Source: Acidimicrobiia bacterium
GTDB lineage: Bacteria; Actinomycetota; Acidimicrobiia; Spongiisociales; ZC4RG35
Assembly (NCBI GenBank): GCA_965209025.1
Contig: OZ242375.1
Location: forward strand, 2,261,380 to 2,325,379
Length of the DNA: 64,000 nt
Direction of reading: 5' to 3'
The notes beneath the pieces were generated by a model. The model did no database searches, was not told where the DNA came from, and worked only from the letters and a program-made list of their open reading frames with translations. Shown here one piece after another: positions 1 through 64,000 of this stretch (within the stretch, counting starts at the first letter, position 1; the number at the start of each line of letters is the position of its first letter). Made by a program: the position numbers and the translations under genes.

Positions 1-486
1 GGCTGAGGCAAGGACCTCGGTGGGGAGGGGGGCCGCCAGCTTTCCCCTGGCCCTCACGAATTCTCCCCGGAAGTCGACTCGGCCCTCCTTGAAGAGGGTG
101 CGGAGGCAGGTCAGGTACTCTCGCATGTGACTGAGGGGCCGCCGAAAGTCGGCGCCGAAGGGGGACATGGCGGCAGGTGTGCTGGGACCCACGCCCAATC
201 GGATCCGACCGGGGGCCAGCGACTCCAGAGCGTCCACCTGCATGGCCAGCGCCAGAGGGTGGCGAGGCCAGATGGGAACCACCGCGGTCCCCATCCTGAT
301 CCGGGTTGTGACCTGGGACGCGGCAGCCATGATCGTGAGGGCGTCGGGCCGCAGGCGACCGGTGGTCAACCACACTGTGTCCGCTCCCGCCTCCTCGGCC
401 ATTCCGATCATCTCCAGGGTGGTGGCAGTCTCATCAGGCTGGACGACCACCCCGATCGCGGTGCTGCTATCCGCTTCAGAGGGCAT
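1..486 (-). CDS. LLM-class (luciferase-like) flavin/F420-dependent oxidoreductase, N-terminal part; the gene runs off the left edge
   Basis: Not in the ORF track. My own translation from the ATG at 486..484 gives MPSEADSSTAIGVVVQPDETATTLEMIGMAEEAGADTVWLTTGRLRPDALTIMAAASQVTTRIRMGTAVVPIWPRHPLALAMQVDALESLAPGRIRLGVGPS... This has the layout of luciferase-like monooxygenase family proteins. The frame is open to position 1. Confidence 0.6.
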   Translation of the reverse strand, partial: MPSEADSSTAIGVVVQPDETATTLEMIGMAEEAGADTVWLTTGRLRPDALTIMAAASQVTTRIRMGTAVVPIWPRHPLALAMQVDALESLAPGRIRLGVGPSTPAAMSPFGADFRRPLSHMREYLTCLRTLFKEGRVDFRGEFVRARGKLAAPLPTEVLASA

Positions 487-540
487 CTGGCCAGATTACC
501 TCGGAGGACGCCGGCAAAGCTTCGGTGTAGATTCACGGCC

Positions 541-1752
541 ATGCCGCGACAACGAGGCAACCCGACCCGGAGCGTCCTGCAAAGAGGGTGGATGTGGTTA
601 GCGGTCGTGACGGTGGGGTGGGTGGTGGTCCCGGTAGGGCCTGCCGTAGCTGCAACCGCAGAGTCGGACTTGGTGTGGATCCTCGAGGATGAGGTTGTCC
701 CCGAAGACCTCTACGCGGTGGGAAACCAGGTTCGCGTGTCGGGTCGGGTTGAGGGTGACCTGGTGGTGGTGGCCACCGAGGAGTTGGCCTTGGAAGGGGT
801 GGTGACCGGTTCGGTCACCGTTTTCGCCTCTCGGGTGGTGATTGCGGGAGCGGTGGAGGGCTCGGTCAGAGGGGCGGCGGGGGAAGTTGTTATCTCCGGA
901 CGGGTGGGGGGAGATGTGGTGGTGGGGGCATTGACTCTCCGGACAGGCGGTGAGGTGGGGAGGGACATACTGGCCGCGGCATGGTCGGGTACCACCGGGG
1001 GGAAGGTCGGCAGAGACCTCCGTGGCCTGTTCCGAAACTTGAGCCTGGGTGGGGAGATAGCCGGCGACGCCGAGATAAGGACCCGGAGCCTGGCCGGCGA
1101 ACCCGATTTGGCCATCCTCGGGGATCTGGATCTTCGAGCCGACCGGTTCTCGGGGGAACTGGAGGACAGGGTGGCCGGCTCGGTAATCAACCGCAGGGCG
1201 CTTCCTCCCAATGTCCGCCTCCGCGCCATTGGCCTGATGGTGTATCTGTCCGTGTCTTTCTTCATGTTGGCCGCCGGCCTGGTGATAATCCGCGTGGCGG
1301 CCTCACGGGTGTCCGAAGCCGCAGACCGGACCACCGATCTTCCGCTGCGAAGCCTGGGAAAGGGATTGATGTTGTTCCTTTCACCTCCTTTGGCCTTGGG
1401 CCTGTTGGGAGTGGCGATAGTCTGGGTTCCCGTTTCCATATGGGCTCCCCTGGTGGTGGGGGCGGTTCCCCTGCTGATCATCGTGGCCGGAGTGTGGCTG
1501 CTGGCTTTCTTGCTCTCCCACCTCCCCGTGGCCGTGGCGGCGGGCCGGGCCTTCGGCAGGCTCTTCGGGAGGCGCTGGGAAGTGTCCACTGCATACCTTG
1601 TGGGAGCTGTGGCATATCTGGTGGCACTGCGGATCCCTCTGGTCGGCTTGCCGCTGGTCCTCGTGGCCACGTTGCTGGGCGCCGGCGGGTGGCTGGGGAG
1701 ACGGAAGCCGGCGGGCGCCGACCAACTTCAACCCGGTCCTCTGACAGGTTGA
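541..1752 (+). CDS. Exported beta-helix repeat (bactofilin/polymer-forming-like) domain fused to a C-terminal polytopic membrane domain
   Basis: This is the 3' part of ORF 127..1752. The in-frame ATG at 541 precedes a signal-like segment (WMWLAVVTVGWVVVPVGPAVAATAES). Repeated G-x-V-x-GD/GS motifs follow (VSGRVEGDLVVV, VTGSVTVFA, ISGRVGGDVVVG, GGKVGRDL), then about 5 hydrophobic helices. The region upstream of 541 overlaps the divergent LLM gene. Confidence 0.55.
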   Translation: MPRQRGNPTRSVLQRGWMWLAVVTVGWVVVPVGPAVAATAESDLVWILEDEVVPEDLYAVGNQVRVSGRVEGDLVVVATEELALEGVVTGSVTVFASRVVIAGAVEGSVRGAAGEVVISGRVGGDVVVGALTLRTGGEVGRDILAAAWSGTTGGKVGRDLRGLFRNLSLGGEIAGDAEIRTRSLAGEPDLAILGDLDLRADRFSGELEDRVAGSVINRRALPPNVRLRAIGLMVYLSVSFFMLAAGLVIIRVAASRVSEAADRTTDLPLRSLGKGLMLFLSPPLALGLLGVAIVWVPVSIWAPLVVGAVPLLIIVAGVWLLAFLLSHLPVAVAAGRAFGRLFGRRWEVSTAYLVGAVAYLVALRIPLVGLPLVLVATLLGAGGWLGRRKPAGADQLQPGPLTG

Positions 1753-1785
1753 GGCGGCAACCGAGGATCGATACGCAGGTGAGTA

Positions 1786-1805
1786 GGGGGCAGGACCCCT
1801 TGCCC
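1786..1805. terminator. Possible bidirectional hairpin between convergent genes
   Basis: GGGGGCAGGACCCCTTGCCC forms an imperfect GC-rich hairpin in the 60-nt gap between the stop at 1752 (+) and the stop at 1812 (-). There is no clear U tract. Confidence 0.3.
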
Positions 1806-1811
1806 ACTCGA

Positions 1812-2891
1812 TCAGCCAGTGGACAGAAGTACCTTCACCTCATCACAGAGGCGGTCGGTGTCGCTCTGGTCGACTCCGATGTGGGTGACTATCCGTACCC
1901 GCCTCTCGCCGAAGGCGCCGACCAAGATGCCGCGAGACAGCAGCAGGTCGACCAGTTCGGCTGCGGTGGGGCCGTCTTGGGAAATGTCGAAGATCACGAT
2001 GTTGGTTTCTGCCGGCAGGACCTGCTCCACCAGTTCCAGGTCTCGCAACGTTGAGGCGATCTGAGCGGCGCGTCGATGGTCGTCCGCCAGCCGTTCCACA
2101 TTGTGGTCGAGGGCGTAGAGGCAGAGGGCCGCCATGAACCCTGACTGGCGCAAACCTCCCCCGAGAAGCTGTCGGAATCGCCAGGCTCGCTGGATGAATT
2201 CCTCGGATCCGACCAGGAGGGCGCCGAAGGGACACCCCAGGCCCTTGGTGAAGCAGATGGTGACGGAGTCGTACCCCTGGGCGTATTCCTTGGCCGACAC
2301 CCCGGTCTTGACCACTGCGTTGAGCAGCCGCGCCCCATCCATGTGAGTGGCCACGCCGGCGTCGGCCGAGACCCTGGCCACCTCCCTCAGGCTGTCAAGA
2401 GGCCAGACCGCTCCACCCCCCATATTGGCGGTCTGTTCGACGAGCACCATCGCGGTCTCGGGGATGTACAGGTTCCCTTTGGGTCGAATGGCGGCCGCAA
2501 CCTGCTCCGCGCCCAACATGCCGTTGACCCCGTCCAGCATCTGGGTCTGGACTCCCGCCAGCAAACCCGGCCCGCCGGCTTCGAAGTTGACCAGGTGGGA
2601 AGATCTCTCGGTTATGATCTCGTCGCCCGGGCGGCCGTGCACTGCCACCGCGATCTCGTTGGCCATCGTGGCGGACGGCATGAACAAGGCGTCTTCCTTG
2701 CCCAGCATCTCGGCCACCCGTTCGAGGAGTTCGGTGGTCGTCGGGTCCTCGCCTTTTTGTTCGTCGCCCAGCGTTGCGTCCATGGCGGCTTGGCGCATCT
2801 CACGGGACGGTATCGACTTGGTGTCGCTGAAGAAGTCGGCGGTACCCGGCGGCACTGGCCCTGCCTTCTTCCCTCCGTATGTACCAGCCAT
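1812..2891 (-). CDS. ltaE: Low-specificity L-threonine aldolase (PLP-dependent, beta-eliminating lyase fold), copy 1
   Basis: 359-aa ORF. It contains the family-typical blocks TMANEIAV, VEQTANMGGG, HMDGARL and CFTKGLG (PLP lysine). An SD-like AAAGGGG lies upstream of the ATG at 2891. Confidence 0.85.
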   Translation of the reverse strand: MAGTYGGKKAGPVPPGTADFFSDTKSIPSREMRQAAMDATLGDEQKGEDPTTTELLERVAEMLGKEDALFMPSATMANEIAVAVHGRPGDEIITERSSHLVNFEAGGPGLLAGVQTQMLDGVNGMLGAEQVAAAIRPKGNLYIPETAMVLVEQTANMGGGAVWPLDSLREVARVSADAGVATHMDGARLLNAVVKTGVSAKEYAQGYDSVTICFTKGLGCPFGALLVGSEEFIQRAWRFRQLLGGGLRQSGFMAALCLYALDHNVERLADDHRRAAQIASTLRDLELVEQVLPAETNIVIFDISQDGPTAAELVDLLLSRGILVGAFGERRVRIVTHIGVDQSDTDRLCDEVKVLLSTG

Positions 2892-2993
2892 TCACAAGCC
2901 CCTTTCTATGAGGTTCTCTTACCGCAAGATCCTGCAACAGCACTCTAACGCAGTAAAAGTGCCTCCATTCGGCCCGAAGGTCACCCGCGGGTC

Positions 2994-4073
2994 CTAGTGA
3001 GGATCGAGGAGGGTTTTCAACTCTGCGCACAGGCGGTCGGTGTCATCCTGGTCCACTCCGAGGTGGGTCACTATCCGTATCCGCCTCTCTCCGAAGGCGC
3101 CGACCGCAAAGCCCCGCAAGAGCAACTCCGCCACCAGTTCGGCTGCGGTCGGGCCGTCTTCGGAGATGTCGAAGATCACGATGTTGGTGTCTGCCGGCAG
3201 GACTGTGTCCACCCACGCCAGTCGTTCCAGGAAGGATGCGATCTGGGCGGCGCGGCGATGATCGTCCGCCAGGCGATCCACATTGTGGTCGAGGGCATAG
3301 ACGCAAAGGGCCGCCATGAACCCGGACTGTCGCAAGCCTCCCCCGATCAACTGTCGTATCCGCCAGGCGCGCTGGATGAACTTCTCGGACCCGGCGAGAG
3401 CCGCGCCAAAGGGACTGCCGAGGCCCTTGGAGAAGCAGAGGGTGACGGAGTCGAAGTCTTCCGAGTAGTCCTTCGCCGATGTGCCGGTCTTGACGACCGC
3501 GTTCATCAGGCGGGCCCCATCCAGATGGGTGGCGACTCCGGCCTCGTGGGCTGTCGCGGCGACCTCTCTCATCTGCTGGAGGGGCCAGATCGCCCCACCC
3601 CCCATGTTGGCCGTCTGTTCCACAACCACGAGGGCGGTTTCGGGGATGTACAGGTTGCCTTTGGGTCGAATGGCGGCCGCAACCTGCTCCGCGCAGAACA
3701 TGCCGTTGGCGCCGTCCAGCATCTGGGTCTGCACTCCCGCCAGCACACCGGGGCCACCGGACTCGAAGTTCACCACGTGTGAGGACCTTTCACAGATGAT
3801 TTCGTCTCCGGGCTTGCAGTGAATCGCCACCGCGATCTCGTTGGCCATGGTTGCCGCGGGCAGGAACAGGGCGTCTTCCTTGCCCAATAGGTCGGACACC
3901 CGTTCAAGGAGTTCGGTGGTTGTAGGGTCCTCGCCTTTTTGCTCGTCCCCGAGTGGGGCGTCCAGCGCCGCTTCTCGCATCTCGCGGGGAGGTATCGACT
4001 TTCCGTCGCTGTAGAAATCGGCGGTACCCGGCGGCAACGGGCATGCCTTCTTGCCTCCGTATGTACCCGCCAC
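2994..4073 (-). CDS. ltaE: Low-specificity L-threonine aldolase, tandem paralogue (copy 2)
   Basis: The ORF track gives 2994..4166. The alignment with copy 1 starts at VAGTYGGKKACP versus MAGTYGGKKAGP. That Val is a GTG at 4073..4071, preceded by SD GGAAGGA (4087..4081), so 4073 is the likelier start. The two copies are highly similar along their whole length. Confidence 0.85.
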   Translation of the reverse strand: MAGTYGGKKACPLPPGTADFYSDGKSIPPREMREAALDAPLGDEQKGEDPTTTELLERVSDLLGKEDALFLPAATMANEIAVAIHCKPGDEIICERSSHVVNFESGGPGVLAGVQTQMLDGANGMFCAEQVAAAIRPKGNLYIPETALVVVEQTANMGGGAIWPLQQMREVAATAHEAGVATHLDGARLMNAVVKTGTSAKDYSEDFDSVTLCFSKGLGSPFGAALAGSEKFIQRAWRIRQLIGGGLRQSGFMAALCVYALDHNVDRLADDHRRAAQIASFLERLAWVDTVLPADTNIVIFDISEDGPTAAELVAELLLRGFAVGAFGERRIRIVTHLGVDQDDTDRLCAELKTLLDPH

Positions 4074-4294
4074 TACCGATCCTTCCAAGAGGTCTCGTCG
4101 TATCGCACCATTGTGCGATAGCAGTGTATCGAATGGACGCGCCTCGGTTAGGAGAAGATTTCCCACTGTTTCTTGTTATCGCAACGAGTGGCAACTACTA
4201 GGATGGGCAAAAAGGCCGAGTCGAAAGACGACTGCTGCTCTAGTTTTGGGGTTGCGTCTGAACGACAAAGAGAATAGGTGAGAGGAGAACTCCA

Positions 4295-5893
4295 ATGACT
4301 AGACACAGAAGATTCGTAGGTCTCTTAGCGGTGGTGGCGCTGTTACTCGCCGCATGTGGAGACGACGAGGCCGCTACTACCACCGAAGCCCCCGCTACCA
4401 CGCAGGCGCCTGCGACCACCGAGGCCCCGGCCACGACTGCGGCGCCGACCACCACTGCGGCCCCGGAGCCGGAACCGATGGGGGCAAGCATCGTGATCGG
4501 TTTGGGTACCGAGCCCGGATCACTCGATCCACAGGCCGTCGACCAGTTCGCCATGTTCACTATCAATGACAACGTCTTCCATAAACTGGTTTCGCGCAAC
4601 GCGGCCGGGGACCTTGTGCCGGGTGCGGCCACCGATACGGGCACTCCCATAGATGACACGACCTGGCAGTACACGGTGCGCGAGGGCATTACCTTCCACA
4701 ACGGCGAGCCTCTCAACGCCGACGCGGTGGTTCACAGCGTCCTCCGGATAATCGACCCGGACTACGCGACACCCCTCAAGGACAACCTCGGAACCGTGGT
4801 GGGCGCTGAGAAGGTTGACGAGCACACGGTGAACATCCTCACCAGCGGCCCCGATCCCCTGATTCCAACCAGGATGACATTGCTCTACCTGGTCCCGCCC
4901 GAGGCGTCGCAGAGCGAGGACTTCGGCGATAACCCGGTTGGCTCAGGTCCGTACAAGTTCGTTTCCTGGGAGCGCGGCATCGCGGTGGAACTGGAGGCGG
5001 ATCCCGACTACCCGGGTCCCGCCCCGTCGGTGTCCAACGTGCGGTTCCTCTTCATCGAGGAGTACGGGACCCGTCTGGCCGGCGTCCTCAACGACGAGAT
5101 CGACCTGATGGTCGACCTCCTTCCCGAGGACAATGCGCGGGTCGATCAAGCGTGGAGCACCCCCACCGGGCTGAAGCAGTTCATCGTGTCGCTCAACGCC
5201 CGGGCCGGTAGCCCCGTCGAGGATGTGCGAATCCGCCAGGCTCTCAACTATGCGGTGGACAAGGAAGCTATTGCCGAGAGCCTGTTCTCGGGCATTGGAG
5301 AGATCCTGCAGGGCCAGATGCTGAACCCCAACTGGTTCGGATTCAACCCCGATCTCGATCCTTTCCCCTACAATCCCGACCGCGCCCGCGAGTTGCTGGC
5401 GGAAGCCGGCGCCGAGGATCTGGAGATCCAACTGGTCTCCCTGGTGGGCAATTCGCTCCTCGACAAGGAGACCACGGAAGTGGTGGCCGGGTACTGGGCT
5501 GAAGTCGGTGTGACCGCCGAGATATTCATACCCGAGTTCTCCGAGTACATCGATCGCCTCATCGACCGGGAGAACCGTCCCGACGCCATCTTCGTGCCGC
5601 ATGACAACATCCTGTTCGACGGTGACCGGACGCTGTCCGCCTATTACCACTCTCAGGGCTGCTGCGGCTCCATGGATCCGTCAGAGGCGGACGACTGGAT
5701 CGACGCGGCAAGAACCGAAATCGACCAGGACGCACGGCTGAAGCTGTACCAGGATGTCGGGCAGGCCGGCCACGACGGTGCCTGGTATGTGTGGCTCATC
5801 AGCATCCCCAACGTCTACGGCGGGACCGACCGGATCGACTGGTCCGCCCGCGCCGACGGTTTGATCCATGTGACCGACATAACAGTTTCCTAG
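4295..5893 (+). CDS. ABC transporter substrate-binding lipoprotein, family 5 (peptide/nickel, DppA/OppA-like)
   Basis: 532 aa. It has a lipobox (LLLAACGDD), then a Thr/Ala/Pro linker, then a typical SBP_bac_5 body. SD GAGAGGAG lies upstream. It is followed by two permease and two ATPase genes. Confidence 0.85.
   Translation: MTRHRRFVGLLAVVALLLAACGDDEAATTTEAPATTQAPATTEAPATTAAPTTTAAPEPEPMGASIVIGLGTEPGSLDPQAVDQFAMFTINDNVFHKLVSRNAAGDLVPGAATDTGTPIDDTTWQYTVREGITFHNGEPLNADAVVHSVLRIIDPDYATPLKDNLGTVVGAEKVDEHTVNILTSGPDPLIPTRMTLLYLVPPEASQSEDFGDNPVGSGPYKFVSWERGIAVELEADPDYPGPAPSVSNVRFLFIEEYGTRLAGVLNDEIDLMVDLLPEDNARVDQAWSTPTGLKQFIVSLNARAGSPVEDVRIRQALNYAVDKEAIAESLFSGIGEILQGQMLNPNWFGFNPDLDPFPYNPDRARELLAEAGAEDLEIQLVSLVGNSLLDKETTEVVAGYWAEVGVTAEIFIPEFSEYIDRLIDRENRPDAIFVPHDNILFDGDRTLSAYYHSQGCCGSMDPSEADDWIDAARTEIDQDARLKLYQDVGQAGHDGAWYVWLISIPNVYGGTDRIDWSARADGLIHVTDITVS
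4370..4475 (+). repeat. Thr/Ala/Pro-rich low-complexity linker coding repeat
   Basis: Encodes ATTTEAPATTQAPATTEAPATTAAPTTTAAPEPEP immediately after the lipobox Cys. Confidence 0.8.
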
Positions 5894-5975
5894 TACACCC
5901 AACGAATTCAACACCGGGCGTATCATCGGATCGGGTGACGCGCCCGGTGTTGAACCAAACGAGACGGGAGAGCCC

Positions 5976-6905
5976 ATGGGCCGGTACTTGCTGAAGCGTT
6001 TGTCTCAAGCGGTGCTGGTGGTGATCTCGGTCATGGTGGTGGTCTTCGTTGTGACCCGCCTCATCGGGGACCCGGTGGCGGTCATGTTGCCTCTGGAGGC
6101 CACTGAGGAGAATCGCGCCCTTCTAGAAGCGCAACTCGGTCTGGACAGGCCCATCCTGGCCCAGTTGGGCGACTATGTGGTGGACGCTGTCCGGTTCGAC
6201 TTGGGCGACTCCCTCTGGCAACGCCGTCCCGCAATGGACGTCGTGCTGGAGCGACTGCCTCCCACCCTCCTTCTGGTGGCGGCCGGGTTCGCTTTCGGAG
6301 TGTTGCTCGGGGTCGTGATCGGAGTCGTCTCCGGGATGCGGCCGGGGGGCTGGGTGGATCGAGCGGCCGTCACCTTCGGTTTGCTCGGAGTCTCCCTCCC
6401 GCAGTTCTGGATCGGGCTGGTGTTCATCGTCTTCTTCAGCGTGGGTCTAGGGTGGTTCCCCACCTCCGGTTCGGGGGGGATCGAGTATCTGGTGCTTCCG
6501 GCGGTCGTGCTCGGCCTGCCGGTAGTGGGCCGCATCGCCCTGGTCACCAGGTCTTCGATGATCGACGAGTTGAACACCCAGCACGTCAAAGACGCCACTG
6601 CTCGGGGAGTCTCGCGAGCTCGTATCGTCATGGTCCATGCCATGAAAGGCGCAGGCATCGCCACCATCACCATCGCCGGCTGGGAGTTGATCGGCGTCCT
6701 GGCCGGGGGGGCGGTGGTGGTGGAGACTGTCTACGCCTGGCCGGGGATCGGATTCACGGCCATGCAGGCAATCGAGCGGCACGATATCATCCTGGTCCAG
6801 GCGGTCGTGTTCGTGGTGGCGATCATGGTCGTCACGATCAACATCATCGTGGACATCGCATACACGATGCTCGATCCCCGGGTCAAGTTCGACCGGGTGT
6901 CATGA
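5976..6905 (+). CDS. ABC transporter permease (DppB/OppB-like)
   Basis: 309 aa, about 6 TM helices, BPD_transp_1-type protein. It lies directly downstream of the SBP gene. Confidence 0.85.
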   Translation: MGRYLLKRLSQAVLVVISVMVVVFVVTRLIGDPVAVMLPLEATEENRALLEAQLGLDRPILAQLGDYVVDAVRFDLGDSLWQRRPAMDVVLERLPPTLLLVAAGFAFGVLLGVVIGVVSGMRPGGWVDRAAVTFGLLGVSLPQFWIGLVFIVFFSVGLGWFPTSGSGGIEYLVLPAVVLGLPVVGRIALVTRSSMIDELNTQHVKDATARGVSRARIVMVHAMKGAGIATITIAGWELIGVLAGGAVVVETVYAWPGIGFTAMQAIERHDIILVQAVVFVVAIMVVTINIIVDIAYTMLDPRVKFDRVS

Positions 6906-7837
6906 AATCCGCCTCACCCCGTTCCCGGAGCGAGCGCCGGCGCTCGGGCGGATGGCTGATGCGGATTGTGCGGGACCCCACGGCGCTGTTCGGTGTCCTG
7001 GTCCTGGCGTTGCTGGTCGCCTCCGCACTGTTCGCCCCCATTATCGCTCCGCTCGATCCCAACAAGCAGGACCTGGCGGCCAGGTTGCTTCCACCCTTCT
7101 ATGCCGAGGGCGGCTCGTCGGGACACCTCCTCGGCACCGACCAACTGGGCCGGGACGTCTTGTCCCGAATCATTCATGGAGCAAGGATCTCCCTGACCAT
7201 CCCGCTGGTGTCGGTGACCCTGGCCGGTGTCTTCGGGACTGCGGTGGGTTTGCTGGCGGGTTACCGGGGCGGGAAGACAGACGCCTTCATCATGCGCATC
7301 GTCGACACCCTGTTCTCCTTCCCCGGGCTTCTCCTGGCGTTGACGATCCTCGCCGTGGTGGGGCCGAGTTTCTGGACTCTGGCGATCGTGCTGTCACTCA
7401 GGATCTGGATGGTGTTCGCCCGGATGACCCGGGGACTGGTCCTGTCGGCGAGGGAGGCCGAATACGTGGAGGCGGCGGAGTTGGTCGGCGCTTCACCGGT
7501 TCGGATAATGCTGCGCCATATCGCGCCCAACCTGACCGCGCCGCTGCTTACCTTGGCGGTCCTCGAGTCGGCTCATGTGATTTTGTCCGAGGCCGCCCTC
7601 TCATTCCTTGGATTGGGAATCCAGCCGCCCCAGACATCGTGGGGACTCGACGTGGCGATCGGTCGCCAGTACGTCTTCTCCGCTCCTTGGTTGATCATCT
7701 TCCCCGGGCTCGCCATCGCGGTGGCCGTCCTCGGAATCAATCTCCTGGCGGGTTGGCTGAGAGTGGCCGCCGATCCCCAGGAGAGCGCTAAGCGTTTCGC
7801 GGCGGCGGCCGATGCCCCCTCGGCTTGGTCGGGATGA
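6902..7837 (+). CDS. ABC transporter permease (DppC/OppC-like)
   Basis: The real start is the ATG at 6902 (MKSASPRS...LMRIVRDPTALFGVLVLALLV), which overlaps the upstream stop as ATGA. The longer track ORF from 6452 is an out-of-frame overlap with the previous permease. Confidence 0.85.
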   Translation: MKSASPRSRSERRRSGGWLMRIVRDPTALFGVLVLALLVASALFAPIIAPLDPNKQDLAARLLPPFYAEGGSSGHLLGTDQLGRDVLSRIIHGARISLTIPLVSVTLAGVFGTAVGLLAGYRGGKTDAFIMRIVDTLFSFPGLLLALTILAVVGPSFWTLAIVLSLRIWMVFARMTRGLVLSAREAEYVEAAELVGASPVRIMLRHIAPNLTAPLLTLAVLESAHVILSEAALSFLGLGIQPPQTSWGLDVAIGRQYVFSAPWLIIFPGLAIAVAVLGINLLAGWLRVAADPQESAKRFAAAADAPSAWSG

Positions 7838-8847
7838 TCCGCTCCGACCACCTTCTGGAGATTCGCAACCTCGAGGTTGTCTTCCCGACTCGGGAAGGCA
7901 CTGTCCAGGCAGTCCGAGGTGTCTCCTTCACAGTCGACGCGGGTGAGTCACTGGGCGTCGTGGGTGAATCGGGGTCGGGCAAGAGCACGCTGGCGCGTGC
8001 GGCTCTCGGGCTGATCGAGTTACCGGGCCGGATTGCGGGCGGCGAGATTCTGTGGAAGGGACGGTCGCTCCTGGACAAGCGGGCGGCCCGCCGGATCCGG
8101 GGACGGGAGATCAGCATGGTGTCCCAGGATCCAATGGCGTCGATGAGCCCGATCCTCACGATCGGCACCCAGATGACCGAGGTCATGACCAGGCATCTGG
8201 ACATCGGGAGCAGGGAGGCCTTCACAAGGGCGGGCGATCTTCTGGAGAAGGTTGGGATCCCCGACCCGGGGCGCCGCCTCGGACAGTACCCGTTCGAGTT
8301 CTCCGGTGGCATGCAGCAGCGGGTGGTAATCGCCACCGCCCTGTCCTGTGATCCGATGATGCTGATCGCCGACGAACCCACCACGGCCCTTGACGTGACC
8401 ACCCAGGCCCAGATCCTGGAACTGATCTCCTCTCTCCAAAAGGACCTGGGGCTGGCCCTCCTCCTGATCACCCACGACCTGGGAGTGGTGGCCGGAGCCT
8501 GTGACCTTCTGAAAGTGCTGTACGCGGGGGAGATCGTCGAGTCGGGGACGGCCGATCAGCTGTTTCACCGCCCTCATCACCCGTACACAGCCGCACTTTT
8601 GGGATCCACGCCTCGTCTCGACGTCAAGGCGGACCGCCTCATTGCGATCGAGGGCCATCCCCCTGATCTTCGCCATGTCGGCAGCGGATGCAGCTTCACC
8701 CCTCGCTGTCCTCACGCCACAGCCCGTTGCGCCTCCGCGTCCCCGGTGCTCCAACCATCTGGGGTGGGTCGGGCATATGCCTGCTGGAATCTTCTGAACG
8801 GTCGAGAAGCCCAGGATCTTCCCACGGCGAGGGCCGGGCATGAGTGA
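7834..8847 (+). CDS. ABC transporter ATP-binding protein (DppD/OppD-like)
   Basis: Walker A GESGSGKS, signature FSGGMQQR, Walker B LIADEPTTALD, and a C-terminal oligopeptide-ABC extension with Cys residues. The ATG at 7834 overlaps the upstream TGA. Confidence 0.9.
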   Translation: MIRSDHLLEIRNLEVVFPTREGTVQAVRGVSFTVDAGESLGVVGESGSGKSTLARAALGLIELPGRIAGGEILWKGRSLLDKRAARRIRGREISMVSQDPMASMSPILTIGTQMTEVMTRHLDIGSREAFTRAGDLLEKVGIPDPGRRLGQYPFEFSGGMQQRVVIATALSCDPMMLIADEPTTALDVTTQAQILELISSLQKDLGLALLLITHDLGVVAGACDLLKVLYAGEIVESGTADQLFHRPHHPYTAALLGSTPRLDVKADRLIAIEGHPPDLRHVGSGCSFTPRCPHATARCASASPVLQPSGVGRAYACWNLLNGREAQDLPTARAGHE

Positions 8848-9817
8848 CGCTCTGCTGGAGGTGCAGGGGCTCACGGTCAAATACGATGTCGGCCGGGAGG
8901 GGTTCTGGGGTCAACACCAGACCCGGCTCACCGCGGTCGACGACGTGAGCTTCTCCATCGCTCGCGGTGAGACCTTCGGGCTGGTGGGTGAGTCGGGCTC
9001 GGGCAAGACCACGACCGGACGGGCCGTTCTCGGGAAGGTCCCCATTGCTTCCGGCCGTGTGATATTCGCCGGGCGCGACATCACCCAGGTGGAGGGACGG
9101 GAGCGGCGGGCGATACGCAGGAACATGCAACTGATTCCTCAGAACCCCTATGGCAGCCTCAATCCTCGCATGAAGGTGCGAGAGATCATCTCCGAGCCCT
9201 TGGTGGTGCACCGGCGGTTCAAGAACGCCAAAGGGGCCACCGAAAGAGTGGTCGAGTTGCTGGAGCTGACAGGGATGAACCCGGACGACATGCACAAATA
9301 CCCGCATGCGTTCAGCGGTGGGCAACGTCAGAGAATCGTCATCGCCCGGGCGCTGGCCCTGAACCCGGACCTGATCATCGCCGACGAGCCGGTGTCCGCC
9401 CTGGACGTGTCGATTCAGGCGCAGGTCGTGAACCTGCTCCAGGACCTTCAGCAGCGGTTACGCCTGACCTACATCTTCATCGCCCACGACCTGGCTGTTG
9501 TGCGCCACATCTCTCACCGCATAGGCATCATGTACGCGGGCAAACTGGTCGAGGTGGCGAAGGGAGAGAGCGTCTACCGGTTCCCGATCCACCCTTACAC
9601 CGAAGCCCTCCTGTCTTCCGTCCCGATACCCGATCCGAGGATCGAGCGCGGCCGGGCGGTGCAGGTGATCGCCGGCGAACCGCCGGACCTGATCCACCCG
9701 CCCATGGGTTGCCGCTTTCACACCAGGTGCCCCCTGGCCGAACCACGCTGCCGTGAGGCGGCCCCGCCCATGGAAGCCAAGACACCCGGCCACGAGGCTG
9801 CCTGTTGGGTGCGTTAG
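8840..9817 (+). CDS. ABC transporter ATP-binding protein (DppF/OppF-like)
   Basis: Walker A GESGSGKT, signature FSGGQRQR, Walker B IIADEPVSALD. It overlaps the upstream gene by 8 nt. Confidence 0.9.
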   Translation: MSDALLEVQGLTVKYDVGREGFWGQHQTRLTAVDDVSFSIARGETFGLVGESGSGKTTTGRAVLGKVPIASGRVIFAGRDITQVEGRERRAIRRNMQLIPQNPYGSLNPRMKVREIISEPLVVHRRFKNAKGATERVVELLELTGMNPDDMHKYPHAFSGGQRQRIVIARALALNPDLIIADEPVSALDVSIQAQVVNLLQDLQQRLRLTYIFIAHDLAVVRHISHRIGIMYAGKLVEVAKGESVYRFPIHPYTEALLSSVPIPDPRIERGRAVQVIAGEPPDLIHPPMGCRFHTRCPLAEPRCREAAPPMEAKTPGHEAACWVR

Positions 9818-9884
9818 GCGCCCGGTTGCTCGACACCGCACTCGGGCGCCGCCAGGGCCGGCGGGGGTACGGCTCAACACCCCG

Positions 9885-11117
9885 ATGAAAAGAGGGCTGG
9901 GCCGCGCCTACAACAGGCTGCTCACCGGTTATGCGATCTCGAATGTGGGCAACGGGGTTTTGCTGGCGGCGCTCCCGCTGTTGGCCGCCTCGAATACCCG
10001 GAACCCGCTGGCCATTAGTGGACTCACAGTGGCCGCGGGACTCCCCTGGATCGTGATCGGACCCCTATCGGGAGCAATCGTGGATCGTTGTGACAGACGG
10101 AGTGTGATGGTACTGGCCGAAGTCAGCCGAGCCGGACTGATGGGCGCCGCCGCTCTCTATGTCTTCCTGGGAGGCGAGTCGATTCTTGCCCTCTATGGCT
10201 TGTTGATACTGGTTGGAGTCGGTGAGACCTTCTTCGACCCTGCCGGTCTTGCCCTGGTGCCGGGCCTGGTCACATCTTCGCAACTGGACGCCGCCAACAG
10301 TCGGCTCTATGGGACTCAGATCCTGGTCCAACGCTTCGTAGGGCCTCCGCTCGGGGGATGGTTGTTTGCCTTCGCGGCTTGGGCGCCCCTGGGAGTGGAT
10401 GCGCTCAGTTTCCTGGCCGCGGGGATGGTTGTACTGGGGCTGCCCCGCGGCACGAGGAAGAATCCATCCGAACATCGCCGCCCAGGATTGCTGACTGAAG
10501 CGGTCGAAGGTATCAGATGGGTGTGGCGTGACTCGGTGCTACGGGCGTTCATGGTAGGAGCAGGGGCTCTTCACTTCGCGACTGGCGCCGGACTGTCTGT
10601 TTTGGTATTGATCGCCCAGGACCGCTTCGCTTTGACTGGTTTCGGCTTCGGGCTGACGATGGGTGGGCTGGCTGTCGGTTACTTTCTTGGTTATGTAGTC
10701 GCCCCCTCCATTACTGCGAGGCTCCCGCGGGCAAGAATCTGCGTGGGCGCCTTGGTTGGCGTAACGGGTGGCTTCTTCCTTGTGGCGGTGTCCGGGTTCG
10801 CTCTGGTGGGCGGGTTGGGATTGGCCCTGGTAGGCCTGTTAGGGGCGCAATTCGATGTTGTGGCTATCACTTATCGCCAGTCAGCGGTGCCCGATCACAC
10901 TCTCGGACGCGTCCTGACGGGCTTCTGGTTTGTAACCCACGGAGCGATTCCGGTTGGCGCCCTTGTCGGGGGGCTGGTCGCCACATGGGCCGGAGTCGGC
11001 TACACGTACGTGGCCGCCGCCCTGGCGGTAGCGGCGGTGGCTCCCTATCTGTGGGTTGCGTTGAAGGGAGAGGAACTCGATCCCGAACGCCTTCAAGGAG
11101 AGTCGCCGGGGTCCTAG
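9885..11117 (+). CDS. MFS transporter
   Basis: The ATG at 9885 (MKRGLGRAYNRLLTGYAISNVGNG...) starts a 12-TM-like hydrophobic profile. The 44 codons upstream in the track ORF are Arg/Pro-rich and overlap the ATPase gene. Confidence 0.75.
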   Translation: MKRGLGRAYNRLLTGYAISNVGNGVLLAALPLLAASNTRNPLAISGLTVAAGLPWIVIGPLSGAIVDRCDRRSVMVLAEVSRAGLMGAAALYVFLGGESILALYGLLILVGVGETFFDPAGLALVPGLVTSSQLDAANSRLYGTQILVQRFVGPPLGGWLFAFAAWAPLGVDALSFLAAGMVVLGLPRGTRKNPSEHRRPGLLTEAVEGIRWVWRDSVLRAFMVGAGALHFATGAGLSVLVLIAQDRFALTGFGFGLTMGGLAVGYFLGYVVAPSITARLPRARICVGALVGVTGGFFLVAVSGFALVGGLGLALVGLLGAQFDVVAITYRQSAVPDHTLGRVLTGFWFVTHGAIPVGALVGGLVATWAGVGYTYVAAALAVAAVAPYLWVALKGEELDPERLQGESPGS

Positions 11118-11701
11118 CCGGCATGCCCGGGGTGTCGGGATGAGGGGTCGGGGACGCCGTAGCGTCGGAGGCCTTCCCGGAGGTCCTCGGGAGAGTCAAC
11201 CGAGAACCACGACCTCCCGTCCTCGCCCCAGGAGCGCCAGCGTCCAGGAAAAACCACGGTTCCCCCGAGGAGGGGAGCTTCCGGCTGGAGAGATCGTTGA
11301 TCACGCGCTATTGCGGTCAGAGCTGACCGCGATGTGGCCGGGTAGGTGGCGCAGGTGACCTGGTACTGCCCATCCATGGGAATGGCGGGTTGGGGCTGGA
11401 CTCCCACGAGAGCGGCCAGGGTGGCGGGCCGGACCCAGGGCTGGTCCACGCCTACTACCAAGATGGGACCTCCCCCCGCCGCCGTCAGGCCGGTGACGAT
11501 GCCCGCGCTGGGGCCCCGACCACCCGGCAGGGCATCGGGGATTGCCCGGATGCCCTCCGCCTCCCGGCGACCCACCACCACCACCTCGGAGACCACTTGG
11601 GACACCGCCGCCGCCACCCAGTCCAACAGGGTGCGCCCATCGAGAAGGGCCATTGCCTTGTCTCGTCCCATCCGCCGGGAACGGCCGCCGGCGAGAATCA
11701 C
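11114..11701 (-). CDS. mobA: Molybdenum cofactor guanylyltransferase (MobA-like NTP transferase)
   Basis: Motifs LAGGRSRRMG, GPSAGIVTGL and VVGVDQPW. The track ORF extends to 11797, which would overlap the divergent MFS start. The GTG at 11701 just before ILAGG is the likelier start, but this is uncertain. Confidence 0.7.
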   Translation of the reverse strand: MILAGGRSRRMGRDKAMALLDGRTLLDWVAAAVSQVVSEVVVVGRREAEGIRAIPDALPGGRGPSAGIVTGLTAAGGGPILVVGVDQPWVRPATLAALVGVQPQPAIPMDGQYQVTCATYPATSRSALTAIARDQRSLQPEAPLLGGTVVFPGRWRSWGEDGRSWFSVDSPEDLREGLRRYGVPDPSSRHPGHAG

Positions 11702-11770
11702 TCCCAGGGTTTCCGGTCCGGAGATGGATGAGTGCGGTGGTGGGGACGGCTTCACGGTCGGGCGGCTCGC

Positions 11771-11792
11771 TAATACAATCGCATGGGAGTGA
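11771..11792 (+). promoter_or_regulatory. Conserved leader with a -10-like TACAAT immediately upstream of MFS paralogue 1 (copies at about 13091..13111 and 14385..14406)
   Basis: TAATACAATCGCATGGGAGTGAAG versus CAATACAATCGAAGGGAGTGAAAC versus CAATAAGATCAAGGGGCATTGAAG. The hexamer ends 4 to 10 nt before the candidate start codons. This implies leaderless or near-leaderless mRNAs. Confidence 0.35.
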
Positions 11793-13033
11793 AGCAACAG
11801 GTTACCGGTCGAGATCTCACCGGTATTCGCCGCCGCCTCCTCTACGTGCTTTTCACGGGTACGACTCTGGGATGGGTTGGCTTCATCGCCACCCTCACCG
11901 TGGCGACGGTGGCGGCCCGATCCCTGACCGGATCAACCACCATGGCCGGCATACCGCTGGCTGCCGGCGCCCTCGGCCAGGCGTACGGGACCAACCTGTT
12001 CGGAAGGCTGAGCGCCAGCCGCGGTCGTCGGTTCATCATGCTGGTGGGCCCGCCGATCTCCGCCTTGGGGGCGATCGTGGAGATGGTGGGTGTTGTCGGC
12101 GGTTGGTATTGGATGCTGGTTGGGGGGGCGGTGTTGGTCGGCGCCGGTCTGGGCTCTCAGCACCTGTCCCGGTATGTCGCCGCCGAGTTGGCCGAGGAGG
12201 GCCGCCAGGGAACGGCGATGGGGATCTTGGTCCTGTCCGGCACCATCGGCGCGGTGGTGGGTGCCAACCTGGTGGAATGGGTGGGCCGGATTGTGGAGGG
12301 CGGTCTGGGCACTCCGTACGCCGGCGCCTTTCTGCTCGCAACGGTGGCGTTTCTTCTCACTTGGCTGCTCTTCTGGGCGGCTCTCCGTCCAGACCCCTCA
12401 GAGGTGGCCGTCACCGGCCAGGCGGCGAGAACCGTTAGAGGAGACGGCGCCGTCGGAGCGGCGTTGAGAATGCCGACGGTGCAGGTGGCCATTCTGGCTA
12501 TGGTCTCCGCACAGGTGGTGATGGTTGGGGTGATGACTGCTACACCGCTCCGCATTGAGGATGCCGGGTATGGCCTGAACATAGTGGGGGTGGTGATCTC
12601 CACCCACACCGTGGGGATGTTCCTCTTCGCCCCCCTGGTGGGGAAACTCGTCGACCGCCTGGGTTATCTGCCGATCCTGGGTGTGGGATTGCTAATGACC
12701 TGGGGGTCCTTGCTCTTGGCGGGGGTCGCTCCCTATGAGGGGTACGGAATGCTGAACGCCGGGTTGTTCTTGTTGGGCTTGGGTTGGAGTTTCTCCTTTG
12801 TGGCGGGCAGTTCCATGTTGTTTGCGTCCGCGCCGCCGGATGTCCGCCAAGTGGTGGAGGGAAAGGCGGATGCATTGGCACACGTCATGGTCATGACAGG
12901 CAGCGCGGGAGCAGGGGTTCTCATGAGCGCCGTCGGGTTCGGACTCCTGAATCTGGTGGCGGCGGGTTTCTTGTTGGCCCTGTTGCTGCTGGTGTCGTTC
13001 TCTCCCAGACTCCGGGCGGCGCTGGCTTCTTAG
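11783..13033 (+). CDS. MFS transporter, tandem paralogue 1 of 3
   Basis: 416 aa with a 12-TM-like profile. It is collinear with the next two ORFs (RRRLLYVLFTG..., GTNLFGRLSASRGRRF, RPDPSEV, FVAGSSMLFASAPPDVRQVVEG). The start may be the GTG at 11789, which is homologous to the starts of paralogues 2 and 3. Confidence 0.8.
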   Translation: MGVKQQVTGRDLTGIRRRLLYVLFTGTTLGWVGFIATLTVATVAARSLTGSTTMAGIPLAAGALGQAYGTNLFGRLSASRGRRFIMLVGPPISALGAIVEMVGVVGGWYWMLVGGAVLVGAGLGSQHLSRYVAAELAEEGRQGTAMGILVLSGTIGAVVGANLVEWVGRIVEGGLGTPYAGAFLLATVAFLLTWLLFWAALRPDPSEVAVTGQAARTVRGDGAVGAALRMPTVQVAILAMVSAQVVMVGVMTATPLRIEDAGYGLNIVGVVISTHTVGMFLFAPLVGKLVDRLGYLPILGVGLLMTWGSLLLAGVAPYEGYGMLNAGLFLLGLGWSFSFVAGSSMLFASAPPDVRQVVEGKADALAHVMVMTGSAGAGVLMSAVGFGLLNLVAAGFLLALLLLVSFSPRLRAALAS

Positions 13034-13107
13034 ACAAGCGACACAGCAAGCTGCCCTTGGCGGGGAGTGAGGGTTCTCCGGGCGACCGGCCAATACAATC
13101 GAAGGGA

Positions 13108-14367
13108 GTGAAACCTCCGGCGCCCAACCTCGAACTCACTGCCGTCCGGCGCCGTCTGGTTTATGTGCTGTTCTCCGGCGCCGTGCTGACTTGGCTGGCC
13201 TTCGTTGCAACTATCACAGTGGTCACCTTGGCGGCCCGGGCCTTGAGCGGATCGACCATGCTGGCCGGGTTGCCGCTGGCGGCCGGCGCCTTCGGCCAGG
13301 CGATGGGTACCAATCTGTTCGGACGGCTGAGCGCCCGGCGCGGCCGGCGGTTCGTCATGTTGAAGGGTTCGCCGATCTCCGCTTGCGGGGCGGCATTGGA
13401 ATTGGTGGGGGTGGTGACTGGCGCCTACTGGCTGCTGGTGGTAGGGGCGGTGTTCGTGGGCGGGGGCGTGGGTGCTATCCATCTGGCCCGTTATACCGCT
13501 GCTGAACTGGCCGAGTCGGATCGGAGGGGATGGGCATTGGGTCTGGTTGTATGGGCGGGCACGGTCGGCTCTCTAGTGGGGGCCAACCTGGTGGATTGGG
13601 TGGGTGGGATGGTCGAGGAGAGATTGGGCACTCCCTATGGCGGCGCCTTCCTCCTGGCCATAGCGGGGTTCCTGCTGTGCTGGCTGACCTTCTGGGCGGC
13701 GCTCCGCCCCGATCCTTCCCGGGTGACGGTTACCACCCAACCCGGCCCTCCGGTCCGCAAGTCGGTCGGTTCCGCTCTCCGACTCCCCGCGGTACAGGTC
13801 GCCATCCTGGCGTTGTTGTCGGCACAGGCGGCCATGGTGCTGGTGATGACCACCACCCCCCTTCGCATCGAGGACGGGGGTTACGGGTTGGGCGTGGTGG
13901 GCCTGGTCATATCGACCCACGGTGTGGGAATGTTCGCCTTTGCACCCCTTGTGGGGAAGCTTGTGGACCGCATTGGCCACCTGCCGGCCCTGGGCTTAGG
14001 GGTTGTGATGACCTGGGGGTCGCTGATTATGTCGGGAACGGCGCCTTATGACGGGTATTACCTCTTGATAGCCGGGCTGTTCATACTGGGTCTGGGATGG
14101 TGTTTCTGTTTTGTGGCCGGCAGTTCCATGTTGTTTGCCTCCGCGCCTGCGGACGTCCGGCAGGTGGTGGAGGGAGTGGCGGATTCGGCGACCTGGACGA
14201 CGGTGATGCTGGGGAGCGTTGGCGCGGGGATGTTGTTCAGCGCGATTGGATATGGTTTGCTGAATCTGGCGGCCGCCGTTCCGATGCTGGTGATCCTTTT
14301 GGTGGTCCTATCGACGCCGCGCCTTCGAGCCGTGCTCTCCTCCCGGCCCGCCCTTCGATCCTCCTAG
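13108..14367 (+). CDS. MFS transporter, tandem paralogue 2 of 3
   Basis: The GTG at 13108 (VKPPAPNLELTAVRRRLVYVLFSG) aligns with the N-termini of paralogues 1 and 3. The track ORF from 12784 overlaps paralogue 1 in another frame. Confidence 0.8.
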   Translation: MKPPAPNLELTAVRRRLVYVLFSGAVLTWLAFVATITVVTLAARALSGSTMLAGLPLAAGAFGQAMGTNLFGRLSARRGRRFVMLKGSPISACGAALELVGVVTGAYWLLVVGAVFVGGGVGAIHLARYTAAELAESDRRGWALGLVVWAGTVGSLVGANLVDWVGGMVEERLGTPYGGAFLLAIAGFLLCWLTFWAALRPDPSRVTVTTQPGPPVRKSVGSALRLPAVQVAILALLSAQAAMVLVMTTTPLRIEDGGYGLGVVGLVISTHGVGMFAFAPLVGKLVDRIGHLPALGLGVVMTWGSLIMSGTAPYDGYYLLIAGLFILGLGWCFCFVAGSSMLFASAPADVRQVVEGVADSATWTTVMLGSVGAGMLFSAIGYGLLNLAAAVPMLVILLVVLSTPRLRAVLSSRPALRSS

Positions 14368-14402
14368 CGGGCAGCGATGGTCCCCAATAAGATCAAGGGG
14401 CA

Positions 14403-15641
14403 TTGAAGCCTCGGGCTACAGACCTTGAATTCAATGCCGTCCCGCGCCGTCCGGCTTATGCGCTGTTCTCCGCTTCCGTACTGAACTGGGCAGCTTTCTT
14501 CGCGACCGTCACCGTGGTGACAGTGGCGGCCAGGGCTTTGAGCGGATCGACCATGCTGGCGGGTTTGCCGCTGGCGGCCTGTGCCCTAGGACAGGCACTG
14601 GGCGCCAACCTCTTCGGCTGGCTGACCGCCCGCCATGGGCGGCGGCTGATCATGTTGAAAGGCCCGCTTGTGTCGGCTTTGGGAGCGACGCTGGGACTGG
14701 CGGGGTTGATGGCAAAGAACTATTGGCTGCTGGTGGGTGGGGCGATGCTGGTGGGCGCAGGCGTCGGCGCCGTCCATCTGGCGCGATTCACGGCCGCTGA
14801 ACTGGTCGAGGCCGAGCGAAGGGGATGGGCATTGGGTCTCGCTGTTTGGGCGGGGACCCTTGGGTCTCTGATGGGAGCCAACCTGGTGGATTGGGTGGGT
14901 CGGATGGTGGAGGAAGGGCTGGGCACACCCTACGGGGGTGCCTTCCTGGTCGCCATCGCGGGCTTTCTGCTGTGCTGGTTGCTCCTCTGGACGGCGCTTC
15001 CGTTCGACCCTCCCCGGGTGGCGGTGACCACCCGGTCCGGTCCTCCGATCAGACGGCAGGCGGTTCTCGCCCTGGGTCTCCCTGCGGTGCAAATCGCCAT
15101 GCTGGTGTTGTTGTCGGCGCAGGCGACCATGGTATTGGTGATGACCGCCACCCCTCTTCACATCGAGGACACCGATTACGATCTGAAGGTGGTGGGGCTG
15201 GTGATTTCGGCGCTGGCGGTGGGAATGTTCGCATTTGCTCCAATGGTGGGGAAGCTTGTCGACCGCGCCGGCCATTTGCTAGCGCTGGGTCTGGGAATGG
15301 CGGTGACCTGGTATTCGGTGTTCCTGTCGGGAACCGCGCCTTACGACGGGTATCTCCCTCTGATTGCCGGGTTGTTCCTGTTGGGACTGGGATGGTGCCT
15401 TTGCTTTGTGGCCGGCAGTTCCATGTTGTTCGCCTCCGCGCCTGTCGAGGTTCGCCGGGTGCTGGGGGGAGTGGCGGATTGGGCGACGTGGGCGATGGTG
15501 ATGCTGGGCAGTTTGGGAGCGGGAATGCTGATGAGCGGGATCGGATACGGCTCGCTCAATCTGGTGGCGGCCATGCCCATGCTGGTTGTCCTCTTGTTGG
15601 TGTTTGCGATCCCGAGATTCCGGACCGCGCTCTCCGCCTAA
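14403..15641 (+). CDS. MFS transporter, tandem paralogue 3 of 3
   Basis: 412 aa with a TTG start at 14403. It is clearly homologous to paralogue 2 along its full length. Confidence 0.8.
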   Translation: MKPRATDLEFNAVPRRPAYALFSASVLNWAAFFATVTVVTVAARALSGSTMLAGLPLAACALGQALGANLFGWLTARHGRRLIMLKGPLVSALGATLGLAGLMAKNYWLLVGGAMLVGAGVGAVHLARFTAAELVEAERRGWALGLAVWAGTLGSLMGANLVDWVGRMVEEGLGTPYGGAFLVAIAGFLLCWLLLWTALPFDPPRVAVTTRSGPPIRRQAVLALGLPAVQIAMLVLLSAQATMVLVMTATPLHIEDTDYDLKVVGLVISALAVGMFAFAPMVGKLVDRAGHLLALGLGMAVTWYSVFLSGTAPYDGYLPLIAGLFLLGLGWCLCFVAGSSMLFASAPVEVRRVLGGVADWATWAMVMLGSLGAGMLMSGIGYGSLNLVAAMPMLVVLLLVFAIPRFRTALSA

Positions 15642-16336
15642 GGGTCGGATTTAGGGCGTCTGTCGCTGGCCAAGCGGTAACCCCACCAGATGAGGGACGC
15701 CGCGGTTAGGAGGGAGACCGAGAAGCCGGATGACTCGTGGAGAAAGCCGAGGATGGTACCTCCGGTGGCGGCGGCCAGCACTCCGCCGGTGATCACGAGG
15801 TTGGCGGCGGCCCGCCGCGGGTTGGACTTCCGGAATCGGACCGCGCCCCACAGGGCGGCCGAGACCAGCACCAATGTCCCGAGGCCTCCGGCGATAGGGG
15901 CCAGCAGCCGGGGGCCGAATCCGGCTTCGGCGATGGAGGGGAAGATGTCGGCCGGGATGCCGCCATCGGGCAGGGACCGAGCGAAGGGGGTGACGCTCAC
16001 CAGGGTGGTTGCCATGGCGGAAAAGCCGAACAGTCCCACCACCATGATGTGCCCGGCCTTGCGGCCCACCGACAGGAAGACCGATCCCAGCGCCAGGAAG
16101 GGGATGTTCAAGACGGCCCCGAACAGAAAGAAGAGCCGGTAGCTGAGGCCGGTCCATCCCCACGCCAGACCCGAGAACAGGGCCCACACAGCGATGGCGA
16201 ACATGGCCATGCCGGCGGTGTAGGCTGACAGGTGGGGTCGCGGTCTGTTCCGCAGGTCGCGGGCAAGATCCAAGGTGGCGGTGGTTGCCACGCCACCTGC
16301 CAGGGCGGCCAATACCACGGCGGCGATGTTGCCCAC
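15638..16336 (-). CDS. Hypothetical polytopic membrane protein
   Basis: 232 aa with about 7 hydrophobic segments. I recognise no family. It is convergent with MFS-3 (4-nt overlap). Confidence 0.6.
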   Translation of the reverse strand: MGNIAAVVLAALAGGVATTATLDLARDLRNRPRPHLSAYTAGMAMFAIAVWALFSGLAWGWTGLSYRLFFLFGAVLNIPFLALGSVFLSVGRKAGHIMVVGLFGFSAMATTLVSVTPFARSLPDGGIPADIFPSIAEAGFGPRLLAPIAGGLGTLVLVSAALWGAVRFRKSNPRRAAANLVITGGVLAAATGGTILGFLHESSGFSVSLLTAASLIWWGYRLASDRRPKSDP

Positions 16337-16343
16337 CGAAGGG

Positions 16344-18107
16344 ATGCTATCAGGTGAAGAAGAGGGTTCTCCGTTGACCGGTCCCCGCCCGTGGCCGGGA
16401 GTGCCGGACGTGACCGTGGAGCGGGATGTTCCCGCACGGATGCGGGACGGGACGACTCTGTATGCCGACGTCTACCGCCCGGTGACCGACGCCCTCCTGC
16501 CCGTGCTCCTGATGCGCTCCCCGTACGACAAACGGAACGCCACCATGCCGTTCGGTCATGCCCATCCCATCTGGTACGCCTCCCAGGGGTACGTGGTGGT
16601 CATCCAGGACACGCGGGGCCGGGCGACGTCGGAGGGGGAGTTCTACCCCTATCTCCACGAGAGCGCCGACGGCTACGACACGGTGGAGTGGGCGGCCCGG
16701 CTTCCCGGCTCTGACGGTCGGGTGGGGATGTGGGGCTTTTCCTACGTGGGCGCCACCCAGTTGCTGGCGGCGGTCGAGCGTCCACCCAGCCTGGCTGCGA
16801 TAGCTCCGGCTTTCACGGCTTCCCAGTACTACCAGGGATGGACTTACAACGGGGGAGCGCTCTCACTGGCTTTCATTCTCTACTGGGCGAACCTGCTGGC
16901 CATCGACACCGCCCACAGAGCCGGTGACCGGGCCGCCTTCGAGTCCCTGGGGGCTTCCCTGGCCGAGGCGCCCGGGTGGTTCTGGTTCACCCCCCTCAGG
17001 GAGTACCCGCCCCTGTCGGATGGCTATGCACCGTGGTTCTACGACTGGCTGGAGCACTGCACATACGACGATTACTGGAGGCGGTGGTCCATCGATGAGG
17101 ACTACAGCCGGATCACCGTCCCCGCCCTCCACGTGGGTGGCTGGTACGACGTCTTCGTCTCGGGGACGGTGGCCAACTTCTCGGGTCTCGGCGCCGCAGC
17201 GGGCGCCGAAGCCGCCCGGCAGGGACAGAAACTGTTGCTCGGCCCCTGGACGCACATGCCCTGGAGCCCCCTGGGATCCTCCGAGAGCCGACCTCCCGAC
17301 ACGATCGGGATCGATGACTGGCACATCCGCTGGTTCGACCAGACCATCAAGGGAAGGGACACGGGAGTTCTCGACAGCCCGGTCACTGCCCATCTCTACA
17401 ACGGGGGATGGCGGCACTACGACGACTGGCCTCCCTCGGGCGTCGAGTACCAGGACTGGTTCATCCACTCGGGCGGTCGGGCCAACTCCAAGTTCGGGGA
17501 TGGTTCGCTGAGCCGACAGGGTCCCGGCGAGGAGCCTCCCGACCTGTTCGTGTACGATCCGGCCCTCGCCACCCCCAGCCAGGGCGGCCACTCCTGCTGC
17601 TTCGACACTATCACCCCGATGGGCCCGGCCGACCAACACCCGGCGGAAGCCTCCCGGATGGTGCTGGTGTACACCTCTGAGCCCCTAGGACGGGAGGTGA
17701 CCCTGATGGGTGACGTGAGGGTCACGCTGTGGGCAGCCACCACCGCCGCCGACACCGATTGGACCGCCCGGTTGTGCGTTGTCGACTGTTCCGGCGTCTC
17801 CACAAATCTGCAGGAGGGGATCATCCGGGCCCGGTACCGGGACTCGTTGTCCGATCCAAGTCCAATCCGGCCGGACAGGGTCTACCGGTACACGATCGAG
17901 TTGGGTCCCGTGGGCGCCCTGGTCCCGGCCGGACATCGCTTGCGGCTGGTGTTGGGGAGCTCCGACTTCCCCCAGTGGGACCGTAACATGAACACCGGCG
18001 GCCCGCTGTTCGCCGAGCCTTCCACCGCCGGACGTCCGGCGACCCAGACCGTCCTTCACAACCCGTCCCACCCCACCAGTGTCACTCTCCCCGTCTTGGA
18101 GGGATAA
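16344..18107 (+). CDS. CocE/NonD family hydrolase (X-Pro dipeptidyl-peptidase S15-like alpha/beta hydrolase)
   Basis: Blocks RDGTTLYADVYRP, LLMRSPYDK, DTRGRATSEGEF, nucleophile elbow GFSYVG, and a C-terminal beta-sandwich region (HRLRLVLGSSDFPQWDRN). The start is taken at the ATG at 16344; the ATG at 16326 is an alternative. Confidence 0.85.
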   Translation: MLSGEEEGSPLTGPRPWPGVPDVTVERDVPARMRDGTTLYADVYRPVTDALLPVLLMRSPYDKRNATMPFGHAHPIWYASQGYVVVIQDTRGRATSEGEFYPYLHESADGYDTVEWAARLPGSDGRVGMWGFSYVGATQLLAAVERPPSLAAIAPAFTASQYYQGWTYNGGALSLAFILYWANLLAIDTAHRAGDRAAFESLGASLAEAPGWFWFTPLREYPPLSDGYAPWFYDWLEHCTYDDYWRRWSIDEDYSRITVPALHVGGWYDVFVSGTVANFSGLGAAAGAEAARQGQKLLLGPWTHMPWSPLGSSESRPPDTIGIDDWHIRWFDQTIKGRDTGVLDSPVTAHLYNGGWRHYDDWPPSGVEYQDWFIHSGGRANSKFGDGSLSRQGPGEEPPDLFVYDPALATPSQGGHSCCFDTITPMGPADQHPAEASRMVLVYTSEPLGREVTLMGDVRVTLWAATTAADTDWTARLCVVDCSGVSTNLQEGIIRARYRDSLSDPSPIRPDRVYRYTIELGPVGALVPAGHRLRLVLGSSDFPQWDRNMNTGGPLFAEPSTAGRPATQTVLHNPSHPTSVTLPVLEG

Positions 18108-18108
18108 G

Positions 18109-18960
18109 ATGTCCCGCAGTATCAGAACCCAAGCCCGCACACCCGCCGCACTCGGAGAACCCGGGTCCTCCGAGAGTGCCCGCTTCGTTGGTAAGAATGT
18201 CTTCATCACCGGGGCGGGGAGTGGCTTCGGACGCCGGACGGCCGAGCGTTTCGCTGCGGAGGGGGCTGCCAACCTGTACCTGGTGGACCGACGGCCCGAA
18301 CGCCTGGAGGCGGTGACGCCCGTGGTGGCGGAACTGGGGGCCAACCCGGTCCCCATCTGCGTTGACCTGGGCGAGACGGAGGCCTGTGAGTCGGCGATCG
18401 AACAGGCGCTGGCGGTGGACCGGCGGCTTGACGTGCTGGTCTCCAACGCGGCGGCCTGGGTGCAGGTTCCCTTTATAGAGATGAGCAGTGATGACTGGCG
18501 CCGGGTGATGTCGGTCAACCTGGACGCCTACTTCACGCTGTCGCAGCGGGCGGCGCAGGCGATGAAGGAGACCGGCGGAGGGGTGATCCTCCTCACCTCA
18601 TCCATCAGCGCCCTCGGGCACGGGCGAAACTTCACCGCCTACTGCGTGGCCAAGGCGGCAATCGTCTCGCTGGCCAAGGCGATCGCGGTGGAACTGGCCC
18701 CTTGGAACATCCGCGCCAACTGCGTCAGCCCCGGGCCGGCCGACACCCAACAGTCGGTGGACATCGCCGGCGAGGAGTTGATGGACAAATGGCGGGCCGA
18801 AGGGTTCCCGGTGGTGCCGATGAACCGCCTGGCCGGCACCGACGACATAGCCTCGGCGTTTCTGTACCTGGCCTCCGACGACGCCCGCTATGTGAGCGGG
18901 ATCAACCTGGTGGTGGACGGCGCCTACACCGCCCAGGTATACGACCTCCCCAAGAGTTAG
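18109..18960 (+). CDS. SDR family oxidoreductase
   Basis: TGAGSGFG glycine motif, NAA, and catalytic Y-x3-K (YCVAKAA). The ATG at 18109 lies just after the upstream stop. Confidence 0.85.
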   Translation: MSRSIRTQARTPAALGEPGSSESARFVGKNVFITGAGSGFGRRTAERFAAEGAANLYLVDRRPERLEAVTPVVAELGANPVPICVDLGETEACESAIEQALAVDRRLDVLVSNAAAWVQVPFIEMSSDDWRRVMSVNLDAYFTLSQRAAQAMKETGGGVILLTSSISALGHGRNFTAYCVAKAAIVSLAKAIAVELAPWNIRANCVSPGPADTQQSVDIAGEELMDKWRAEGFPVVPMNRLAGTDDIASAFLYLASDDARYVSGINLVVDGAYTAQVYDLPKS

Positions 18961-18964
18961 GAGG

Positions 18965-20131
18965 TCAACCGGCCATCAGCACGGCGGTCTCGGCGATGAT
19001 CTCGGCGGCTAGGGCGGTGTCCTCGATCTCCACCCACTCCTCGTCGGAGTGGGCCTGATCGATCGAGCCCGGACCGAAGATCACCGAAGGGATGCCGTGG
19101 GGGGCGAACCAGGCGCCATCCGTTCCATAGGGGACCCCGATCGGTTGCCCCGGGTCACCGAGGATCGATCGGCGGGCTGTTTGAAGGACCTTCACCAAGG
19201 GGTGGTCGATGGGGGTGTCCAAGGGTCCCATGTCCAGGGTCGTCTTGTGCAGGCGTGTCTCGATTCCTTCTTCCGCCAGACCGGCCAGCATTTCTGAAAT
19301 GTCAGCCAGAATCTCCCTGGAGTCTTCCCCGGGATTGACGCGACGGTCCAAGCTGATCACGCACTGGGCGGGGACGATATTGAACGCCGTACCTCCCCGG
19401 ATCAGCGAGGTGTTGATGGTCGGGCTTCCCACCAGCGGGTGGCTGATCTCTTCCAAGGTAGGGATGTATTGGTTCTCCAGGGCATCGAGCACCCGTGTCA
19501 TCTTGTGGATGGCGTTCACCCCCAGATGGGGCTTGGAGGAATGGGATGGGGAGCCAATCGTCTCGATTTCGAAGCGCAGCACCCCCTTGTGGGCGGTGGC
19601 CAATTCCAGTCCGGTCGGTTCCCCCACAATGGCCATGTCGATGTCGGACCGTTCCCTGCACAGGGCCATTGCCCCCATGCCGGACACCTCTTCGTCTATC
19701 CCTCCCACGAACAGGATGGAGCAGCGCTCGCTTGGATCGAGGCCCGACGCCATGTGCAAAGCCTCCACCATGGCGACCAGGGAGCCCTTGGTGTCGCAGG
19801 CTCCCCGCCCATGCACCCGCGTCCCTTCCACCACAGCCTCGGGCCAAGCCTTCCCCGATGGCGTGACGGTGTCAAGATGGGCCTGCCACATCAACAGAGG
19901 CCTCCCCTCGGAGCCGTCCAGGCTGGCGAGTATGTTGTCCCGCCCACCCGGAGCCACCTGCTGACGACGAGGACTCATCCCGGCCGCCTCCAAGTAGTCG
20001 AAGAGGGCGGTGGCCAACTCCGCCTCGCCCGGCCCTCCGTCCAGGGCGGGGTTCACCGAATGGATGCTCACGAACCGTTCCAGGAGGGAGCGGATGCGGG
20101 ACCGGTCGGCGGCGCCTCGGAATCTCGACAT
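18965..20131 (-). CDS. M20 family metallopeptidase (ArgE/DapE/acetylornithine deacetylase-like)
   Basis: Blocks HLDTV, GRGACDTKG and GGIDEEVSG, plus a dimerisation-domain region. The start is taken at MSRFRGAADR (20131), because the longer ORF overlaps the divergent promoter. Confidence 0.8.
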   Translation of the reverse strand: MSRFRGAADRSRIRSLLERFVSIHSVNPALDGGPGEAELATALFDYLEAAGMSPRRQQVAPGGRDNILASLDGSEGRPLLMWQAHLDTVTPSGKAWPEAVVEGTRVHGRGACDTKGSLVAMVEALHMASGLDPSERCSILFVGGIDEEVSGMGAMALCRERSDIDMAIVGEPTGLELATAHKGVLRFEIETIGSPSHSSKPHLGVNAIHKMTRVLDALENQYIPTLEEISHPLVGSPTINTSLIRGGTAFNIVPAQCVISLDRRVNPGEDSREILADISEMLAGLAEEGIETRLHKTTLDMGPLDTPIDHPLVKVLQTARRSILGDPGQPIGVPYGTDGAWFAPHGIPSVIFGPGSIDQAHSDEEWVEIEDTALAAEIIAETAVLMAG

Positions 20132-20210
20132 GGCCAGGATGCTACCCGCCGGGCGAGGGCCGAATCCAGGGCATATCTCATTTCTCCGCCGCAAGGGTAA
20201 TTTTCGGGGT

Positions 20211-20909
20211 ATGAGACTTCTGGTTGTGGAGGACGAGGCCGACCTGGCCAACGCCATCGTTCGGGGACTGCGGCGCAGCCGCTACGCGGTGGATGTGGCC
20301 TACACCCTGGAAGAGGCTTCCCTCCGGTTGGTCTCCGCGGGGTATGACCTGGTGATTCTCGACTGGAACATGCCGGATGGCCAGGGAGTGGACCTCTGTC
20401 GAAGCCTGGTTGACGGATCACTCATCACCTTCGAGAGGCGGCCCCCCCGGGTGTTGATGCTCACCGCCCGCGATGCGGTGGAGGACCGGGTTGGAGGCCT
20501 CGACGCCGGAGCGGATGACTACCTGGTGAAGCCGTTTGCCTTTGCTGAACTTCAAGCCCGAGTCCGGGCGGTCCTGCGTCGAGAAGAGGACACGAGCCCG
20601 GTGTTGGAGGTGGGGGATCTGCGACTGGACACCGCCCGCTTCGAGGCTTCCCGGGGCGGCCGGGCCCTTCGGTTGACAGCCAAGGAGTTCTCCCTGCTGG
20701 AGTACCTCATGACCCGGGCAGGTCAGGTGCTCTCCCAGGAGACGCTATTGGAGCATGTGTGGGACGAGGCCGCCGACCCCTTCACCAACACCGTGCGGAT
20801 GACCCTCTCGAACCTGCGCAAGAAGCTGGGGGATCCGCCGGTTATCAACACCGTTCCGGGGAGGGGATACGCGCTGGTGGAAGACGATCATCCCGTGCGG
20901 ACCTCATGA
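20211..20909 (+). CDS. OmpR-family response regulator
   Basis: MRLLVVEDEADLA..., receiver Asp in ILDWNMPDG, and a C-terminal winged-helix region (LTAKEFSLLEYLM, VPGRGYAL). Confidence 0.9.
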   Translation: MRLLVVEDEADLANAIVRGLRRSRYAVDVAYTLEEASLRLVSAGYDLVILDWNMPDGQGVDLCRSLVDGSLITFERRPPRVLMLTARDAVEDRVGGLDAGADDYLVKPFAFAELQARVRAVLRREEDTSPVLEVGDLRLDTARFEASRGGRALRLTAKEFSLLEYLMTRAGQVLSQETLLEHVWDEAADPFTNTVRMTLSNLRKKLGDPPVINTVPGRGYALVEDDHPVRTS

Positions 20910-22075
20910 GGCTGCCTTCGGTCTTCCACTCCATCCGTTTCCGGCTCTCGGTGCTCTCCTCGGTGGTCGTGTTCGCACTGGGTTCGGCCGCGGTGACAAC
21001 CATCTTCTTCGTGATCCGCCACGGCCTTCGAAACGAGCGAGTGATGGGCCTGGTGCTGAGGCCGGGGGAGACGGTTATCAGGGGAGGAGTGCGCTTCATC
21101 ATCCCCCAGTTGGAGATGAGGCAGTTCCAGACGGTGGAGACCGTGCTCCGGGAGCGGATCCTCGAGGACATCACCGGCCCCATTCTCTGGGGGCTGTTCT
21201 GGATGTTCCTGCTCAGCCTGGTGATGGGTTGGTTTCTCGCCGGACGGAGCCTCCGTCCCATAAACAGGATCAGGGAAGTGGCCGAGAACATACAGGCCCA
21301 GGACCTGACCCGGCGGATCAACCTCTCGGGACCCGACGACGAGCTGACCCGGCTGGCCGGTACCTTCGACGCCATGCTTGACCGCCTCAGCGGGTCGTTC
21401 CGACTGCAGCAGCAGTTCCTGGCCTCCACCTCCCACGATCTTCGCAATCCCCTGGCGGTGATCCGGTCGAACCTGGAGGTGAGCCTGGCCGACTCGGACG
21501 CCACGGTGGACGATTGGAGGGAGACGGGGGAAGTGGTATCCCGCGCCGCTCGGAGAATGTCGGAGATGATCGACCGCCTGCTCGAGGCGGCCCGGTTGGA
21601 AGTGGGCTTCGCCAAGATCTCCGAGGTGGACCTGGCCGATCTCCTGGTCTCCACCGCCGAGGCGACGGAGCCCCTGGCCGAGGAGGAAGAGGTGCGGGTG
21701 GTGGTTGACACCCGACCCACGCCCGTGTCGGGGGACGGGCTTGCCCTGGTCCGCATATTGGAGAACCTCCTCGACAACGCCATCGCGGCCTCCCCGCCGG
21801 GGAGCCTTCTCGAACTCAGCTGTGGTGAGAGGGAAGGCTGGGCGTGGATGACGGTGGCGGACCGGGGTCCGGGTCTCGATCCGGCTTTGCTGTCCGGTGA
21901 TTCCCCTCCGGGAGGGGGGCTGGGACTGGCCATAGCCCGGCACTTGGCGGAGTTGCACGGAGGCACCCTGGTTGCATTCGGCAGGGAGGAAGGGGGAACG
22001 GTGATAGTGGTGTGGATCCCCTCACGCCAGGTTCTGACGGGTGCGGCGCATCCCGACATCAATCCCCTGGATTGA
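20906..22075 (+). CDS. Sensor histidine kinase (HAMP + HisKA + HATPase)
   Basis: The ATG at 20906 overlaps the regulator stop (ATGA). There are two TM segments. The H-box is STSHDLRNPL, the N-box LLDNAI and the G-box DRGPGL...GGLGLAI. Confidence 0.9.
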   Translation: MRLPSVFHSIRFRLSVLSSVVVFALGSAAVTTIFFVIRHGLRNERVMGLVLRPGETVIRGGVRFIIPQLEMRQFQTVETVLRERILEDITGPILWGLFWMFLLSLVMGWFLAGRSLRPINRIREVAENIQAQDLTRRINLSGPDDELTRLAGTFDAMLDRLSGSFRLQQQFLASTSHDLRNPLAVIRSNLEVSLADSDATVDDWRETGEVVSRAARRMSEMIDRLLEAARLEVGFAKISEVDLADLLVSTAEATEPLAEEEEVRVVVDTRPTPVSGDGLALVRILENLLDNAIAASPPGSLLELSCGEREGWAWMTVADRGPGLDPALLSGDSPPGGGLGLAIARHLAELHGGTLVAFGREEGGTVIVVWIPSRQVLTGAAHPDINPLD

Positions 22076-22133
22076 GTGGGTCTGGGCGCCTTTATGACGG
22101 TTTTACCATAGACTCGGCTATAACCAGCTTGTA

Positions 22134-23663
22134 GTGACGGAAAACCTGCCCCCCGATCCCTCCCCCCGGGAAGAGCCCCTCCGACCGGGGGAGGACTCCC
22201 CCCGAGCGCCTCTCAGCTGTTCGGACGAGGATGCTCGCCCGACGGAGGAGGGCGATCGGCCGGAACAGGTCGGTGTCTCCACCGAGGACATGGCGGACCG
22301 CCAGGGCCCCGCAGACGACCCTTCCGAGATCCGGAGCGGTGGCGGCCCGGTCGAATCTCTGGTCTCCGAACGGTCCCGCCCTTCTTTGAGGGGGAGCGGC
22401 CCCCGGGGGATGGGATGGAAGATGATGGCAGTGGCCGGGACAGTTCTGCTGCTGGCGGGATTCGCGGCCGGCCTTCTCCTTCCCGGTCCGGTGGCCGAGG
22501 ACCAGGTCTCCGACCAGGTAACGGTCGCAACCACTCCTGATACCGTTCCGGCCACCACCGCGGCGCCCACCACCGCGGCGCCTACCACCGCGCTACCTGC
22601 CACCACCGCGGCGCCCACCACCACTGTTGAGACACAGCCGGTTGCGGAGGTGGTGCCTCCGCCCGACCTGGTGGTCACCGACGAACCGGTGGCGGATGTG
22701 GCCGACCGGCTGGTTCCCTCCGTCGTCCACCTTGAGATCACCAGTGACAACATCTTCGAGCAGGGCGCCGGCAGCGGCGTGATTTTCGACAGCCAGGGAT
22801 ATATCTTCACGGCCGCCCACGTGGTGGAGACCGTCGTGGCCGGAGAGGCGGAGTTGACTGTCCGGCTCTCCAACGGCGACCGTATGCCCGGCGAGGTGGT
22901 GGGAACCGACCCTGACAGCGACGTCGCGGTGGTGAAGGTAGGGAGGTCCGGTTTGACGCCGGCCGAACTGGCCCTGGGACAGCGGTTGCGGGTCGGACAG
23001 ATAGTGGTGGCTGTGGGGAGTCCCTGGGGTCTGGTGTCGTCGGTGACAGGTGGAGTGATCAGCGCCACCGATCGGATATTGGACGGAAAGCTCCTGATTC
23101 AGAGTGACGCAGTGCTGTATCCGGGCAACTCGGGTGGAGCGCTGGCGGATCGGTACGGCCGGCTGATCGGCATAAACGTCTCGATCTTCACCGACTCCAC
23201 CTCCTTGGAGCCGGTGGAATTCCAGGGGGTGGGGTTCGCAGTCCCCATCGACGTGGCGTATCGGGTGGCGGAGGCTCTCATAGCGGGAGAGCCTGTCCAC
23301 ACCACCTTCCTGGGAGTCAGCGGTCGGGACTCCCAGGGAGATGCGGGGGTGGAGATCATGGAGGTCTTTCCCGGTTCCGGCGCGGAGACGGCAGGGTTGA
23401 TGGTCGGGGATGTGATCGTGGCGGTGGACGACCGTCCGGTGACGGGGATAAGCGACTTGGCGGCGCGTATCCGCCATCGCGTGCCTGGTGATCGTCTGGT
23501 TCTGAGCGTTCTCCGGGGAGAGGAGGAGATCATGCTGACAGCCACCCTTCTCCCCAGGAGCGAGGTGATGGGAGACCTTGAGGAGCCTGAACTGTCGTCA
23601 CCCGAAGAGGAGGAGGACGAGGATCCGTCGGCGCCGGAAGATGGGGGAGACGACACTCCCTGA
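22134..23663 (+). CDS. htrA: HtrA/DegP-family trypsin-like serine protease with PDZ domain
   Basis: Catalytic blocks TAAHVV, DVAVVKV and GNSGGAL, and a PDZ region (GLMVGDVIVAVDDRPV). There is an N-terminal acidic/Pro-rich extension, a TM segment (MMAVAGTVLLLAGFAAGLLL), then a Thr/Ala/Pro linker. An internal start near MGWKMM cannot be excluded. Confidence 0.85.
   Translation: MTENLPPDPSPREEPLRPGEDSPRAPLSCSDEDARPTEEGDRPEQVGVSTEDMADRQGPADDPSEIRSGGGPVESLVSERSRPSLRGSGPRGMGWKMMAVAGTVLLLAGFAAGLLLPGPVAEDQVSDQVTVATTPDTVPATTAAPTTAAPTTALPATTAAPTTTVETQPVAEVVPPPDLVVTDEPVADVADRLVPSVVHLEITSDNIFEQGAGSGVIFDSQGYIFTAAHVVETVVAGEAELTVRLSNGDRMPGEVVGTDPDSDVAVVKVGRSGLTPAELALGQRLRVGQIVVAVGSPWGLVSSVTGGVISATDRILDGKLLIQSDAVLYPGNSGGALADRYGRLIGINVSIFTDSTSLEPVEFQGVGFAVPIDVAYRVAEALIAGEPVHTTFLGVSGRDSQGDAGVEIMEVFPGSGAETAGLMVGDVIVAVDDRPVTGISDLAARIRHRVPGDRLVLSVLRGEEEIMLTATLLPRSEVMGDLEEPELSSPEEEEDEDPSAPEDGGDDTP
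22524..22634 (+). repeat. Thr/Ala/Pro linker coding repeat (15-nt ACCACCGCGGCGCCC units)
   Basis: Encodes VATTPDTVPATTAAPTTAAPTTALPATTAAPTTT. Near-perfect 15-nt units are visible in the DNA. Confidence 0.8.
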
Positions 23664-23727
23664 GAAGGGGGACGGTCGGTAACCGCTCCGGAGGGTTGAA
23701 TCTTCGCAAGGGTCCGGGGATCGTTCT

Positions 23728-23880
23728 CTCCAGGTAGCAGACGATGGTATAGTTGTCGGCGATCGCTGATCGACAACGGCGGTCTTTCCCAGGGATTGCA
23801 GCGAAGTCCGGTTGAAGTCCGGCGCTGTCCCGCAACTGTCAAGCCCTTCAAAAGGGACGAGCCAGGACGCCTGGTCCCGG
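23728..23880 (+). promoter_or_regulatory. Cobalamin (B12) riboswitch aptamer, compact form
   Basis: The core CCGGTTGAAGTCCGGCGCTGTCCCGCAACTGT (23808..23839) matches the conserved B12-box region. The conserved 3' element GAGCCAGGACGCCTGG lies at 23859..23874. Only a short hairpin (CCCTTCAAAAGGG) sits where many cobalamin riboswitches carry a large peripheral extension. The element lies upstream of btuF-like transport genes. The boundaries are approximate. Confidence 0.8.
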
Positions 23881-23897
23881 GATGACGGATGAACCTC

Positions 23898-23970
23898 GGA
23901 TGAAGGTGTAGTTCGTCGGCGGATTGTCCCGTCTGACACTCTCCCTTCATCCTCCTCTCAAAGGAGGATG
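23898..23970 (+). promoter_or_regulatory. Riboswitch expression platform: SD/start-codon sequestor hairpin with a competing anti-sequestor
   Basis: CATCCTCCT (23948..23956) pairs with AGGAGGATG (23962..23970). This buries the SD AGGAGG and the first ATG. GGATGAAGG (23898..23906) is complementary to CCTTCATCC (23944..23952), which overlaps the sequestor arm, so the two helices are mutually exclusive. Confidence 0.6.
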
Positions 23971-25071
23971 TTTATGTATGTGAACACCCGGCGTACGGGT
24001 GGAATGTGGTTGCTTGTTCTGGCATTGACGGCTCTCGTATTGGGAGCCTGCGCCGCCGAAGACCCTGCCGATTCCGGCGCCACCCCCGCTCCTACCACCG
24101 TGACCACGGCGGTCCCGGCCACCACGGCGGCGCCCACCACCACGACTGCGGCGCCCACCACCACGACTGCGGCGCCGACAACCACCACGGAGTCCCCGAC
24201 GACCACCACGGAGCCTCCGACCACGACTACCACGACGGAGGCGCCGCCCGCCTTTCCTGTGGAGGTGCGAGACTCGGAGGGTACGGTGACGGTCTTCTCC
24301 CGGCCCGAGCGTATCGTCTCCCTCTCGGGGTCCACCACGGAAATGCTGTTCGCCATCGGGGCCGGTTCGCAGGTGGTGGCGGTGGACAGTTACTCCTATT
24401 ACCCGCCGGAGGCTCCGGTGACCGACCTGTCCTCTTTCAGCCCCAACATCGAAGCGATCGCTTCTTTCGACCCCGACTTGGTCGTCGTCTTCTATGACCC
24501 CGGCGACCTCCTGGCGTCGCTGCAAGCGTTGGAAATACCGACGTTGATGATGCGCTCGGCCAATTCTCTCGACGATGTCTGGCACCAGATCGAACAACTC
24601 GGCATTGCGACCGGGCATCGGATGGAGGCGGCGGGACTTGTCTCTTCCATGCAGCAGCGGATCGAGGAGATACTGGCCGGGGTTCCCGAGGTCTCCTTCA
24701 CTTACTATTACGAACTGGATCAGAACCTCTACTCTGCCACTTCCGCCACTTTTATCGGACAGGTCCTGGGCCTGCTCGGCTTGGAGAACATCGCGGACGC
24801 GGCAGATGAGCAGGGGTATGGGTATCCGCAACTCTCGCCTGAGTACATAATCGACGTCGACCCCGATCTGATCTTCCTGGCGGACACGCTGTGTTGCGGT
24901 CAGAATCTGGAGACTGTGGCCGAGCGCCCCGGCTGGGCTGCGCTCTCCGCGGTCGCCAATGAGGCGGTAGTGGAACTGAACGACGACATAGCCTCCCGGT
25001 GGGGTCCCCGAATCGTGGACCTGCTGGAGGTGGCGGCCTCCGCCGTGACTGAGATGGCAGCCGGGGGTTGA
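23968..25071 (+). CDS. btuF: Cobalamin/siderophore-type ABC substrate-binding lipoprotein (BtuF-like, periplasmic binding protein family 8)
   Basis: Lipobox LVLGACAA, a long Thr/Ala/Pro linker, and a Peripla_BP_2-like body (RIVSLSGSTTEMLFAIGAG, DPDLVVVFY). It sits downstream of a B12 riboswitch. Given the SD at 23962..23967, the true start is more likely the ATG at 23974 or the GTG at 23980. Confidence 0.8.
   Translation: MFMYVNTRRTGGMWLLVLALTALVLGACAAEDPADSGATPAPTTVTTAVPATTAAPTTTTAAPTTTTAAPTTTTESPTTTTEPPTTTTTTEAPPAFPVEVRDSEGTVTVFSRPERIVSLSGSTTEMLFAIGAGSQVVAVDSYSYYPPEAPVTDLSSFSPNIEAIASFDPDLVVVFYDPGDLLASLQALEIPTLMMRSANSLDDVWHQIEQLGIATGHRMEAAGLVSSMQQRIEEILAGVPEVSFTYYYELDQNLYSATSATFIGQVLGLLGLENIADAADEQGYGYPQLSPEYIIDVDPDLIFLADTLCCGQNLETVAERPGWAALSAVANEAVVELNDDIASRWGPRIVDLLEVAASAVTEMAAGG
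24079..24249 (+). repeat. Thr/Ala/Pro linker with 21-nt tandem repeats
   Basis: GCGGCGCCCACCACCACGACT occurs twice perfectly (24127..24168), followed by degenerate copies. The region encodes TTAAPTTTTAAPTTTTAAPTTTTESPTTTTEPPTTTTTT. Confidence 0.85.
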
Positions 25072-26129
25072 GTGCTGTGACGCCGCTGCCGGCTCTGGTG
25101 CAACCTTCCCGGGTTGGGCCCGGGAGAATGGTGCTGGCGGTGGCGCTGGGGATCGCGGTGCTGGGGGTGGCCTTGTTGGTGGGTCCGGCAGGATTGGACA
25201 TGGGAGGTGTGGTGGCCGCCCTGGCGGATCGAGTTCCGTTCCTGCAAGTGGAAAGTTCCCTGACGGACCGGGAATTGACCATCCTTTGGGAGATTCGTCT
25301 GCCCAGGGCTGTGATGGGGGCCCTGGTCGGAGCCACCTTGGCCTCTGCCGGGGCGGCATACCAGGGCGTCTTTCGCAATCCTCTCGCCGATCCCTACCTC
25401 TTGGGTGTGGCGGCCGGCGCCGGACTGGGCGCCACCGTGGCAATCCTGCTGCGGGCCAAGGGGTTCCCTTCCATGCCCCTGGCCCCGCTTGCCTTTGTCG
25501 GCGCCGTTCTCGGGGTTGCCCTTTCCTACGGACTGTCGCGGACCAGGGGCAGGGGGAAGCGGTCGGCAACCACCCTGGTGCTGGCGGGGGTGGCGGTAGC
25601 GTCCTTTCTGACCGCGGTGCAGACCTTTTTGCAACTTACCAACGTGACCACCCTCCGAGAGGTCTACAGCTGGATACTCGGCCGTCTCGTCACCGTGGGA
25701 TGGGGCGACCTTTACGCCGTACTGCCCTACATGGTGGTCAGTTGGGTGGTGTTGCTGGTCTTTCGGAGAGCGCTGGATGTGATGGCCGTGGGGGACGATG
25801 AGGCGGCCACATTGGGCCTGTCTCCCCGGGCGGTGAGGTTGATCGTGGTTGGAGCCGCCACCTTGGGCGCGGCGGCCGCAGTGTCGGCCAGCGGGCTGAT
25901 CGCCTTCGTAGGGATCATCGTTCCTCACACCGTCCGGCTTCTGGCCGGATGGAGCTACAGGGTCATCATTCCCCTCTCGCTCCTGTTGGGAGGCGCGTTT
26001 CTCACTGCCGCCGACCTGGTGGCGCGAACCGTGGTGTCCCCTGCGGAACTGCCCATCGGGGTGGTCACCGCCTTCTTGGGCGGTCCCTTCTTTCTGATGG
26101 TGCTGCGCACGTCCGGAGACCTGGAATGA
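25068..26129 (+). CDS. btuC: FecCD/BtuC-family ABC permease
   Basis: 353 aa with about 10 TM helices. Typical blocks are LRLPRAVMGALVGATLASAGAAYQGVFRNPLADPYLLGV and PIGVVTAFLGGPFFL. It overlaps the btuF-like stop. Confidence 0.85.
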   Translation: MSAVTPLPALVQPSRVGPGRMVLAVALGIAVLGVALLVGPAGLDMGGVVAALADRVPFLQVESSLTDRELTILWEIRLPRAVMGALVGATLASAGAAYQGVFRNPLADPYLLGVAAGAGLGATVAILLRAKGFPSMPLAPLAFVGAVLGVALSYGLSRTRGRGKRSATTLVLAGVAVASFLTAVQTFLQLTNVTTLREVYSWILGRLVTVGWGDLYAVLPYMVVSWVVLLVFRRALDVMAVGDDEAATLGLSPRAVRLIVVGAATLGAAAAVSASGLIAFVGIIVPHTVRLLAGWSYRVIIPLSLLLGGAFLTAADLVARTVVSPAELPIGVVTAFLGGPFFLMVLRTSGDLE

Positions 26130-26950
26130 CCGGTTTGCAACTAACGGATGTCTCTGTGATCCTGGGCGAAGCCCGGGTGGTTGACGGGGTCAGCCTGCGG
26201 GTGGAGGAAGGGGAGTGGTTGGGCTTGATCGGCCCCAACGGGGCGGGCAAGACCACGTTGTTGCGGGCCATTTCCGGCGCCGCTGCAACCGAGACGGGCG
26301 AGGTCTGTTACCGCGCCAGGAACCTCTCGCAACTGGGCGTCCGCCAGCGAGCCCGGTTGATGGCGGTCGTCCCCCAGCATCCGGTGGTCCCCTGGGGGAT
26401 GGCCGTGGCCGACTACGTGTTGCTGGGCCGCACCGCCCATATGGGTTGGCTCAGCCGGGAAACGAGCCACGACCTGGATGTCGCACGGGAGGCGGTCAAG
26501 GACCTGGGACTGGGGGATCTGTCGGACCGCCGCCTGGACGAACTGTCGGGCGGCGAGTTGCAGAGAGCGGTACTCGCCCGCGCTCTTACCCAAGCGGCTC
26601 CCCTGCTCATCCTGGATGAGCCCACGTCGTCGCTCGACGTCGGCCATGGACAGCAGATGATGGAGATGGTCGACCGTCTGCGTCGTGAGCAGGGCCTTAC
26701 AGTGATCAGCGCCATCCACGACCTGACGCTGGCCGCTCAGTTCTGTGACCGGTTGGTGATGATGGCGGGGGGGAAGGCCATTTTGGAAGGCCCGCCGCGC
26801 GCCGTGATAACCGAACGGTCCCTGCGTGACCACTACGGCGCCTCGGTCCGGGTGCTCACCGGCCCCGACTTCGGCGTGGTGGTGATACCGCTCCGCTCAG
26901 ACAACGGATCGGGCGAACAGCCCGTTTCCCTGGATGTTGAAACCCTTTAG
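26126..26950 (+). CDS. btuD: ABC ATP-binding protein (BtuD/FepC-like)
   Basis: The ATG at 26126 overlaps the permease TGA. Walker A GPNGAGKTT, signature LSGGELQR, Walker B LILDEPTSSLD. Confidence 0.9.
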   Translation: MTGLQLTDVSVILGEARVVDGVSLRVEEGEWLGLIGPNGAGKTTLLRAISGAAATETGEVCYRARNLSQLGVRQRARLMAVVPQHPVVPWGMAVADYVLLGRTAHMGWLSRETSHDLDVAREAVKDLGLGDLSDRRLDELSGGELQRAVLARALTQAAPLLILDEPTSSLDVGHGQQMMEMVDRLRREQGLTVISAIHDLTLAAQFCDRLVMMAGGKAILEGPPRAVITERSLRDHYGASVRVLTGPDFGVVVIPLRSDNGSGEQPVSLDVETL

Positions 26951-26972
26951 GATTGGATCAAAGGAGATCTCG

Positions 26973-27542
26973 ATGGCTACCCAGGACGCACCTCCCACCG
27001 AGGGCCCCTCTCCGGGGTCGGACCGCGCCTCTTCCCTGGTCCTGATCAACACCGGCCACGGCAAGGGCAAGAGCACCGCCGCCTTCGGGACGATGCTGCG
27101 AGCCGTCTCCCGGGGGTGGAAGGTGGCTGTGGTGCAGTTTCTGAAGTCGGGTGACTGGAAGGTGGGGGAGGAGAAGATCGGGCGTCGGTTGGGCGTTGAC
27201 TGGTGGGCGTTGGGCGACGGTTTCACCTGGGACTCGGAAAACATGTCGGAGACCGAGGCGGTGGCGAGGGAAGCTTGGGCTTTCACCCGCCGTCTGGTCT
27301 CGGAAGGAGACCACCGGATGGTGCTGCTGGACGAGATCACCTATCCCGTCAATTGGGGGTGGATCGATCCGGCGGAGGTGGTGGAGATGATCCGGACCCG
27401 ACCCCGGCACGTCAGCCTGATCCTCACCGGCCGGGACGCACCTTCGGCATTGGTGGAGGAGGCCGACACCGTAACCGAGATGGTGAAGGTGAAACACGCC
27501 TTCGACCGTGGAGTAAGGGCGCGAAGAGGGATAGATTATTAG
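26973..27542 (+). CDS. cobO: Cob(I)yrinic acid a,c-diamide / cob(I)alamin adenosyltransferase (CobO/BtuR type)
   Basis: SD AAGGAG at 26961..26966. P-loop TGHGKGKSTAA, then LLDEITY and KHAFDRGVRARRGIDY, which are typical of the CobA/CobO/BtuR family. Confidence 0.85.
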   Translation: MATQDAPPTEGPSPGSDRASSLVLINTGHGKGKSTAAFGTMLRAVSRGWKVAVVQFLKSGDWKVGEEKIGRRLGVDWWALGDGFTWDSENMSETEAVAREAWAFTRRLVSEGDHRMVLLDEITYPVNWGWIDPAEVVEMIRTRPRHVSLILTGRDAPSALVEEADTVTEMVKVKHAFDRGVRARRGIDY

Positions 27543-27544
27543 AG

Positions 27545-28066
27545 ATGGAGCTCTGGTTGGTACGTCACGGGCAGACCGACTGGAATCGCAGACACCTGCT
27601 GCAGGGTTGGGTGGACACGCCACTCAACAGGAGAGGTGAACGCCAGGCCAGAGCCCTGGCCGGAAGCCTGAGGGGGCGGAGGTTCCTGGGCGTATGGAGC
27701 TCCGACCTCTCCCGGGCAGTGGAGACCGCTCGCCTGGCCTACGGGGAGCCAATCCAATCCGCGGCGTTGCGGGAACTCGACTTCGGGGACATCCAGGGAT
27801 TGAGCTGGGAGGGAATCTCCCAGGACGTCCGCGATCAAATGATCGCCTTTGACGGCTTCGCCGCTCCCGGGGGAGAGTCACATTCCGAGATGCGGGACAG
27901 AGTGATGGTTTTCCTGGACAGCCTGGAAGAGGGAGCCCATCTGGTGTTCAGCCACGGCGGGGTGATCCGCATGCTGCGCAGGCTGTGCGGCGACGATCGC
28001 TTTCCGGACTCCTGCGAGTTGGTCCGCTTGGACTGGACGAACCGTCGGGCGTTGGAGATCGGCTGA
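27545..28066 (+). CDS. Histidine phosphatase family protein (alpha-ribazole phosphatase CobC-like)
   Basis: MELWLVRHGQTDWN (RHG motif), SDLSRAVETA, and FSHGGVIR. It is the last gene of the riboswitch-controlled operon. Confidence 0.7.
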   Translation: MELWLVRHGQTDWNRRHLLQGWVDTPLNRRGERQARALAGSLRGRRFLGVWSSDLSRAVETARLAYGEPIQSAALRELDFGDIQGLSWEGISQDVRDQMIAFDGFAAPGGESHSEMRDRVMVFLDSLEEGAHLVFSHGGVIRMLRRLCGDDRFPDSCELVRLDWTNRRALEIG

Positions 28067-28088
28067 CCGACACGGCGCCGGCAGGCGA

Positions 28089-28823
28089 TTGCAGGGAGGA
28101 GCCGAGGGTCTAGCCTTGGACTCAGTGCAGGACCAAGTGGCTCAGGGCCGGTGGACCATTCCCGATCTGGTGTTGATCGCTTTCGCCGGGCTGGTCGGTT
28201 CACTGGTAGGGCTGGCGATCGGTGTGGGGAATCAGGTGACAGCCACCCTGCTCGGCCAGTTTCTGTTCACGGCGGGTGCGGTGGCGCTGGTGGGGAGGGC
28301 TCGCCAGAGGGATTACCGGCGGCTCGGCTTCGTGGTGGAGGGTGGGGACGCGATGATGGTGGTCCTGGGAATGGGATTGCAGGTGGCGCTGGCCGTCGTG
28401 TTCCTCCCGGTGGCCTTTCTGGTGGGGCTGGAGACGGATCCCCAGGTCCTGACTGAAGAAGTCGCCGCCATCGGAGGCCTATTCGGTCGCATGGCTGTGT
28501 TCCTCCTGATCGGCTTGATCGGACCCGTCCTGGAGGAGCTGATGTTCCGCGGGATTCTGATCGATGCGCTCGGGGCCAGGTTCGAAAGGCGCGGGGTCAT
28601 CTTCTGGTCGGCAGCCGCGTTCGCGGCCTTCCACCTGACGGGGATCTCCACGGTCCAACCGCTGGAGTCGGCGGCGGTGTTGGTGCCCCAACTCTTCTTG
28701 TTCGGCGTGGTGCTGGCTCACCTGCGGATCAGCCGGGGAAGGCTGGGCCCGGCCATCTTCACCCACGCCGGCTTCAATCTCCTAAGCCTGCTGGTGCTCG
28801 TCTTCTACCCGGAGTTCGTGTAG
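28089..28823 (+). CDS. CPBP family intramembrane glutamic endopeptidase (CAAX protease-like)
   Basis: Motifs EELMFRG, FAAFHL and HAGFNL within a polytopic membrane protein. Confidence 0.8.
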   Translation: MQGGAEGLALDSVQDQVAQGRWTIPDLVLIAFAGLVGSLVGLAIGVGNQVTATLLGQFLFTAGAVALVGRARQRDYRRLGFVVEGGDAMMVVLGMGLQVALAVVFLPVAFLVGLETDPQVLTEEVAAIGGLFGRMAVFLLIGLIGPVLEELMFRGILIDALGARFERRGVIFWSAAAFAAFHLTGISTVQPLESAAVLVPQLFLFGVVLAHLRISRGRLGPAIFTHAGFNLLSLLVLVFYPEFV

Positions 28824-28915
28824 CCGCCGCAGTGGAACGGGGAGGTCCAAGGCGGATTCCTCTCCGGTGGGAGAGAACGGCTTGGGGGGTTGACCATCGA
28901 AGTAACTTCTGATGC

Positions 28916-29824
28916 ATGAGCACTGGCGGAGTAGTCCCGAGCGAACCGGAAGTGAGCTATGTGAGGCCGGAAGCTCGGCGGGGGATCCTTCTGGCGGTGC
29001 TGGTGGTGTCGCTGTTCGGGTTCTTCGCGGTGGTGGTCATCGATCTCCTCGACTACCACACGTCCTTGGAGTTGGCCCAGCGCCATCTGTTCATCGCCGG
29101 GTTGGTTTTGTTTGGGGCGGCTGCGAGAAAGAGGCTTCTCCATCCTCGCGGTCGGTTCCCGATCCTGTTTGCATTGGGTTGTGGCATGACTGTGATGCCT
29201 CCTCTGTTCTTCACCGCATTGGAGAGGTTGGGGGCCGGTCCGGCCATAACGCTGCAGTTCGTCGGGATTCTGGCGGTGATGGTCTGGACGCAGGTGGTGA
29301 AAGGGATCCGCGTGCCCGCGGTTGCCTGGCTGGCGGGATTGGTGACGGTGCTGGGCATCTCCCTGGTGGTGGAGGCTTGGATATGGGAGCGGGTGGACCT
29401 GGTCGGGATAGCCGCGGGTGTGGGAGCGGCGTTGTTCTTGGCCGTTTACCTGCTGGTGGTCGATCACCTCGGCGGACATCTCCATCCACTGACCATCTCC
29501 GCCTACCCGATGGGGATAGCAGCCCTCCTGCTGCTGCCCTTGGCCAACTGGGGTCCCATGGACCTGCCTGCCTCCAAATGGTGGTGGCTGTTGGCCCTGG
29601 GTGTGCTCGGGACAGCCCTCCCGGCGTTGCTGGAAGTGGTCGCGGTCCGCTACGCGGGTCCGGGCCCGGTGGGGATGATCATTCTCGTCCAACCGGTGCC
29701 GGGCGCCGTGGCGGCCTGGTTCCTGCTCGGACAGTCGCTTACCGGGCTGCAGATCCTGGGGATCGCGATTTCACTGGTGGGGGTGCTCATGGTCCAGAGC
29801 AAGGTCTCCGAGGCGCGCTCGTAG
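28916..29824 (+). CDS. DMT superfamily (EamA-like) transporter
   Basis: 302 aa with about 10 TM segments in a two-halves arrangement typical of EamA repeats. Confidence 0.7.
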   Translation: MSTGGVVPSEPEVSYVRPEARRGILLAVLVVSLFGFFAVVVIDLLDYHTSLELAQRHLFIAGLVLFGAAARKRLLHPRGRFPILFALGCGMTVMPPLFFTALERLGAGPAITLQFVGILAVMVWTQVVKGIRVPAVAWLAGLVTVLGISLVVEAWIWERVDLVGIAAGVGAALFLAVYLLVVDHLGGHLHPLTISAYPMGIAALLLLPLANWGPMDLPASKWWWLLALGVLGTALPALLEVVAVRYAGPGPVGMIILVQPVPGAVAAWFLLGQSLTGLQILGIAISLVGVLMVQSKVSEARS

Positions 29825-29839
29825 CTCGCCTCTGTTGGG

Positions 29840-31087
29840 TCAGGTGCCGAACCGCCAGCCCGCCATGTACTCGCGTTGGGATGGGGTGAGTTGCTGCAGG
29901 CTCCCCCCCAGGGCGGCGACCTTGATCCGGGCCACCTTCTGGTCGATCTCGGCGGGTAGCACGTAGACCATCGGTTCCAGCGAGCCGCGCTCTTCTACCA
30001 GCCACCGGAGCGCCAGCGCCTGATTGGAGAACGACAGGTCCATCACGTCGGCGGGATGCCCCTCGGCGGCCCCGAGGTTGGCCAGCCGGCCTTCGGACAC
30101 CAGGTACAGACGGCGGCCGTCTTCCATCTCGAATTCTTCCAGGTTGGGACGCACGGTCCGCCTGCCCGCCGATCGGTCGGCCAGGGCCTCAACATCGATC
30201 TCCACATCGAAATGGCCGGCATTGGCCAGGATCGCACCGTCCTTCATCAGGGCCAGGTGTTCCTCGGAGAGGACGTGGCGGTTCCCCGTGACGGTGATGA
30301 AGATGTCGCCCCGGGAAGCCGCCTCCCGGGCAGTGAGCAGGCCGAAACCGTCCAAGAGCGCCTGCAGGGCCCGCACCGGGTCGACTTCCACAACGATCAC
30401 CCGCGCTCCCATTCCGTCGGCCCGGGTGGCGACGCCCTGACCGCAGTGCCCGTATCCCACCACAACCACCGTGGCGCCGGCTACCAGCAGGTTCGTGGAG
30501 CGAATGATGCCGTCCAGGGTGGACTGGCCGGTCCCGTAGTAATTGTCGAAGAGATGCTTGGTTGCCGAGTCGTTGACCGCCACCACCGGCAATCTCAGAG
30601 CCCCCTCCCTGGCCATGGACCGGAGCCGGTTGACGCCGGTGGTGGTCTCCTCGGTGGCGCCCAGCGGGGAGAGGTCGGGATGGGACCGGTGCAGCGCCGA
30701 GATGAGGTCTCCCCCATCGTCCACCAAGAGGTCGGGGCGACGACCCAGCACCTCTTCGATGTGGCGGTGGTAACGCTCCGAGTCCTCGCCGCGGACTGCC
30801 ATCACCTCCACGCCTTCGTCCACCAGCGCCGCCGCCACGTCATCCTGGGTGGAGAGGGGATTGGATGCGCACAGGGACAACTCCGCCCCCGCGTCTCTGA
30901 GGGTGAGCATCAGGTTGGCGGTCTCCGACGTAACATGCAGGCTGGCCCCCACCCGGAGACCGGCCAGTGGGCGGGAGGAGCGGAATTCTTTCTTGACCGA
31001 GGAGAGCACCGGCATCCGGCTGGCCGCCCATTCCACACGCATCCGGCCCCGGGAAGCCAGCTCCGGATCGGCGATGTCAGAAGGCAC
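29840..31087 (-). CDS. ahcY: Adenosylhomocysteinase
   Basis: 415 aa. Blocks LHVTSETANL, ATEETTTGV, NAD-binding GYGHCGQG, and HFDVEID. Confidence 0.9.
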   Translation of the reverse strand: MPSDIADPELASRGRMRVEWAASRMPVLSSVKKEFRSSRPLAGLRVGASLHVTSETANLMLTLRDAGAELSLCASNPLSTQDDVAAALVDEGVEVMAVRGEDSERYHRHIEEVLGRRPDLLVDDGGDLISALHRSHPDLSPLGATEETTTGVNRLRSMAREGALRLPVVAVNDSATKHLFDNYYGTGQSTLDGIIRSTNLLVAGATVVVVGYGHCGQGVATRADGMGARVIVVEVDPVRALQALLDGFGLLTAREAASRGDIFITVTGNRHVLSEEHLALMKDGAILANAGHFDVEIDVEALADRSAGRRTVRPNLEEFEMEDGRRLYLVSEGRLANLGAAEGHPADVMDLSFSNQALALRWLVEERGSLEPMVYVLPAEIDQKVARIKVAALGGSLQQLTPSQREYMAGWRFGT

Positions 31088-32123
31088 GGGGGCTGCTGTC
31101 GGGGGGAGGCGTCATTCTCTCCTTGAGACGATCGATCAACTCTACTCGCATGGGGTCCGCGCCGGCGAGACGAGCTAACTCCAGGGAGAAGAGGTCGCCC
31201 ACAGCCACCAGGCTCATCAGCCGGGCCAGGGGCGAGGAACCCTGGGCCCAGACCTCTCCGGCCCAGGTGACCCGATCGGCGGTGAGCTCCTCCAGGTGTC
31301 CGAAGCGACCGGAGACGCCGGGATGCTCGTCCCGGTCCCGGAGCGCCACGAGCCCCACCCGACTGCTCGCAAGCCCGGCGGGGTAGTCCCAACCCGCGAT
31401 CTCGTTGTGGGTGGCCTCGGGCATGGTTGCCCAGAATGCGGTGCGCTTGGCGTTCTCGTTGACCTGGGTCTTCCAGCGATAGGCCGCCACTGCGGTGAGA
31501 GGAGAGGATCCATAGATCCCCACCATCCTTCCGGCCATGGCGGCGGCCAGATCCGCGGCGAGCGCCATCCCGCCTCCCTCGGGTCCGGAGAGGCCGTCGG
31601 CGATCGACGCCGCCTCCTCCAGGGAAGGCCGCGGATCGCCGATGACTCCCGCCGCGGCGGCCACTCTGAGAACCGCGGAGAGGCCGTAACCCAGGGCCGA
31701 GCGCGGTTGGTAGCCACCCGGGACCATCACCACCCGGTGGCCCGCCCGGGCCGCCTTCTCTCCCAGTTCTCCCCCGGAGGTGACGGCTGTCACCGAAAGC
31801 CCCAGTTCTAGGGCCCTCTCCCAGGAGGAGAGAGCCTCTGCGGTGTCGCCCGAGTAGGAGACCACCACTATCGGAGGCTTCTCCCTGGCCACCCAACCGG
31901 GCAGCCCGTAACTCTTGTGGACCGAGGTCTGCCTACCTTGGGCGGCCGCCACCGCAGCCAGGAAGTCACCGGTTACCCCCGATCCCCCCATCCCGCACAC
32001 CAGGATCTCTCCCTCCGGTTCGCCCCCCACCGGGAGGCTAAGGTCCGCTCCCCAGCGCAGTTGCGCCCCGAGAGCGGCCATCTGGGATCTCATCTCCGCC
32101 AACCCGGAGAGGTTTTCAGTCAT
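31077..32123 (-). CDS. Bifunctional phosphoglucose/phosphomannose isomerase (SIS domain)
   Basis: 348 aa. Blocks GMGGSGVTGDF and VVSYSGDTAEAL, with a C-terminal PGI/PMI-type domain. It overlaps ahcY by 11 nt. Confidence 0.75.
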   Translation of the reverse strand: MTENLSGLAEMRSQMAALGAQLRWGADLSLPVGGEPEGEILVCGMGGSGVTGDFLAAVAAAQGRQTSVHKSYGLPGWVAREKPPIVVVSYSGDTAEALSSWERALELGLSVTAVTSGGELGEKAARAGHRVVMVPGGYQPRSALGYGLSAVLRVAAAAGVIGDPRPSLEEAASIADGLSGPEGGGMALAADLAAAMAGRMVGIYGSSPLTAVAAYRWKTQVNENAKRTAFWATMPEATHNEIAGWDYPAGLASSRVGLVALRDRDEHPGVSGRFGHLEELTADRVTWAGEVWAQGSSPLARLMSLVAVGDLFSLELARLAGADPMRVELIDRLKERMTPPPDSSPRAF

Positions 32124-32280
32124 CTTCCACCGTCATTATGGGAACCCCGTCCCGGTTTATCAAGTAGGAGGCGCCACATTCGGAGCAGCGAAGCGACCGT
32201 TCGGCGTCGACCGGGAGCACTTCTCCCCGGCAATGAGGGCAGGCCAGGATGGACAGGAGGTCAGGGTCGATCAAGGCCAT
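32116..32280 (-). CDS. Trm112 family (UPF0434/DUF343) small zinc-ribbon protein, 54 aa
   Basis: Absent from the ORF track (too short). My own translation is MALIDPDLLSILACPHCRGEVLPVDAERSLRCSECGASYLINRDGVPIMTVEDD. It has CPxC...CxxC and the characteristic RDG(I/V)P(I/V)M ending. Its TGA overlaps the start of the downstream isomerase (ATGACTGA). Confidence 0.8.
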   Translation of the reverse strand: MALIDPDLLSILACPHCRGEVLPVDAERSLRCSECGASYLINRDGVPIMTVEDD

Positions 32281-32281
32281 C

Positions 32282-33730
32282 TCAGATCTCCACCAGCCTC
32301 TTCACCTGGGCAGCGAGCCCATTCACCGATGCGGGATCGGGACCTTCGACGTTCAGGCGCAGGAAGGGTTCGGTGTTGGAGGGGCGCAGATTGAACCAGC
32401 GGTCGGGCCAGGAGACGGTTAACCCGTCCAGTCGGTCCTGGCGTGCCGATGAGAAGGCATCCGCCACCCTTTCCAGGGAGCCCACTCGATCGACCACCGC
32501 CAGGTTGATCTCGCCGGAGGCATGGTAGGGCGTCACTTCCGCATGGAGGTCGGATAGGGTGCTGTCGGTCCCCGACAGGATCTGGATTAAGGCCAGCGTC
32601 GCCAGCATGCCGGAGTCTGCCCGGAAGTGGGATGCGAAGTAGTAGTGGCCGGAGTGTTCGCCTCCGAACACCGCACCGGTCTCCGCCATCATCTGTTTCA
32701 TGAATGAATGCCCTACCCGGGAGCGGACCGGTACGCCCCCTGCGGCGGAGATGGCGTCGGGGACCGACCGGGAACAGATCAGGTTGTGCACCACCCTGCC
32801 TCCCGGGGCGGAAGCCAGTATCCAGCGGGCTATCAGGGTTGTGACCGCACTGCCTGAGAGGGGTTCTCCCTGGTTGTCCACGAAGAACGCCCGGTCCGCA
32901 TCGCCGTCGAAGGCCACCCCCAGGTCGGCGCCGATCGAGACCACCTTGGCCACCAGATCGGCCAGGTTGGCAGGATCTATCGGATCGGGAGGATGGTTGG
33001 GGAAGCGGCCGTCCGGAGTCAGGTAGAGGCCGGTGAGGGAGATCGGCAACCGGGAGAACACCGGGCCCACCACTGTTGCCGCCATGCCGTTCCCTCCGTC
33101 CACCACCACTCTGAGGGGCGCGATCGACTCGCCGTCGACGATAGAGAAAATGTGGTTCACGTAGTCTTCGATCACATCCCGCGCCGACACCGTTCCCCTC
33201 CGGGGCGCCGGAGGTGCGGGCCGGGCCGCCATCCGGCGGACCTCCTCCAGTCCCGAGCCGGCGCCCACCGGGACGGCCCCCGGCATGCACAGTTTGATCC
33301 CGTTCCATTGGGGAGGATTGTGGGAGGCAGTGACGACTGCGCCCGCCACTTCGGCGGCCCCGGAGACGTAGTACACCACCTCTGTGGCGACCGGCCCCAG
33401 GTCCAGGACGTCGGCCCCTGTCGACACGATGCCCTCCATGAGTGCGGAAGCCAGCAGGGGAGAACTCTCTCGACAATCCCGACCCACCGCCACCGTCCCA
33501 CCGCCGCCGAAACGGCCGAAGGCGGCGCCGATCCGACGGGCATGATCGGGGGTGAAGGCTCCGGTGGCGGTGTCGCCCCTGATGTCGTAGGCCTTGAACA
33601 GGTCTTCTACGGCACTGCTCCTCTCCGGCTCCGGCGGGGAGGCGCCATCGCCACCCCGCTCAACCGGCTTCTCCAGCGAGGAACCGTCAGGGCGGCAAGT
33701 CCCCCCAGCGTCAGCGCCCAACCCAGCCAT
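32282..33730 (-). CDS. manB: Phosphomannomutase/phosphoglucomutase
   Basis: FKAYDIRG N-terminal motif, phosphoserine loop TASHNPPQWNGIK, metal loop FDGDADR, and GEHSGHYYF. The 892-aa track ORF is an in-frame read-through. The first in-frame ATG/GTG/TTG upstream of FKAYDIRG is the ATG at 33730, so the start is uncertain (see findings). Confidence 0.85.
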   Translation of the reverse strand: MAGLGADAGGTCRPDGSSLEKPVERGGDGASPPEPERSSAVEDLFKAYDIRGDTATGAFTPDHARRIGAAFGRFGGGGTVAVGRDCRESSPLLASALMEGIVSTGADVLDLGPVATEVVYYVSGAAEVAGAVVTASHNPPQWNGIKLCMPGAVPVGAGSGLEEVRRMAARPAPPAPRRGTVSARDVIEDYVNHIFSIVDGESIAPLRVVVDGGNGMAATVVGPVFSRLPISLTGLYLTPDGRFPNHPPDPIDPANLADLVAKVVSIGADLGVAFDGDADRAFFVDNQGEPLSGSAVTTLIARWILASAPGGRVVHNLICSRSVPDAISAAGGVPVRSRVGHSFMKQMMAETGAVFGGEHSGHYYFASHFRADSGMLATLALIQILSGTDSTLSDLHAEVTPYHASGEINLAVVDRVGSLERVADAFSSARQDRLDGLTVSWPDRWFNLRPSNTEPFLRLNVEGPDPASVNGLAAQVKRLVEI

Positions 33731-35940
33731 TCGGCCCAGGTGTTTTGGAATTCGATTACAACCTCCGATTCGGTGGGAATGACCAGCATCAGGGAGGGGG
33801 CGACCAGATAGGGGCCGTCGGCGCCGGTTGCCTTCCAGTTGGGAAAATAGGACACCTTCACCAGATGGGGGAATCCCACCGCGTCTGTTGAAAACGAGAT
33901 ACGGTGATCTTCCACAATGACGTCGCCCACCGCTCCCTCCCGGTTGGGAAGGACCACAGGGCGGACTTCGGAAGGGCTGGACACGGCCCGCCATTCGGAG
34001 CCGGGCGGCCCCTCCGCCACCACCCACAGGTCCGCCAGGTCGAGCCTCTCGAACCAGGCCAGGGAGAAATTGAAGAAGTCGGGCTCGCCTTCCGGGCTCT
34101 CTTCGAATCTCGACGGCTGGAAGCCGGCCACCTCCACCAGCGGGCTGTGTGGCGCCTCGAAGACGTGGAAGGGTCCCGCCACCCCCAGTTCCTCCAACTG
34201 CGGGACCCCGCGAGCCTCTTCGGTCGCCTCGGGAGTGAAGGAGATGTAGTAGCGCACGCCGAACATTCGGAGGTGTTCCAGTCCCCGGTGCATGGACAGA
34301 TTGTGGTACGCCAGTCCCGGCACCGGGTTGGAGCCTTGTTTGCTCATCTCGGAGATGGTGATGAAGATGAAGGGCATGCTGAGGGAGGACTCGAAGAAAA
34401 GGCCTTCCATGGAGGGGTGGCTCCACTCCGACCAGTAGGGGATGAGCATGGGAGCCATGGGGGTTCCGTACCTGTCCAGGTCGCGATTGTTTTCCCATAG
34501 CACTCGGCCGGGCGGAAGCCCCGCCACCAGCGCGTTCATATCCCGATATTCGTCCCAGTGGGCCTTGGTTTCGTAGCCCGAGTAGTTCCATCTCGACCAG
34601 CCCGCCAGGTAGGACACCCCGGCCAGGGACCCGGCGCCCACTCCCAGAGCGGCGATAGTGGCCAGCAGTCTTCTGGTGGCCAGTGGCTGCCGACGAAGGT
34701 ACAGGACAGTCCCCCCCAGGACGACCGCCACCACCGTACCGAGGATGATCGGCCACTTTGCGTCTGAGGCCCCCGAGGGGATGACCACGGAAGCGAGAAG
34801 CGCTCCGGCGCCGATGCTGGCCGCCGTTGCCGCTGCCGGTGAGGACAGGCGGGGAAGGCGTCGGGCAACGACCAACAGCAGAGCGCCAACCGCCAGCATG
34901 GCGAAGAAGATCACGCCGAAGTACCAGTAGGGAAGCAACCTCCCGTTGTACAGCTTCCACCGTTCGTCCAGGAACAAATCAGGGAACTGGCTGGTGAGAC
35001 GGATGGGCAGTGGGTAATAGACGATTGGCGCCACCGTGGTTATCAGCAGCGGCACAATCTTCCACGTCTCCCCGATCCGCCAGGCGCGGCGGAGCGACCA
35101 GATCAAACCGGCCAGGGACAGCGGGAGCAACACCCAGATCTCCACCGGGAAGAACTCTCGCCACCGGGTGAGGGGGCTCCAGGCCAGGTCGGAACTGTAC
35201 GCCAGGTTGGCCAGGAAGGGGACGGACCAGAAACCGGTGAGAGCGAATGCCCACGCCGAGGCGGCTATCAACGGACGGCGGGCCTTCCTGAGCGCCAGGA
35301 ACCCCAGAGTCCCGATCACCAGCAGCAGAGTGGTCAGCAGATGGCAGAGCACCGTCACGCAGAACACCGCCGCGGTGGCGGGAAGCAGGCGCGACTCGCC
35401 CTCGATCACCCGGATCAGAAGGCCCAGGTAGATGAAACCCAGGCTGAACGACCAGCTATAGGTGAACTCCCCGGCCAGAGTGGAGGCCACGTTTCCCCCG
35501 TAGATGCTGAAGCTCTCCATCAAGGCGTACACCGTGCCTCCGGCGGCGGTCGTCAAGGCTATCACCCGAGAGAAGTCCAGGGAGCGGGTCAGGAAGTAGA
35601 CCGCCGGGGGTAGGAGAAGGAGACCTCCCACCGTAACCAGCTTGAATGCCACCCCGTAGGGAAGGAAGACATCCAGTAGCACGATGACCATGGACGGGAG
35701 GGGGAAATAGAAGTAGTAAAGGGGGAATCCTGCGAACCAGGCGTTGGACCAGCCCAACAGGCGTCCGGAGGGCAGCAGCACGTCCCGCATGGCGGCCGGT
35801 CCCAGGACATGGGCCCCCATGTCGCCGCCGGAGGGAGTGTTCTCCACGAACAGCAGATGCGGGCTGAGCACAGCCAGGACCATCAGGGAGAGGACCGCCA
35901 GCACCCAACCCGGGTACCAAAACCTGGAGAGACGGGTCAT
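33607..35940 (-). CDS. Large polytopic membrane protein with a C-terminal extracytoplasmic domain (possible GT-C-fold glycosyltransferase; function unknown)
   Basis: 777 aa. There are about 13 TM helices in the first ~480 aa, including an early loop motif (PSGGDMGAH). A ~270-aa soluble region and a final TM follow. It sits inside a mannose-activation gene block. The family assignment rests on architecture only. Confidence 0.5.
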   Translation of the reverse strand: MTRLSRFWYPGWVLAVLSLMVLAVLSPHLLFVENTPSGGDMGAHVLGPAAMRDVLLPSGRLLGWSNAWFAGFPLYYFYFPLPSMVIVLLDVFLPYGVAFKLVTVGGLLLLPPAVYFLTRSLDFSRVIALTTAAGGTVYALMESFSIYGGNVASTLAGEFTYSWSFSLGFIYLGLLIRVIEGESRLLPATAAVFCVTVLCHLLTTLLLVIGTLGFLALRKARRPLIAASAWAFALTGFWSVPFLANLAYSSDLAWSPLTRWREFFPVEIWVLLPLSLAGLIWSLRRAWRIGETWKIVPLLITTVAPIVYYPLPIRLTSQFPDLFLDERWKLYNGRLLPYWYFGVIFFAMLAVGALLLVVARRLPRLSSPAAATAASIGAGALLASVVIPSGASDAKWPIILGTVVAVVLGGTVLYLRRQPLATRRLLATIAALGVGAGSLAGVSYLAGWSRWNYSGYETKAHWDEYRDMNALVAGLPPGRVLWENNRDLDRYGTPMAPMLIPYWSEWSHPSMEGLFFESSLSMPFIFITISEMSKQGSNPVPGLAYHNLSMHRGLEHLRMFGVRYYISFTPEATEEARGVPQLEELGVAGPFHVFEAPHSPLVEVAGFQPSRFEESPEGEPDFFNFSLAWFERLDLADLWVVAEGPPGSEWRAVSSPSEVRPVVLPNREGAVGDVIVEDHRISFSTDAVGFPHLVKVSYFPNWKATGADGPYLVAPSLMLVIPTESEVVIEFQNTWAEWLGWALTLGGLAALTVPRWRSRLSGVAMAPPRRSRRGAVP

Positions 35941-35977
35941 CGAGGATGCGGAGGGCGTCGGCCCGGTGCGCCGCTCC

Positions 35978-36211
35978 TCAGGCGACTCCCGTTTCCTTGG
36001 AGGACTGGAACATCTCGGTGACGTTGCGACGGTCGAATAGCGTCCATTTTATGGGAGGGACGAGACGGTCGGCATGATGACGGCAGACGGCCGAGAACAC
36101 GCCCTCTTGGGCGGTGATGCCAATGTCCCATAGCCAGACCCGACGGTTCTGGTAGTCGATCGCCATCCACGACGCGGCCGCTCTTCCACACCGATAGCAA
36201 GTGGGCGCCAT
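35978..36211 (-). CDS. DUF3499 domain protein
   Basis: 77 aa: CYRCGRAAASWMAIDYQNRRVWLWDI...AVCRHHADRLVPPIKWTLFDRR. The C-x2-C ... C-x2-H-A-x-x-L pattern and the position next to manB match the actinobacterial DUF3499 family as I recall it. Confidence 0.65.
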   Translation of the reverse strand: MAPTCYRCGRAAASWMAIDYQNRRVWLWDIGITAQEGVFSAVCRHHADRLVPPIKWTLFDRRNVTEMFQSSKETGVA

Positions 36212-36232
36212 AACCTCACCAACTTTAAGGCG

Positions 36233-36616
36233 TCAGTGCTGGTTAACAAAGGACCTCCACCGTTGGACCAACCGGATTGGGGGCATCCCCTCCCAGACGA
36301 AGGCGTCGCCGCTTCCGTCCACCGCGGCCGTGGTAGGCACGCGATCGACCGTGTGGGTCACGAAGAGATCGGGCTGCTCCGTCCACTTGATCTCCCGGAA
36401 CCCCTCGGCGCCTAGCACCTCGATCAGGCGCGAGCGCACCGGGTCACACCCCGGACACCGTTCTGAAGTGAACAGGGAAACGCCGGGCTCGAGGCCTTTC
36501 ATCGACCGGCGCCGGGGACGGCGACGCTTCAGGATCCTGGCGGCCAGGGCAATGAAGGCGCTTGCCGCCAGGGCCCCGAGGGGTAACCACAGCCGCAGCA
36601 TGTCCTCGACAGGCAT
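36233..36616 (-). CDS. Membrane-anchored thioredoxin/glutaredoxin-like protein
   Basis: 127 aa with an N-terminal TM (LWLPLGALAASAFIALAA), then a CPGC redox motif in a thioredoxin-fold-sized domain. Its start overlaps the pncB stop. Confidence 0.6.
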   Translation of the reverse strand: MPVEDMLRLWLPLGALAASAFIALAARILKRRRPRRRSMKGLEPGVSLFTSERCPGCDPVRSRLIEVLGAEGFREIKWTEQPDLFVTHTVDRVPTTAAVDGSGDAFVWEGMPPIRLVQRWRSFVNQH

Positions 36617-38085
36617 CAGCCTTCGCCGATCATCACCGCCGCCAGCACCCGGTCGGACAGCGCCCGCAGCCCGGGACTCCGGACCACCGGATAGGGCTCG
36701 GGATCCACCAAGTCCAAGCAGGCGGGCGGGAGGCGGGCCATGTCTGCTCGCCGTCTGGCCCGGGCCGCGTGAAGGCTTTCCTCTCCGGAGAGCCTCCCCT
36801 CTCTCCAGGCGTCTTCAAGTAAAGGCTCGGGAGGAGCCGTCCCTTCCCGGTCGGGCACCTCGTCCGCCAGGGTCACCATGTCCCCTCGGGCGTACCCCTC
36901 GTCTCCGTAAAGGCGCCACAGGCTCTTGCGGCCGGGCGGCGCCGACTTGGCCAGGTCGTCGGTGCGTTTGAATGCATGTCGCCAGCGACGGTCCTGGCGC
37001 ACCGCCGTCAACTTGAACACCCCGTCGAGATACGGCGCGCCTTGCGAGGTTGCAAGCCGGCTCCCCACTCCGAATACCAGCCGCCCGATGATCCGGTCGG
37101 GGTCTTCGGCGTCCCGGGTCAGTTTCTCTGCGAGCCGGGAGATGGACAATTCATCCAGGCGGTCGGACAGGACGATGGGCACATTCCCGAAACCGGCTTT
37201 GTCGAGCATCCGGACGGCGGCCGGAGCCAGGGTCGCCGGGTCCCCGGAGTCCAGTCGAATCCCCGCCGGCCGGTGGCCTCTGGTGCGTAGTTCTTCGAAC
37301 ACTGTGATGGCATTGGGAATGCCCGACTCCAGGGTGTCTATGGTGTCCACCAAGAGCACGCAGTCATCGGGATAGATCCGGGCGAAGGCCCGAAAAGCAT
37401 CCAGTTCCGTGCCGGCCAACGCCATGAATGCCTGGACCAGAGAGTGGGCATGGGTGCCCTTGGCGGGCAGGCCGACCTTGTGGGACGCCCCCACATTCGA
37501 GGAGAAGTCCGCGCCTCCCACCAGGGCGGACTCGGTGGCCAGGTTGGCGCCCAGTCCCGCCGCTCGGCGCATCCCGAACTCCAGGACGGTCGCCGACCGG
37601 GCGGCCTGTTTGATCCTTGCCGCCTTGGTGGCCACCAGGGTGGCGAAGTTGCGGTGGTTCAGCAGGGCGGTCTCTACCAACTGGGCCAGGGCCAACGGTC
37701 CTTCCACCACGGTGATCGGAGTATGGGGATGGACCAACCGCCCGTCGGGCGTGGCCCGCAGGATCAGTCGGCGGAAGTCCCCGTTGGCTTCCAGCCAGTC
37801 CAGGAAGTCCTTTCCGAAGAGGGGGGCGCCCGATGCGGAGCGCATGTGGGCCAGGGCGACCAATTCCTGGTCCCCGTAGCGGTACCTCTCCAAGCGGTCC
37901 GCCAAAGCCCCGAGGCCCGCCGAGACACAATACCCCGCCCGATGCTCTCCATAGGATGGATAGGTGCGGAAGTAGTGCTCGAAGCGGGCCTCATAGTCAG
38001 CGATCCCGTGGCTGAAGTAGACCTGGGCCATGGTCAACTGGTAGAGGTCGGTCAGCAGGACGCCGTGCTGGATGGGACTGGTCAT
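36616..38085 (-). CDS. pncB: Nicotinate phosphoribosyltransferase
   Basis: 489 aa. The N-terminus is LLTDLYQLTMAQVYF. Other typical NAPRTase blocks are FGMRRA and SGDPATL, among others. Confidence 0.85.
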   Translation of the reverse strand: MTSPIQHGVLLTDLYQLTMAQVYFSHGIADYEARFEHYFRTYPSYGEHRAGYCVSAGLGALADRLERYRYGDQELVALAHMRSASGAPLFGKDFLDWLEANGDFRRLILRATPDGRLVHPHTPITVVEGPLALAQLVETALLNHRNFATLVATKAARIKQAARSATVLEFGMRRAAGLGANLATESALVGGADFSSNVGASHKVGLPAKGTHAHSLVQAFMALAGTELDAFRAFARIYPDDCVLLVDTIDTLESGIPNAITVFEELRTRGHRPAGIRLDSGDPATLAPAAVRMLDKAGFGNVPIVLSDRLDELSISRLAEKLTRDAEDPDRIIGRLVFGVGSRLATSQGAPYLDGVFKLTAVRQDRRWRHAFKRTDDLAKSAPPGRKSLWRLYGDEGYARGDMVTLADEVPDREGTAPPEPLLEDAWREGRLSGEESLHAARARRRADMARLPPACLDLVDPEPYPVVRSPGLRALSDRVLAAVMIGEG

Positions 38086-38175
38086 CTCTTTTGTGAGATT
38101 ACGCCAATTGCGAGAGTAAGACTTCGACCCGGTATACGGGTCTGCGCGGTATTCTTCCGGCTACCTTTATTCCCC

Positions 38176-39372
38176 ATGGGAAAGTCCTTGCTGTCCCTGG
38201 TCGACGGCCTCGTGTTCGACGGAGTCTCTCGGGACCCCGCGGAGCGCCCGGTGCACATCGAGGGAGGAGTGGTGGTGGGGCTTGACGGTCCGCCACCGGA
38301 TGGGGCGCGCGTCATCGAGGTTGGCGGTCGCCTGATCACCCCGGGCCTGATCGACGCCCACTTCCATGCTTATGGAGTCGACTTCGAGATGATGAAGCTG
38401 GAGAGCCTTCCTATGAGCTACGTGGCTCAAAAGGCGGCCCGGCGGCTTGATGCGGCCCTCCAGAGAGGGTTCACAACCGTGCGGGACCCGTCGGGAGGAG
38501 ACATAGGGCTGCGCATGGCGCTTGAAGAGGGATTGATGAGCGGGCCGCGCTACCTCTACACCGGCCCGGGGCTCACCCAGACCGGCGGTCACGGCGATCC
38601 CCGCCCCGCCCACATCTTCGCCGAGCACACCTGCGGCTATCTGAGCGAGGTGGTGGACGGTCCTGACAATCTTCGCCGGGCCGTACGGGAAAGGATCCGT
38701 ACCGGCGCCCATGCCATAAAGATCTTCGCATCGGGAGGCGTGATGTCCCCCACCGACCCGATTCGCCAGGTCCAGTATGACGCAGAGGAGGTTCGGGCGG
38801 TCTGCGCGGAGGCAGCCAGGCTCGACTCGTATGTGGCTGCCCACGCTTACTCACCTGAAGCCATCACTCACGCGGTGGCAAACGGGGTGAGAACCATTGA
38901 ACACGGCAACTTGCTGGACGCCGAGGCCGCCGCGCTAATGGCGGAACGGGGCGCCTATCTGGTGCCCACCCTGATCTGCTACGAAGCCATGAAACGAAGG
39001 GGAGAGGACCTGGGCCAACCCCTCGAGTCGCAACGCAAGAACCTGGAAGTGGTTGAAGCGGGCATCGCATCCTTGGAGATCGCCGGGAGTGCCGGAGTCC
39101 GGGTGGGAATGGGCACCGACCTGATCGGAGACCTCGAGGACGAGCAACTCTTCGATTTCCGCGTCCGCAGCGAGGTCATGGAGGTGGGGGAGATGCTCCG
39201 CGCCGCCACTTCGGTGAATGCCGAGATAATCCGCCGTCCCGACCTGGGCGTCATAGAGGTGGGCGCCACCGCCGACCTGGTGGTGTTGGCGGGCAACCCT
39301 TACCAGAGGCCGGACGTGCTTTGGGATCCCGAACGAACGGTCATACAGGCGGGGACGGTGGTGCGGCCTTAA
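38176..39372 (+). CDS. Amidohydrolase family protein (metal-dependent hydrolase, imidazolonepropionase/Xaa-Pro dipeptidase-like)
   Basis: The ATG is at 38176. Blocks PGLIDAHFH (HxH), IKIFASGGV, AAHAY, IEHG and GTDL. The 244 codons upstream in the track ORF are antisense to pncB. Confidence 0.8.
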   Translation: MGKSLLSLVDGLVFDGVSRDPAERPVHIEGGVVVGLDGPPPDGARVIEVGGRLITPGLIDAHFHAYGVDFEMMKLESLPMSYVAQKAARRLDAALQRGFTTVRDPSGGDIGLRMALEEGLMSGPRYLYTGPGLTQTGGHGDPRPAHIFAEHTCGYLSEVVDGPDNLRRAVRERIRTGAHAIKIFASGGVMSPTDPIRQVQYDAEEVRAVCAEAARLDSYVAAHAYSPEAITHAVANGVRTIEHGNLLDAEAAALMAERGAYLVPTLICYEAMKRRGEDLGQPLESQRKNLEVVEAGIASLEIAGSAGVRVGMGTDLIGDLEDEQLFDFRVRSEVMEVGEMLRAATSVNAEIIRRPDLGVIEVGATADLVVLAGNPYQRPDVLWDPERTVIQAGTVVRP

Positions 39373-39575
39373 TCAGCGTCTGGTTGTGTTCCCGAGCCTT
39401 TTGTATTGCGATACCGAGGGTTGGAGTGCCGAATCTCGCGCCGGTGGGTTATTGAGAAGTCGGATTGGCAAGGATGGCCCCTTTTGGTAGTGCTTCAAGG
39501 CATTTGGTGACTTGCGACTCCCTCGGAGACAGAATCCGGGGGCTGTCCAAAGGTGATCGTCTGCTCACCCTCGGC

Positions 39576-40124
39576 TCAGCGGCGGCGACCTCGGCAGATG
39601 ATCAACTTGCTGGCGGCGATGCCGGTAATCCTTATAGTGGTGGCCCGTTCAGCATCCAGGCAGTCGTGAGTGGATAGTTCGTATCCGACTCCGTTGACCT
39701 CGACTCCGCACCTTCCTGCAAAAACGAAAATAAAGATGTCTTCGTCTTTCTCGACTGTCAGTAAGCATTGGCCCTCGGGTTCGAGGTTCACATTGGTGAC
39801 GGCCAATTGGAGATCGGGATGGGACAGGGTAGTTTCTCCGGGCGCTTCCCCGATCGACCCTTTAAGCAAGTGGCGGCCACCCAACCGGGGAAGAAGCTGG
39901 GCTAGCGGAAGATCCAGAGCTTTGCTGATCCTTAACAGAACGGGCAACGAGGCATGGGCATGGCCGTTTTCGATGTCGCTCAGGTGGGCCGCCGAGATCT
40001 GGGCTGTCGATGCCACGACCCGAAGAGTCAGGGAGAGACGGGTGCGCTGCTCTCTAAGGCGGAACCCCACTTCCTTCGCTAGTGAAGCCGGACTTCGGTG
40101 TTCGGTACCCGGGTGGCGAGCCAT
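39576..40124 (-). CDS. XRE-family HTH transcriptional regulator with C-terminal cupin domain (copy B)
   Basis: The HTH region is LSLTLRVVASTAQISAAHLSDIENGHAHASLPVLLRISKAL, followed by a cupin-sized beta region. The start is taken at MARHPGTE. Confidence 0.75.
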   Translation of the reverse strand: MARHPGTEHRSPASLAKEVGFRLREQRTRLSLTLRVVASTAQISAAHLSDIENGHAHASLPVLLRISKALDLPLAQLLPRLGGRHLLKGSIGEAPGETTLSHPDLQLAVTNVNLEPEGQCLLTVEKDEDIFIFVFAGRCGVEVNGVGYELSTHDCLDAERATTIRITGIAASKLIICRGRRR

Positions 40125-40128
40125 GGCG

Positions 40129-40716
40129 TCAGAAGAGAGCGGGACAGGCGATGATGAGTATCCGACCGTGCAGGTCTTCGCCCCGGCCCTCCGTCTCATG
40201 GGTTTCGTGAGCGGAGTAGTGGAGGGTGTCGCCTGTGGTGAGATGGAAGTGATTGTCGCCGAAGTTGATCTGGACCCAGCCGGAAAGCATCACCAGAAAC
40301 CTTTCGCCGTAGTGGCGGTATCGGGCAGGGACATCGGAGGTTCTAAGGATCACCACTGTGTAGGCGCCTTCGGTACCGTGGCTACCTACCACGCGATACA
40401 CCGGGCCGTCTCCTACGCGAAGATCGCGCCCTTCTCCGGCCCGGGTGATGTGCACCAAGGGATCTGTGGAATCCAGCAAGTCGGTCATCTCTACGCCAAA
40501 TGCAATCGCCACCATGGCGAGGGCGGTGAGAGAAGGCATCGCAGATCCGCTCTCTATCTGGGACAGATAAGAGGTTGTGTAGCCGGTAGCAGCCGCCACA
40601 TCTGAGAGACGTAGTCCTCGGTCACTCCGGAGGCGGGCTATGTTGCGCCCCACGGCCGCAAGTTCAACGTCCACCCGATTAAACGTAAACGGAATGGTGG
40701 GAGACCACAAACCCAC
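40129..40716 (-). CDS. XRE-family HTH transcriptional regulator with C-terminal cupin domain (copy A)
   Basis: The HTH region is LRLSDVAAATGYTTSYLSQIESGSAMPSLTALAMVAIAF. The cupin region has H/E residues (HYGERFLVMLSG...HYSAHETHE). Confidence 0.75.
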   Translation of the reverse strand: MGLWSPTIPFTFNRVDVELAAVGRNIARLRSDRGLRLSDVAAATGYTTSYLSQIESGSAMPSLTALAMVAIAFGVEMTDLLDSTDPLVHITRAGEGRDLRVGDGPVYRVVGSHGTEGAYTVVILRTSDVPARYRHYGERFLVMLSGWVQINFGDNHFHLTTGDTLHYSAHETHETEGRGEDLHGRILIIACPALF

Positions 40717-40734
40717 TCCTATCGCTTGAATGGG

Positions 40735-41733
40735 TCAGGTGAGCATCTCGGTCAAGAATCGTATCAAGTTGTCTCCCATTATGCGCCTGGTGGCGGCGAC
40801 CCCTAACTGTCTGGCCACCGCCTCGCCGATGGACGGGTAGTCGGAGGGGGATTCGAGGTTCGCCACCACTGGGAATTCGTCGGCCAGAGCCCCTCCCAGG
40901 ATCGGGTCCACTATGCGGAGCACATCGTCGATGAAGTCGGCGCCGATCCCCACCTGCGCCTCTCCTATCAGGGAGGCGGCATGGGCGATATGGTTCACGT
41001 AGTCGTCTAGTGAGGGCAGGTCGGCTAGGAAACCACCGAAGGCGTTCAGGCACACCATGCCACCGGTTCGGGCGATGCCGACAATCTGCTGGTCGGTGAG
41101 GTTGCGGGGGTGCGGATACAGTTTACGGCACGATGAGTGGGAGGCGATCACCGGTCGGCCGGCTACCTCCAGGACGTCGCGGAGTCCTGCATCGGAGAGG
41201 TGGCTTACGTCGATCGTAATCCCGCACCTCTCCAGTTCCCCGACCGCTTCCCGGCCCAGAGGCGTCAGCCCGCCGTTGGCGAACCGGACGCCTACGCCGT
41301 CGGCCAGCATGGTGCGCCGGTTCCAGGTGAGCGAGGCGATTCTCACCCCCAGGCGGGCGAACCCGTCTATCAGTCCGAGGTCGGCGCCGAAAGGCTCCCC
41401 GCCCTCAAGCGCCAGTACCAGCGCGATCCGTCCAGAAGTGATTGTCTGAGAGATCTCCTCGGCTGTTTCGACGATGGCAACGTCTGTCGGGTGGAGGGAG
41501 GCCATCCACCGGGCGGTCTCCAATATGACCATGGCCCGGCGGAGGGCCCCCGAGGTCACGAACTGCTCCTCTGTGTAAACCGGCAACACTTGAAGCACCA
41601 CCCCGCCGGATCGAAGTCGAGGCAGCCAGAAATCTCCGAAGGGATCGACCTCGCCGCGGCGGCGCCGATGCTCCACGGCAAGCAGCAGGTCGTTGTGGGA
41701 GTCGGCTACCGAGAACCGGTGGTGGGCCTCCAT
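40735..41733 (-). CDS. Membrane (renal-type) dipeptidase family M19
   Basis: DSHNDLL (HxD metal motif), LEGGEP, DVSHLSD, SHSSCR, and GADFID. The ATG at 41733..41731 overlaps the hydantoinase stop (TGATG). The 14 codons further upstream in the track ORF are probably not used. Confidence 0.85.
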   Translation of the reverse strand: MEAHHRFSVADSHNDLLLAVEHRRRRGEVDPFGDFWLPRLRSGGVVLQVLPVYTEEQFVTSGALRRAMVILETARWMASLHPTDVAIVETAEEISQTITSGRIALVLALEGGEPFGADLGLIDGFARLGVRIASLTWNRRTMLADGVGVRFANGGLTPLGREAVGELERCGITIDVSHLSDAGLRDVLEVAGRPVIASHSSCRKLYPHPRNLTDQQIVGIARTGGMVCLNAFGGFLADLPSLDDYVNHIAHAASLIGEAQVGIGADFIDDVLRIVDPILGGALADEFPVVANLESPSDYPSIGEAVARQLGVAATRRIMGDNLIRFLTEMLT

Positions 41734-43280
41734 CAACCTCCCAGCGGCCCTGCCGCCTTGACTTGCACCCGGCACCCACCGCCTGGAACGTAGGTCATGG
41801 GCACCTCCACCACCGACGTGATGCGGGTTTGATCAGGGTCAGCCCCAGCTTCCACCGCCGAGGCCAACGCCTCGGCGCGGGCGGCCTCCAGGCACTCCTC
41901 ACGACTGGAGGAGCCGTACTGATAGACCCGATCGACCGTGCCCGACGCCTCAGAGATGGCCGCTCCGAAGGCGTTGGCCACTTCGTAGTGGCGGGGTCGG
42001 ATCACCTCGGAGGCGCCCGAGACCCGCTCGGAAACCAGATGAGCGCCTCCCCCCACCGCCAAGAGCGGCATGGGCCGGCGGCTGGCCTTCATCCGCTCGC
42101 AGTGGGCGGCCAACTGCTCATCCACCCACGATAGGGCCCGGTCAACCGTGGCGGGATCGAGGTCGTCCACCGCAGATGCGTCTCCGAAGTCCTGGAGTCG
42201 CCCTCCCGCCACCGAGATGTCGGAGAGTGTAAGCGTGCTGCCTCCCGACACCAGGGCATCCGACGTGACCCGGTAGCCGACAGAATCCGGACCCACGGTG
42301 ACTCCCGTAACATCAGGTCGGACGATGGTTCCGCCTCCCAGGCCCATTGAGATCAAGTCCGGCATCCGGAAGTTGGTACGCACGCCGCCCACGTACACCG
42401 CCGCGGCCGATTCCCGGGGGAATCCGTCCACCAGAATGCCGATATCCGTGGAAGTTCCGCCCACGTCTACCACGATTGCATCGGCGAGTCCGGCCAGGGA
42501 GCAAGCGCCGCGCATCGAGTTTGTCGGACCTGATGCCAGGGACAGCACCGGCATGGCAAGAGCGTGAGCCGAGGTCATGAGGGTTCCGTCGTTCTGGGTG
42601 ATGTAGGAGGCGGCGTCGATCCCATGGCTGGCTAAGGCGTTGTCAAGTCCGTCCACCACCGCTTTGGCAACCCCCTGCAGCGCCGCGTTCAGGATGGTGG
42701 CATTCTCGCGCTCCAACAGTCCAAGGGTGCCGACCCGGTGGCTTAGTGAGATAGGGAAGTCTTCTCCCAACTCCTCGGCGAGGATCTCAGCGGCCCGGAG
42801 TTCGTGTTCGAAGTTGGCCGGGCTAAAGGCGCAGGACACCGCCACGGTCCCGGCCTTCTGCGCTTCGGTGGTGAACCGACGGATGGCCTCCTCGTCTAGA
42901 TCGGCGATCACTCGGCCGTCGTATTCGTACCCGCCCTCGGTGATGGCGACCTCGGTGATTACCGAGTCTCGTAAGTCGTCTGGCCAATCCGCGCCAGGGG
43001 AGACCGCCAACGAGGAGGGAGCCGCGAGGCGGAGGACCGCCACCCGGCCAAGTCCCAAACGCTGGATGATGGCGTTGGCGGAGTGGGTGGTTCCCAGCAT
43101 GGCCTGGCGTATGCGGGACAGGTCCGCGCCCCTGGACACGGCTTGGATCGCCGCTGAAATACCATCCAAAGGGTCAGCCGTCGTGGGAGCCTTGTGGGCG
43201 GCCAACACCGCCCCGGCCCCATCCACCAAGACCGCATCGGTGTTGGTTCCGCCGACATCTATTCCCAGTCGCAGCATCAT
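41733..43280 (-). CDS. Hydantoinase/oxoprolinase family protein (HyuA-type, ATP-grasp/ASKHA-like), no HyuB partner nearby
   Basis: MLRLGIDVGGTNTDAVL, and DVGGTSTDIG for the second ASKHA phosphate motif. The start ATG at 43280 overlaps the DUF917 stop (ATGA). Confidence 0.8.
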   Translation of the reverse strand: MMLRLGIDVGGTNTDAVLVDGAGAVLAAHKAPTTADPLDGISAAIQAVSRGADLSRIRQAMLGTTHSANAIIQRLGLGRVAVLRLAAPSSLAVSPGADWPDDLRDSVITEVAITEGGYEYDGRVIADLDEEAIRRFTTEAQKAGTVAVSCAFSPANFEHELRAAEILAEELGEDFPISLSHRVGTLGLLERENATILNAALQGVAKAVVDGLDNALASHGIDAASYITQNDGTLMTSAHALAMPVLSLASGPTNSMRGACSLAGLADAIVVDVGGTSTDIGILVDGFPRESAAAVYVGGVRTNFRMPDLISMGLGGGTIVRPDVTGVTVGPDSVGYRVTSDALVSGGSTLTLSDISVAGGRLQDFGDASAVDDLDPATVDRALSWVDEQLAAHCERMKASRRPMPLLAVGGGAHLVSERVSGASEVIRPRHYEVANAFGAAISEASGTVDRVYQYGSSSREECLEAARAEALASAVEAGADPDQTRITSVVEVPMTYVPGGGCRVQVKAAGPLGG

Positions 43281-44344
43281 GTCAACCATCCTTTGTAGTC
43301 GAGGTCGAAGCCGAACGCCCTTGGTCCCGCCACCTCCAACATTCCCTCCTGATGCCATTCGGGAGCACAGGGCAGGCCCACCACATTCACCCGCTGGCCA
43401 TACCCGAGCGTCTCGGTGTTGATAGGGATGGCCGTCTCGGCGTCCAGGATGCAGATCAGATCGGGCACGGTCACCACCGGCTCACCATTCTCCCAAGCCA
43501 CAAGGAACTCGTTCTGGATGGCAACTTGCATCACCCGCTCCGCGTTGTCCCTGGACTCGATGGTGACAGTGCCCTTCGAGAATCCCTCAGTGGTCTCGCG
43601 GTGGACGTCGGAGATCACGCCGGAGAAGATGATCCTCCCATCGGAGGCGGAAAGGAAACGACCATAGGCGCCTTCCTCCCCCCGCTGGACGGCAGCTAAG
43701 AGGCGCCCTAGTTCCATGCAGTAGGTCACCGATCCGGTAATGGCGTGTTTTATCACCGAGGAAGCGTTCATGGAGTAGCTGGAGAAGGCGTTGGCGAGGG
43801 TGAGCGACATCACCGCTCCCCGGACCAGGGTCTCGCCCAACTGGTTGGTGTTGGTCTCGAAGACACAGAGGTTGCCTTTCTCGTCAGCCACCGACATGGG
43901 CGAGGCCTTGATGCCGGCCAGAGTGAAGACGGTCATCTCGACTTGTGGAAACGCCCGCCTCATGCCGTCGGCATCCACCACCGGGAGCCCCATCTCGGCT
44001 GCGACCGCCATGGGGACGAGAGTGTTGAAGCCGCCCACTTCGATGGGCATCAGGGCGACGGGAGCGCGGCCCAGGTAGGATGCCAGGGCCTCGATGGCCG
44101 CCACGAACTCGGTTCCGGCCGGGATTTTCTCCAGGAGCACCGTGGGCGCACCTACCACCGCCACGGTCATCACCAGTCCGTCGGCAGGGAGTTCCCGGGC
44201 GTCGACGATGCCCACCGGCCCGTAGGTGCTAATCGCCTGCCGCAGCATAAGACGGGCCACGTAGGGGTCGCCGCCTCCACCTGTTCCGAGCAGCGTCGCT
44301 CCCAAGGCGAGATCGTCGACCTGATCAAGGGTGAGGGTTTTCAT
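43277..44344 (-). CDS. DUF917 family protein
   Basis: 355 aa. LGATLLGTGGGGDPY, PIEVGGFN and VVDADGMRRAFP are characteristic blocks of DUF917 (PF06032) as I recall it. This family is typically found next to HyuA-like genes. Confidence 0.75.
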   Translation of the reverse strand: MKTLTLDQVDDLALGATLLGTGGGGDPYVARLMLRQAISTYGPVGIVDARELPADGLVMTVAVVGAPTVLLEKIPAGTEFVAAIEALASYLGRAPVALMPIEVGGFNTLVPMAVAAEMGLPVVDADGMRRAFPQVEMTVFTLAGIKASPMSVADEKGNLCVFETNTNQLGETLVRGAVMSLTLANAFSSYSMNASSVIKHAITGSVTYCMELGRLLAAVQRGEEGAYGRFLSASDGRIIFSGVISDVHRETTEGFSKGTVTIESRDNAERVMQVAIQNEFLVAWENGEPVVTVPDLICILDAETAIPINTETLGYGQRVNVVGLPCAPEWHQEGMLEVAGPRAFGFDLDYKGWLT

Positions 44345-44367
44345 GTTCTGTATTCCTTTTCGCCTTT

Positions 44368-45327
44368 CTATGTTCTTTTGTTCTTGGTCCAGTTGTCAAC
44401 GGCCACCGCCGCCACGATGACGCTTCCTTGAATAAGCCGTTGGATGATCGGATCGATCTGGCGGAGGTTGAACCCGTTGATGATCAATGCGATGAACAGG
44501 GCGCCGAACACCGTTCGCCACACCGCTCCATCTCCGCCGGCGATGGAAGTTCCCCCCACAATGACGGCCGCCAGGACCGCGAAAACGAAACCGAAGTGGT
44601 CGCTGGGCTGGGCAGCGAGAGTCCGAGACGCCGAAAGAGCGCCCGCCAGTCCCGCCGCGGCACCCACCAGCACGAAGGTCACCATTGTGATTGACTTGAC
44701 GCGTATCCCTGCCAGCCGAGCGGCCTCCACGGCGCCGCCGATGGCGAACACATGGCGACCGAATTTGGTTCGCGACAACATAATCCAGAACACCGCTACT
44801 ACGACCACAGCAATCCATGTGGCCTTGGTGAGTCCGAGGATGCGTCCCCTGGCTATCTCCGAAAAGGCTGTGTCGCGGATGCGAATGATGCTCCGATCGC
44901 TTATCAGGAATCCGATTCCGTAGAAAACGAATGAAGTGGCGAGGGTGGCGATAAACGAGTTGACCCGGATCCAGGCCACGACTGCTCCGTTCACCAGTCC
45001 GTACAGGGCTCCGATGGCGACACCTGCAAGAAGGCCCAGAGCGCCGTTCCCGGTGGCATTTACGGTGAGAGCCGTGAGGATGCCGGCGTTGATGAAGCTG
45101 GCCGAGATGGAGATGTCGAAATTACCCCCGATCAGGGTAAGGGTCATCGCCGCCCCAGCTATGAGAAGAAGAGACTGCTGATCGAGGATGTTGCGAAGAT
45201 TGGCGGAGGAGAGGAAAGCCTCGGTGGTTAGGCCCAGCAATGCGAAGAGGGCGACGGTTATCCAGATTATCCCGTAGTCGGTGAGGAGCGATAAGCGGCG
45301 CGGGGTGGGAGTTGCGGGCTGCGTCAT
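44368..45327 (-). CDS. ABC permease, ribose/monosaccharide (CUT2, RbsC-like) type
   Basis: The ATG at 45327 (MTQPATPTPRRLSLLTDYGIIWITVALF) overlaps the ATPase stop (ATGA). It has a BPD_transp_2-like profile of about 10 TM helices. Confidence 0.8.
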   Translation of the reverse strand: MTQPATPTPRRLSLLTDYGIIWITVALFALLGLTTEAFLSSANLRNILDQQSLLLIAGAAMTLTLIGGNFDISISASFINAGILTALTVNATGNGALGLLAGVAIGALYGLVNGAVVAWIRVNSFIATLATSFVFYGIGFLISDRSIIRIRDTAFSEIARGRILGLTKATWIAVVVVAVFWIMLSRTKFGRHVFAIGGAVEAARLAGIRVKSITMVTFVLVGAAAGLAGALSASRTLAAQPSDHFGFVFAVLAAVIVGGTSIAGGDGAVWRTVFGALFIALIINGFNLRQIDPIIQRLIQGSVIVAAVAVDNWTKNKRT

Positions 45328-46823
45328 GCTGGCGGGGCTCCGAAAGCCAGGGTCATGACATCCGTTTCGGTGGCCCCTTCCCCGCAAAGCTCTCCGACTA
45401 TACGGCCACCCCACATGACGATGATCCGATGTGCAAGGCCCAAGGCTTCTTCCAGTTCGGAAGAGACCAAAAGCACGGCTATGCCCTGGGAAGCGAGTTC
45501 CACCAACAGGTTGTAGATTCCCCGCTTCGCTCCCACATCGACCCCTCGAGTGGGCTCGTCGGCGATGAACAGGTGAGGCTGGGAGACCAGCCACCGTCCA
45601 AAGAGGGCCTTTTGCTGGTTACCCCCCGACAGTTGGAATGTTCGGGTTTCGATAGTTGCGCCAGTCAGCCCGACCGCCTCGGCAATCCCCTGGGCGACCG
45701 AGGACTCTCTGCCGGAGCGCACCACTCCCCCGAGAGTGACAAAGCGGGCAAGATGGGCCAGGGTTATGTTGGCGCGCACCGGAAGCAGCGGGAGTAGCCC
45801 CTGCGTGGAGCGTGATTCGGGGACCATAGCCACTCCCGCTCGAATCGCTTGGCGAGGCGAACAGGGTCGATAGGGATTCCCGTTCAGGTGCATCGAACCG
45901 CTGGTTGGGGGGTCGGCGCCGAACAGTGCACGGGCGAGCTCACTTCTGCCCGAGCCCACCAAACCGGCCAGGGTGACGATCTCCCCGGCGCGGATCTCGA
46001 AACTCACGTTTTCAAATGATCCCGTCCTGGTCAGATCCCGAACCGCAAGCACGGCCGGAGCTCCATGTCTGGGGAATTGTCTTGCCGGGAAGACGGTATC
46101 GAGACTTCTTCCGACAATGCCTTCGATCAAACTGGACCGTGACTCGGTTCGGGTAGGCGTGGTGCGCACAACCGCGCCGTCACGCATGATCGTGACGTAA
46201 TCGGAGATGGCGAGTACCTCATCCAGGAAATGGGAGATGTAAACCACGGTGACACCTTTTTCGGACAGTTTCTGGATCGTTTTTCTGAGGTTGGCGGCCT
46301 CGATGGATGAGAGGCGGGCGGTCGGCTCGTCCATGACGATCAGATTGGCGTCGCGGGCCAGGGAGCGTAGGATTTCCACCTTTTGTTGGTCGGCCACCGA
46401 CAGTGTGGACACCGGTTGGTCGGGGGGCACTTGGATACCGTACTCCTCCACCAGGTCTTCGAACCGGGCGCGGGTAGCGGCATGGTCAACCACCGGACCC
46501 CGTGTATGTTCGATTCCGAGATAGATGTTCGCTGCCGCTGACAGTTTTGGAACCAGCGACAGCTCCTGGGCGACCAAGGTGATTCCCAGAGCCAGGGCGT
46601 CCCGGGGCGACCTGAAGGCAACATGATTTCCCCTCACCGCCATGCTGCCCTCATCGGGGGAGAGCACTCCGGTGATGATTTTGCCCAGGGTGGTTTTACC
46701 TGCGCCGTTCTCGCCCACCAGTGCGTGGACGGCGCCTGCTTTTATCCTGACATCTACCGAGTTGAGTGCCACGGCGCCACCAAATCTTTTCGTGGCGCCG
46801 CGCACCTCTATGTGTGGTTTCAC
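45324..46823 (-). CDS. Sugar-type ABC ATP-binding protein with duplicated ATPase domains (RbsA/MglA-like)
   Basis: 499 aa. Walker A GENGAGKTT, with a second nucleotide-binding domain (GLVGSGRSE, LSGGNQQK, FIADEPTRGVD). Confidence 0.9.
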   Translation of the reverse strand: MKPHIEVRGATKRFGGAVALNSVDVRIKAGAVHALVGENGAGKTTLGKIITGVLSPDEGSMAVRGNHVAFRSPRDALALGITLVAQELSLVPKLSAAANIYLGIEHTRGPVVDHAATRARFEDLVEEYGIQVPPDQPVSTLSVADQQKVEILRSLARDANLIVMDEPTARLSSIEAANLRKTIQKLSEKGVTVVYISHFLDEVLAISDYVTIMRDGAVVRTTPTRTESRSSLIEGIVGRSLDTVFPARQFPRHGAPAVLAVRDLTRTGSFENVSFEIRAGEIVTLAGLVGSGRSELARALFGADPPTSGSMHLNGNPYRPCSPRQAIRAGVAMVPESRSTQGLLPLLPVRANITLAHLARFVTLGGVVRSGRESSVAQGIAEAVGLTGATIETRTFQLSGGNQQKALFGRWLVSQPHLFIADEPTRGVDVGAKRGIYNLLVELASQGIAVLLVSSELEEALGLAHRIIVMWGGRIVGELCGEGATETDVMTLAFGAPPA

Positions 46824-46889
46824 GGGTGAGTCAGACTACGACTTATCCGTCCCACTGGGCTTCGAAGTCCTCCACGTTGTCCTGAGTCA

Positions 46890-47939
46890 TCAACCCCTGT
46901 GGGGCACGCTGAGTGAGGGGTCCACACCGCCCCGATCGACTCCGGCCAATGCGTCCACCATTGCCTCCATGGCAAGCTGGCCTTCCGTGTAGGGTGCGCC
47001 GTAGAAGCCGCCCCACCACCGGCCGTCGGCCACCGCGTTGACAGCATAGGAGCTACCCCCGAAGCCGATAATCCGAATGCCTTCGACTCCCGCCTCGCGG
47101 ATGGCGATCTCCGCACCCTGCATGGATTGATCAGCGCCGAGCAGCACATTGATGTCAGAGGTCATGACCAGAATGTCCTGCATGGCGGCGAGCCCCACAT
47201 CAGGACCGAGATACTGACCTTCGCCCTCGGCGACTACCGTGACAGAGGACCCTGCGACCACATCGTCCCAGCCTGCCCGTATGGCCTCATCGAGTGGTAT
47301 ACCCCTTATGCCATAGAAATACACCACATTGCACGGATCGAAGTCGGCGCAGGCGGCCAGTGTCAAATCGCCGATTCTTGTTCCGCGCAGATAGGGCGGT
47401 TCGAATACCGCCGCTGCCTGGCCCTCGACTTGTGGTTCGACAGTGCTGAGGTCCTCTCCGACCACCTGATTCAGAGTTACGACCTCGATCCCGGCGTCCA
47501 GTGCATCAAGGATATCCGGTATCGCGGCGGCGCCGGTGAGGGCCACCAGGACAATGCCGTCATATCGCCCGGCGGTGATGGCGTCCTGGAACTGCTGTTG
47601 TTGCAAGGCGGGATCGAACTGGGCGTCGAATTCCGTTATCTCGATGTTGTTGGCGGCGGCCACTTCCTCCATCGCTCTTCGGGAAGCTGCCAGCCAAGTG
47701 TTGGCGGAACTCGCTGACAGATAGGCAACCTGCCGTGGTTCGGCCGGTGCTTCCGTGGTGGTTGTGGTAGGTGCTGCGGTCGTGGAGGTAGCTGGGGCCG
47801 CCGTTGTTGTGGTTGTGGGCGCAGCGGTGGTGGGAGTGTCAGCAGTGGAAGGTGCTTCGCTTGTTTCCTCTCCGCAGGCAGCCGCTACCAGCATGATGGC
47901 CGCCAGTAGCCATGTTGATTTTGCTTTGGGGAATCGCAT
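46890..47939 (-). CDS. ABC substrate-binding lipoprotein, periplasmic binding protein family 1 (RbsB-like)
   Basis: The start is taken at MRFPKAKSTWLLAAIMLVAAACGEE (lipobox). A Thr/Ala/Pro linker precedes a Peripla_BP_4-like body. Confidence 0.8.
   Translation of the reverse strand: MRFPKAKSTWLLAAIMLVAAACGEETSEAPSTADTPTTAAPTTTTTAAPATSTTAAPTTTTTEAPAEPRQVAYLSASSANTWLAASRRAMEEVAAANNIEITEFDAQFDPALQQQQFQDAITAGRYDGIVLVALTGAAAIPDILDALDAGIEVVTLNQVVGEDLSTVEPQVEGQAAAVFEPPYLRGTRIGDLTLAACADFDPCNVVYFYGIRGIPLDEAIRAGWDDVVAGSSVTVVAEGEGQYLGPDVGLAAMQDILVMTSDINVLLGADQSMQGAEIAIREAGVEGIRIIGFGGSSYAVNAVADGRWWGGFYGAPYTEGQLAMEAMVDALAGVDRGGVDPSLSVPHRG
47736..47861 (-). repeat. Thr/Ala/Pro linker coding region
   Basis: Encodes SEAPSTADTPTTAAPTTTTTAAPATSTTAAPTTTTTEAPAEP directly after the lipobox Cys. 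Confidence 0.8.
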
Positions 47940-48013
47940 TCGTTTCTTCTCCAATCTGTCAGCCAGGTGTGGCACATACCGTTCGGGCTTGAACGTCGGT
48001 CTAGAGAGTGCGC

Positions 48014-48045
48014 AAGATATTAGTACAGATATCAAGAAATATCTT
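48014..48045. promoter_or_regulatory. Nested inverted/direct repeats (AGATAT half-sites) in an AT-rich divergent promoter region; candidate operator
   Basis: AAGATAT (48014..48020) and ATATCTT (48039..48045) are perfect inverted repeats flanking a central AGATATC (48027..48033). The half-sites recur with a 12-nt spacing. The element lies in the conspicuously AT-rich gap between the SBP start (47939, -) and the pncA start (48180, +). Confidence 0.45.
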
Positions 48046-48179
48046 AGTGTAATCTCCTTAACATTAGGTATACACCCTTTTTATTCAGTAAAACCAAAAA
48101 GGAACTGATGACATCCCTCGCTTGGGGATTACGGGGTTGAACCCTCGATTGTGGCCAGGTACGCTTATGCCCTGAGATC

Positions 48180-48764
48180 ATGAGCCGGTTGTCCCCTCAA
48201 ACCGCGTTGGTGGTGGTGGATGTTCAGAACGACTTCGCCGACCCGGAAGGGTCCCTCTATGTCAGCGGGGCCGGGAAGGTGGTGGAAGCGGTGAACAGGC
48301 TGGTGGAGAAGGCGCAGGAAGAGGGGTGGCCGGTGTTCTACACACAGGACTGGCATCCGGAGACCACCCCCCACTTCGCCAAGGACGGGGGGATATGGCC
48401 GGTGCACTGCGTGGGCGGGTCCCGGGGAGCGGACTTCCATCCCGACCTGGTGGTCGAGGGTGTTTCGGTGAAGAAGGGCGGCGCCGGGGAGGACGGCTAC
48501 TCGGGGTTCACCATGCGGGACCTGGTGGAAGCCGAGGATCGCCCGACCGCCCTGCATTCCCTTCTGCAGGAAAGGAACATCGCCAGGGTGGTGGTGGTGG
48601 GGCTGGCTCTCGACTACTGCGTGAAGGACACCGCTCTGGACGCCGTTCGTCTTGGATATGAAGTGGAGGTGCCCCTGGACGCCACCGCCGCGGTCAACCT
48701 CTCCCCTGACGACGGGGATAAATCGATCGCTGCTCTGCAGGCAGCGGGGGTCTCAGTTAGCTGA
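48180..48764 (+). CDS. pncA: Nicotinamidase/pyrazinamidase (isochorismatase family)
   Basis: VVVDVQNDF, QDWHP, VHCV, and VVVVGLALDYCVKDTALDA (catalytic Cys). Confidence 0.85.
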   Translation: MSRLSPQTALVVVDVQNDFADPEGSLYVSGAGKVVEAVNRLVEKAQEEGWPVFYTQDWHPETTPHFAKDGGIWPVHCVGGSRGADFHPDLVVEGVSVKKGGAGEDGYSGFTMRDLVEAEDRPTALHSLLQERNIARVVVVGLALDYCVKDTALDAVRLGYEVEVPLDATAAVNLSPDDGDKSIAALQAAGVSVS

Positions 48765-50343
48765 GACCTGCAAAACGACGGGCCAGTAGGCGGCGGTAAG
48801 TGCTCCAGAGAGGGTTCTCGGTGGGCCGCAGCGTGGGGAACAGGATCACGTCACGGATGTGGCTCCGGCCGGTCAACAGCATCACCAGCCTGTCCACGCC
48901 CAGACCCAGTCCCCCTGTCGGGGGCATCCCGTATGCCAGAGCCAGGACGAATTCCTCATCCACCGGGTGAAGTTCGGGGTCATCCGCTCCAAGAAGGGAA
49001 GCCTGGTTCTCGAATCGTGACAACTGGTCCACCGGGTCGTTCAGCTCGGAGAACGCGTTGGCGAATTCCACTCCGGCAATGAACAACTCGAAACGCTCGG
49101 TGAGACGGGGTTCCCGCCGGTGGCGACGGGCGAGAGGGGAGACTTCCAGGGGATAGTCGACCACGAACGTGGGTTCCCACAGCCCTGGGGCGGAAAGACG
49201 GTCGAACAGTTCGTAGACGATCCGGCCGGCGCCCCACTCCTCCCGGGTCTCGACTCCCCGGCCTGCCGCCATCTCACCCAGGATGCGCGGTTCGGTGTCG
49301 AGGGTGACCTCCTCTCCCATCTCCCCGCTCACCAGGTCAAGCATCGAGATCTTGCGGAAGGGAGGTTCGAGGGAGAGGGGCCTGGACGGTTCGTCGGCGG
49401 CCTCCCGGCCGACCAGGGTGGCGCCGGTCGCTGCCCTGGCCACGGCGGGGATCACCTCTTCGACCAGGTCCATAACGTCCCGGTAGTCGGCGAACGCCTG
49501 ATATGACTCCAGCATGGTGAACTCGGGATTGTGGGAGGAGTCCACTCCCTCGTTGCGGAAGATACGCCCGACCTCGAATACCCGCTCGAACCCCCCGACA
49601 ACGAGACGCTTCAAGTACAGTTCGGTGGCGATCCGCATGTAAAGCTCTATGTCCAAGGCGTTGTGGTGGGTCCGGAAAGGACGGGCGGCAGCGCCCGCCG
49701 CCCGGGAGGTGAGAATGGGAGTGTCCACTTCCAAGAAGCCTCGCTGGTGGAACTGGTTGCGGAGTTCCGCCACCACCGCGGACCGGATCTCGAAGGTCTG
49801 CCGGCTGTCGGGGTTGACCACCAGGTCCAGGTGACGGTGCCGGGAGCGCTGCTCGACATCCCTCAGACCCTTCCACTTCTCGGGGAGCGGGGCAAGGCAC
49901 TTGGCCAGAAGCGTCAGTTGTTCCACACCGATGGAGAGTTCCCCCCGGCGGGTGGTGATCACCTCTCCGGTGGCGCCCACCCAATCACCCAGATCCAGAT
50001 GGGGCAGCAGTTCGGCGGACTCGGCCGCAAGGTGGTCGCCGGAGATAAAGAGTTGGAGGTCGCCGGTTTGATCGGAAAGGGTGATGAACACCAGCCGTCC
50101 AAAGTCGCGGACCAGTCGGACCCGTCCTGCAACCGCCGCCGTCCGTCCGGTCCTGGCGTCAGCTTCGAGATGTCCGTAAGACTCCCGGATCTCCCGGGTC
50201 GAGTGGGTCCGTTCGAACCTTGCGGGCCATACGTCCACGTCCCGCGCCGACAGGTCTTCCAGGTCTCCGAGGCGTTTCCGTACCACCTTCTCCCACAGGC
50301 CCGCCGACCCAGGATCCGGCTGTGTGGTGCCTTCATTGTCCAT
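48757..50343 (-). CDS. lysS: Lysine--tRNA ligase (class II)
   Basis: 528 aa. OB-fold N-domain (GRVRLVRDFGRLVFITLSDQTGDLQLF). Class II motifs FRNEG (motif 2 region) and GGLGLGVDRLVMLL (motif 3). Confidence 0.9.
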   Translation of the reverse strand: MDNEGTTQPDPGSAGLWEKVVRKRLGDLEDLSARDVDVWPARFERTHSTREIRESYGHLEADARTGRTAAVAGRVRLVRDFGRLVFITLSDQTGDLQLFISGDHLAAESAELLPHLDLGDWVGATGEVITTRRGELSIGVEQLTLLAKCLAPLPEKWKGLRDVEQRSRHRHLDLVVNPDSRQTFEIRSAVVAELRNQFHQRGFLEVDTPILTSRAAGAAARPFRTHHNALDIELYMRIATELYLKRLVVGGFERVFEVGRIFRNEGVDSSHNPEFTMLESYQAFADYRDVMDLVEEVIPAVARAATGATLVGREAADEPSRPLSLEPPFRKISMLDLVSGEMGEEVTLDTEPRILGEMAAGRGVETREEWGAGRIVYELFDRLSAPGLWEPTFVVDYPLEVSPLARRHRREPRLTERFELFIAGVEFANAFSELNDPVDQLSRFENQASLLGADDPELHPVDEEFVLALAYGMPPTGGLGLGVDRLVMLLTGRSHIRDVILFPTLRPTENPLWSTYRRLLARRFAGLS

Positions 50344-50404
50344 TGAGCATCAACCTAGTAGACGATTACCTGAAGAATGAAAGCATGAGAGTCGCGCCCC
50401 ATAC

Positions 50405-50550
50405 GAAAGTAACCGACCCGCCCCCGGGAGGGGAGGGAGGGCGGGCCGGTTGAGTGCCTGCCGCCCCGGGAGGGGTGGAGGGCGGGCAGGCTTCCCGCCG
50501 GTCTTCCGGGAGGGGACGGGGAAGGCCGGCAGGTGGTTTGGTTTGTGGGT
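50405..50550 (-). ncRNA. Candidate structured RNA: three tandem GC-rich hairpins with C-rich loops (6C-like sRNA or lysS 5' leader)
   Basis: Plus-strand hairpin coordinates are 50494..50533, 50457..50490 and 50417..50445. Each loop carries CCCCUCCCGG on the minus-sense RNA (plus-strand CCGGGAGGGG at 50506..50515, 50466..50475 and 50424..50433). The hairpins lie directly downstream of a near-consensus promoter. The ends are estimated. Confidence 0.5.
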
Positions 50551-50553
50551 GAA

Positions 50554-50582
50554 ATAATAGACGGTATCGGGAGGTATGTCAA
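50554..50582 (-). promoter_or_regulatory. Near-consensus sigma-70-type promoter (TTGACA-17 nt-TATTAT)
   Basis: The minus-strand sequence is TTGACA (50582..50577), the spacer TACCTCCCGATACCGTC (17 nt), then TATTAT (50559..50554). It starts 11 nt after the coaX TAA stop. Confidence 0.6.
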
Positions 50583-50593
50583 CTGGAGGGGAA

Positions 50594-51361
50594 TTAAGAA
50601 TTCAGCTCGAGCACGAGCAACAATCCTCCCAGGGTGAGGTCGTCTTCTATGTCCGTGATCGTCTCACAGACCGGCCCCAGCAGCCTCGCCAGGCCCCCGG
50701 TCGCCACCACCGGCAGAGCCCCGAGCCTGTTTTCGGCGCAGATCCGCCTTACCAGGCCGTCCACCAGACCGGCCCATCCGAACACCAGTCCGCTCTGAAC
50801 GGCTTCGGTGGTGTTGCGCCCGGTGGCCCGGTTGGGCCGGGTCAGTTCCACTCTCCGGAGCGCGGAGGCCGCAGCGGCCAGGGCGTCTCCGGCCACCTGT
50901 ATCCCGGGAGCGATGGCTCCTCCGCAGTAGGAGCCCGAGGCGTCGATCACATCCACGGTGGTGGCTGTTCCGAAGTCGACCACCAGTACGGGGGCGCCGT
51001 ACAACTCCACCGCCCCGATGGCGTTGGCCACCCGGTCGGCGCCGACCTCCCGGGGGTTGTCGATGCGGATCTCCATGCCGGTGCGGGTCCCGGGCCCCAC
51101 CACCACCAGGGGCCCGTTCACCATCTCGGTGAGCACCGGGCGTATGGCGGGTACGGCGGTGGGCACGACGCTGGACAGCGCCGCTCCATCCAGGGGTTGG
51201 GGGATGCCGGAGAGAAGCCCGGAGAGGAGGATGCGGTACTCGTCGGTGGTGCGGGAAGTCTCGGTCGAGATGCGCCAGCGGTGTTCCAAGGATCGGCCGC
51301 GGTAAGCCCCGATCACGGTCTGGGTGTTGCCGATGTCCACTGCTAAACGCATGCCCTTCAC
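50594..51361 (-). CDS. coaX: Type III pantothenate kinase
   Basis: MRLAVDIGNTQTVIG, VVDFGTATTVD and GGLA blocks. The start may be the ATG at 51352 (MRLAVD). Confidence 0.85.
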   Translation of the reverse strand: MKGMRLAVDIGNTQTVIGAYRGRSLEHRWRISTETSRTTDEYRILLSGLLSGIPQPLDGAALSSVVPTAVPAIRPVLTEMVNGPLVVVGPGTRTGMEIRIDNPREVGADRVANAIGAVELYGAPVLVVDFGTATTVDVIDASGSYCGGAIAPGIQVAGDALAAAASALRRVELTRPNRATGRNTTEAVQSGLVFGWAGLVDGLVRRICAENRLGALPVVATGGLARLLGPVCETITDIEDDLTLGGLLLVLELNS

Positions 51362-52275
51362 CTATACAGGAGACTAGGGCTTTCCAGGACGATTCCCCGA
51401 TCGACGGCCAGATGGCCGCCGCTGGTGTCGAAAAAGAGATTGTCGATCAGCCTCACCTTTCCCACCGAGGCGGCCGCCGCCAGGAAGGAAGGGCGGTCGA
51501 GGGTGTCGAGCAGGGATGCGTCGTCCTGGTCGGCCAGTTCTACGTATTCCCATGCCACGCGGTCTCTGGATGCGGTCACTTCACGGCAAAGGCCTTCGGC
51601 CGAACGTTCTCCGCCTTCGGCGGCCAGGGCAGCGGCCCACAGCCCCCGGCTTATGTCCAGGGCGGCTTCCCGTTCCTGGGCGGACATCAAGATGTTCCGG
51701 CTGGACAGCGCCAGCCCGTCGCTCTCCCGGATGGTCGGGCAGCCGACAATCTCGATCGGGAACCGGAGATCCCGCGCCATCCTGCGGATCATGGCCAATT
51801 GCTGGGCGTCCTTGCGCCCGAAATAGGCCCTCTGTGCTCCCAGGCCGGCCAGGAGTTTGGTCACCACCAGGGCCACCCCCTCGAAGTGACCGGGCCGTCT
51901 CGGGCCTTCCATGGCCCGGGCCACCCGGCCCGGCTGGATGGACGTGGACTCGTCGGGTTCGTACATCTCCGAGGTCGACGGAGCGAACAGGATGTCCACG
52001 CCCGCCTCGGCAGCCAACTGAGAGTCCCGCTCGAAACTCCGGGGATAGCGGTCGAAGTCCGAAGACACGTTGAATTGTCGTGGATTGACGTACAGGGACA
52101 TCGTCACGACCCTGCATTCCCGGCGTGCCCGCGAGATCAAGGACAGGTGACCCTCGTGAAGGAACCCCATGGTGGGCACCAACCCGATCGGCGCCGGGCC
52201 CTCCTGGCCGCCGGATCGGTGGTACGCCTCCGTGGCTGCGGACCGCGCCTCGGAGAAGGTCGAGACGATCCTCAT
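51358..52275 (-). CDS. panC: Pantoate--beta-alanine ligase
   Basis: PTMGFLHEGHLSL (HIGH-like), FGRKDAQQ, and SSRN. Confidence 0.9.
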   Translation of the reverse strand: MRIVSTFSEARSAATEAYHRSGGQEGPAPIGLVPTMGFLHEGHLSLISRARRECRVVTMSLYVNPRQFNVSSDFDRYPRSFERDSQLAAEAGVDILFAPSTSEMYEPDESTSIQPGRVARAMEGPRRPGHFEGVALVVTKLLAGLGAQRAYFGRKDAQQLAMIRRMARDLRFPIEIVGCPTIRESDGLALSSRNILMSAQEREAALDISRGLWAAALAAEGGERSAEGLCREVTASRDRVAWEYVELADQDDASLLDTLDRPSFLAAAASVGKVRLIDNLFFDTSGGHLAVDRGIVLESPSLLYR

Positions 52276-53117
52276 GACCGGGACCCGCCCGCCGACCGGT
52301 CGTTCTTGGCCTCAAAGGACTCTCCTCGGTGGCCGGCCCTATGGGCGGCTGTACGTCCAAGCAGCCGATACTGGTGGGCAAGCTCGGGAGAGACAGCCTC
52401 GGCGGCTCTCAGATGTCCTGCAATGGTGCCCTGGTCCCCGCGTACCGCCGGACCGGTGAGAGCATGCTCGGGTCCCATCTCGAAGCAGTTCTCCAACACC
52501 CGGGTGGCGAGGCCCCGGGATTGGGAGAAGGAGACGCCGGCCGCCTCGAACAGGTCGGCGGCCACCCCCAGGGCGGTGGCCACGCCCAGGGCGACGGTGG
52601 CGGCTCCGGCGTGGTAGAGAGGCTTGAAGCGGTCTTCCAGGCAGAAACTGGAGATTTCCAGGCTCTGGGCGAATGACCGCAGCAGGGCGGCCGCCCTCTC
52701 TGATCGGGCGGTGATCGCCGCAGTCGACCCTGCCAGGGCGGCTGCGCCACGCTGGGGGGAGGGGAGAGTCTGCAGGGGGTGAAGACACCCGATCTCCAAG
52801 CCGGCTTGCTCCAACGCCTCCAGCCGGGCAAGGGACGCGAATCCGGAGAGATGGGCCGCCACACCGGCCGGAGGGGGATCGGAGGCCAAGCGGCGGGCGG
52901 TCTCCTCGATGACATCGTCGGGCGTGCCCAGTAGCACCAGGTCACAAGGTGACAGCCTGCCGACCTGCTTCACCTGGGTATCCGCCAGCTCCGGAGGGAT
53001 GGCGCCGGAAGGACCGGCCACCGTCTCAACCGAGTGCCCGGCTGCCCGAGCGGCGATAGCCAATGCGCCACCGGCGCGACCTGGCCCGATCACCGCCAGG
53101 CGGAAGCGGGTGTTCAC
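52272..53117 (-). CDS. Rossmann-fold NAD(P)-binding protein with DUF2520-type C-terminal domain (ketopantoate-reductase-like context)
   Basis: The N-terminus is LAVIGPGRAGGALA (GxGxxG). It is an Ala-rich 281-aa protein translationally coupled to panC. This is the same position as the conserved hypothetical gene upstream of panC in other actinobacteria, as I recall. Confidence 0.55.
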   Translation of the reverse strand: MNTRFRLAVIGPGRAGGALAIAARAAGHSVETVAGPSGAIPPELADTQVKQVGRLSPCDLVLLGTPDDVIEETARRLASDPPPAGVAAHLSGFASLARLEALEQAGLEIGCLHPLQTLPSPQRGAAALAGSTAAITARSERAAALLRSFAQSLEISSFCLEDRFKPLYHAGAATVALGVATALGVAADLFEAAGVSFSQSRGLATRVLENCFEMGPEHALTGPAVRGDQGTIAGHLRAAEAVSPELAHQYRLLGRTAAHRAGHRGESFEAKNDRSAGGSRS

Positions 53118-53605
53118 TCTCCGGAGAGGTAATTCGGGACCAGCGAACGTCCTCGGGCGCCGATCGGGCGGCCCAGGATCTGTTCGATGATGGTGACCGC
53201 CCTGACCGGATCGGGGACCAGTCCGGAGTCCACCAGGAAGCCGCTCATAAGTCCTCCGAGACTTTCATCGATTACGTCCCGGTGCACCAGGATCTTGGCG
53301 TCGGGGTCACTCAGCAGTTCGGACAGCTTGTCGTATAGGGAGCGGCGTTCGGTTTCCTCCACCTCGGAACCGACGGGAACCCGGTGGGCCCCGAAGCCGC
53401 ACTCCCGATAGACCTTGATGTTCTGGTTGTTGGCGAGAAGGCTGACCACATCGGTGATCCCGGCTTCTTTTTGGAGCCACAGCACTTCCTGTTGACGGCG
53501 CACCTTGCGATGTGTCACTCCCTGTCCGCCCAGTCGCTCGCTCACCGCCAAGCGGGAGGTGATAATCCACCTGAAGCCTCGGGGTTTGAGAACGCCGGCC
53601 GGCAT
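53114..53605 (-). CDS. Hypothetical protein with dual-specificity/tyrosine phosphatase-like layout but lacking the catalytic Cys and Arg
   Basis: The start is taken at the ATG at 53605 (MPAGVLKPRGFRWI), just after the ftsH stop. The layout is W-x-x-x-x-LA-S, then GITDVVSL, then H-x-P, then VHRDVIDESLGG where HCxxGxxR(S/T) would be expected. Confidence 0.45.
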   Translation of the reverse strand: MPAGVLKPRGFRWIITSRLAVSERLGGQGVTHRKVRRQQEVLWLQKEAGITDVVSLLANNQNIKVYRECGFGAHRVPVGSEVEETERRSLYDKLSELLSDPDAKILVHRDVIDESLGGLMSGFLVDSGLVPDPVRAVTIIEQILGRPIGARGRSLVPNYLSGE

Positions 53606-53613
53606 GATACGGG

Positions 53614-55548
53614 CTAGGAGGACCGGGACTGGTCGTTTCGGCTGGCGGCGGCCACCCTCTCTCTTCCGGGATCGCCTGACGTGATGCCCGGTGGTGGATG
53701 GAGGCGCATTTCGGGGGTGTCGGTTGCCTCCCACTTCGGTACGTCGTGGAATACCTCTTCGATGTCGTCTGCGTCAAGCGTCTCTTTTTCCAGGAGGGCC
53801 TCCACCATCCTGTCCAGGGCGGGGCGGTGGGCCGCTAGGATCTGGCGCGCCTCGGCGTGCGCCACCCTGATGAGCTTGCGGACCTCGTCGTCTATGTCGG
53901 CGGCCAGTTGGTCGGAGTAATCGGGTTGGCGGTTGTAGTCGCGGCCCAGGAAGACCTCTCCGCCGGGCCTGCCGTATTGCATCGGACCGAGTTGGTCGCT
54001 CATGCCGTACTCCATGACCATCCGCCGGGCTATGGTGGTGGCTTTCTCGATGTCGTCGGTGGAGCCGGTGGTGGGGTCGGCGTAGATGAGTTCCTCGGCG
54101 CTTCTTCCTCCCAGGAGCATGGCCAGCTTGTCGAGGAGTTCCGATCGCTTGACCAGGTATTTGTCCCGGGTGGGGAGCGCCAGGGTGTGACCCAGGGACC
54201 GACCGCGGGCAACAATTGTCACCTTGTGCACGGGGTCGGCCATGGGAAGCGCAAATCCCACCAGGGCATGTCCCGTTTCATGAAAGGCGATCAGCCGTTT
54301 CTCGTCGGCGGACATGATCCGGGCCTTGCGTTCAGGCCCGGCGATCACCCGGTCGATTGCCTCCTCCAACTCCCGCATCCCCACTTCTTCCTGGTTTCTG
54401 CGTGCCGCCAGCAGAGCCGCCTCGTTGATCAGGTTGGCCAGATCGGCGCCCGTGAAACCGGGAGTTCGGCGGGCCAGGACTTCCAGGTCTATTTCGGGGT
54501 TGAGCGGCTTGCCGCGGGCGTGGACCTCCAGGATGGCCTGGCGCCCCTTGATGTCGGGGGAGTCGATGACGATCTGGCGATCGAAGCGTCCGGGTCTGAG
54601 AAGAGCCGGATCGAGAATGTCGGGACGGTTGGTGGCGGCGATCACGATAACTCCGGTGTTGGTGTCGAAGCCGTCCAGTTCCACCAGGAGTTGGTTGAGG
54701 GTCTGTTCCCGCTCGTCGTGCCCTCCTCCCAGTCCGGCGCCCCGGTGGCGGCCCACCGCGTCGATCTCGTCTATGAAGATGATGGCGGGGCTGTTCTGCT
54801 TGGCCTGTTCGAAGAGATCACGGACTCTGCTGGCCCCCACCCCGACGAACATCTCCACGAAGTCGGATCCGGAGATGGAAAAGAACGGTCGGCCGGCCTC
54901 GCCCGCCACCGCCTTGGCCAAGAGCGTCTTGCCCGTGCCGGGAGGACCGAACAGGAGGACGCCCTTGGGAATCTTGGCGCCCATCGCCCGGAACTTGTCG
55001 GCGTCGGCCAGAAAGTCCCTTATCTCGCCCAACTCCTCGATGGCTTCCTCCAGGCCGGCCACGTCCTCGAAGGTGACGTCGGGATTGTCCTTCTTCACCA
55101 TCTTGGCTCGGGTCTTTCCGAACTGCATGATCCGGTTGCCCGATCTTTGCATCTGCATGAAGATGAAGACCATGAACCCGATCAGGAGCAGCCAGGGCAG
55201 CATTCCCACCAGCACGCTCCAGGGTCCGGGAGGTTCGTGGTCGGTGTCGTATTGCACTCCTCGGTCATCGAGGATCTCGGCGAGTTGGCCCTCATAGCCC
55301 TCGGGGTACTTCGCCGCGAAGTCGTACTGTCCCGGCGGAAGGGTGGAGCCGACAAAGCGTCCCCTGGCCTCCAGCGACCGAGTGAGAATCAACACCGACT
55401 CGACCTGAGACGCCTCAATGGCGACCAGGAATTCCCCGGTGGTTATCTCCCGGGCGGGATCGTCGTCGTTCCCGAAATTCTGGAAAACCAGAGCCATCGT
55501 GAGGATCAAGAGGCCGTAGATAAGGAGGATGCGGAGGCTGCGACGCAA
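53614..55548 (-). CDS. ftsH: ATP-dependent zinc metalloprotease FtsH
   Basis: Two N-terminal TM segments. AAA+ Walker A GPPGTGKT, Walker [12 protein letters not shown] region, and zinc motif HETGHAL. Confidence 0.95.
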
Positions 55549-55666
55549 TTTAAGGCTCTTCTCGAAAAAGGGTTGGCGGGCGGGAGGCGTTATTGGTTAG
55601 GCATCATGGTAGGCAAGTCTGGGGGCCTACCAGCTTTAATGTTATCCCGCCCTGGGACATAGTTGC

Positions 55667-56188
55667 CTAGGACTGGGACAGGATACCCACATAGGGCAGG
55701 TTCCGGTACTTGCCGTTGTAGTCCAGCCCGTAGCCCACCACGAACTCCGGGCCTATCCGAAAGCCCACGTACTTGACGTCGACCGGTACCCGTTGGATGC
55801 CCTCCTTGAACAGAAGGGCGGCGATCTCAAGGGAGGCGGGTCCCCGCACCCGGAGACTCTTCATCAGGTAGTTGAGAGTGAGTCCCGAGTCGACTATGTC
55901 CTCGCAAATCAGCACGTGGCGCCCGGCGATCTCCTGCTCGAGGTCCTTCAGCACCCGCACCACTCCCGACGTCTTGGTGGCGGCGCCGTAGGAGGAGACC
56001 GCCATGTAGTCGAATTGGGTGGGAAGCTTGATCTGGCGGGCAAGATCGGCCATCACCATGAAAGTGCCCTTCAGGACTCCCACGATCAATAGGTCCCGGC
56101 CCTCGTAGTCGGCGGTTATCCGTCTGCCCATCTCCTGCAGGCGAACGGCGATTTGCTCACCGGAGATGAAGGGACTAATCGAATCCAT
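55667..56188 (-). CDS. hpt: Hypoxanthine phosphoribosyltransferase
   Basis: 173 aa. PRPP motif VLICEDIVDSGLTL, and a typical N-terminal region (ISGEQIAVRLQEMGRRI). Confidence 0.9.
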   Translation of the reverse strand: MDSISPFISGEQIAVRLQEMGRRITADYEGRDLLIVGVLKGTFMVMADLARQIKLPTQFDYMAVSSYGAATKTSGVVRVLKDLEQEIAGRHVLICEDIVDSGLTLNYLMKSLRVRGPASLEIAALLFKEGIQRVPVDVKYVGFRIGPEFVVGYGLDYNGKYRNLPYVGILSQS

Positions 56189-56204
56189 CGATACCTACCC
56201 CACC

Positions 56205-57185
56205 TTAGCCGCCTCGGGCAAACAGCAACCGGTCGCCGGAGCGGGTCACGGTGACTCCGCCTTCGAGTTCGGTACGCCGGGTCCTCCCCCGGGCCACTTC
56301 CATCACCCGCTGCACTTCGGCCTCCGAGCCGGCGTGAGGACCCCGCACCCGTCGCAGCGCCTGCCGCACCACCCTCGAGGAGATGGGCGGCGGGAGTCCG
56401 GCCAGCCGGGCGCAGGACAGCTCCGCCGTTCCGTCGGCGGACGTCCGGATGGGCGTGCGGGCGGCGAGCGACTCCAGATGGGAGAGGTCGGCGCCGGCCA
56501 GAGAGCACATCCTCACCAGCCCTTCGCGAAGCCGCGGCTGGTATTCGGCCTCCAGTTGGGGGATCAGGCGACGCCTGATGCGGTTGCGGAGATACCGTGG
56601 ATCGTCGTTTTGGGGGTCGTCTTCCCACGGGAGACCGCTCAGAGTGGCCAACTCACGGGTCTCCGAACGCCACACCCCCAGGAGCGGGCGATGGAACCGG
56701 CCCCGGCGCGGAGGGATGCCCGCCATCCCGTCCAGGCCGGCTCCGCGCAGCAGGTTGTGCAGCACCGTCTCGGCCTGATCGTCGGCGGTGTGAGCGGTTA
56801 TGACCACCTCATCGGGTCTCGAGTGGTCGGCCAGCGCCTCGTAGCGGGCAGTGCGCAAGGCGTCCTCGCTTTCGGCGCCGGGGTGGATCGAGACCTCCGC
56901 CAGGTCCATTCCCAACTTTGTGGAGATGCCCCGGGCGGCTTCCGCCATTCTGGAGGAGTGGGGAAGGGAATGGTTGACGTGGACGGCTCTCGCCACTCGT
57001 TCTTCGCGGGCCAGAAGCCACGCGGCCGCTGCCGAGTCGGCGCCCCCCGAGAGGGCGATCACCAAGGGTCCGGAGGGAAACTCGACCCGCTTGCCTATCT
57101 CGGCGAATAGCTGGACCAGGCGCCGGGGATCGCTGTTCGGGGTGGAGGACTCGTCGACCCCAGGAGGAAGTGCGGCTTCGGTCAA
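56205..57185 (-). CDS. tilS: tRNA(Ile)-lysidine synthetase
   Basis: PP-loop SGGADSAA, followed by a TilS-type substrate domain. The track start is a TTG; a downstream GTG start is possible. Confidence 0.85.
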   Translation of the reverse strand: MTEAALPPGVDESSTPNSDPRRLVQLFAEIGKRVEFPSGPLVIALSGGADSAAAAWLLAREERVARAVHVNHSLPHSSRMAEAARGISTKLGMDLAEVSIHPGAESEDALRTARYEALADHSRPDEVVITAHTADDQAETVLHNLLRGAGLDGMAGIPPRRGRFHRPLLGVWRSETRELATLSGLPWEDDPQNDDPRYLRNRIRRRLIPQLEAEYQPRLREGLVRMCSLAGADLSHLESLAARTPIRTSADGTAELSCARLAGLPPPISSRVVRQALRRVRGPHAGSEAEVQRVMEVARGRTRRTELEGGVTVTRSGDRLLFARGG

Positions 57186-57484
57186 CTAACCGACTTGTAC
57201 CGGGACCTGACCACCCTGGTGAAATAAAGCACCACTGTCAGAACGCAGATGATCAGTGCCAGCGCCAGACAGGTGGGTACGAGGTAGCGGTAGGTCCAAT
57301 CGGCGACCGCCTCGGCGGGGGCGGATTCCTCCACCACCACTCCCGGGACGATCTCTGCCGGTTCTGCCTCTCCTCCTCCGGCTTTGACGGTTTCTTCCTG
57401 CGCCAGAGCGGGTAATGCAACTCCCAAGGCCAGAATCGCCACCAAAGCCAGGGCTGTCCACCTATGCCGACTCATGGACACCAT
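57182..57484 (-). CDS. Small exported/membrane-anchored hypothetical protein
   Basis: 100 aa with a signal peptide (ALALVAILALGVALPALAQEE), an acidic middle region and a C-terminal TM (LVPTCLALALIICVLTVVLYF). It lies between the anti-sigma gene and tilS. Confidence 0.5.
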   Translation of the reverse strand: MVSMSRHRWTALALVAILALGVALPALAQEETVKAGGGEAEPAEIVPGVVVEESAPAEAVADWTYRYLVPTCLALALIICVLTVVLYFTRVVRSRYKSVS

Positions 57485-57497
57485 AGACTACCCCCTC

Positions 57498-57746
57498 TCA
57501 TCGGTTGCGTAAGCGTCGCCTCTCTATGGCCAGTCTTCCCCTGAGTCGCTCCATAAAGACTTCAGGCACCTCCTCGGTGAGGTGGTGCCTGATGGTGTAG
57601 CGGACGCGGCGCTCCACGGTTTCTATGTTCTTACAGGGCGGACAGTAGCTGAAGTGGTTTACCAGTCGGTGCTCCGTCTCGACTTCCAACTCACCGTCGA
57701 CATATCTGTAGAGATAAGTGATGGTGTGGCGGCAGTCTTTAGACAC
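57498..57746 (-). CDS. Zinc-binding anti-sigma factor (ZAS, RsrA/RshA-like)
   Basis: 82 aa. It has an early Cys/His (CRH) and an H-x3-C-x2-C motif (HFSYCPPC). It overlaps the end of the ECF sigma gene by 8 nt. Confidence 0.75.
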
Positions 57747-58314
57747 ACGGAACCTCCGATGGGGTCAGTCCCCGCTTGCTTGCATACTCCCACAACGCTT
57801 TTCGGAGCGCGTTTCTTCCCCGATGGAGGCGGGACATGACAGTTCCCATGGGAAGATCGAGAGCTTGGGCTATCTCCTTGTACGACAATCCCTCCACATC
57901 CGCCAACAGCACCGGAATGCGGTAGATGACCGGAAGGTCTTCGATGGCCTCCACGATGTCCGACTCGAATATCTGCTCGATGAGGTGGTCCTCGGGCGCT
58001 TTGGCCCAGGACCGGAAGCGGTTCGAATGAGAGGGATAGGGAGACACGTCGTTGCTCTCGTCCAAATCCGTCTCGCGGGGGCGGCGTGAGCGTCTCCTGT
58101 ACTCGTTGATGAACGTGTTGGTGAGAATCCGGAACAGCCAGGCCTTGAGGTTGGTCCCCGCACGGAAGGTGTGGTAGCCGCGGTAGGCCCGCAACAGGGC
58201 CTCCTGCACCAGGTCCTCGGCGTCAGGGCGGTTGCGGGCCAGGCGGAGCGCCATTCCATAAAGCTGGGGAATCAACTCCGCGACGTCCTGTTCGAAGGTT
58301 TTCTGGTCCGCCAT
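57739..58314 (-). CDS. ECF-family RNA polymerase sigma factor (SigH/SigR-like context)
   Basis: The start is taken at [11 protein letters not shown] (58314). The region 2 block is [17 protein letters not shown]...[21 protein letters not shown]. The region 4 block is [25 protein letters not shown]. Confidence 0.85.
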
Positions 58315-58526
58315 GTCCTTAAACGGTAGTAATGCCGGGCGTATTGGGCATCCCCGACCGCCTTGTTCAACCCCAGGGCTCGATCGGCGCTGGCCGGATC
58401 CGAAGGAGCGAAGGTCACCCTTTCCACTGAGTCTGCATGGATCTTGGAGACGGGTGTGCAGCGTAGGGGGATTTTTAGGATGGTTTATGCTATATAGCAG
58501 TAGTTCTGTCACACCACTGTTGTAAA

Positions 58527-59743
58527 GTGGAGAACATGGATAAGCACAGGTGCAACGGGTCGTCGGCTCACCGGGTGCGGCTGGTTCTGCCTTCTGCCCC
58601 CGTGAAGGACGCCACCGCGGAAGAACTGGAAGAGCGTATGCGGTCGGCCAGCCGGGCCGAGTCGCAGGCCAAGGCGGTGCGGGTGGAGGCGGCCGCGGAG
58701 CTCGTCCTTCGGAGAGGGCAGGGTTTGACGGAGAAGACCGTGCGGGAGCAGTCCGGCCAGTCGACCGCCAAGTCGCGCAAAGAGGTGGAGACCGCCGGCA
58801 AGCTAAAGGACTTGCCGGTTACTTCGGATGCTTTCCGCGACGGCAAGATCACTTTCGACCATGCCCAGATCATCGCCGACACCGCGGGGCGGGTCGAGAT
58901 CGATGAGGAGGAGTTGGTGGATAAGGCGTCTTCGCAGCCGGTGGACGTTTTCGCCCGCACGGCCCGCCAACACGAGCAGGAACGATCGGAAGACGACGGT
59001 ATGTCGAGGCTGAAGAAGCAGCGCCGGAGTCGCAAGGCCTGGATCAGGGTCAATCGGGGAGACGGCATGACCGTGCTGCACGCAGAATTCGATCCGGTTA
59101 CCGGGGAGCGCGTGAAAACCGCCCTGGCGGCCAAGACCAGGGAGTTGTGGCGGGAGGAAGATCCTGACCACCGCCCTTCGACCGAACAGAGGATGGCCGA
59201 TGCCCTGGCGGACCTGATCTGCCGACCGGGCGACCGCAAGAAGGCGCCGATCACGACTCTGTTTCTTATCGCGACTACGACATCGGTTTGCGGCAGATCC
59301 GTGACGCCCGCCTCGGGGACGGCACACCCATGCCGGTGGAGGTGTTCAAAGACTTGGCCTGCCAGGCCCGCATCCTTCCCGCCATCTTCAACTCCCGCGG
59401 ACAGCCTCTCTGGGTGGGGCTGGGGAGACGGATCGCCACCCCTGCGCAACGGATGGCTCTGATCGCCCGAGACCGGGGATGTGTCGGGTGCGGGGCCGAT
59501 CCGGCCTGGTGCCAGGCGCACCACATTGTTCACTGGGCGGCGGAGGGTCCGACCGACATCGACAACCTTGTCCTGTTATGCAGCCGGTGTCACCATCGGG
59601 TGCATGATGAAGACTGGGAAGTCCAACAGGCCCCTCAGGGGGAATATGTCCTACAACCTCCGTCGCCGGACAGTCGACGGCCCTTACCCATCAGAACACC
59701 CCGCCGCCGTCGCCGCAAATCCACCACCAAGCTTCTGCGTTGA
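58527..59743 (+). pseudogene. DUF222 + HNH endonuclease (REP13E12-like) gene interrupted by a -1 frameshift near 59271
   Basis: ORF 58527..59462 carries the DUF222-like N-terminal part. ORF 59288..59743 carries the HNH part (RDRGCVGCGADPAWCQAHHIVHW...NLVLLCSRCHHRVH). Reading CTT ATC GC-GAC TAC GAC with one extra base after 59272 joins them as ...LFLIADYDIGLRQIRDARLGDGTPMP, the usual junction in this family. Confidence 0.7.
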
Positions 59744-60011
59744 GGGCATCCGGGAAGCAGGTTGGGAAAAATACCTCCCCTCAGGGGTTGGCCCCCTCCA
59801 ATACTCCGCCCAACACTGTTGATGCTGCACAAATACCTTGGCGGTCCCGGGACAAGAGCTCATCCCGAACCGTGAAGTCTCAGGTCAAAAATGTCCAGAA
59901 CTTCTACGACTCAGGCTTGCCTTTTTCGCGATTTCGGACTCGGTGGTGGCGGCGGGGGAGGGCCCATCGACCCGACTTTTCGCGTCTTAGCGGCAGTTTT
60001 CGCGAGAAGCC

Positions 60012-60022
60012 GGGGGGGGGGG
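60012..60022. repeat. G11 homopolymer tract
   Basis: Eleven consecutive G residues on the plus strand, in the non-coding gap between convergent genes. Confidence 0.9.
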
Positions 60023-60054
60023 AGGGAGACAGCCTGCGGTTAAATCGGTGTTGT

Positions 60055-60825
60055 CTACAACTCGTCCAGGAGGGCTGGCAACTCGGCTATTGACTCCACC
60101 ACCGCGTCAGGTGAGGGACTCGCAGGCGGGCGCTTGGAGACGCCGCTGAGGGCCAGGACCGAGTGCCAGCCGGCGTTGGCCGCCATTTGCAAATCCGTTT
60201 CGGCTCGGTCTCCCACCATGATCACCGGTCCCCCGGAGACATGTTCCCGGAGAAGGCCGATCATGGGTTGGTGCGGCTTTCCCGCAGCCAGTGCCTCCTG
60301 ACCGGTTGCGTACTGCACCGCCGCCACTATGGCGCCGGCCGCCGGCCAGATTCCCTCGTCGGTGGGAAAACTCGGGTCAGTGTTGGTGGCAACCAGCCGG
60401 GCGCCCCCCCACACCGCCTGGCAGACATCTCGCAGCAGGTCATAGGAGAGATGGGGGGCGAACCCCACCACCGCGGCTTTCGCTTCCCGCCAGTCTGTCA
60501 CCACTCTCACCCCCACCCCTTCGAGAGCCTCCACTATTCCGGGTCCACCCAGCACCAGGGAAGGGGGGCGGTCTGCGGCCAGGAGGCGGGCGGCGGCCAT
60601 TGCCGAGGTGAACACTTGGTCGACTCGGGCCGGATAGGAGGTGGCCCGCCGGATCTTCTGGGCGGTGGCCGATGGAGTGCGGCTCGAGTTGTTGGTGCAG
60701 AACAGCACCCGGTAGCCCCGCTGTTCGATGGCGGTCAAGGCTTCCCTCGCGCCCTCAACGCCCGCATCCCCGAGGTAGATCACTCCGTCCAGGTCGAAGA
60801 TCACAGTCCCAACCGGAGCCTTCAC
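60055..60825 (-). CDS. HAD-IIA family hydrolase (NagD/4-nitrophenyl phosphatase-like)
   Basis: Motif I FDLDGV, then FCTNNSS, then GKP, then MVGDRAETD. Confidence 0.85.
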   Translation of the reverse strand: MKAPVGTVIFDLDGVIYLGDAGVEGAREALTAIEQRGYRVLFCTNNSSRTPSATAQKIRRATSYPARVDQVFTSAMAAARLLAADRPPSLVLGGPGIVEALEGVGVRVVTDWREAKAAVVGFAPHLSYDLLRDVCQAVWGGARLVATNTDPSFPTDEGIWPAAGAIVAAVQYATGQEALAAGKPHQPMIGLLREHVSGGPVIMVGDRAETDLQMAANAGWHSVLALSGVSKRPPASPSPDAVVESIAELPALLDEL

Positions 60826-61250
60826 AGCACCTCCAGCAAAGAGAACATGGTGGGCACCAGTGGGTAGTCTCTGACTTCGGCGATGGGGACCCAGCGAACG
60901 TCGGCTGCGTCATCGCCGGCCCGAAGGTCCCCTCCCACCACCTCGCACGCAAAATCAACCAGAGAGAAGTGCCATTCGGGCGGCTGACCGGGGCCGACCG
61001 ACTCACCGGTCCAGATGACGGGACCCACCTTCACCTCCAGTCCGGTCTCCTCCAGGGCCTCCCGGTGGGCGGCCTCCCGCCAAGTCTCGCCCCACCGGAC
61101 TTTCCCTCCGGGGACTGCCCACAGGCCTCTTCCCACGCCGTCGCCCCGTTGGATCACCAGCAGCCTGTCCTGGTCGTCTACGATCACCACCCCTACACCA
61201 GGTATCGGGTTCATCCCTTCCGGTCCTTCCGTGGGAAGCGTGGCGGCCAT
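60822..61250 (-). CDS. NUDIX hydrolase
   Basis: Nudix box GGKVRWGETWREAAHREALEETGLEV. It overlaps the downstream HAD gene by 4 nt. Confidence 0.85.
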   Translation of the reverse strand: MAATLPTEGPEGMNPIPGVGVVIVDDQDRLLVIQRGDGVGRGLWAVPGGKVRWGETWREAAHREALEETGLEVKVGPVIWTGESVGPGQPPEWHFSLVDFACEVVGGDLRAGDDAADVRWVPIAEVRDYPLVPTMFSLLEVL

Positions 61251-61308
61251 TGGGCAGCGCCCGCCCCAGTCCTGACGCGGCCATGGACCGGACGGCGGTT
61301 GGGGGAGG

Positions 61309-61677
61309 TCAACGGCAATCGATGCAGATCTTGGACCGGGGGGAGGATTTTTGGGTGATTCTCTTCACCAGGAAGCATGATTCGCACAGGAACTCGTTCT
61401 GGCGGATGGCGTGGTCGTCCGGGTTGATTGAGAGTTCCGCCCGTCGGATCCCCGCCACCTCCATGGCTTGCTCCGAGGTGAGCAATTCCCCCGACACTCC
61501 CTCCTCCACCATGTTGAGTTCCTCGCCCTCCAGCCCCGAGAGTTCGTCATCGGCCTCGGATTCGTCCTCGTCCTGGGAGTCCTCCCTGAAGTCACCATCC
61601 GGTTCGTAGTCGTCTCCGAGGTCGGAGTCGAGGTCCTCGTCATCGAAGTCCTGTTCAAAGGCGGACTGGTTTCTCAC
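61309..61677 (-). CDS. DUF4193 family protein
   Basis: 122 aa. It has a highly acidic N-terminal half and the C-terminal motif NEFLCESCFLVKR...ICIDC, which is typical of the actinobacterial DUF4193 family. Confidence 0.7.
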   Translation of the reverse strand: MRNQSAFEQDFDDEDLDSDLGDDYEPDGDFREDSQDEDESEADDELSGLEGEELNMVEEGVSGELLTSEQAMEVAGIRRAELSINPDDHAIRQNEFLCESCFLVKRITQKSSPRSKICIDCR

Positions 61678-61824
61678 AGCGACAGTTGACTCCCAGCGGT
61701 AAAGCGTTCAAGGCCCTTCGGATCGGAGCGCAAGTATAGATCGCCATCACCGCCGATGCTGACAAATCCCCACTCCGTATGTCGGAAGGTGGTTCTTTCG
61801 AGGGATTATTCCCCAACCTGTTAC

Positions 61825-64000
61825 CTATCTGCTGAGATGCGCGGCTACCACTCCACGGTCGATACACCGGAGAGCGGAGCGGGTGGATCCCGAGACCTGG
61901 GGGAATGCGTCGCGCAGTTGCCTCAACAGATCGACCAACTGTCGGGCGGTCCTCACGAAGTCTCCCGGTGTCTGACCGCACTCCACCATATCGGTCAAGG
62001 AGGCGCCGTTCGCCCAGCGGTACATGTCGCCGCCGCAGCCGGGCTCGGGAAACCTGGTGGGTTCGATCTGGCGGGATGACTCGGCGCGGTTCAATTCTTC
62101 GCACAACTCCACGAGTCTCTCCCAGCGGTCCGCCAGTCGGGCGGTCGGCCAGGAGCCTGAGGGGGGAGAGGAGTTGCGTGGATCGTAGACGAAGGCTGAA
62201 CCGAGCGCGGCCGTCTCCGCGGGGTTCAGGCCCCCGAACAGTCCTCCGGCGACCGCTTCGGCGACGAGCAGGTCCCGCTCGTTGTAGATGAGCCTCAGGC
62301 GGTCTCCCGCCGGTGTGACGTTCCATCCCGAGAGGTATCCCCACTCCTCCATCAGCGTCCGGACCGCCTTGAACCGGTTTTGAAGGCCTTCTGTGGCCCA
62401 GTCGTCGCCCGACTGGAGATGAGCCAGCCGCCTGCGGGTCCGGATGGCTCGGCGTGCATGGCGAAGATGGACCGCCAGATCGGGGCAGTCAGCCACCGGA
62501 TGGTCACGCAGCCTGGAGTCGCGCACCGATTGTGGGGAGGCTCTGTACTTGGTTGGGAGGCGCCGCAGCTGAGCGGCCATCTCCCGGTGGAGAGCCCGGC
62601 CGTCGGAGCGCCGCCGGTTGGGTACGTCGATGTGCCCCATCCGGACGGTGCCCTCCACCAAGTCCCGGGATACCATCGACAAGGCGTTTCCCGACTCGGA
62701 CACGGCCAATACCCGGGGCGCCTTGGAACGTCGGGCGAGTCGTCGCACCACCACGTAGCGACCCGAGCGGCGTCCCGAGGGAATCTCGAATATGTCGCCG
62801 ATTCTCAGAGTCTCGAACCAGTTGCCGCGTCTGGTCTTGCCCTGGCCGAGCAGTTCCAGGTAGTCGGACACCGAGCCCCGCTCGCACAGGCTGGCCCGCT
62901 CTTCCTGGTCGAGTTTGCGGGACAGCTCTTCGGACAGGCGCTTCTCCGCCTGCAATCGGGAAGCCTGTTGATAGTTGGCGAAGGATGCCGAGAGCAGATC
63001 CGAGGCCCGCTCGGCGGGATAGTTGGAGACCAGGTTGGCGACCATGTTGTAGGTGATGCGGAAGCTGGACACCAGCGGGTGCGCGCCTGCACCCGCGGCT
63101 TTGACGACCTCCTGGAAGGGGACGTGGCGCGAATAGAGCACTATTCCGAATCCCTCGGTGTCTATTCCTCGTCGACCGGCTCGGCCGGTGAGCTGGGTGT
63201 AGTCTCCCGGTTCCAGCGCCTGATGGGTCTCTCCGGTGAATTTGGTCAGCGATTCGAGCACCACCGTCCTGGCCGGCATATTGATCCCCAGTGCGAGGGT
63301 CTCGGTGGCGAAGACCACTCCCAGCAGGCCGGCGGCGAACAGTTCTTCGGTCGCCTCCTTGAAGGCGGGGACCATGCCGGCATGGTGGGCGGCGACCCCG
63401 GCTTCCAGGCGGTCCACCCATCCCGCGTAGTCCAGTGCTCCCAGGTCCGCCTCGGAGAGATGGGCGGTATGGGCCTCGGCGACCTGGCGGATTACTTCGC
63501 GGTTCTCATCGGCGGTGAGCCGGACACCGGCGCTCCTCACCGACGCGGCAGCCGCCTCGCAACCGGCCCTGGAAAAAATGAAGTAAATGGCGGGGAGAAG
63601 GTTCTCATCGGATAAAGCCTCCACCGCCTGGGCGCGTCGCGGCGCGGCGAACCGGCGCCGGTTACGCCCGCTGGAGAGCAGCGAGGAGATGCGAGGATTG
63701 GGCTTCTTCCTCCCGTCCGCCTGCACGAAGGTGGGGAGCAGCCGCATGTGCTGGGGCCCCCAGCGATCCCGGATTGCGTACAGGTCACGGAGCGGGACCG
63801 GTCGTTGCACCGCTCTCACCAGCCGAGTCTCGCCCCGGCACCGGGTGACCCAGCCCGTGAACTCAGAGGCGTTGGAGACGGTGGCGGAGAGGCACACCAT
63901 CTGCAATCGGGGTGGGGCGTGAATGACTATCTCCTCCCACACCGCTCCGCGGGCTCGGTCCGCCAGGTAATGCACCTCATCCAGGATCGCCACTCCCACG
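61825..64000 (-). CDS. helY: Ski2-like DEAD/DEAH-box helicase (HelY-type), C-terminal ~725 aa; the N-terminus lies beyond the right edge
   Basis: DEVH Walker B (ILDEVHYL), SAT motif (LSATVSN), helicase C blocks (HHAGMVP, TETLALGINMPAR, QLTGRAGRRGID), and a C-terminal DSHCT-like region. The frame is open to position 64000. Confidence 0.85.
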   Translation of the reverse strand, partial: VGVAILDEVHYLADRARGAVWEEIVIHAPPRLQMVCLSATVSNASEFTGWVTRCRGETRLVRAVQRPVPLRDLYAIRDRWGPQHMRLLPTFVQADGRKKPNPRISSLLSSGRNRRRFAAPRRAQAVEALSDENLLPAIYFIFSRAGCEAAAASVRSAGVRLTADENREVIRQVAEAHTAHLSEADLGALDYAGWVDRLEAGVAAHHAGMVPAFKEATEELFAAGLLGVVFATETLALGINMPARTVVLESLTKFTGETHQALEPGDYTQLTGRAGRRGIDTEGFGIVLYSRHVPFQEVVKAAGAGAHPLVSSFRITYNMVANLVSNYPAERASDLLSASFANYQQASRLQAEKRLSEELSRKLDQEERASLCERGSVSDYLELLGQGKTRRGNWFETLRIGDIFEIPSGRRSGRYVVVRRLARRSKAPRVLAVSESGNALSMVSRDLVEGTVRMGHIDVPNRRRSDGRALHREMAAQLRRLPTKYRASPQSVRDSRLRDHPVADCPDLAVHLRHARRAIRTRRRLAHLQSGDDWATEGLQNRFKAVRTLMEEWGYLSGWNVTPAGDRLRLIYNERDLLVAEAVAGGLFGGLNPAETAALGSAFVYDPRNSSPPSGSWPTARLADRWERLVELCEELNRAESSRQIEPTRFPEPGCGGDMYRWANGASLTDMVECGQTPGDFVRTARQLVDLLRQLRDAFPQVSGSTRSALRCIDRGVVAAHLSR

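Follow-up and report, generated by a model that had tools for sequence, protein, structure and literature searches.

The closest described counterparts of the locus are the hydantoinases, oxoprolinases and caprolactamases (HyuA-HyuB, OplA-OplB and CapA-CapB; 7hk5) and the hyuABCE cluster, in which an ASKHA ATPase with Hydant_A_N and Hydantoinase_A domains is encoded beside a second, translationally coupled subunit, with fused forms in eukaryotes. Single components of the locus have further described relatives: the thiohydantoin desulfurases (NF058532, NF058529), whose characterised members, judged by their names, act on five-membered cyclic ureide rings; the renal-type M19 dipeptidases DPEP1 and Sco3058 (the latter of Streptomyces coelicolor); the ribose/arabinose-type CUT2 importers RbsBAC and AraFGH; and the PuuR-type XRE-cupin regulators, which combine an N-terminal HTH_3 domain with a C-terminal small beta-barrel.

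In the window, that is, the whole 64,000-nucleotide stretch of DNA analysed here, which stems from a sponge-associated Acidimicrobiia bacterium, eight genes, all on the minus strand, form an operon at 39576-47939. They run in the order SBP, ATPase, permease, DUF917, HyuA, M19 dipeptidase, Reg1 and Reg2, with gaps of 66, -4, 23, -4, -1, 18 and 4 nt, respectively. An earlier note had described this operon, and upon checking the ORF coordinates and junctions we found its positions and predicted families borne out. Likewise exact were the ATGA overlaps (stop of the ATPase with start of the permease; DUF917 with HyuA), the TGATG overlap of HyuA and M19, and the 4-nt gap between the regulators. The 18-nt gap between M19 and Reg1 holds for the annotation, but the homologues of Reg1 begin 14 codons further in; with this probable start at 40674, the gap would measure 60 nt. 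Of the proposed Pfam families, DUF917, Hydantoinase_A/Hydant_A_N, Peptidase_M19 and Peripla_BP_4 were recovered, whereas Cupin_2 stayed below threshold. Our literature search turned up no described pathway matching the cluster, which agrees with what the note had claimed.

Importer, regulators and upstream region

The importer had been assigned to the CUT2 class, and family membership was confirmed for the SBP (46890-47939; Pfam Peripla_BP_4, 1.9e-29), the duplicated ATPase (45324-46823; Pfam ABC_tran, two stretches) and the AraH/RbsC-like permease (44368-45327; Pfam BPD_transp_2, 1e-37). As in RbsBAC and AraFGH, the ATPase consists of two fused nucleotide-binding domains of the RbsA/AraG type, and the SBP, a lipoprotein with a VAAAC lipobox in its sequence, has a ribose-type fold: The top fold matches of its AF2 model (pLDDT 82) are ribose-binding proteins (TM 0.83). 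The best-scoring NCBIfam models for ATPase and permease are those for arabinose, xylose and ribose, but all sugar-transporter equivalog scores of the importer lie far under the cut-offs (AraG model on the ATPase, 475 bits against 689; RbsB model on the SBP, 26.7 bits against 337). Identity of the SBP to solved sugar binders amounts to 19-22%, and the canonical sugar contacts are missing: At the positions of D-R, N, D and Q in sugar SBPs, this family has the invariant residues N157-Q158, A269, G294 and G314, alongside an invariant Cys pair (C197, C203). The SBP differs from RbsBAC and AraFGH also in that its orthologues go with the DUF917-HyuA-M19 triad and not with sugar-catabolic genes. An importer of the sugar class counts against the cyclic-amide reading preferred below. 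Compared with L001 and with four metagenome runs, the latter behaving as DNA assemblies, the SBP gene of the window lacks one base near 46891, so that a conserved 16-residue C-terminal tail is lost from this copy; if intact, the gene would extend to 46843 and leave 19 nt to the ATPase.

The operon closes with two XRE-family regulators, Reg1 (40129-40716; HTH_31/HTH_3, ~1e-10) and Reg2 (39576-40124; HTH_3, 5e-10), previously described as paralogous HTH-cupin proteins. This description stands insofar as both carry HTH_3 and are distant homologues (hhalign, 95.7% over 136 columns; no match between them by BLASTP), but is less secure for the cupins. A C-terminal cupin in a PuuR-like architecture is probable for Reg1, given 25.4 bits for Cupin_2 (threshold 27.2) and an alignment of the PuuR model over residues 20-176 with 30.8 bits, while the C-terminal beta domain of Reg2 shows faint cupin-type matches only (Pirin_C_2, 0.06; HutD, 0.1). 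Reg1 shares the domain order of PuuR; however, both regulators fall far under the PuuR cut-off of 211, and the window has two tandem copies. Only the three closest genomes have the pair, and L002 and L003 alone carry homologues of Reg1.

An AT-rich intergenic promoter/putative operator region (47940..48179, minus strand) separates the SBP gene from pncA, which runs divergently. It does contain the repeat pointed out earlier, a perfect 8-nt inverted repeat AAGATATT/AATATCTT at 48014-48021 and 48038-48045 with GATATC inside, but neither L002 nor L003 conserves it in front of the SBP gene. Neither a sigma-70 consensus promoter nor an Rfam element was found in the region.

The HyuA-DUF917 pair and the M19 dipeptidase

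The DUF917 protein (43277-44344) matches both Pfam domains of the thiohydantoin desulfurases, S-Me-THD_N (PF06032) and S-Me-THD_C (PF20906), the names under which Pfam now lists DUF917, each along the entire domain and at ~1e-55. The view of DUF917 as a little-assigned family no longer applies to those members that Pfam and NCBIfam now name (S-methyl)thiohydantoin desulfurases, but the present protein falls far short of the NCBIfam equivalogs for these (116 and 103 bits, cut-offs 450 and 440) and differs from them in its context, namely obligate pairing or fusion with HyuA, an M19 enzyme and a CUT2 importer. Its AF2 model (pLDDT 87.6) has a distinct fold with 2o3i as the sole PDB match and without resemblance to HyuB.

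HyuA (41733-43280; Pfam Hydant_A_N, 1.5e-34; Hydantoinase_A, 1.7e-29) is an ASKHA ATPase-like protein of 515 aa, compared with about 690 aa for canonical HyuA, and the Hydantoinase_A profile is matched at positions 1-199 of 291 only. Both DxGGT-type ASKHA phosphate motifs are kept in the translation (GIDVGGTNTD, VDVGGTSTD). Among PDB structures, the protein is most closely related to 7hk5, an N-methylhydantoinase (4e-27), to acetophenone carboxylase gamma and to 6yra, which was deposited as 5-oxoprolinase. It is also homologous to the NCBIfam caprolactamase alpha model. As the earlier note had remarked, HyuB (Hydantoinase_B) is missing: tblastn found no homologue anywhere in the window. The partner of HyuA is instead DUF917, with an unrelated fold. 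The 4-nt stop-start overlap of the two genes recurs in L081, L082, L083 and L085, and four protists encode HyuA and DUF917 as a single polypeptide, paralleled by the HyuA-HyuB fusion of a 1288-aa N-methylhydantoinase. Because of the protist fusions, we regard HyuA and DUF917 as a probable two-subunit enzyme. The fusions likewise argue for DUF917 taking the place of HyuB as the proposed hydrolytic, substrate-specific partner of HyuA; since the folds are unlike, this replacement is to be read as a functional analogy only.

The assignment of the third enzyme to the renal-type M19 dipeptidases was upheld (40735-41733; Pfam Peptidase_M19, 3.1e-82). It is a binuclear metallo-dipeptidase from a subfamily particular to this cluster and matches no NCBIfam model. 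It shares with human DPEP1 and Sco3058 the TIM-barrel amidohydrolase signature, and its H-x-D, E, H, H, R and D positions align with both, so that all five metal ligands, the HPRN arginine and the GxDF aspartate are kept; the arginine and aspartate align with residues of Sco3058 which we take to bind the substrate termini. In contrast to these enzymes, to which it is only about 30% identical, a TWNRR motif, nearly invariant across the subfamily, replaces the histidine of TH(N/S) (His152 in DPEP1, His150 in Sco3058) by Trp. Given this loss, the subfamily may not be an ordinary dipeptidase. Convergent to the operon, on the plus strand, lies a cog1228-type, Xaa-Pro-dipeptidase-like amidohydrolase (38164..39372, start approximate; NCBIfam NF051886, 224 bits, cut-off 500), possibly an accessory of the pathway: In Spirillospora (L046), a 40%-identical homologue replaces M19 directly after HyuA.

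Conservation across relatives

Within the DUF917 clade defined by at least 52% identity, HyuA directly follows DUF917 at 41 of 43 loci and M19 comes next at 35 of 40. SBP orthologues (47-80% identity) are found no further than 10 kb away at 29 of 37, the transporter being 2-4 kb from the enzymes in most relatives. More distant DUF917/HyuA pairs have no M19 except in L071, none has an SBP of this type, and NCS1 permeases occur beside them. Taking either the SBP or M19 as an independent starting point leads to the same cluster, which occurs in lineages such as Acidimicrobiia, Chloroflexota, Pseudonocardiaceae, Streptomyces and Nakamurella, and in a MAG with a gammaproteobacterial label. The link between DUF917, HyuA, M19 and CUT2 genes is hence kept in related genomes; the note had held that a lack of conserved gene order would argue against its reading, and the order is conserved.

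Its description of the pathway as self-contained has become doubtful, as most relatives carry genes absent from the window: a racemase of the Asp/Glu/hydantoin-racemase family, a DAO-type FAD oxidase, an OCD-family protein that passes the NCBIfam Pyr2C/Pip2C reductase equivalog (371 against 322 bits), and a PucR regulator. L082 additionally has Pro_dh nearby. That the window lacks the racemase, oxidase and reductase counts against the proline and chirality argument made below, which rests on them. Transport varies as well: The triad is served by an MFS transporter in Streptomyces, has no adjoining transporter in Nakamurella, and is followed in Spirillospora by what is probably a Dpp/Opp-type transporter, judged from one partial permease match. 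Recurrent neighbours include no M20 or nitrilase-type carbamoylase, nor did the neighbourhoods show any glycosidase, kinase or isomerase.

Candidate substrates and reaction route

On balance, we consider it somewhat probable that the operon catabolises a small chiral cyclic amide. A 2,5-diketopiperazine is favoured, in which a proline or pipecolate residue is probable; a 5-substituted hydantoin or another lactam is possible. The racemase, DAO-type oxidase, Pyr2C/Pip2C reductase and Pro_dh of the relatives point to a chiral ring derived from amino acids. A dipeptide-like intermediate is suggested by the retained metal ligands and presumed terminus-binding Arg/Asp positions of M19, by the prolidase-like amidohydrolase and probable peptide-ABC of Spirillospora, and by the homologue convergent to the window operon. 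ATP coupling in this enzyme class serves thermodynamically stable lactams (5-oxoproline, caprolactam), and diketopiperazines are comparably stable. DUF917 and hydantoin-racemase genes are moreover enriched beside cyclodipeptide oxidases in clusters without cyclodipeptide synthase (PMC11055893). What counts against diketopiperazines is that thiohydantoin rings are the substrates of those characterised DUF917 members that NCBIfam names, which speaks for hydantoins instead.

Classical three-step hydantoin utilisation, with import of a 5-substituted hydantoin, racemisation in the relatives, conversion by HyuA and DUF917 to an N-carbamoyl amino acid and M19 acting as carbamoylase, is a less probable alternative, and would have its analogue in hyuA-hyuB-hyuC-hyuE, reportedly the hydantoin utilisation genes of Pseudomonas sp. 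NS671. Besides the (thio)hydantoin rings of the named DUF917 members, the family of the relatives' racemase, N-methylhydantoinase as nearest solved relative of HyuA, the common PucR-type regulator and the NCS1 permeases of the distant pairs agree with it, and the loss of His152 together with the conserved RR of M19 could mean that the substrate is a ureido compound and not a peptide. However, we know of no M19 enzyme that acts as a carbamoylase, carbamoylases of the M20 and nitrilase types are absent from the recurrent neighbours, a prolidase-like enzyme stands in for M19 in Spirillospora, the DAO and Pyr2C reductase accessories better suit an imino-acid product, and 5-substituted hydantoins are rare in nature. 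It is improbable that the substrate is a dipeptide with an N-terminal lactam or some other lactam, pyroglutamyl dipeptides and opine-type lactams among them, whose 5-oxoproline-like ring HyuA and DUF917 open in the manner of 5-oxoprolinase before M19 cleaves the unblocked dipeptide: The homology of HyuA to 6yra and caprolactamase alpha and the thermodynamics of lactams, which suit an ATP requirement, are in line with this, and ring opening would create the free amino terminus that M19 enzymes need, but pyroglutamate is normally removed in bacteria by a dedicated peptidase, glutamate-specific accessory genes were not seen, and racemase and Pyr2C reductase would be left unexplained.

Still less credence attaches to a sugar or sugar conjugate (glycosylated amide, Amadori compound or opine); the earlier note had suggested a glycosylated compound from the CUT2 class. 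The ribose-binding fold, the top models of ATPase and permease, and the Amadori and opine oxidases within the DAO family would fit; yet equivalog scores, the replaced ribose contacts, the lack of sugar-processing neighbours and the service of the triad by an MFS or probably a peptide-type ABC transporter elsewhere weaken a glycosylated or nucleoside-like substrate. Very unlikely, and strongly disfavoured, is an accidental neighbourhood, or a transporter and enzymes with unrelated functions: The 2-4 kb separation in most relatives would allow it, but three-way synteny is kept across phyla, stop and start codons overlap, and SBP orthologues co-vary with the enzymes.

For the favoured cyclic amide, we infer the following route. 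The specialised lipoprotein SBP and the ribose-type ABC translocator would bring the compound in; the short HyuA-like ATPase would then open the ring under ATP consumption, with DUF917 in the position that HyuB has in hydantoinases, oxoprolinases and caprolactamases; and M19 would split the linear dipeptide-like product to amino acids. The cluster and its relatives would thereby share the logic of hyuABCE, with racemase, amidase and transporter for ring handling, ring opening and amide hydrolysis, but with M19 instead of a carbamoylase as downstream amidase. Two XRE(-cupin) regulators would govern the operon here, and PucR-type regulators in most other lineages; the enzyme core itself is conserved across several phyla and is not a chance neighbourhood.

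Operon anatomy and genomic setting

Eight consecutive genes lie on the minus strand between positions 39576 and 47939, as established by ORF listing, translation and junction inspection. They encode a substrate-binding protein (SBP), an ATPase, a permease, a DUF917 (S-Me-THD) protein, a HyuA, an M19 dipeptidase and two XRE-family regulators (Reg1 and Reg2). The successive gaps measure 66 (19 with a frameshift corrected), −4, 23, −4, −1, 18 (or 60) and 4 nt, and both the eight-gene run and its ATGA and TGATG overlaps, which an earlier note had read from the sequence, were borne out; the shared strand and the overlapping or very short junctions are those of a predicted translationally coupled operon. 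The family assignments made at that stage were likewise confirmed by Pfam, which returned Peripla_BP_4, two ABC domains, BPD_transp_2, S-Me-THD_N and S-Me-THD_C, Hydant_A_N with a partial Hydantoinase_A, Peptidase_M19 and HTH_3 in each of the two regulators. Elsewhere in the window, we found no paralogues of the eight genes except unrelated ABC ATPases. A separate same-strand ORF run is located upstream on the plus strand (4295–9817); two of its ORFs are weakly similar to ABC ATPases, and the run resembles a further ABC transporter operon, apparently unrelated to the eight genes.

The operon and a cog1228 amidohydrolase gene convergent to it (38164–39372, plus strand) are flanked by two genes of NAD salvage, pncB on one side (nicotinate phosphoribosyltransferase; 36616–38085, minus strand) and pncA on the other (nicotinamidase; 48180–48764, plus strand; 140.7 bits against the PncA model), and look like an insertion between this pair. 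The G+C content is 60–64% between pncB and pncA versus ~66% in the adjoining 2-kb bins; this shift and the phylum-crossing distribution of the cluster suggest horizontal acquisition. The nearest relatives of the window are sponge-associated Acidimicrobiia, for example Candidatus Spongiisociaceae and Poriferisodalis, and the window genes that were compared share 99–100% protein identity with JAPPFD010000021.1 (metagenome-assembled 'bacterium isolate RHO1_bin_22'). The DNA runs containing the window sequence are labelled as sponge metagenome, and the four runs in which it was found show the behaviour of DNA metagenome assemblies with flat depth. A contig that joins position 39625, at the 3′ end of the Reg2 gene, to position 37206 inside pncB via 12 extra letters is present in 4/4 metagenome runs, in one of them at a depth near that of the main contig, and may represent a variant from a co-resident strain or an artefact of the assembly graph.

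Both regulators contain HTH_3 (40.4 bits in Reg1 and 39.6 bits in Reg2). The XRE part of their previous description as paralogous XRE-cupin proteins therefore stands, while the cupin part is sub-threshold in Reg1 (Cupin_2, 25.4 versus a cut-off of 27.2 bits) and faint in Reg2, where only Pirin_C_2 is matched (E 0.06). Moreover, the two appear to be distant homologues rather than close paralogues: BLASTP gives no alignment between them, and hhalign of three-sequence profiles yields 95.7% over 136 columns. As the homologues of Reg1 begin at a VDVELAAVG motif, its start is probably at 40674. Among the loci compared, the XRE pair was found only in the three closest genomes (L001–L003). The inverted repeat at 48014–48045 upstream of the SBP gene, a candidate operator, was not found at the corresponding place in two of these (L002, L003) or in the Chloroflexota locus L030, and a search of the operon leader for a riboswitch or other RNA element gave no Rfam match.

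Conservation of the neighbourhood

We collected 80 genomic loci surrounding relatives of DUF917, located the counterparts of the eight window proteins in them and counted synteny within the DUF917 clade of at least 52% identity, restricting the counts to loci with sufficient flanking sequence. HyuA directly follows DUF917 in 41/43 loci, M19 lies at most 3.2 kb downstream in 35/40, and an SBP orthologue (47–80% identical) is found within 10 kb in 29/37. The genes occur in two layouts: SBP-ATPase-permease-DUF917-HyuA-M19, as in the window, L002, L003 and the Chloroflexota loci L005 and L030, and DUF917-HyuA-M19-PucR-(oxidase)-SBP-ATPase-permease. Searches anchored on the SBP and on M19 both reach the same cluster, including that of the cultured Streptomyces odontomachi and Nakamurella sp. 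YIM 132087, and the cluster is also carried by Prauserella, Thermocrispum and Amycolatopsis. The association of DUF917, HyuA, M19 and SBP is therefore kept in relatives, where a non-conserved gene order had been named in the earlier note as an argument against the operon. More distant DUF917/HyuA pairs (40–46% identity) are without M19, except in locus L071, and without this SBP; they adjoin permeases of the NCS1 family or ABC systems of the peptide type, and several DUF917 paralogues often accompany one HyuA.

ORF clustering combined with Pfam and NCBIfam revealed the accessory genes that recur in the relatives. These encode a PucR-family regulator (30/47 loci), an Asp/Glu/hydantoin-racemase family protein, a DAO-type FAD oxidoreductase, a small SnoaL-like protein and an OCD-family protein, which scores above the NCBIfam equivalog cut-off for Δ1-pyrroline-2-carboxylate/Δ1-piperideine-2-carboxylate (Pyr2C/Pip2C) reductase (371 versus 322 bits). 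None of the five was found in the window. Because these accessories are missing and the XRE pair is confined to L001–L003, the window holds a reduced version of the cluster with a lineage-specific regulator set. The small SnoaL/NTF2-like protein adjoins M19 in many loci (L004, L007, L013, L030, L082–L085), most often between HyuA and M19, and its carriers comprise actinomycete, Chloroflexota and 'gammaproteobacterial' loci. In the literature on DUF917, thiohydantoin desulfurase, ergothioneine catabolism, hydantoinase with dipeptidase and diketopiperazine catabolism, we found no described pathway that matches the cluster. The feature is real and conserved, with no previously described function.

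The HyuA/DUF917 pair and the M19 dipeptidase

HyuA matches Hydant_A_N (119.7 bits) and, over part of the profile only, Hydantoinase_A (103.4 bits), and both ASKHA phosphate-binding motifs are visible in its translation. Its best solved relatives are N-methylhydantoinase, the gamma subunit of acetophenone carboxylase and 6yra (deposited as a 5-oxoprolinase); it is matched by the NCBIfam model of caprolactamase alpha as well. All of these enzymes, hydantoinase, carboxylase, oxoprolinase and caprolactamase alike, are ATP-dependent and combine an ASKHA subunit with a second subunit. A tblastn search of the 64-kb window gave no homologue of HyuB (Hydantoinase_B), the usual second subunit, in agreement with the previous description of a DUF917/HyuA pair without this partner.

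The DUF917 protein contains S-Me-THD domains with 185.6 and 188.2 bits. In NCBIfam, the characterised members of this family are named thiohydantoin and S-methyl-thiohydantoin desulfurases. With 116.4 versus 450 and 102.6 versus 440 bits, the window protein stays far below both equivalog cut-offs and is for this reason distinct from these desulfurases. Its structural model (pLDDT 87.6) has the structural-genomics entry 2o3i as its sole fold match in Foldseek and shows no likeness to HyuB; a structural homology between DUF917 and HyuB was rejected on these grounds.

The 4-nt overlap between the DUF917 and HyuA genes recurs in distant genomes. In addition, an exhaustive HMMER search retrieved HyuA-DUF917 fusions of 920–1451 aa with Hydant_A_N, Hydantoinase_A, S-Me-THD_N and S-Me-THD_C in one polypeptide, carried by the protists Ancoracysta twista (P0446), Anaeramoeba flamelloides (P0485), Pelomyxa schiedti (P0478) and Sulcionema specki (P0482). 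These Rosetta-stone fusions and the translational coupling are good evidence that HyuA and DUF917 form one enzyme, with DUF917 in the place that HyuB holds elsewhere. By analogy with the relatives of HyuA, we infer that this enzyme would hydrolyze a cyclic amide with ATP. The DUF917 family is large, clustering at 50% leaving 3923 representatives, and the enzyme pair is widespread. In the distant loci L013, L048, L051, L052, L059, L061, L065, L077 and L079, a single HyuA is accompanied by two to five DUF917 paralogues in tandem, and such loci often contain Dpp/Opp-type ABC transporters; the presence of several paralogues per HyuA suggests that DUF917 is the substrate-specific component and that several of them share one ATPase partner.

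The third enzyme is assigned to Peptidase_M19 with 276.7 bits (3e-82). The ligands of its binuclear metal site (H-x-D, Glu, His, His), the HPRN arginine and the GxDF aspartate align with those of Sco3058 and human DPEP1 and are kept in 33 cluster-linked orthologues. At the position of His152 in DPEP1, the histidine has given way to a tryptophan: the stretch LTWNRRT (residues ~135–141) aligns with LTHSCNT in DPEP1 and LTHNDNN in Sco3058. The exact sequence SLTWNRRT occurs in 27/33 orthologues and the tryptophan in 32/33. The replacement of an active-site histidine by a near-invariant TWNRR marks the cluster-linked M19 proteins as a distinct subfamily.

In Spirillospora sp. NBC_00431 (locus L046), M19 is missing from the slot after HyuA, which a cog1228 amidohydrolase (12636–13883) fills instead; the model that matches this protein best is the Caulobacter-type Xaa-Pro dipeptidase, with a sub-cut-off score of 294 bits. 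PucR comes next, and then an ORF with a weak C-terminal similarity to Dpp/Opp-type permeases, hence a probable permease of this type in place of the CUT2 system. The amidohydrolase next to the operon in the window is 40% identical to this protein and is also most like Caulobacter-type Xaa-Pro dipeptidases. That one dipeptidase type, M19, is replaced by another, prolidase-like one argues that the ring-opened product is dipeptide-like.

Import and candidate substrates

The SBP is a lipoprotein with the ribose-binding fold (Peripla_BP_4, 103 bits), whose AF2 model superimposes on ribose-binding-protein structures with a TM of 0.83; the sequence of the SBP is only 19–22% identical to solved sugar binders. 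The ATPase is a single polypeptide of 499 aa with ABC_tran in two stretches and the permease matches BPD_transp_2 (130 bits); this is the architecture of a CUT2 (ribose-type) importer. The equivalog level of sugar transporters in NCBIfam is not reached by any component (RbsB, 26.7 versus 337 bits; AraG, 475 versus 689; AraH, 230 versus 378). We also aligned a profile of the SBP family to solved ribose binders: at D89-R90, N190, D215 and Q235 of E. coli RBP, which we take to be the positions that bind the ribose hydroxyls, the family has invariant N-Q, A, G and G, an indicative result only, given an alignment at ~20% identity. At this level of alignment, signs of a monosaccharide ligand are absent from the contact residues as well as from the equivalog scores. 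Moreover, the transporters beside the enzyme triad differ between lineages: they are of the MFS type in Streptomyces and probably a peptide-type ABC system in Spirillospora, and in Nakamurella no transporter adjoins the triad. Because of the low scores, the altered contact residues and these transporter swaps, we give little weight to the sugar-like substrate that the CUT2 class had initially suggested.

Relative to L001 and to contigs of the four independent metagenome runs, the SBP gene of the window lacks one T (GGTTGA versus GGTTTGATG; 46843–46892). This 1-nt deletion, which probably reflects strain variation or a mistake in assembly, removes a C-terminal tail of 16 residues (LMTQDNVEDFEAQWDG) that is conserved in the SBP family; an intact gene would extend to a stop at 46843 and leave 19 nt to the ATPase gene.

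In the proposed pathway, a small chiral cyclic amide would be imported, its ring would be opened by HyuA and DUF917 in an ATP-dependent manner, and the linear product would be cleaved by M19; in the window organism, the prolidase-like amidohydrolase may also take part. In relatives, the racemase would add an epimerization, and the FAD oxidase and the Pyr2C/Pip2C reductase would yield L-proline or pipecolate from a D- or cyclic imino acid. These three accessory enzymes, together with a Pro_dh near the cluster in locus L082, favor a proline-type diketopiperazine, which appears to fit best as the substrate. This agrees with the enrichment of DUF917 and hydantoin racemases beside cyclodipeptide oxidases in clusters without a cyclodipeptide synthase (PMC11055893); the enzymes of diketopiperazine breakdown are largely unknown (PMC3852281).

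The main rival to a diketopiperazine is a 5-substituted hydantoin, on which M19 would act as a carbamoylase rather than as a dipeptidase, and a pyroglutamyl-type lactam is a lesser one. A creatinine/N-methylhydantoin pathway, prompted by the flanking isochorismatase-family gene and the amidohydrolase, was rejected: the flanking gene is the nicotinamidase that pairs with pncB and is not conserved with the cluster, and the racemases of the relatives would be senseless for an achiral ring. A proline-type diketopiperazine remains our preferred substrate.

The cluster is best filed under the catabolic type of the ATP-dependent cyclic-amide hydrolases (hydantoinase/oxoprolinase); its partner subunit is non-homologous and its M19 amidase distinctive. 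DUF917 hardly ever occurs without a short HyuA as its partner, and no HyuA/DUF917 pair has an assigned reaction; the context of this clade is unusually tight, as it unites an importer, the enzyme pair and a dipeptidase with, in relatives, a racemase, an oxidase and an imino-acid reductase. We consider it possible but rather unlikely that short HyuA and DUF917 constitute a new class of two-component ATP-dependent lactam hydrolases, in which DUF917 non-homologously replaces HyuB, and that the M19-linked clade is the first dedicated diketopiperazine catabolic system, one that is found widely among Actinomycetota and Chloroflexota, sponge symbionts among them, and is supplied by an SBP of ribose fold adapted to a non-sugar heterocycle. 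As the clade is present in cultivable actinomycetes, the model is directly testable. Should the substrate prove to be a diketopiperazine or a stable lactam related to it, the cluster would fill a long-standing gap in cyclic-dipeptide breakdown (PMC3852281), would exemplify the recruitment of a sugar-class SBP for a non-sugar ligand and would point to another host- or community-derived source of nitrogen for sponge symbionts.

Follow-up and report, generated by a model that had tools for sequence, protein, structure and literature searches.

The 64,000-nt stretch of DNA analyzed here (the window) carries, between coaX and lysS on the minus strand, an element that is best read from its sequence as a new, previously undescribed family of small RNA (sRNA) with C-rich, anti-Shine-Dalgarno-like loops. 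On balance, we consider it probable that the element is a stand-alone sRNA gene of ~140-175 nt, which has its own promoter and whose loops pair with G-rich ribosome-binding sites. The predicted transcript shows the general features of a trans-acting sRNA gene: a conserved promoter, terminator-like hairpins, a non-coding sequence, and separability from lysS.

The element occupies the interval between the coaX stop codon (TAA, 50596-50594, minus strand) and the lysS ATG (50343). Its neighborhood consists of a DUF2520 gene, panC, coaX, and lysS, and this gene context is unchanged in all relatives. The nearest genomes carry the label Acidimicrobiia, phylum Actinomycetota; Acidimicrobiia are represented in the data only by uncultured MAGs. 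The 75-aa ORF at the locus has no match in a Pfam search, and its frame is shifted in relatives or interrupted by stops (L008, L013, and L017). A coding reading is thereby ruled out, and the ORF is, as the original prediction supposed, a by-product of the repeats.

Table 1. Features of the coaX-lysS locus, in window coordinates.
Feature	Position	Strand	Basis or remark
coaX, type III pantothenate kinase, upstream neighbor	50594..51361	-	NCBIfam and TIGR00671 matches
-35 box TTGACA	50577..50582	-	Sequence; 11 nt 3' of coaX stop; invariant in 17/17
-10 box TATTAT	50554..50559	-	17-nt spacer from -35 box
Predicted transcription start (~50547, +/-2) and short CA-rich 5' segment	50534..50547	-	From -10 position
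Covariance-model match, conserved RNA core	50403..50538	-	Model R1, 146.5 bits
Hairpin 1, 13 bp and 1x1 internal loop (C-A mismatch), loop CCGUCCCCUCCC	50494..50533	-	MFE and centroid folds
Hairpin 2, 12 bp and one bulged base, loop with CCACCCCUCCC	50456..50491	-	MFE and centroid folds
Hairpin 3, 14-15 bp, 11-nt loop with CCCUCCCCUCC	50411..50451	-	MFE and centroid folds
Fourth, weak hairpin with U/C-rich tail (GUAUGGGGCGCGACUCUCAUGC UUUCAUUCUU)	50373..50404	-	Flagged as terminator-like
75-aa ORF, rejected as a gene	50355..50582	-	Frame not conserved
TAGGTTGA (TAGGTT) box, 8 nt 5' of lysS ATG	50350..50357	-	Invariant in 17/17
lysS, lysine--tRNA ligase, downstream neighbor	48757..50343	-	NCBIfam NF001756, 626.8 bits

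The promoter lies exactly where the original prediction placed it, with the same spacer and the same -10 box. It matches the sigma-70-type consensus at 11 of 12 positions and is the sole 11/12 match within the 64-kb window; such a site arose in ~3% of composition-matched simulations. It is also the sole promoter-like match in the 46-56 kb interval. The -35 box is identical in all 17 aligned sequences while the adjacent bases vary. The -10 box of the relatives reads TATTAT, TATCAT, or TACCAT (TAYYAT) at the same spacing, except that the spacer is 18 nt in L013 and L017. The CA-rich 5' segment that follows the predicted start is unpaired in both the MFE and the centroid fold, and its identity among relatives ranges from 37 to 100%.

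Downstream of the promoter, the three GC-rich hairpins fold as foreseen. The MFE and centroid folds agree on three hairpins with exposed loops, the consensus fold also contains three, and the fold has a z-score of -5.3 for the 148-nt RNA and -4.0 for a 207-nt stretch. The extent of hairpin 1 was predicted correctly, but hairpin 2 spans 50491-50456 and hairpin 3 spans 50451-50411, the latter being longer than the 50417-50445 first assigned to it. The decamer CCCCTCCCGG indeed occurs three times, with spacings of 40 and 42 nt, but only the octamer CCCCUCCC is unpaired, its trailing GG being part of the stem. The octamer, located on the minus strand at 50515-50508 in hairpin 1, 50475-50468 in hairpin 2, and 50433-50426 in hairpin 3, includes the anti-Shine-Dalgarno core CCUCC. 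The loops of hairpins 1-3 read CCGUCCCCUCCC, UCCACCCCUCCC, and UCCCUCCCCUCCC, and the longest C run in any of them is four. The three hairpins resemble duplications of a single unit.

A 3' tail follows the last hairpin, but the UCGGU formerly counted in it belongs to the stem of hairpin 3, and the actual tail is UACUUUCG. This tail is U-rich but imperfect in every relative (UACUUUC, UUUUUUC, UCCUUUU, and ACCUUUA). Hairpin 3 is the probable intrinsic terminator of the sRNA; because its tail is only moderately U-rich, some read-through into lysS is possible. The fourth hairpin is possibly a second or alternative terminator. At its position, most relatives have a hairpin that is unrelated in sequence and leads into a UCUUUCUUCU-like tail, with free energies of -6 to -15 kcal/mol, but this feature is not uniform among them. 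The idea of a uniform terminator thus holds only partly, as this hairpin is weak and variable among relatives.

The element is strongly conserved at its locus. We fetched 20 complete orthologous loci from related Acidimicrobiia MAGs, in which CoaX is 81-99% identical, and aligned 17 distinct sequences, the window included. The element is at the same position in all 20 loci, and L006 and L012 each have a partial copy at a contig end. Identity of the RNA core is 91-100%, compared with 76-98% for coaX and 73-95% for lysS (both falling to 73-85%), and the spacer adjoining the RNA is 37-67% identical in more distant relatives. All 663 of the 663 pair cells in the 17 sequences are formed, compared with 34-58% in slid controls. 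Nine pairs vary (ten counting one extra loop pair), on one side only, via C-G, U-G, and U-A; the pair table contains 71 G-U cells among the 663, and read on the opposite strand these would turn into A-C mismatches. In hairpin 1, seven of 13 pairs show changes, always confined to one side, and every cell is still paired. In hairpin 2, neither the loop nor any of the 12 pairs changes across the 17 sequences, and the bulged base alone varies.

The compensatory stem changes with conserved loops that had been anticipated are not seen. Double-sided changes are absent from the 17-sequence alignment, in which the stems are near invariant, and the shuffle control falls short of significance (135/500); the claim of covariation is therefore dropped. 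The absence of compensatory changes is explained by stems that are almost invariant, and the case for the structure is accordingly built on folding thermodynamics, conservation, and wobble changes confined to one side. The stems are conserved to the same degree as the loops. Such conservation exceeds the need of simple loop pairing and may reflect a protein partner or tertiary structure.

More distant Acidimicrobiia, used as outgroups, keep panC-coaX-lysS with a coaX-lysS gap of ~35 nt or an overlap, and the element was not found at their coaX-lysS loci. Because they retain the three genes without the spacer, the RNA is a clade-specific insertion. The outgroups are separately found contigs with kept coaX-lysS synteny; distant CoaX loci without an adjacent lysS (L022-L054, at most 58% identity) were excluded.

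Alternatively, the RNA could belong to the lysS transcript as its 5' leader or a cis-regulatory attenuator: the promoter would then serve lysS, whose read-through or translation would be governed by the hairpins, the fourth perhaps being a terminator. It is on the same strand as lysS and directly upstream of it, lysS has no Shine-Dalgarno sequence, a terminator-like hairpin lies between the two, and the U tail of hairpin 3 is imperfect. However, the relative L018 has an opposite-strand, 484-aa DUF222/HNH gene between the RNA and lysS, placing them ~1.7 kb apart. There, the RNA and its promoter remain beside coaX, the TAGGTT box remains beside the lysS ATG, and both RNA and box are perfectly kept. 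This box lies 8-10 nt from the lysS ATG in 17 of 17 sequences and is preceded by TG in 12 of them. From the sequence of this box, we infer that lysS has a promoter of its own, with TAGGTTGA as the -10 element (TANNNT), and would be expressed from it as a leaderless or near-leaderless mRNA, although such a promoter would have no recognizable -35 element, which favors a leader. In addition, the interval between hairpin 3 and lysS is free to vary (48-78 nt, with 45-67% identity in more distant relatives), outgroup lysS manages without such a leader, and Rfam scans gave no T-box or lysine-riboswitch signal. Since L018 separates the RNA from lysS while the TAGGTT box stays with lysS, the RNA is a stand-alone sRNA gene and not an obligatory lysS leader. 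This largely settles an ambiguity noted in the original prediction, and the leader reading, downgraded on the L018 evidence, is now quite unlikely.

It is very unlikely that the hairpins are a terminator or insulator array of the panC-coaX operon that merely stops transcription from coaX. Stable GC-rich hairpins right after the coaX stop and a U-rich tail on the last of them would suit that role, but an invariant near-consensus promoter lies between the coaX stop and the hairpins, and the outgroups do without such an array. The three identical invariant loops and the 91-100% core identity would also be left unexplained.

The proposed sRNA does not fall into a known Rfam family. At gathering thresholds, Rfam has no match in the entire 64-kb window, and the RNA is absent from Rfam 15. 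A sensitive scan gives only sub-threshold matches, to three families of sRNAs with C-rich loops: 6C, ar14, and CcsR1. The match to 6C (RF01066) reaches 24.7 bits (E = 0.43), where the gathering score is 47, and extends over hairpins 2 and 3 alone; the Rfam matches listed for eight relatives do not include 6C. The match to ar14 (RF02344) scores 23.9 bits in the window and about 22-31.5 bits in relatives (gathering score 58.8), and that to CcsR1 (RF02791) scores 18.0 bits in the window and 21.3-25.1 bits in relatives (gathering score 65.3). Ar14 is the only Rfam model that covers all three hairpins and is the top match in most relatives.

6C, known as B11 in mycobacteria and cgb_03605 in Corynebacterium glutamicum, is defined by two hairpins, loops with at least six Cs, and proximity to partitioning or pilus genes (PMC1950547). 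It is a very stable RNA with a strong SigA-type promoter (PMC5014011), and, with no chaperone needed, its C-rich loops pair with G-rich ribosome-binding sites and thereby repress translation (PMC6486639). The coaX-lysS RNA shares with 6C the phylum Actinomycetota, a stand-alone organization with a strong housekeeping-type promoter (predicted here), and GC-rich hairpins with unpaired C-rich loops, the last of which is probably also the terminator. Chaperone-free pairing with ribosome-binding sites, the 6C mechanism (PMC6486639, PMC5014011), is proposed here as well. However, the coaX-lysS RNA has three hairpins instead of two, its loops are C4-U-C3 instead of a run of at least six Cs, and it lies between coaX and lysS, whereas 6C usually lies 200-300 nt from chromosome-partitioning or pilus-assembly genes. 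It is restricted to one Acidimicrobiia clade, and its stems are near invariant, whereas the stems of 6C covary. The suggestion of a divergent or expanded Rfam 6C member thus fails on score (24.7 versus 47 bits), hairpin number, the lack of a C6 run, and gene context. The broader suggestion fares better: the RNA is structured and non-coding, has a promoter and C-rich loops, and appears to resemble 6C in functional kind.

The closest match in architecture is to cuckoo RNAs (ar14/SmelC397/NfeR1, RF02344; CcsR1-4/RSs0680, RF02791), which consist of 2-4 adjacent hairpins with short linkers (up to 10 nt), helices of 6 bp or more, and an anti-Shine-Dalgarno-like loop motif, the commonest variant having three hairpins (PMC4615179). 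The coaX-lysS RNA has the same modular design: its three hairpins of 12-15 bp are joined by linkers of 2 and 4 nt and repeat an anti-Shine-Dalgarno-like C/U loop motif. The motif itself differs, being CCUCCUCCC in cuckoo RNAs and CCCCUCCC here, with only CCUCC(C) in common; CCUCCUCCC is absent from the loops of the coaX-lysS RNA. Cuckoo RNAs are found in Alphaproteobacteria, are multi-copy in varied 'nests', and have highly variable stems, whereas the RNA of this actinobacterium has one copy in 64 kb at a fixed locus and near-invariant stems. In addition, CcsR is co-transcribed with a DUF1127 gene, and there is no DUF1127 gene at the coaX-lysS locus. Because the phylum is different, the resemblance is most likely convergent. 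In Firmicutes, RsaE/RoxS and the UCCC-motif Rsa RNAs also have unpaired C-rich loop motifs, which base-pair with several mRNAs at G-rich Shine-Dalgarno regions. We know of no sequence or structural similarity between these and the coaX-lysS RNA, and Rfam scans of the window gave no signal for RsaE/RoxS-type families.

By analogy with 6C and cuckoo RNAs, the coaX-lysS RNA probably blocks translation of target mRNAs. A housekeeping sigma factor would transcribe it from the near-consensus promoter past coaX, starting near 50547, and transcription would stop at hairpin 3 and its U-rich tail (~50403) or at the weak fourth hairpin (~50375). The RNA would fold into three adjacent, very stable hairpins, each showing an unpaired CCCCUCCC. 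As with 6C and ar14/NfeR1/CcsR, the loops would most likely pair with several mRNAs at their G-rich ribosome-binding sites, GGGAGGGG or GGAGG. Such pairing in trans would block translation initiation, and a chaperone would be dispensable because G-C pairing is strong. A search for GGGAGGGG-like sites upstream of long ORFs in the window gave no convincing target. It returned many 7/8 matches at ambiguous starts, and the one perfect GGGAGGGGG site falls within the coding sequence of S-adenosylhomocysteine hydrolase; on these grounds the matches are rejected as evidence.

To our knowledge, regulatory RNAs in Acidimicrobiia are essentially uncharted. If the sRNA hypothesis is true, it provides a clearly defined, very strongly conserved sRNA family for Acidimicrobiia and a third lineage with multi-hairpin, anti-Shine-Dalgarno-like C-rich-loop RNAs, besides 6C in other actinobacteria and cuckoo RNAs in alphaproteobacteria. 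A third lineage would lend weight to the view that G-C pairing with ribosome-binding sites, with no chaperone required, is a general solution for bacteria with GC-rich genomes; the mechanism in itself would be unsurprising to a specialist. As conservation of both stems and loops exceeds that of the neighboring essential genes, the RNA could do more than pair with a few mRNAs; it could be a global Shine-Dalgarno sponge or a rigid scaffold for an unknown C-loop-binding protein. A bolder scenario, which we hold only tentatively and with some doubt, is that this uncultured marine Acidimicrobiia lineage independently invented a trivalent anti-Shine-Dalgarno mimic by hairpin triplication, convergent with cuckoo RNAs, and that the insertion split an ancestral coaX-lysS operon and left lysS with a leaderless promoter. 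Model R1, the 17-sequence alignment, and the separation variant in L018 make the sRNA hypothesis directly testable.

Instead of pairing with mRNAs, the three C-rich loops could bind an RNA-binding protein (e.g., a KH-type poly(C) binder) or ribosomal components, with the RNA serving for titration. Stems and loop flanks are as invariant as the loops (the pairs and loop of hairpin 2 are 100% identical in 17 genomes), a constraint that exceeds the usual need of base-pairing seed regions, and the three near-identical modules are evenly spaced. We nevertheless regard a protein-binding or decoy RNA as unlikely: no gene near the locus is a candidate partner, and characterized RNAs of like architecture act by base pairing (PMC6486639, PMC4615179).

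A function at the DNA level, through direct repeats bound by a DNA-binding protein or through plus-strand G-quadruplexes (GGGAGGGGAGGGAGGGCGGG etc.) that affect local transcription or replication, is highly improbable. The plus strand of each unit does fit the G3+N1-7 quadruplex pattern, and the repeat spacing corresponds to about four helical turns, but the stem substitutions obey RNA wobble rules on the minus strand only, and the promoter and terminator-like features flank the element in the correct orientation. Model R1 is likewise strongly strand-specific, with 146.5 bits on the minus strand and at most ~14 bits elsewhere. Chance location of a dispersed REP- or MITE-like palindromic repeat has almost no likelihood, in spite of the tandem palindromic units, of hairpins that look like one unit duplicated, and of a spacer that is an insertion relative to the outgroups. 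Model R1 finds one copy in the 64-kb window with filters off, where the runner-up scores 14.4 bits, and there is a single copy at each locus across ~260 kb of flanking sequence from relatives; the position is identical in every relative, and the element has its own conserved promoter. Within the sequence searched, the element is not a dispersed REP-like repeat. The two further copies of the decamer in the window (8893 and 21908) are inside coding sequence and form no hairpins. A metagenome scan for three CCCCTCCCG motifs separated by 26-42-nt gaps, a pattern without stem bases, gave at least 167 matches. None of those listed is similar to the RNA by blastn, and they comprise 144 tandem-repeat arrays and 23 degenerate repeats or motif-paired palindromes.

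On the minus strand, on which all features of the locus were read, coaX and lysS are separated by a 250-nt spacer in the window (GC content 64.4%). The original prediction described a near-consensus promoter followed by three hairpins with C-rich loops, and the spacer contains exactly these elements. The promoter is the sole 11/12 match to TTGACA-N16-18-TATAAT in 64 kb and the single promoter-like match within 46-56 kb; such a match arose in ~3% of composition-matched simulations. At 32135-32163 (-) lies the window's next-best promoter-like site, a 10/12 match (TTGATA-17-CATAAT).

Features of the coaX-lysS locus and of one related locus (L018)
Feature	Position	Strand	Remark
DUF2520 gene	in window	-	
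panC	51358-52275	-	
coaX	50594-51361	-	
-35 box TTGACA	50582-50577	-	starts 11 nt past coaX stop
-10 box TATTAT	50559-50554	-	17-nt spacer from -35 box
Hairpin H1	50533-50494	-	GC-rich; 20 nt past -10 box
Hairpin H2	50491-50456	-	GC-rich
Hairpin H3	50451-50411	-	GC-rich; 14-15 pairs
Extra small hairpin	50404-50383	-	flagged terminator-like
Box TAGGTTGA	50350-50357	-	octamer; also in related loci L001-L021
lysS	48757-50343	-	
DUF222 + HNH endonuclease gene	L018 1847-3301	-	found in one MAG

The minimum free energy and centroid structures of the candidate RNA are concordant. The 148-nt RNA is much more stable than shuffled sequences (z = -5.3), as is the 207-nt stretch (z = -4.0). All three loops display CCCCUCCC; the decamer originally assigned to the loops is exposed as an octamer, but its completing GG is paired. 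Two further copies of the decamer occur in the window, both within coding sequence and without a hairpin. The three hairpins resemble one another (14-15-nt direct repeats, 86-93% identical), which suggests an internal duplication. On the plus strand (50411-50533), the sequence opposite each hairpin consists of consecutive G-tracts (e.g. GGGAGGGGAGGGAGGGCGGG) conforming to the common G-quadruplex pattern; these may be relevant to the DNA template or to any antisense transcript.

CoaX homologues place the window in Acidimicrobiia. A genome scan yielded 17 loci from MAGs labelled Acidimicrobiia (CoaX 81-99% identical), and exact-protein look-ups yielded four additional loci; two loci are truncated by contig ends. 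Some isolate names (RHO, SB0665, Plut) may point to sponge or coral metagenomes as the source. Three CCCCTCCC motifs are present at the same site 3' of coaX in every complete locus. Covariance model R1, for which 13 sequences were used, scores 131.9-151.2 bits across 20 complete loci, with one copy per locus, and with filters off detects no further copy in the 64 kb of the window (next best, 14.4 bits). The next-closest Acidimicrobiia (CoaX 56-62% identical) retain panC-coaX-lysS without hairpins between coaX and lysS, the two genes being ~35 nt apart or overlapping by 4 nt. Therefore, as far as these genomes indicate, the RNA is a clade-specific insertion. The more distant loci of the genome scan show no synteny at coaX.

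A metagenome pattern scan gave no relatives among the matches listed, which are mostly tandem repeats. The octamer CCCCTCCCG recurs in many tandem-repeat arrays of environmental contigs (at least L055-L174; period ~35-55 nt), often pairing with GGGAGGGG in long palindromic repeats (e.g. L061, L088, L157); these arrays were rejected as kin of the RNA and are unrelated. In addition, panC-coaX-RNA-lysS occurs twice on the 2.6-Mb contig CBDCBK010000010.1 (L008, 945711-951475; L015, 4805-10569), in opposite orientation and with identical RNA sequence, reflecting a large inverted duplication or, alternatively, misassembly at a contig end.

Measured against the window sequence, all relatives match the RNA core (H1-H3) at 91-100% identity. 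Identity falls to 76% in the last 600 nt of coaX, to 73% in the first 900 nt of lysS, to 37% between the -10 box and H1, and to 45% after H3. Among 17 distinct aligned sequences, window included, the -35 box is identical in all, the -10 box reads TATTAT, TATCAT, or TACCAT, and H2 is unchanged in its pairs and loop, with the bulged base alone varying. All 663 cells of the pair table (39 pairs in 17 sequences) are paired, compared with 34-58% in slid controls. Nine pairs show changes in one partner only, via C-G, U-G, and U-A (ten on a second count, with one extra pair). No pair is changed on both sides in the 17 sequences, and a shuffle control gives no significant result, so that strict covariation is lacking. 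On the minus strand, every stem substitution is a transition compatible with wobble pairing. The G-U pairs (71 of 663 cells, counted from the pair table) would be mismatches if read on the opposite strand, in agreement with the strand specificity of R1.

Four loci (L003, L020, L019, and L016) carry a ~27-nt insertion ~25-30 nt past the -10 box that resembles the -10 region duplicated in tandem (GGATACTGTCTAACATT vs GATACCGTCTATTATT). The insertion extends the RNA at its 5' end and adds a second -10-like box (TAACAT or TACTAT) with no matching -35 box.

The 75-aa ORF across the element had been regarded as a by-product, and we likewise reject it as a protein gene: it has no Pfam match, and in relatives its frame differs through 1-nt indels and is interrupted by stops (L008, L013, L017).

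The element could be a stand-alone gene or the leader of lysS. In L018 (CAYWGY010000116.1), the RNA and lysS are separated by an opposite-strand gene whose 484-aa product has DUF222 and HNH endonuclease domains, and the promoter and three hairpins are still directly 3' of coaX. Genes of this type are often mobile in actinobacteria; as called, the ORF shares a few nt with the start region of lysS. The box TAGGTTGA, found in 17/17 sequences 8-10 nt 5' of the lysS ATG, remains with lysS in L018, away from the RNA. Its sequence agrees with TANNNT, the -10 pattern of actinobacteria, TG precedes it in 12/17 sequences, and lysS has no Shine-Dalgarno sequence. From these features we infer a putative separate promoter yielding a leaderless or near-leaderless lysS mRNA. 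H3 is followed by a U-rich, imperfect tail in every relative, and most relatives have an extra small hairpin of unrelated sequence and then a UCUUUCUUCU-like run, a weak and non-uniform signal. Because of the terminator-like H3 tail and the weak further hairpin, the 3' end is predicted near 50403 or near 50375, giving a length of ~145 or ~175 nt. The separation in L018, the lysS-linked box, and the terminator-like ends favour a separate gene; the RNA is thus probably stand-alone, with some read-through into lysS possible. Outgroups with a 35-nt coaX-lysS spacer share CGTCCARAGT ~10 nt before the ATG instead of TAGGTTGA. Directly 3' of lysS is a 130-aa ORF (48165-48557, -) with no Pfam or NCBIfam match; L001-L004 have an opposite-strand isochorismatase-family gene there instead, so the region differs among close relatives.

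No Rfam family reaches its gathering score in the whole 64 kb, which at that threshold is without riboswitches, rRNA, or other known RNAs. A permissive scan returned three families, each a C-rich-loop sRNA: 6C (H2 and H3; window 24.7 bits, relatives not among the matches, gathering score 47), ar14 (all three hairpins; 23.9, relatives 22.3-31.5, gathering score 58.8), and CcsR1 (H2 and H3; 18.0, relatives 21.3-25.1, gathering score 65.3). 6C is defined by two hairpins, at least six consecutive Cs per loop, and covarying stems, and usually lies near partitioning or pilus genes (PMC1950547). The candidate RNA has none of its four defining features and matches in phylum alone, so the proposal of a divergent or expanded 6C member is not supported, although a structured C-rich-loop RNA stands. 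A remote relationship to 6C, with a hairpin added, is possible. The alphaproteobacterial cuckoo RNAs have two to four adjacent hairpins each bearing CCUCCUCCC; their stems vary, and a genome carries several copies (PMC4615179). Their modular three-hairpin architecture is shared by the candidate RNA, but motif, stem variability, and taxon differ and the scores lie below threshold. Since the phylogenetic distance is large, convergence is the best reading of the similarity to ar14. The candidate RNA thus resembles 6C and the cuckoo family in all visible respects of their working but belongs to neither; it is a candidate new clade-restricted family of C-rich-loop (anti-SD-like) sRNA. For Acidimicrobiia it is a clearly delimited candidate regulatory RNA, and its architecture is an instance of convergence, the mechanism itself being expected.

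The exposed octamer, which is complementary to GGGAGGGG, includes the anti-Shine-Dalgarno core CCUCC. In M. tuberculosis and M. smegmatis, the C-rich loops of 6C pair with G-rich ribosome-binding sites and thereby repress, among others, panD and dnaB; this pairing is chaperone-free, and five G-C pairs or more are enough (PMC6486639). The 6C RNA of C. glutamicum is transcribed from a strong SigA/SigB promoter and has high stability (PMC5014011). The candidate RNA holds these ingredients in triplicate. By analogy, it would act in trans as an abundant and stable sRNA, masking G-rich regions of translation initiation, possibly at up to three sites at once. The main rival is a protein-binding or scaffold role, with which the invariant stems are consistent. 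In the window, a scan for targets of the candidate RNA finds no convincing one; the single perfect site lies inside the S-adenosylhomocysteine hydrolase gene.
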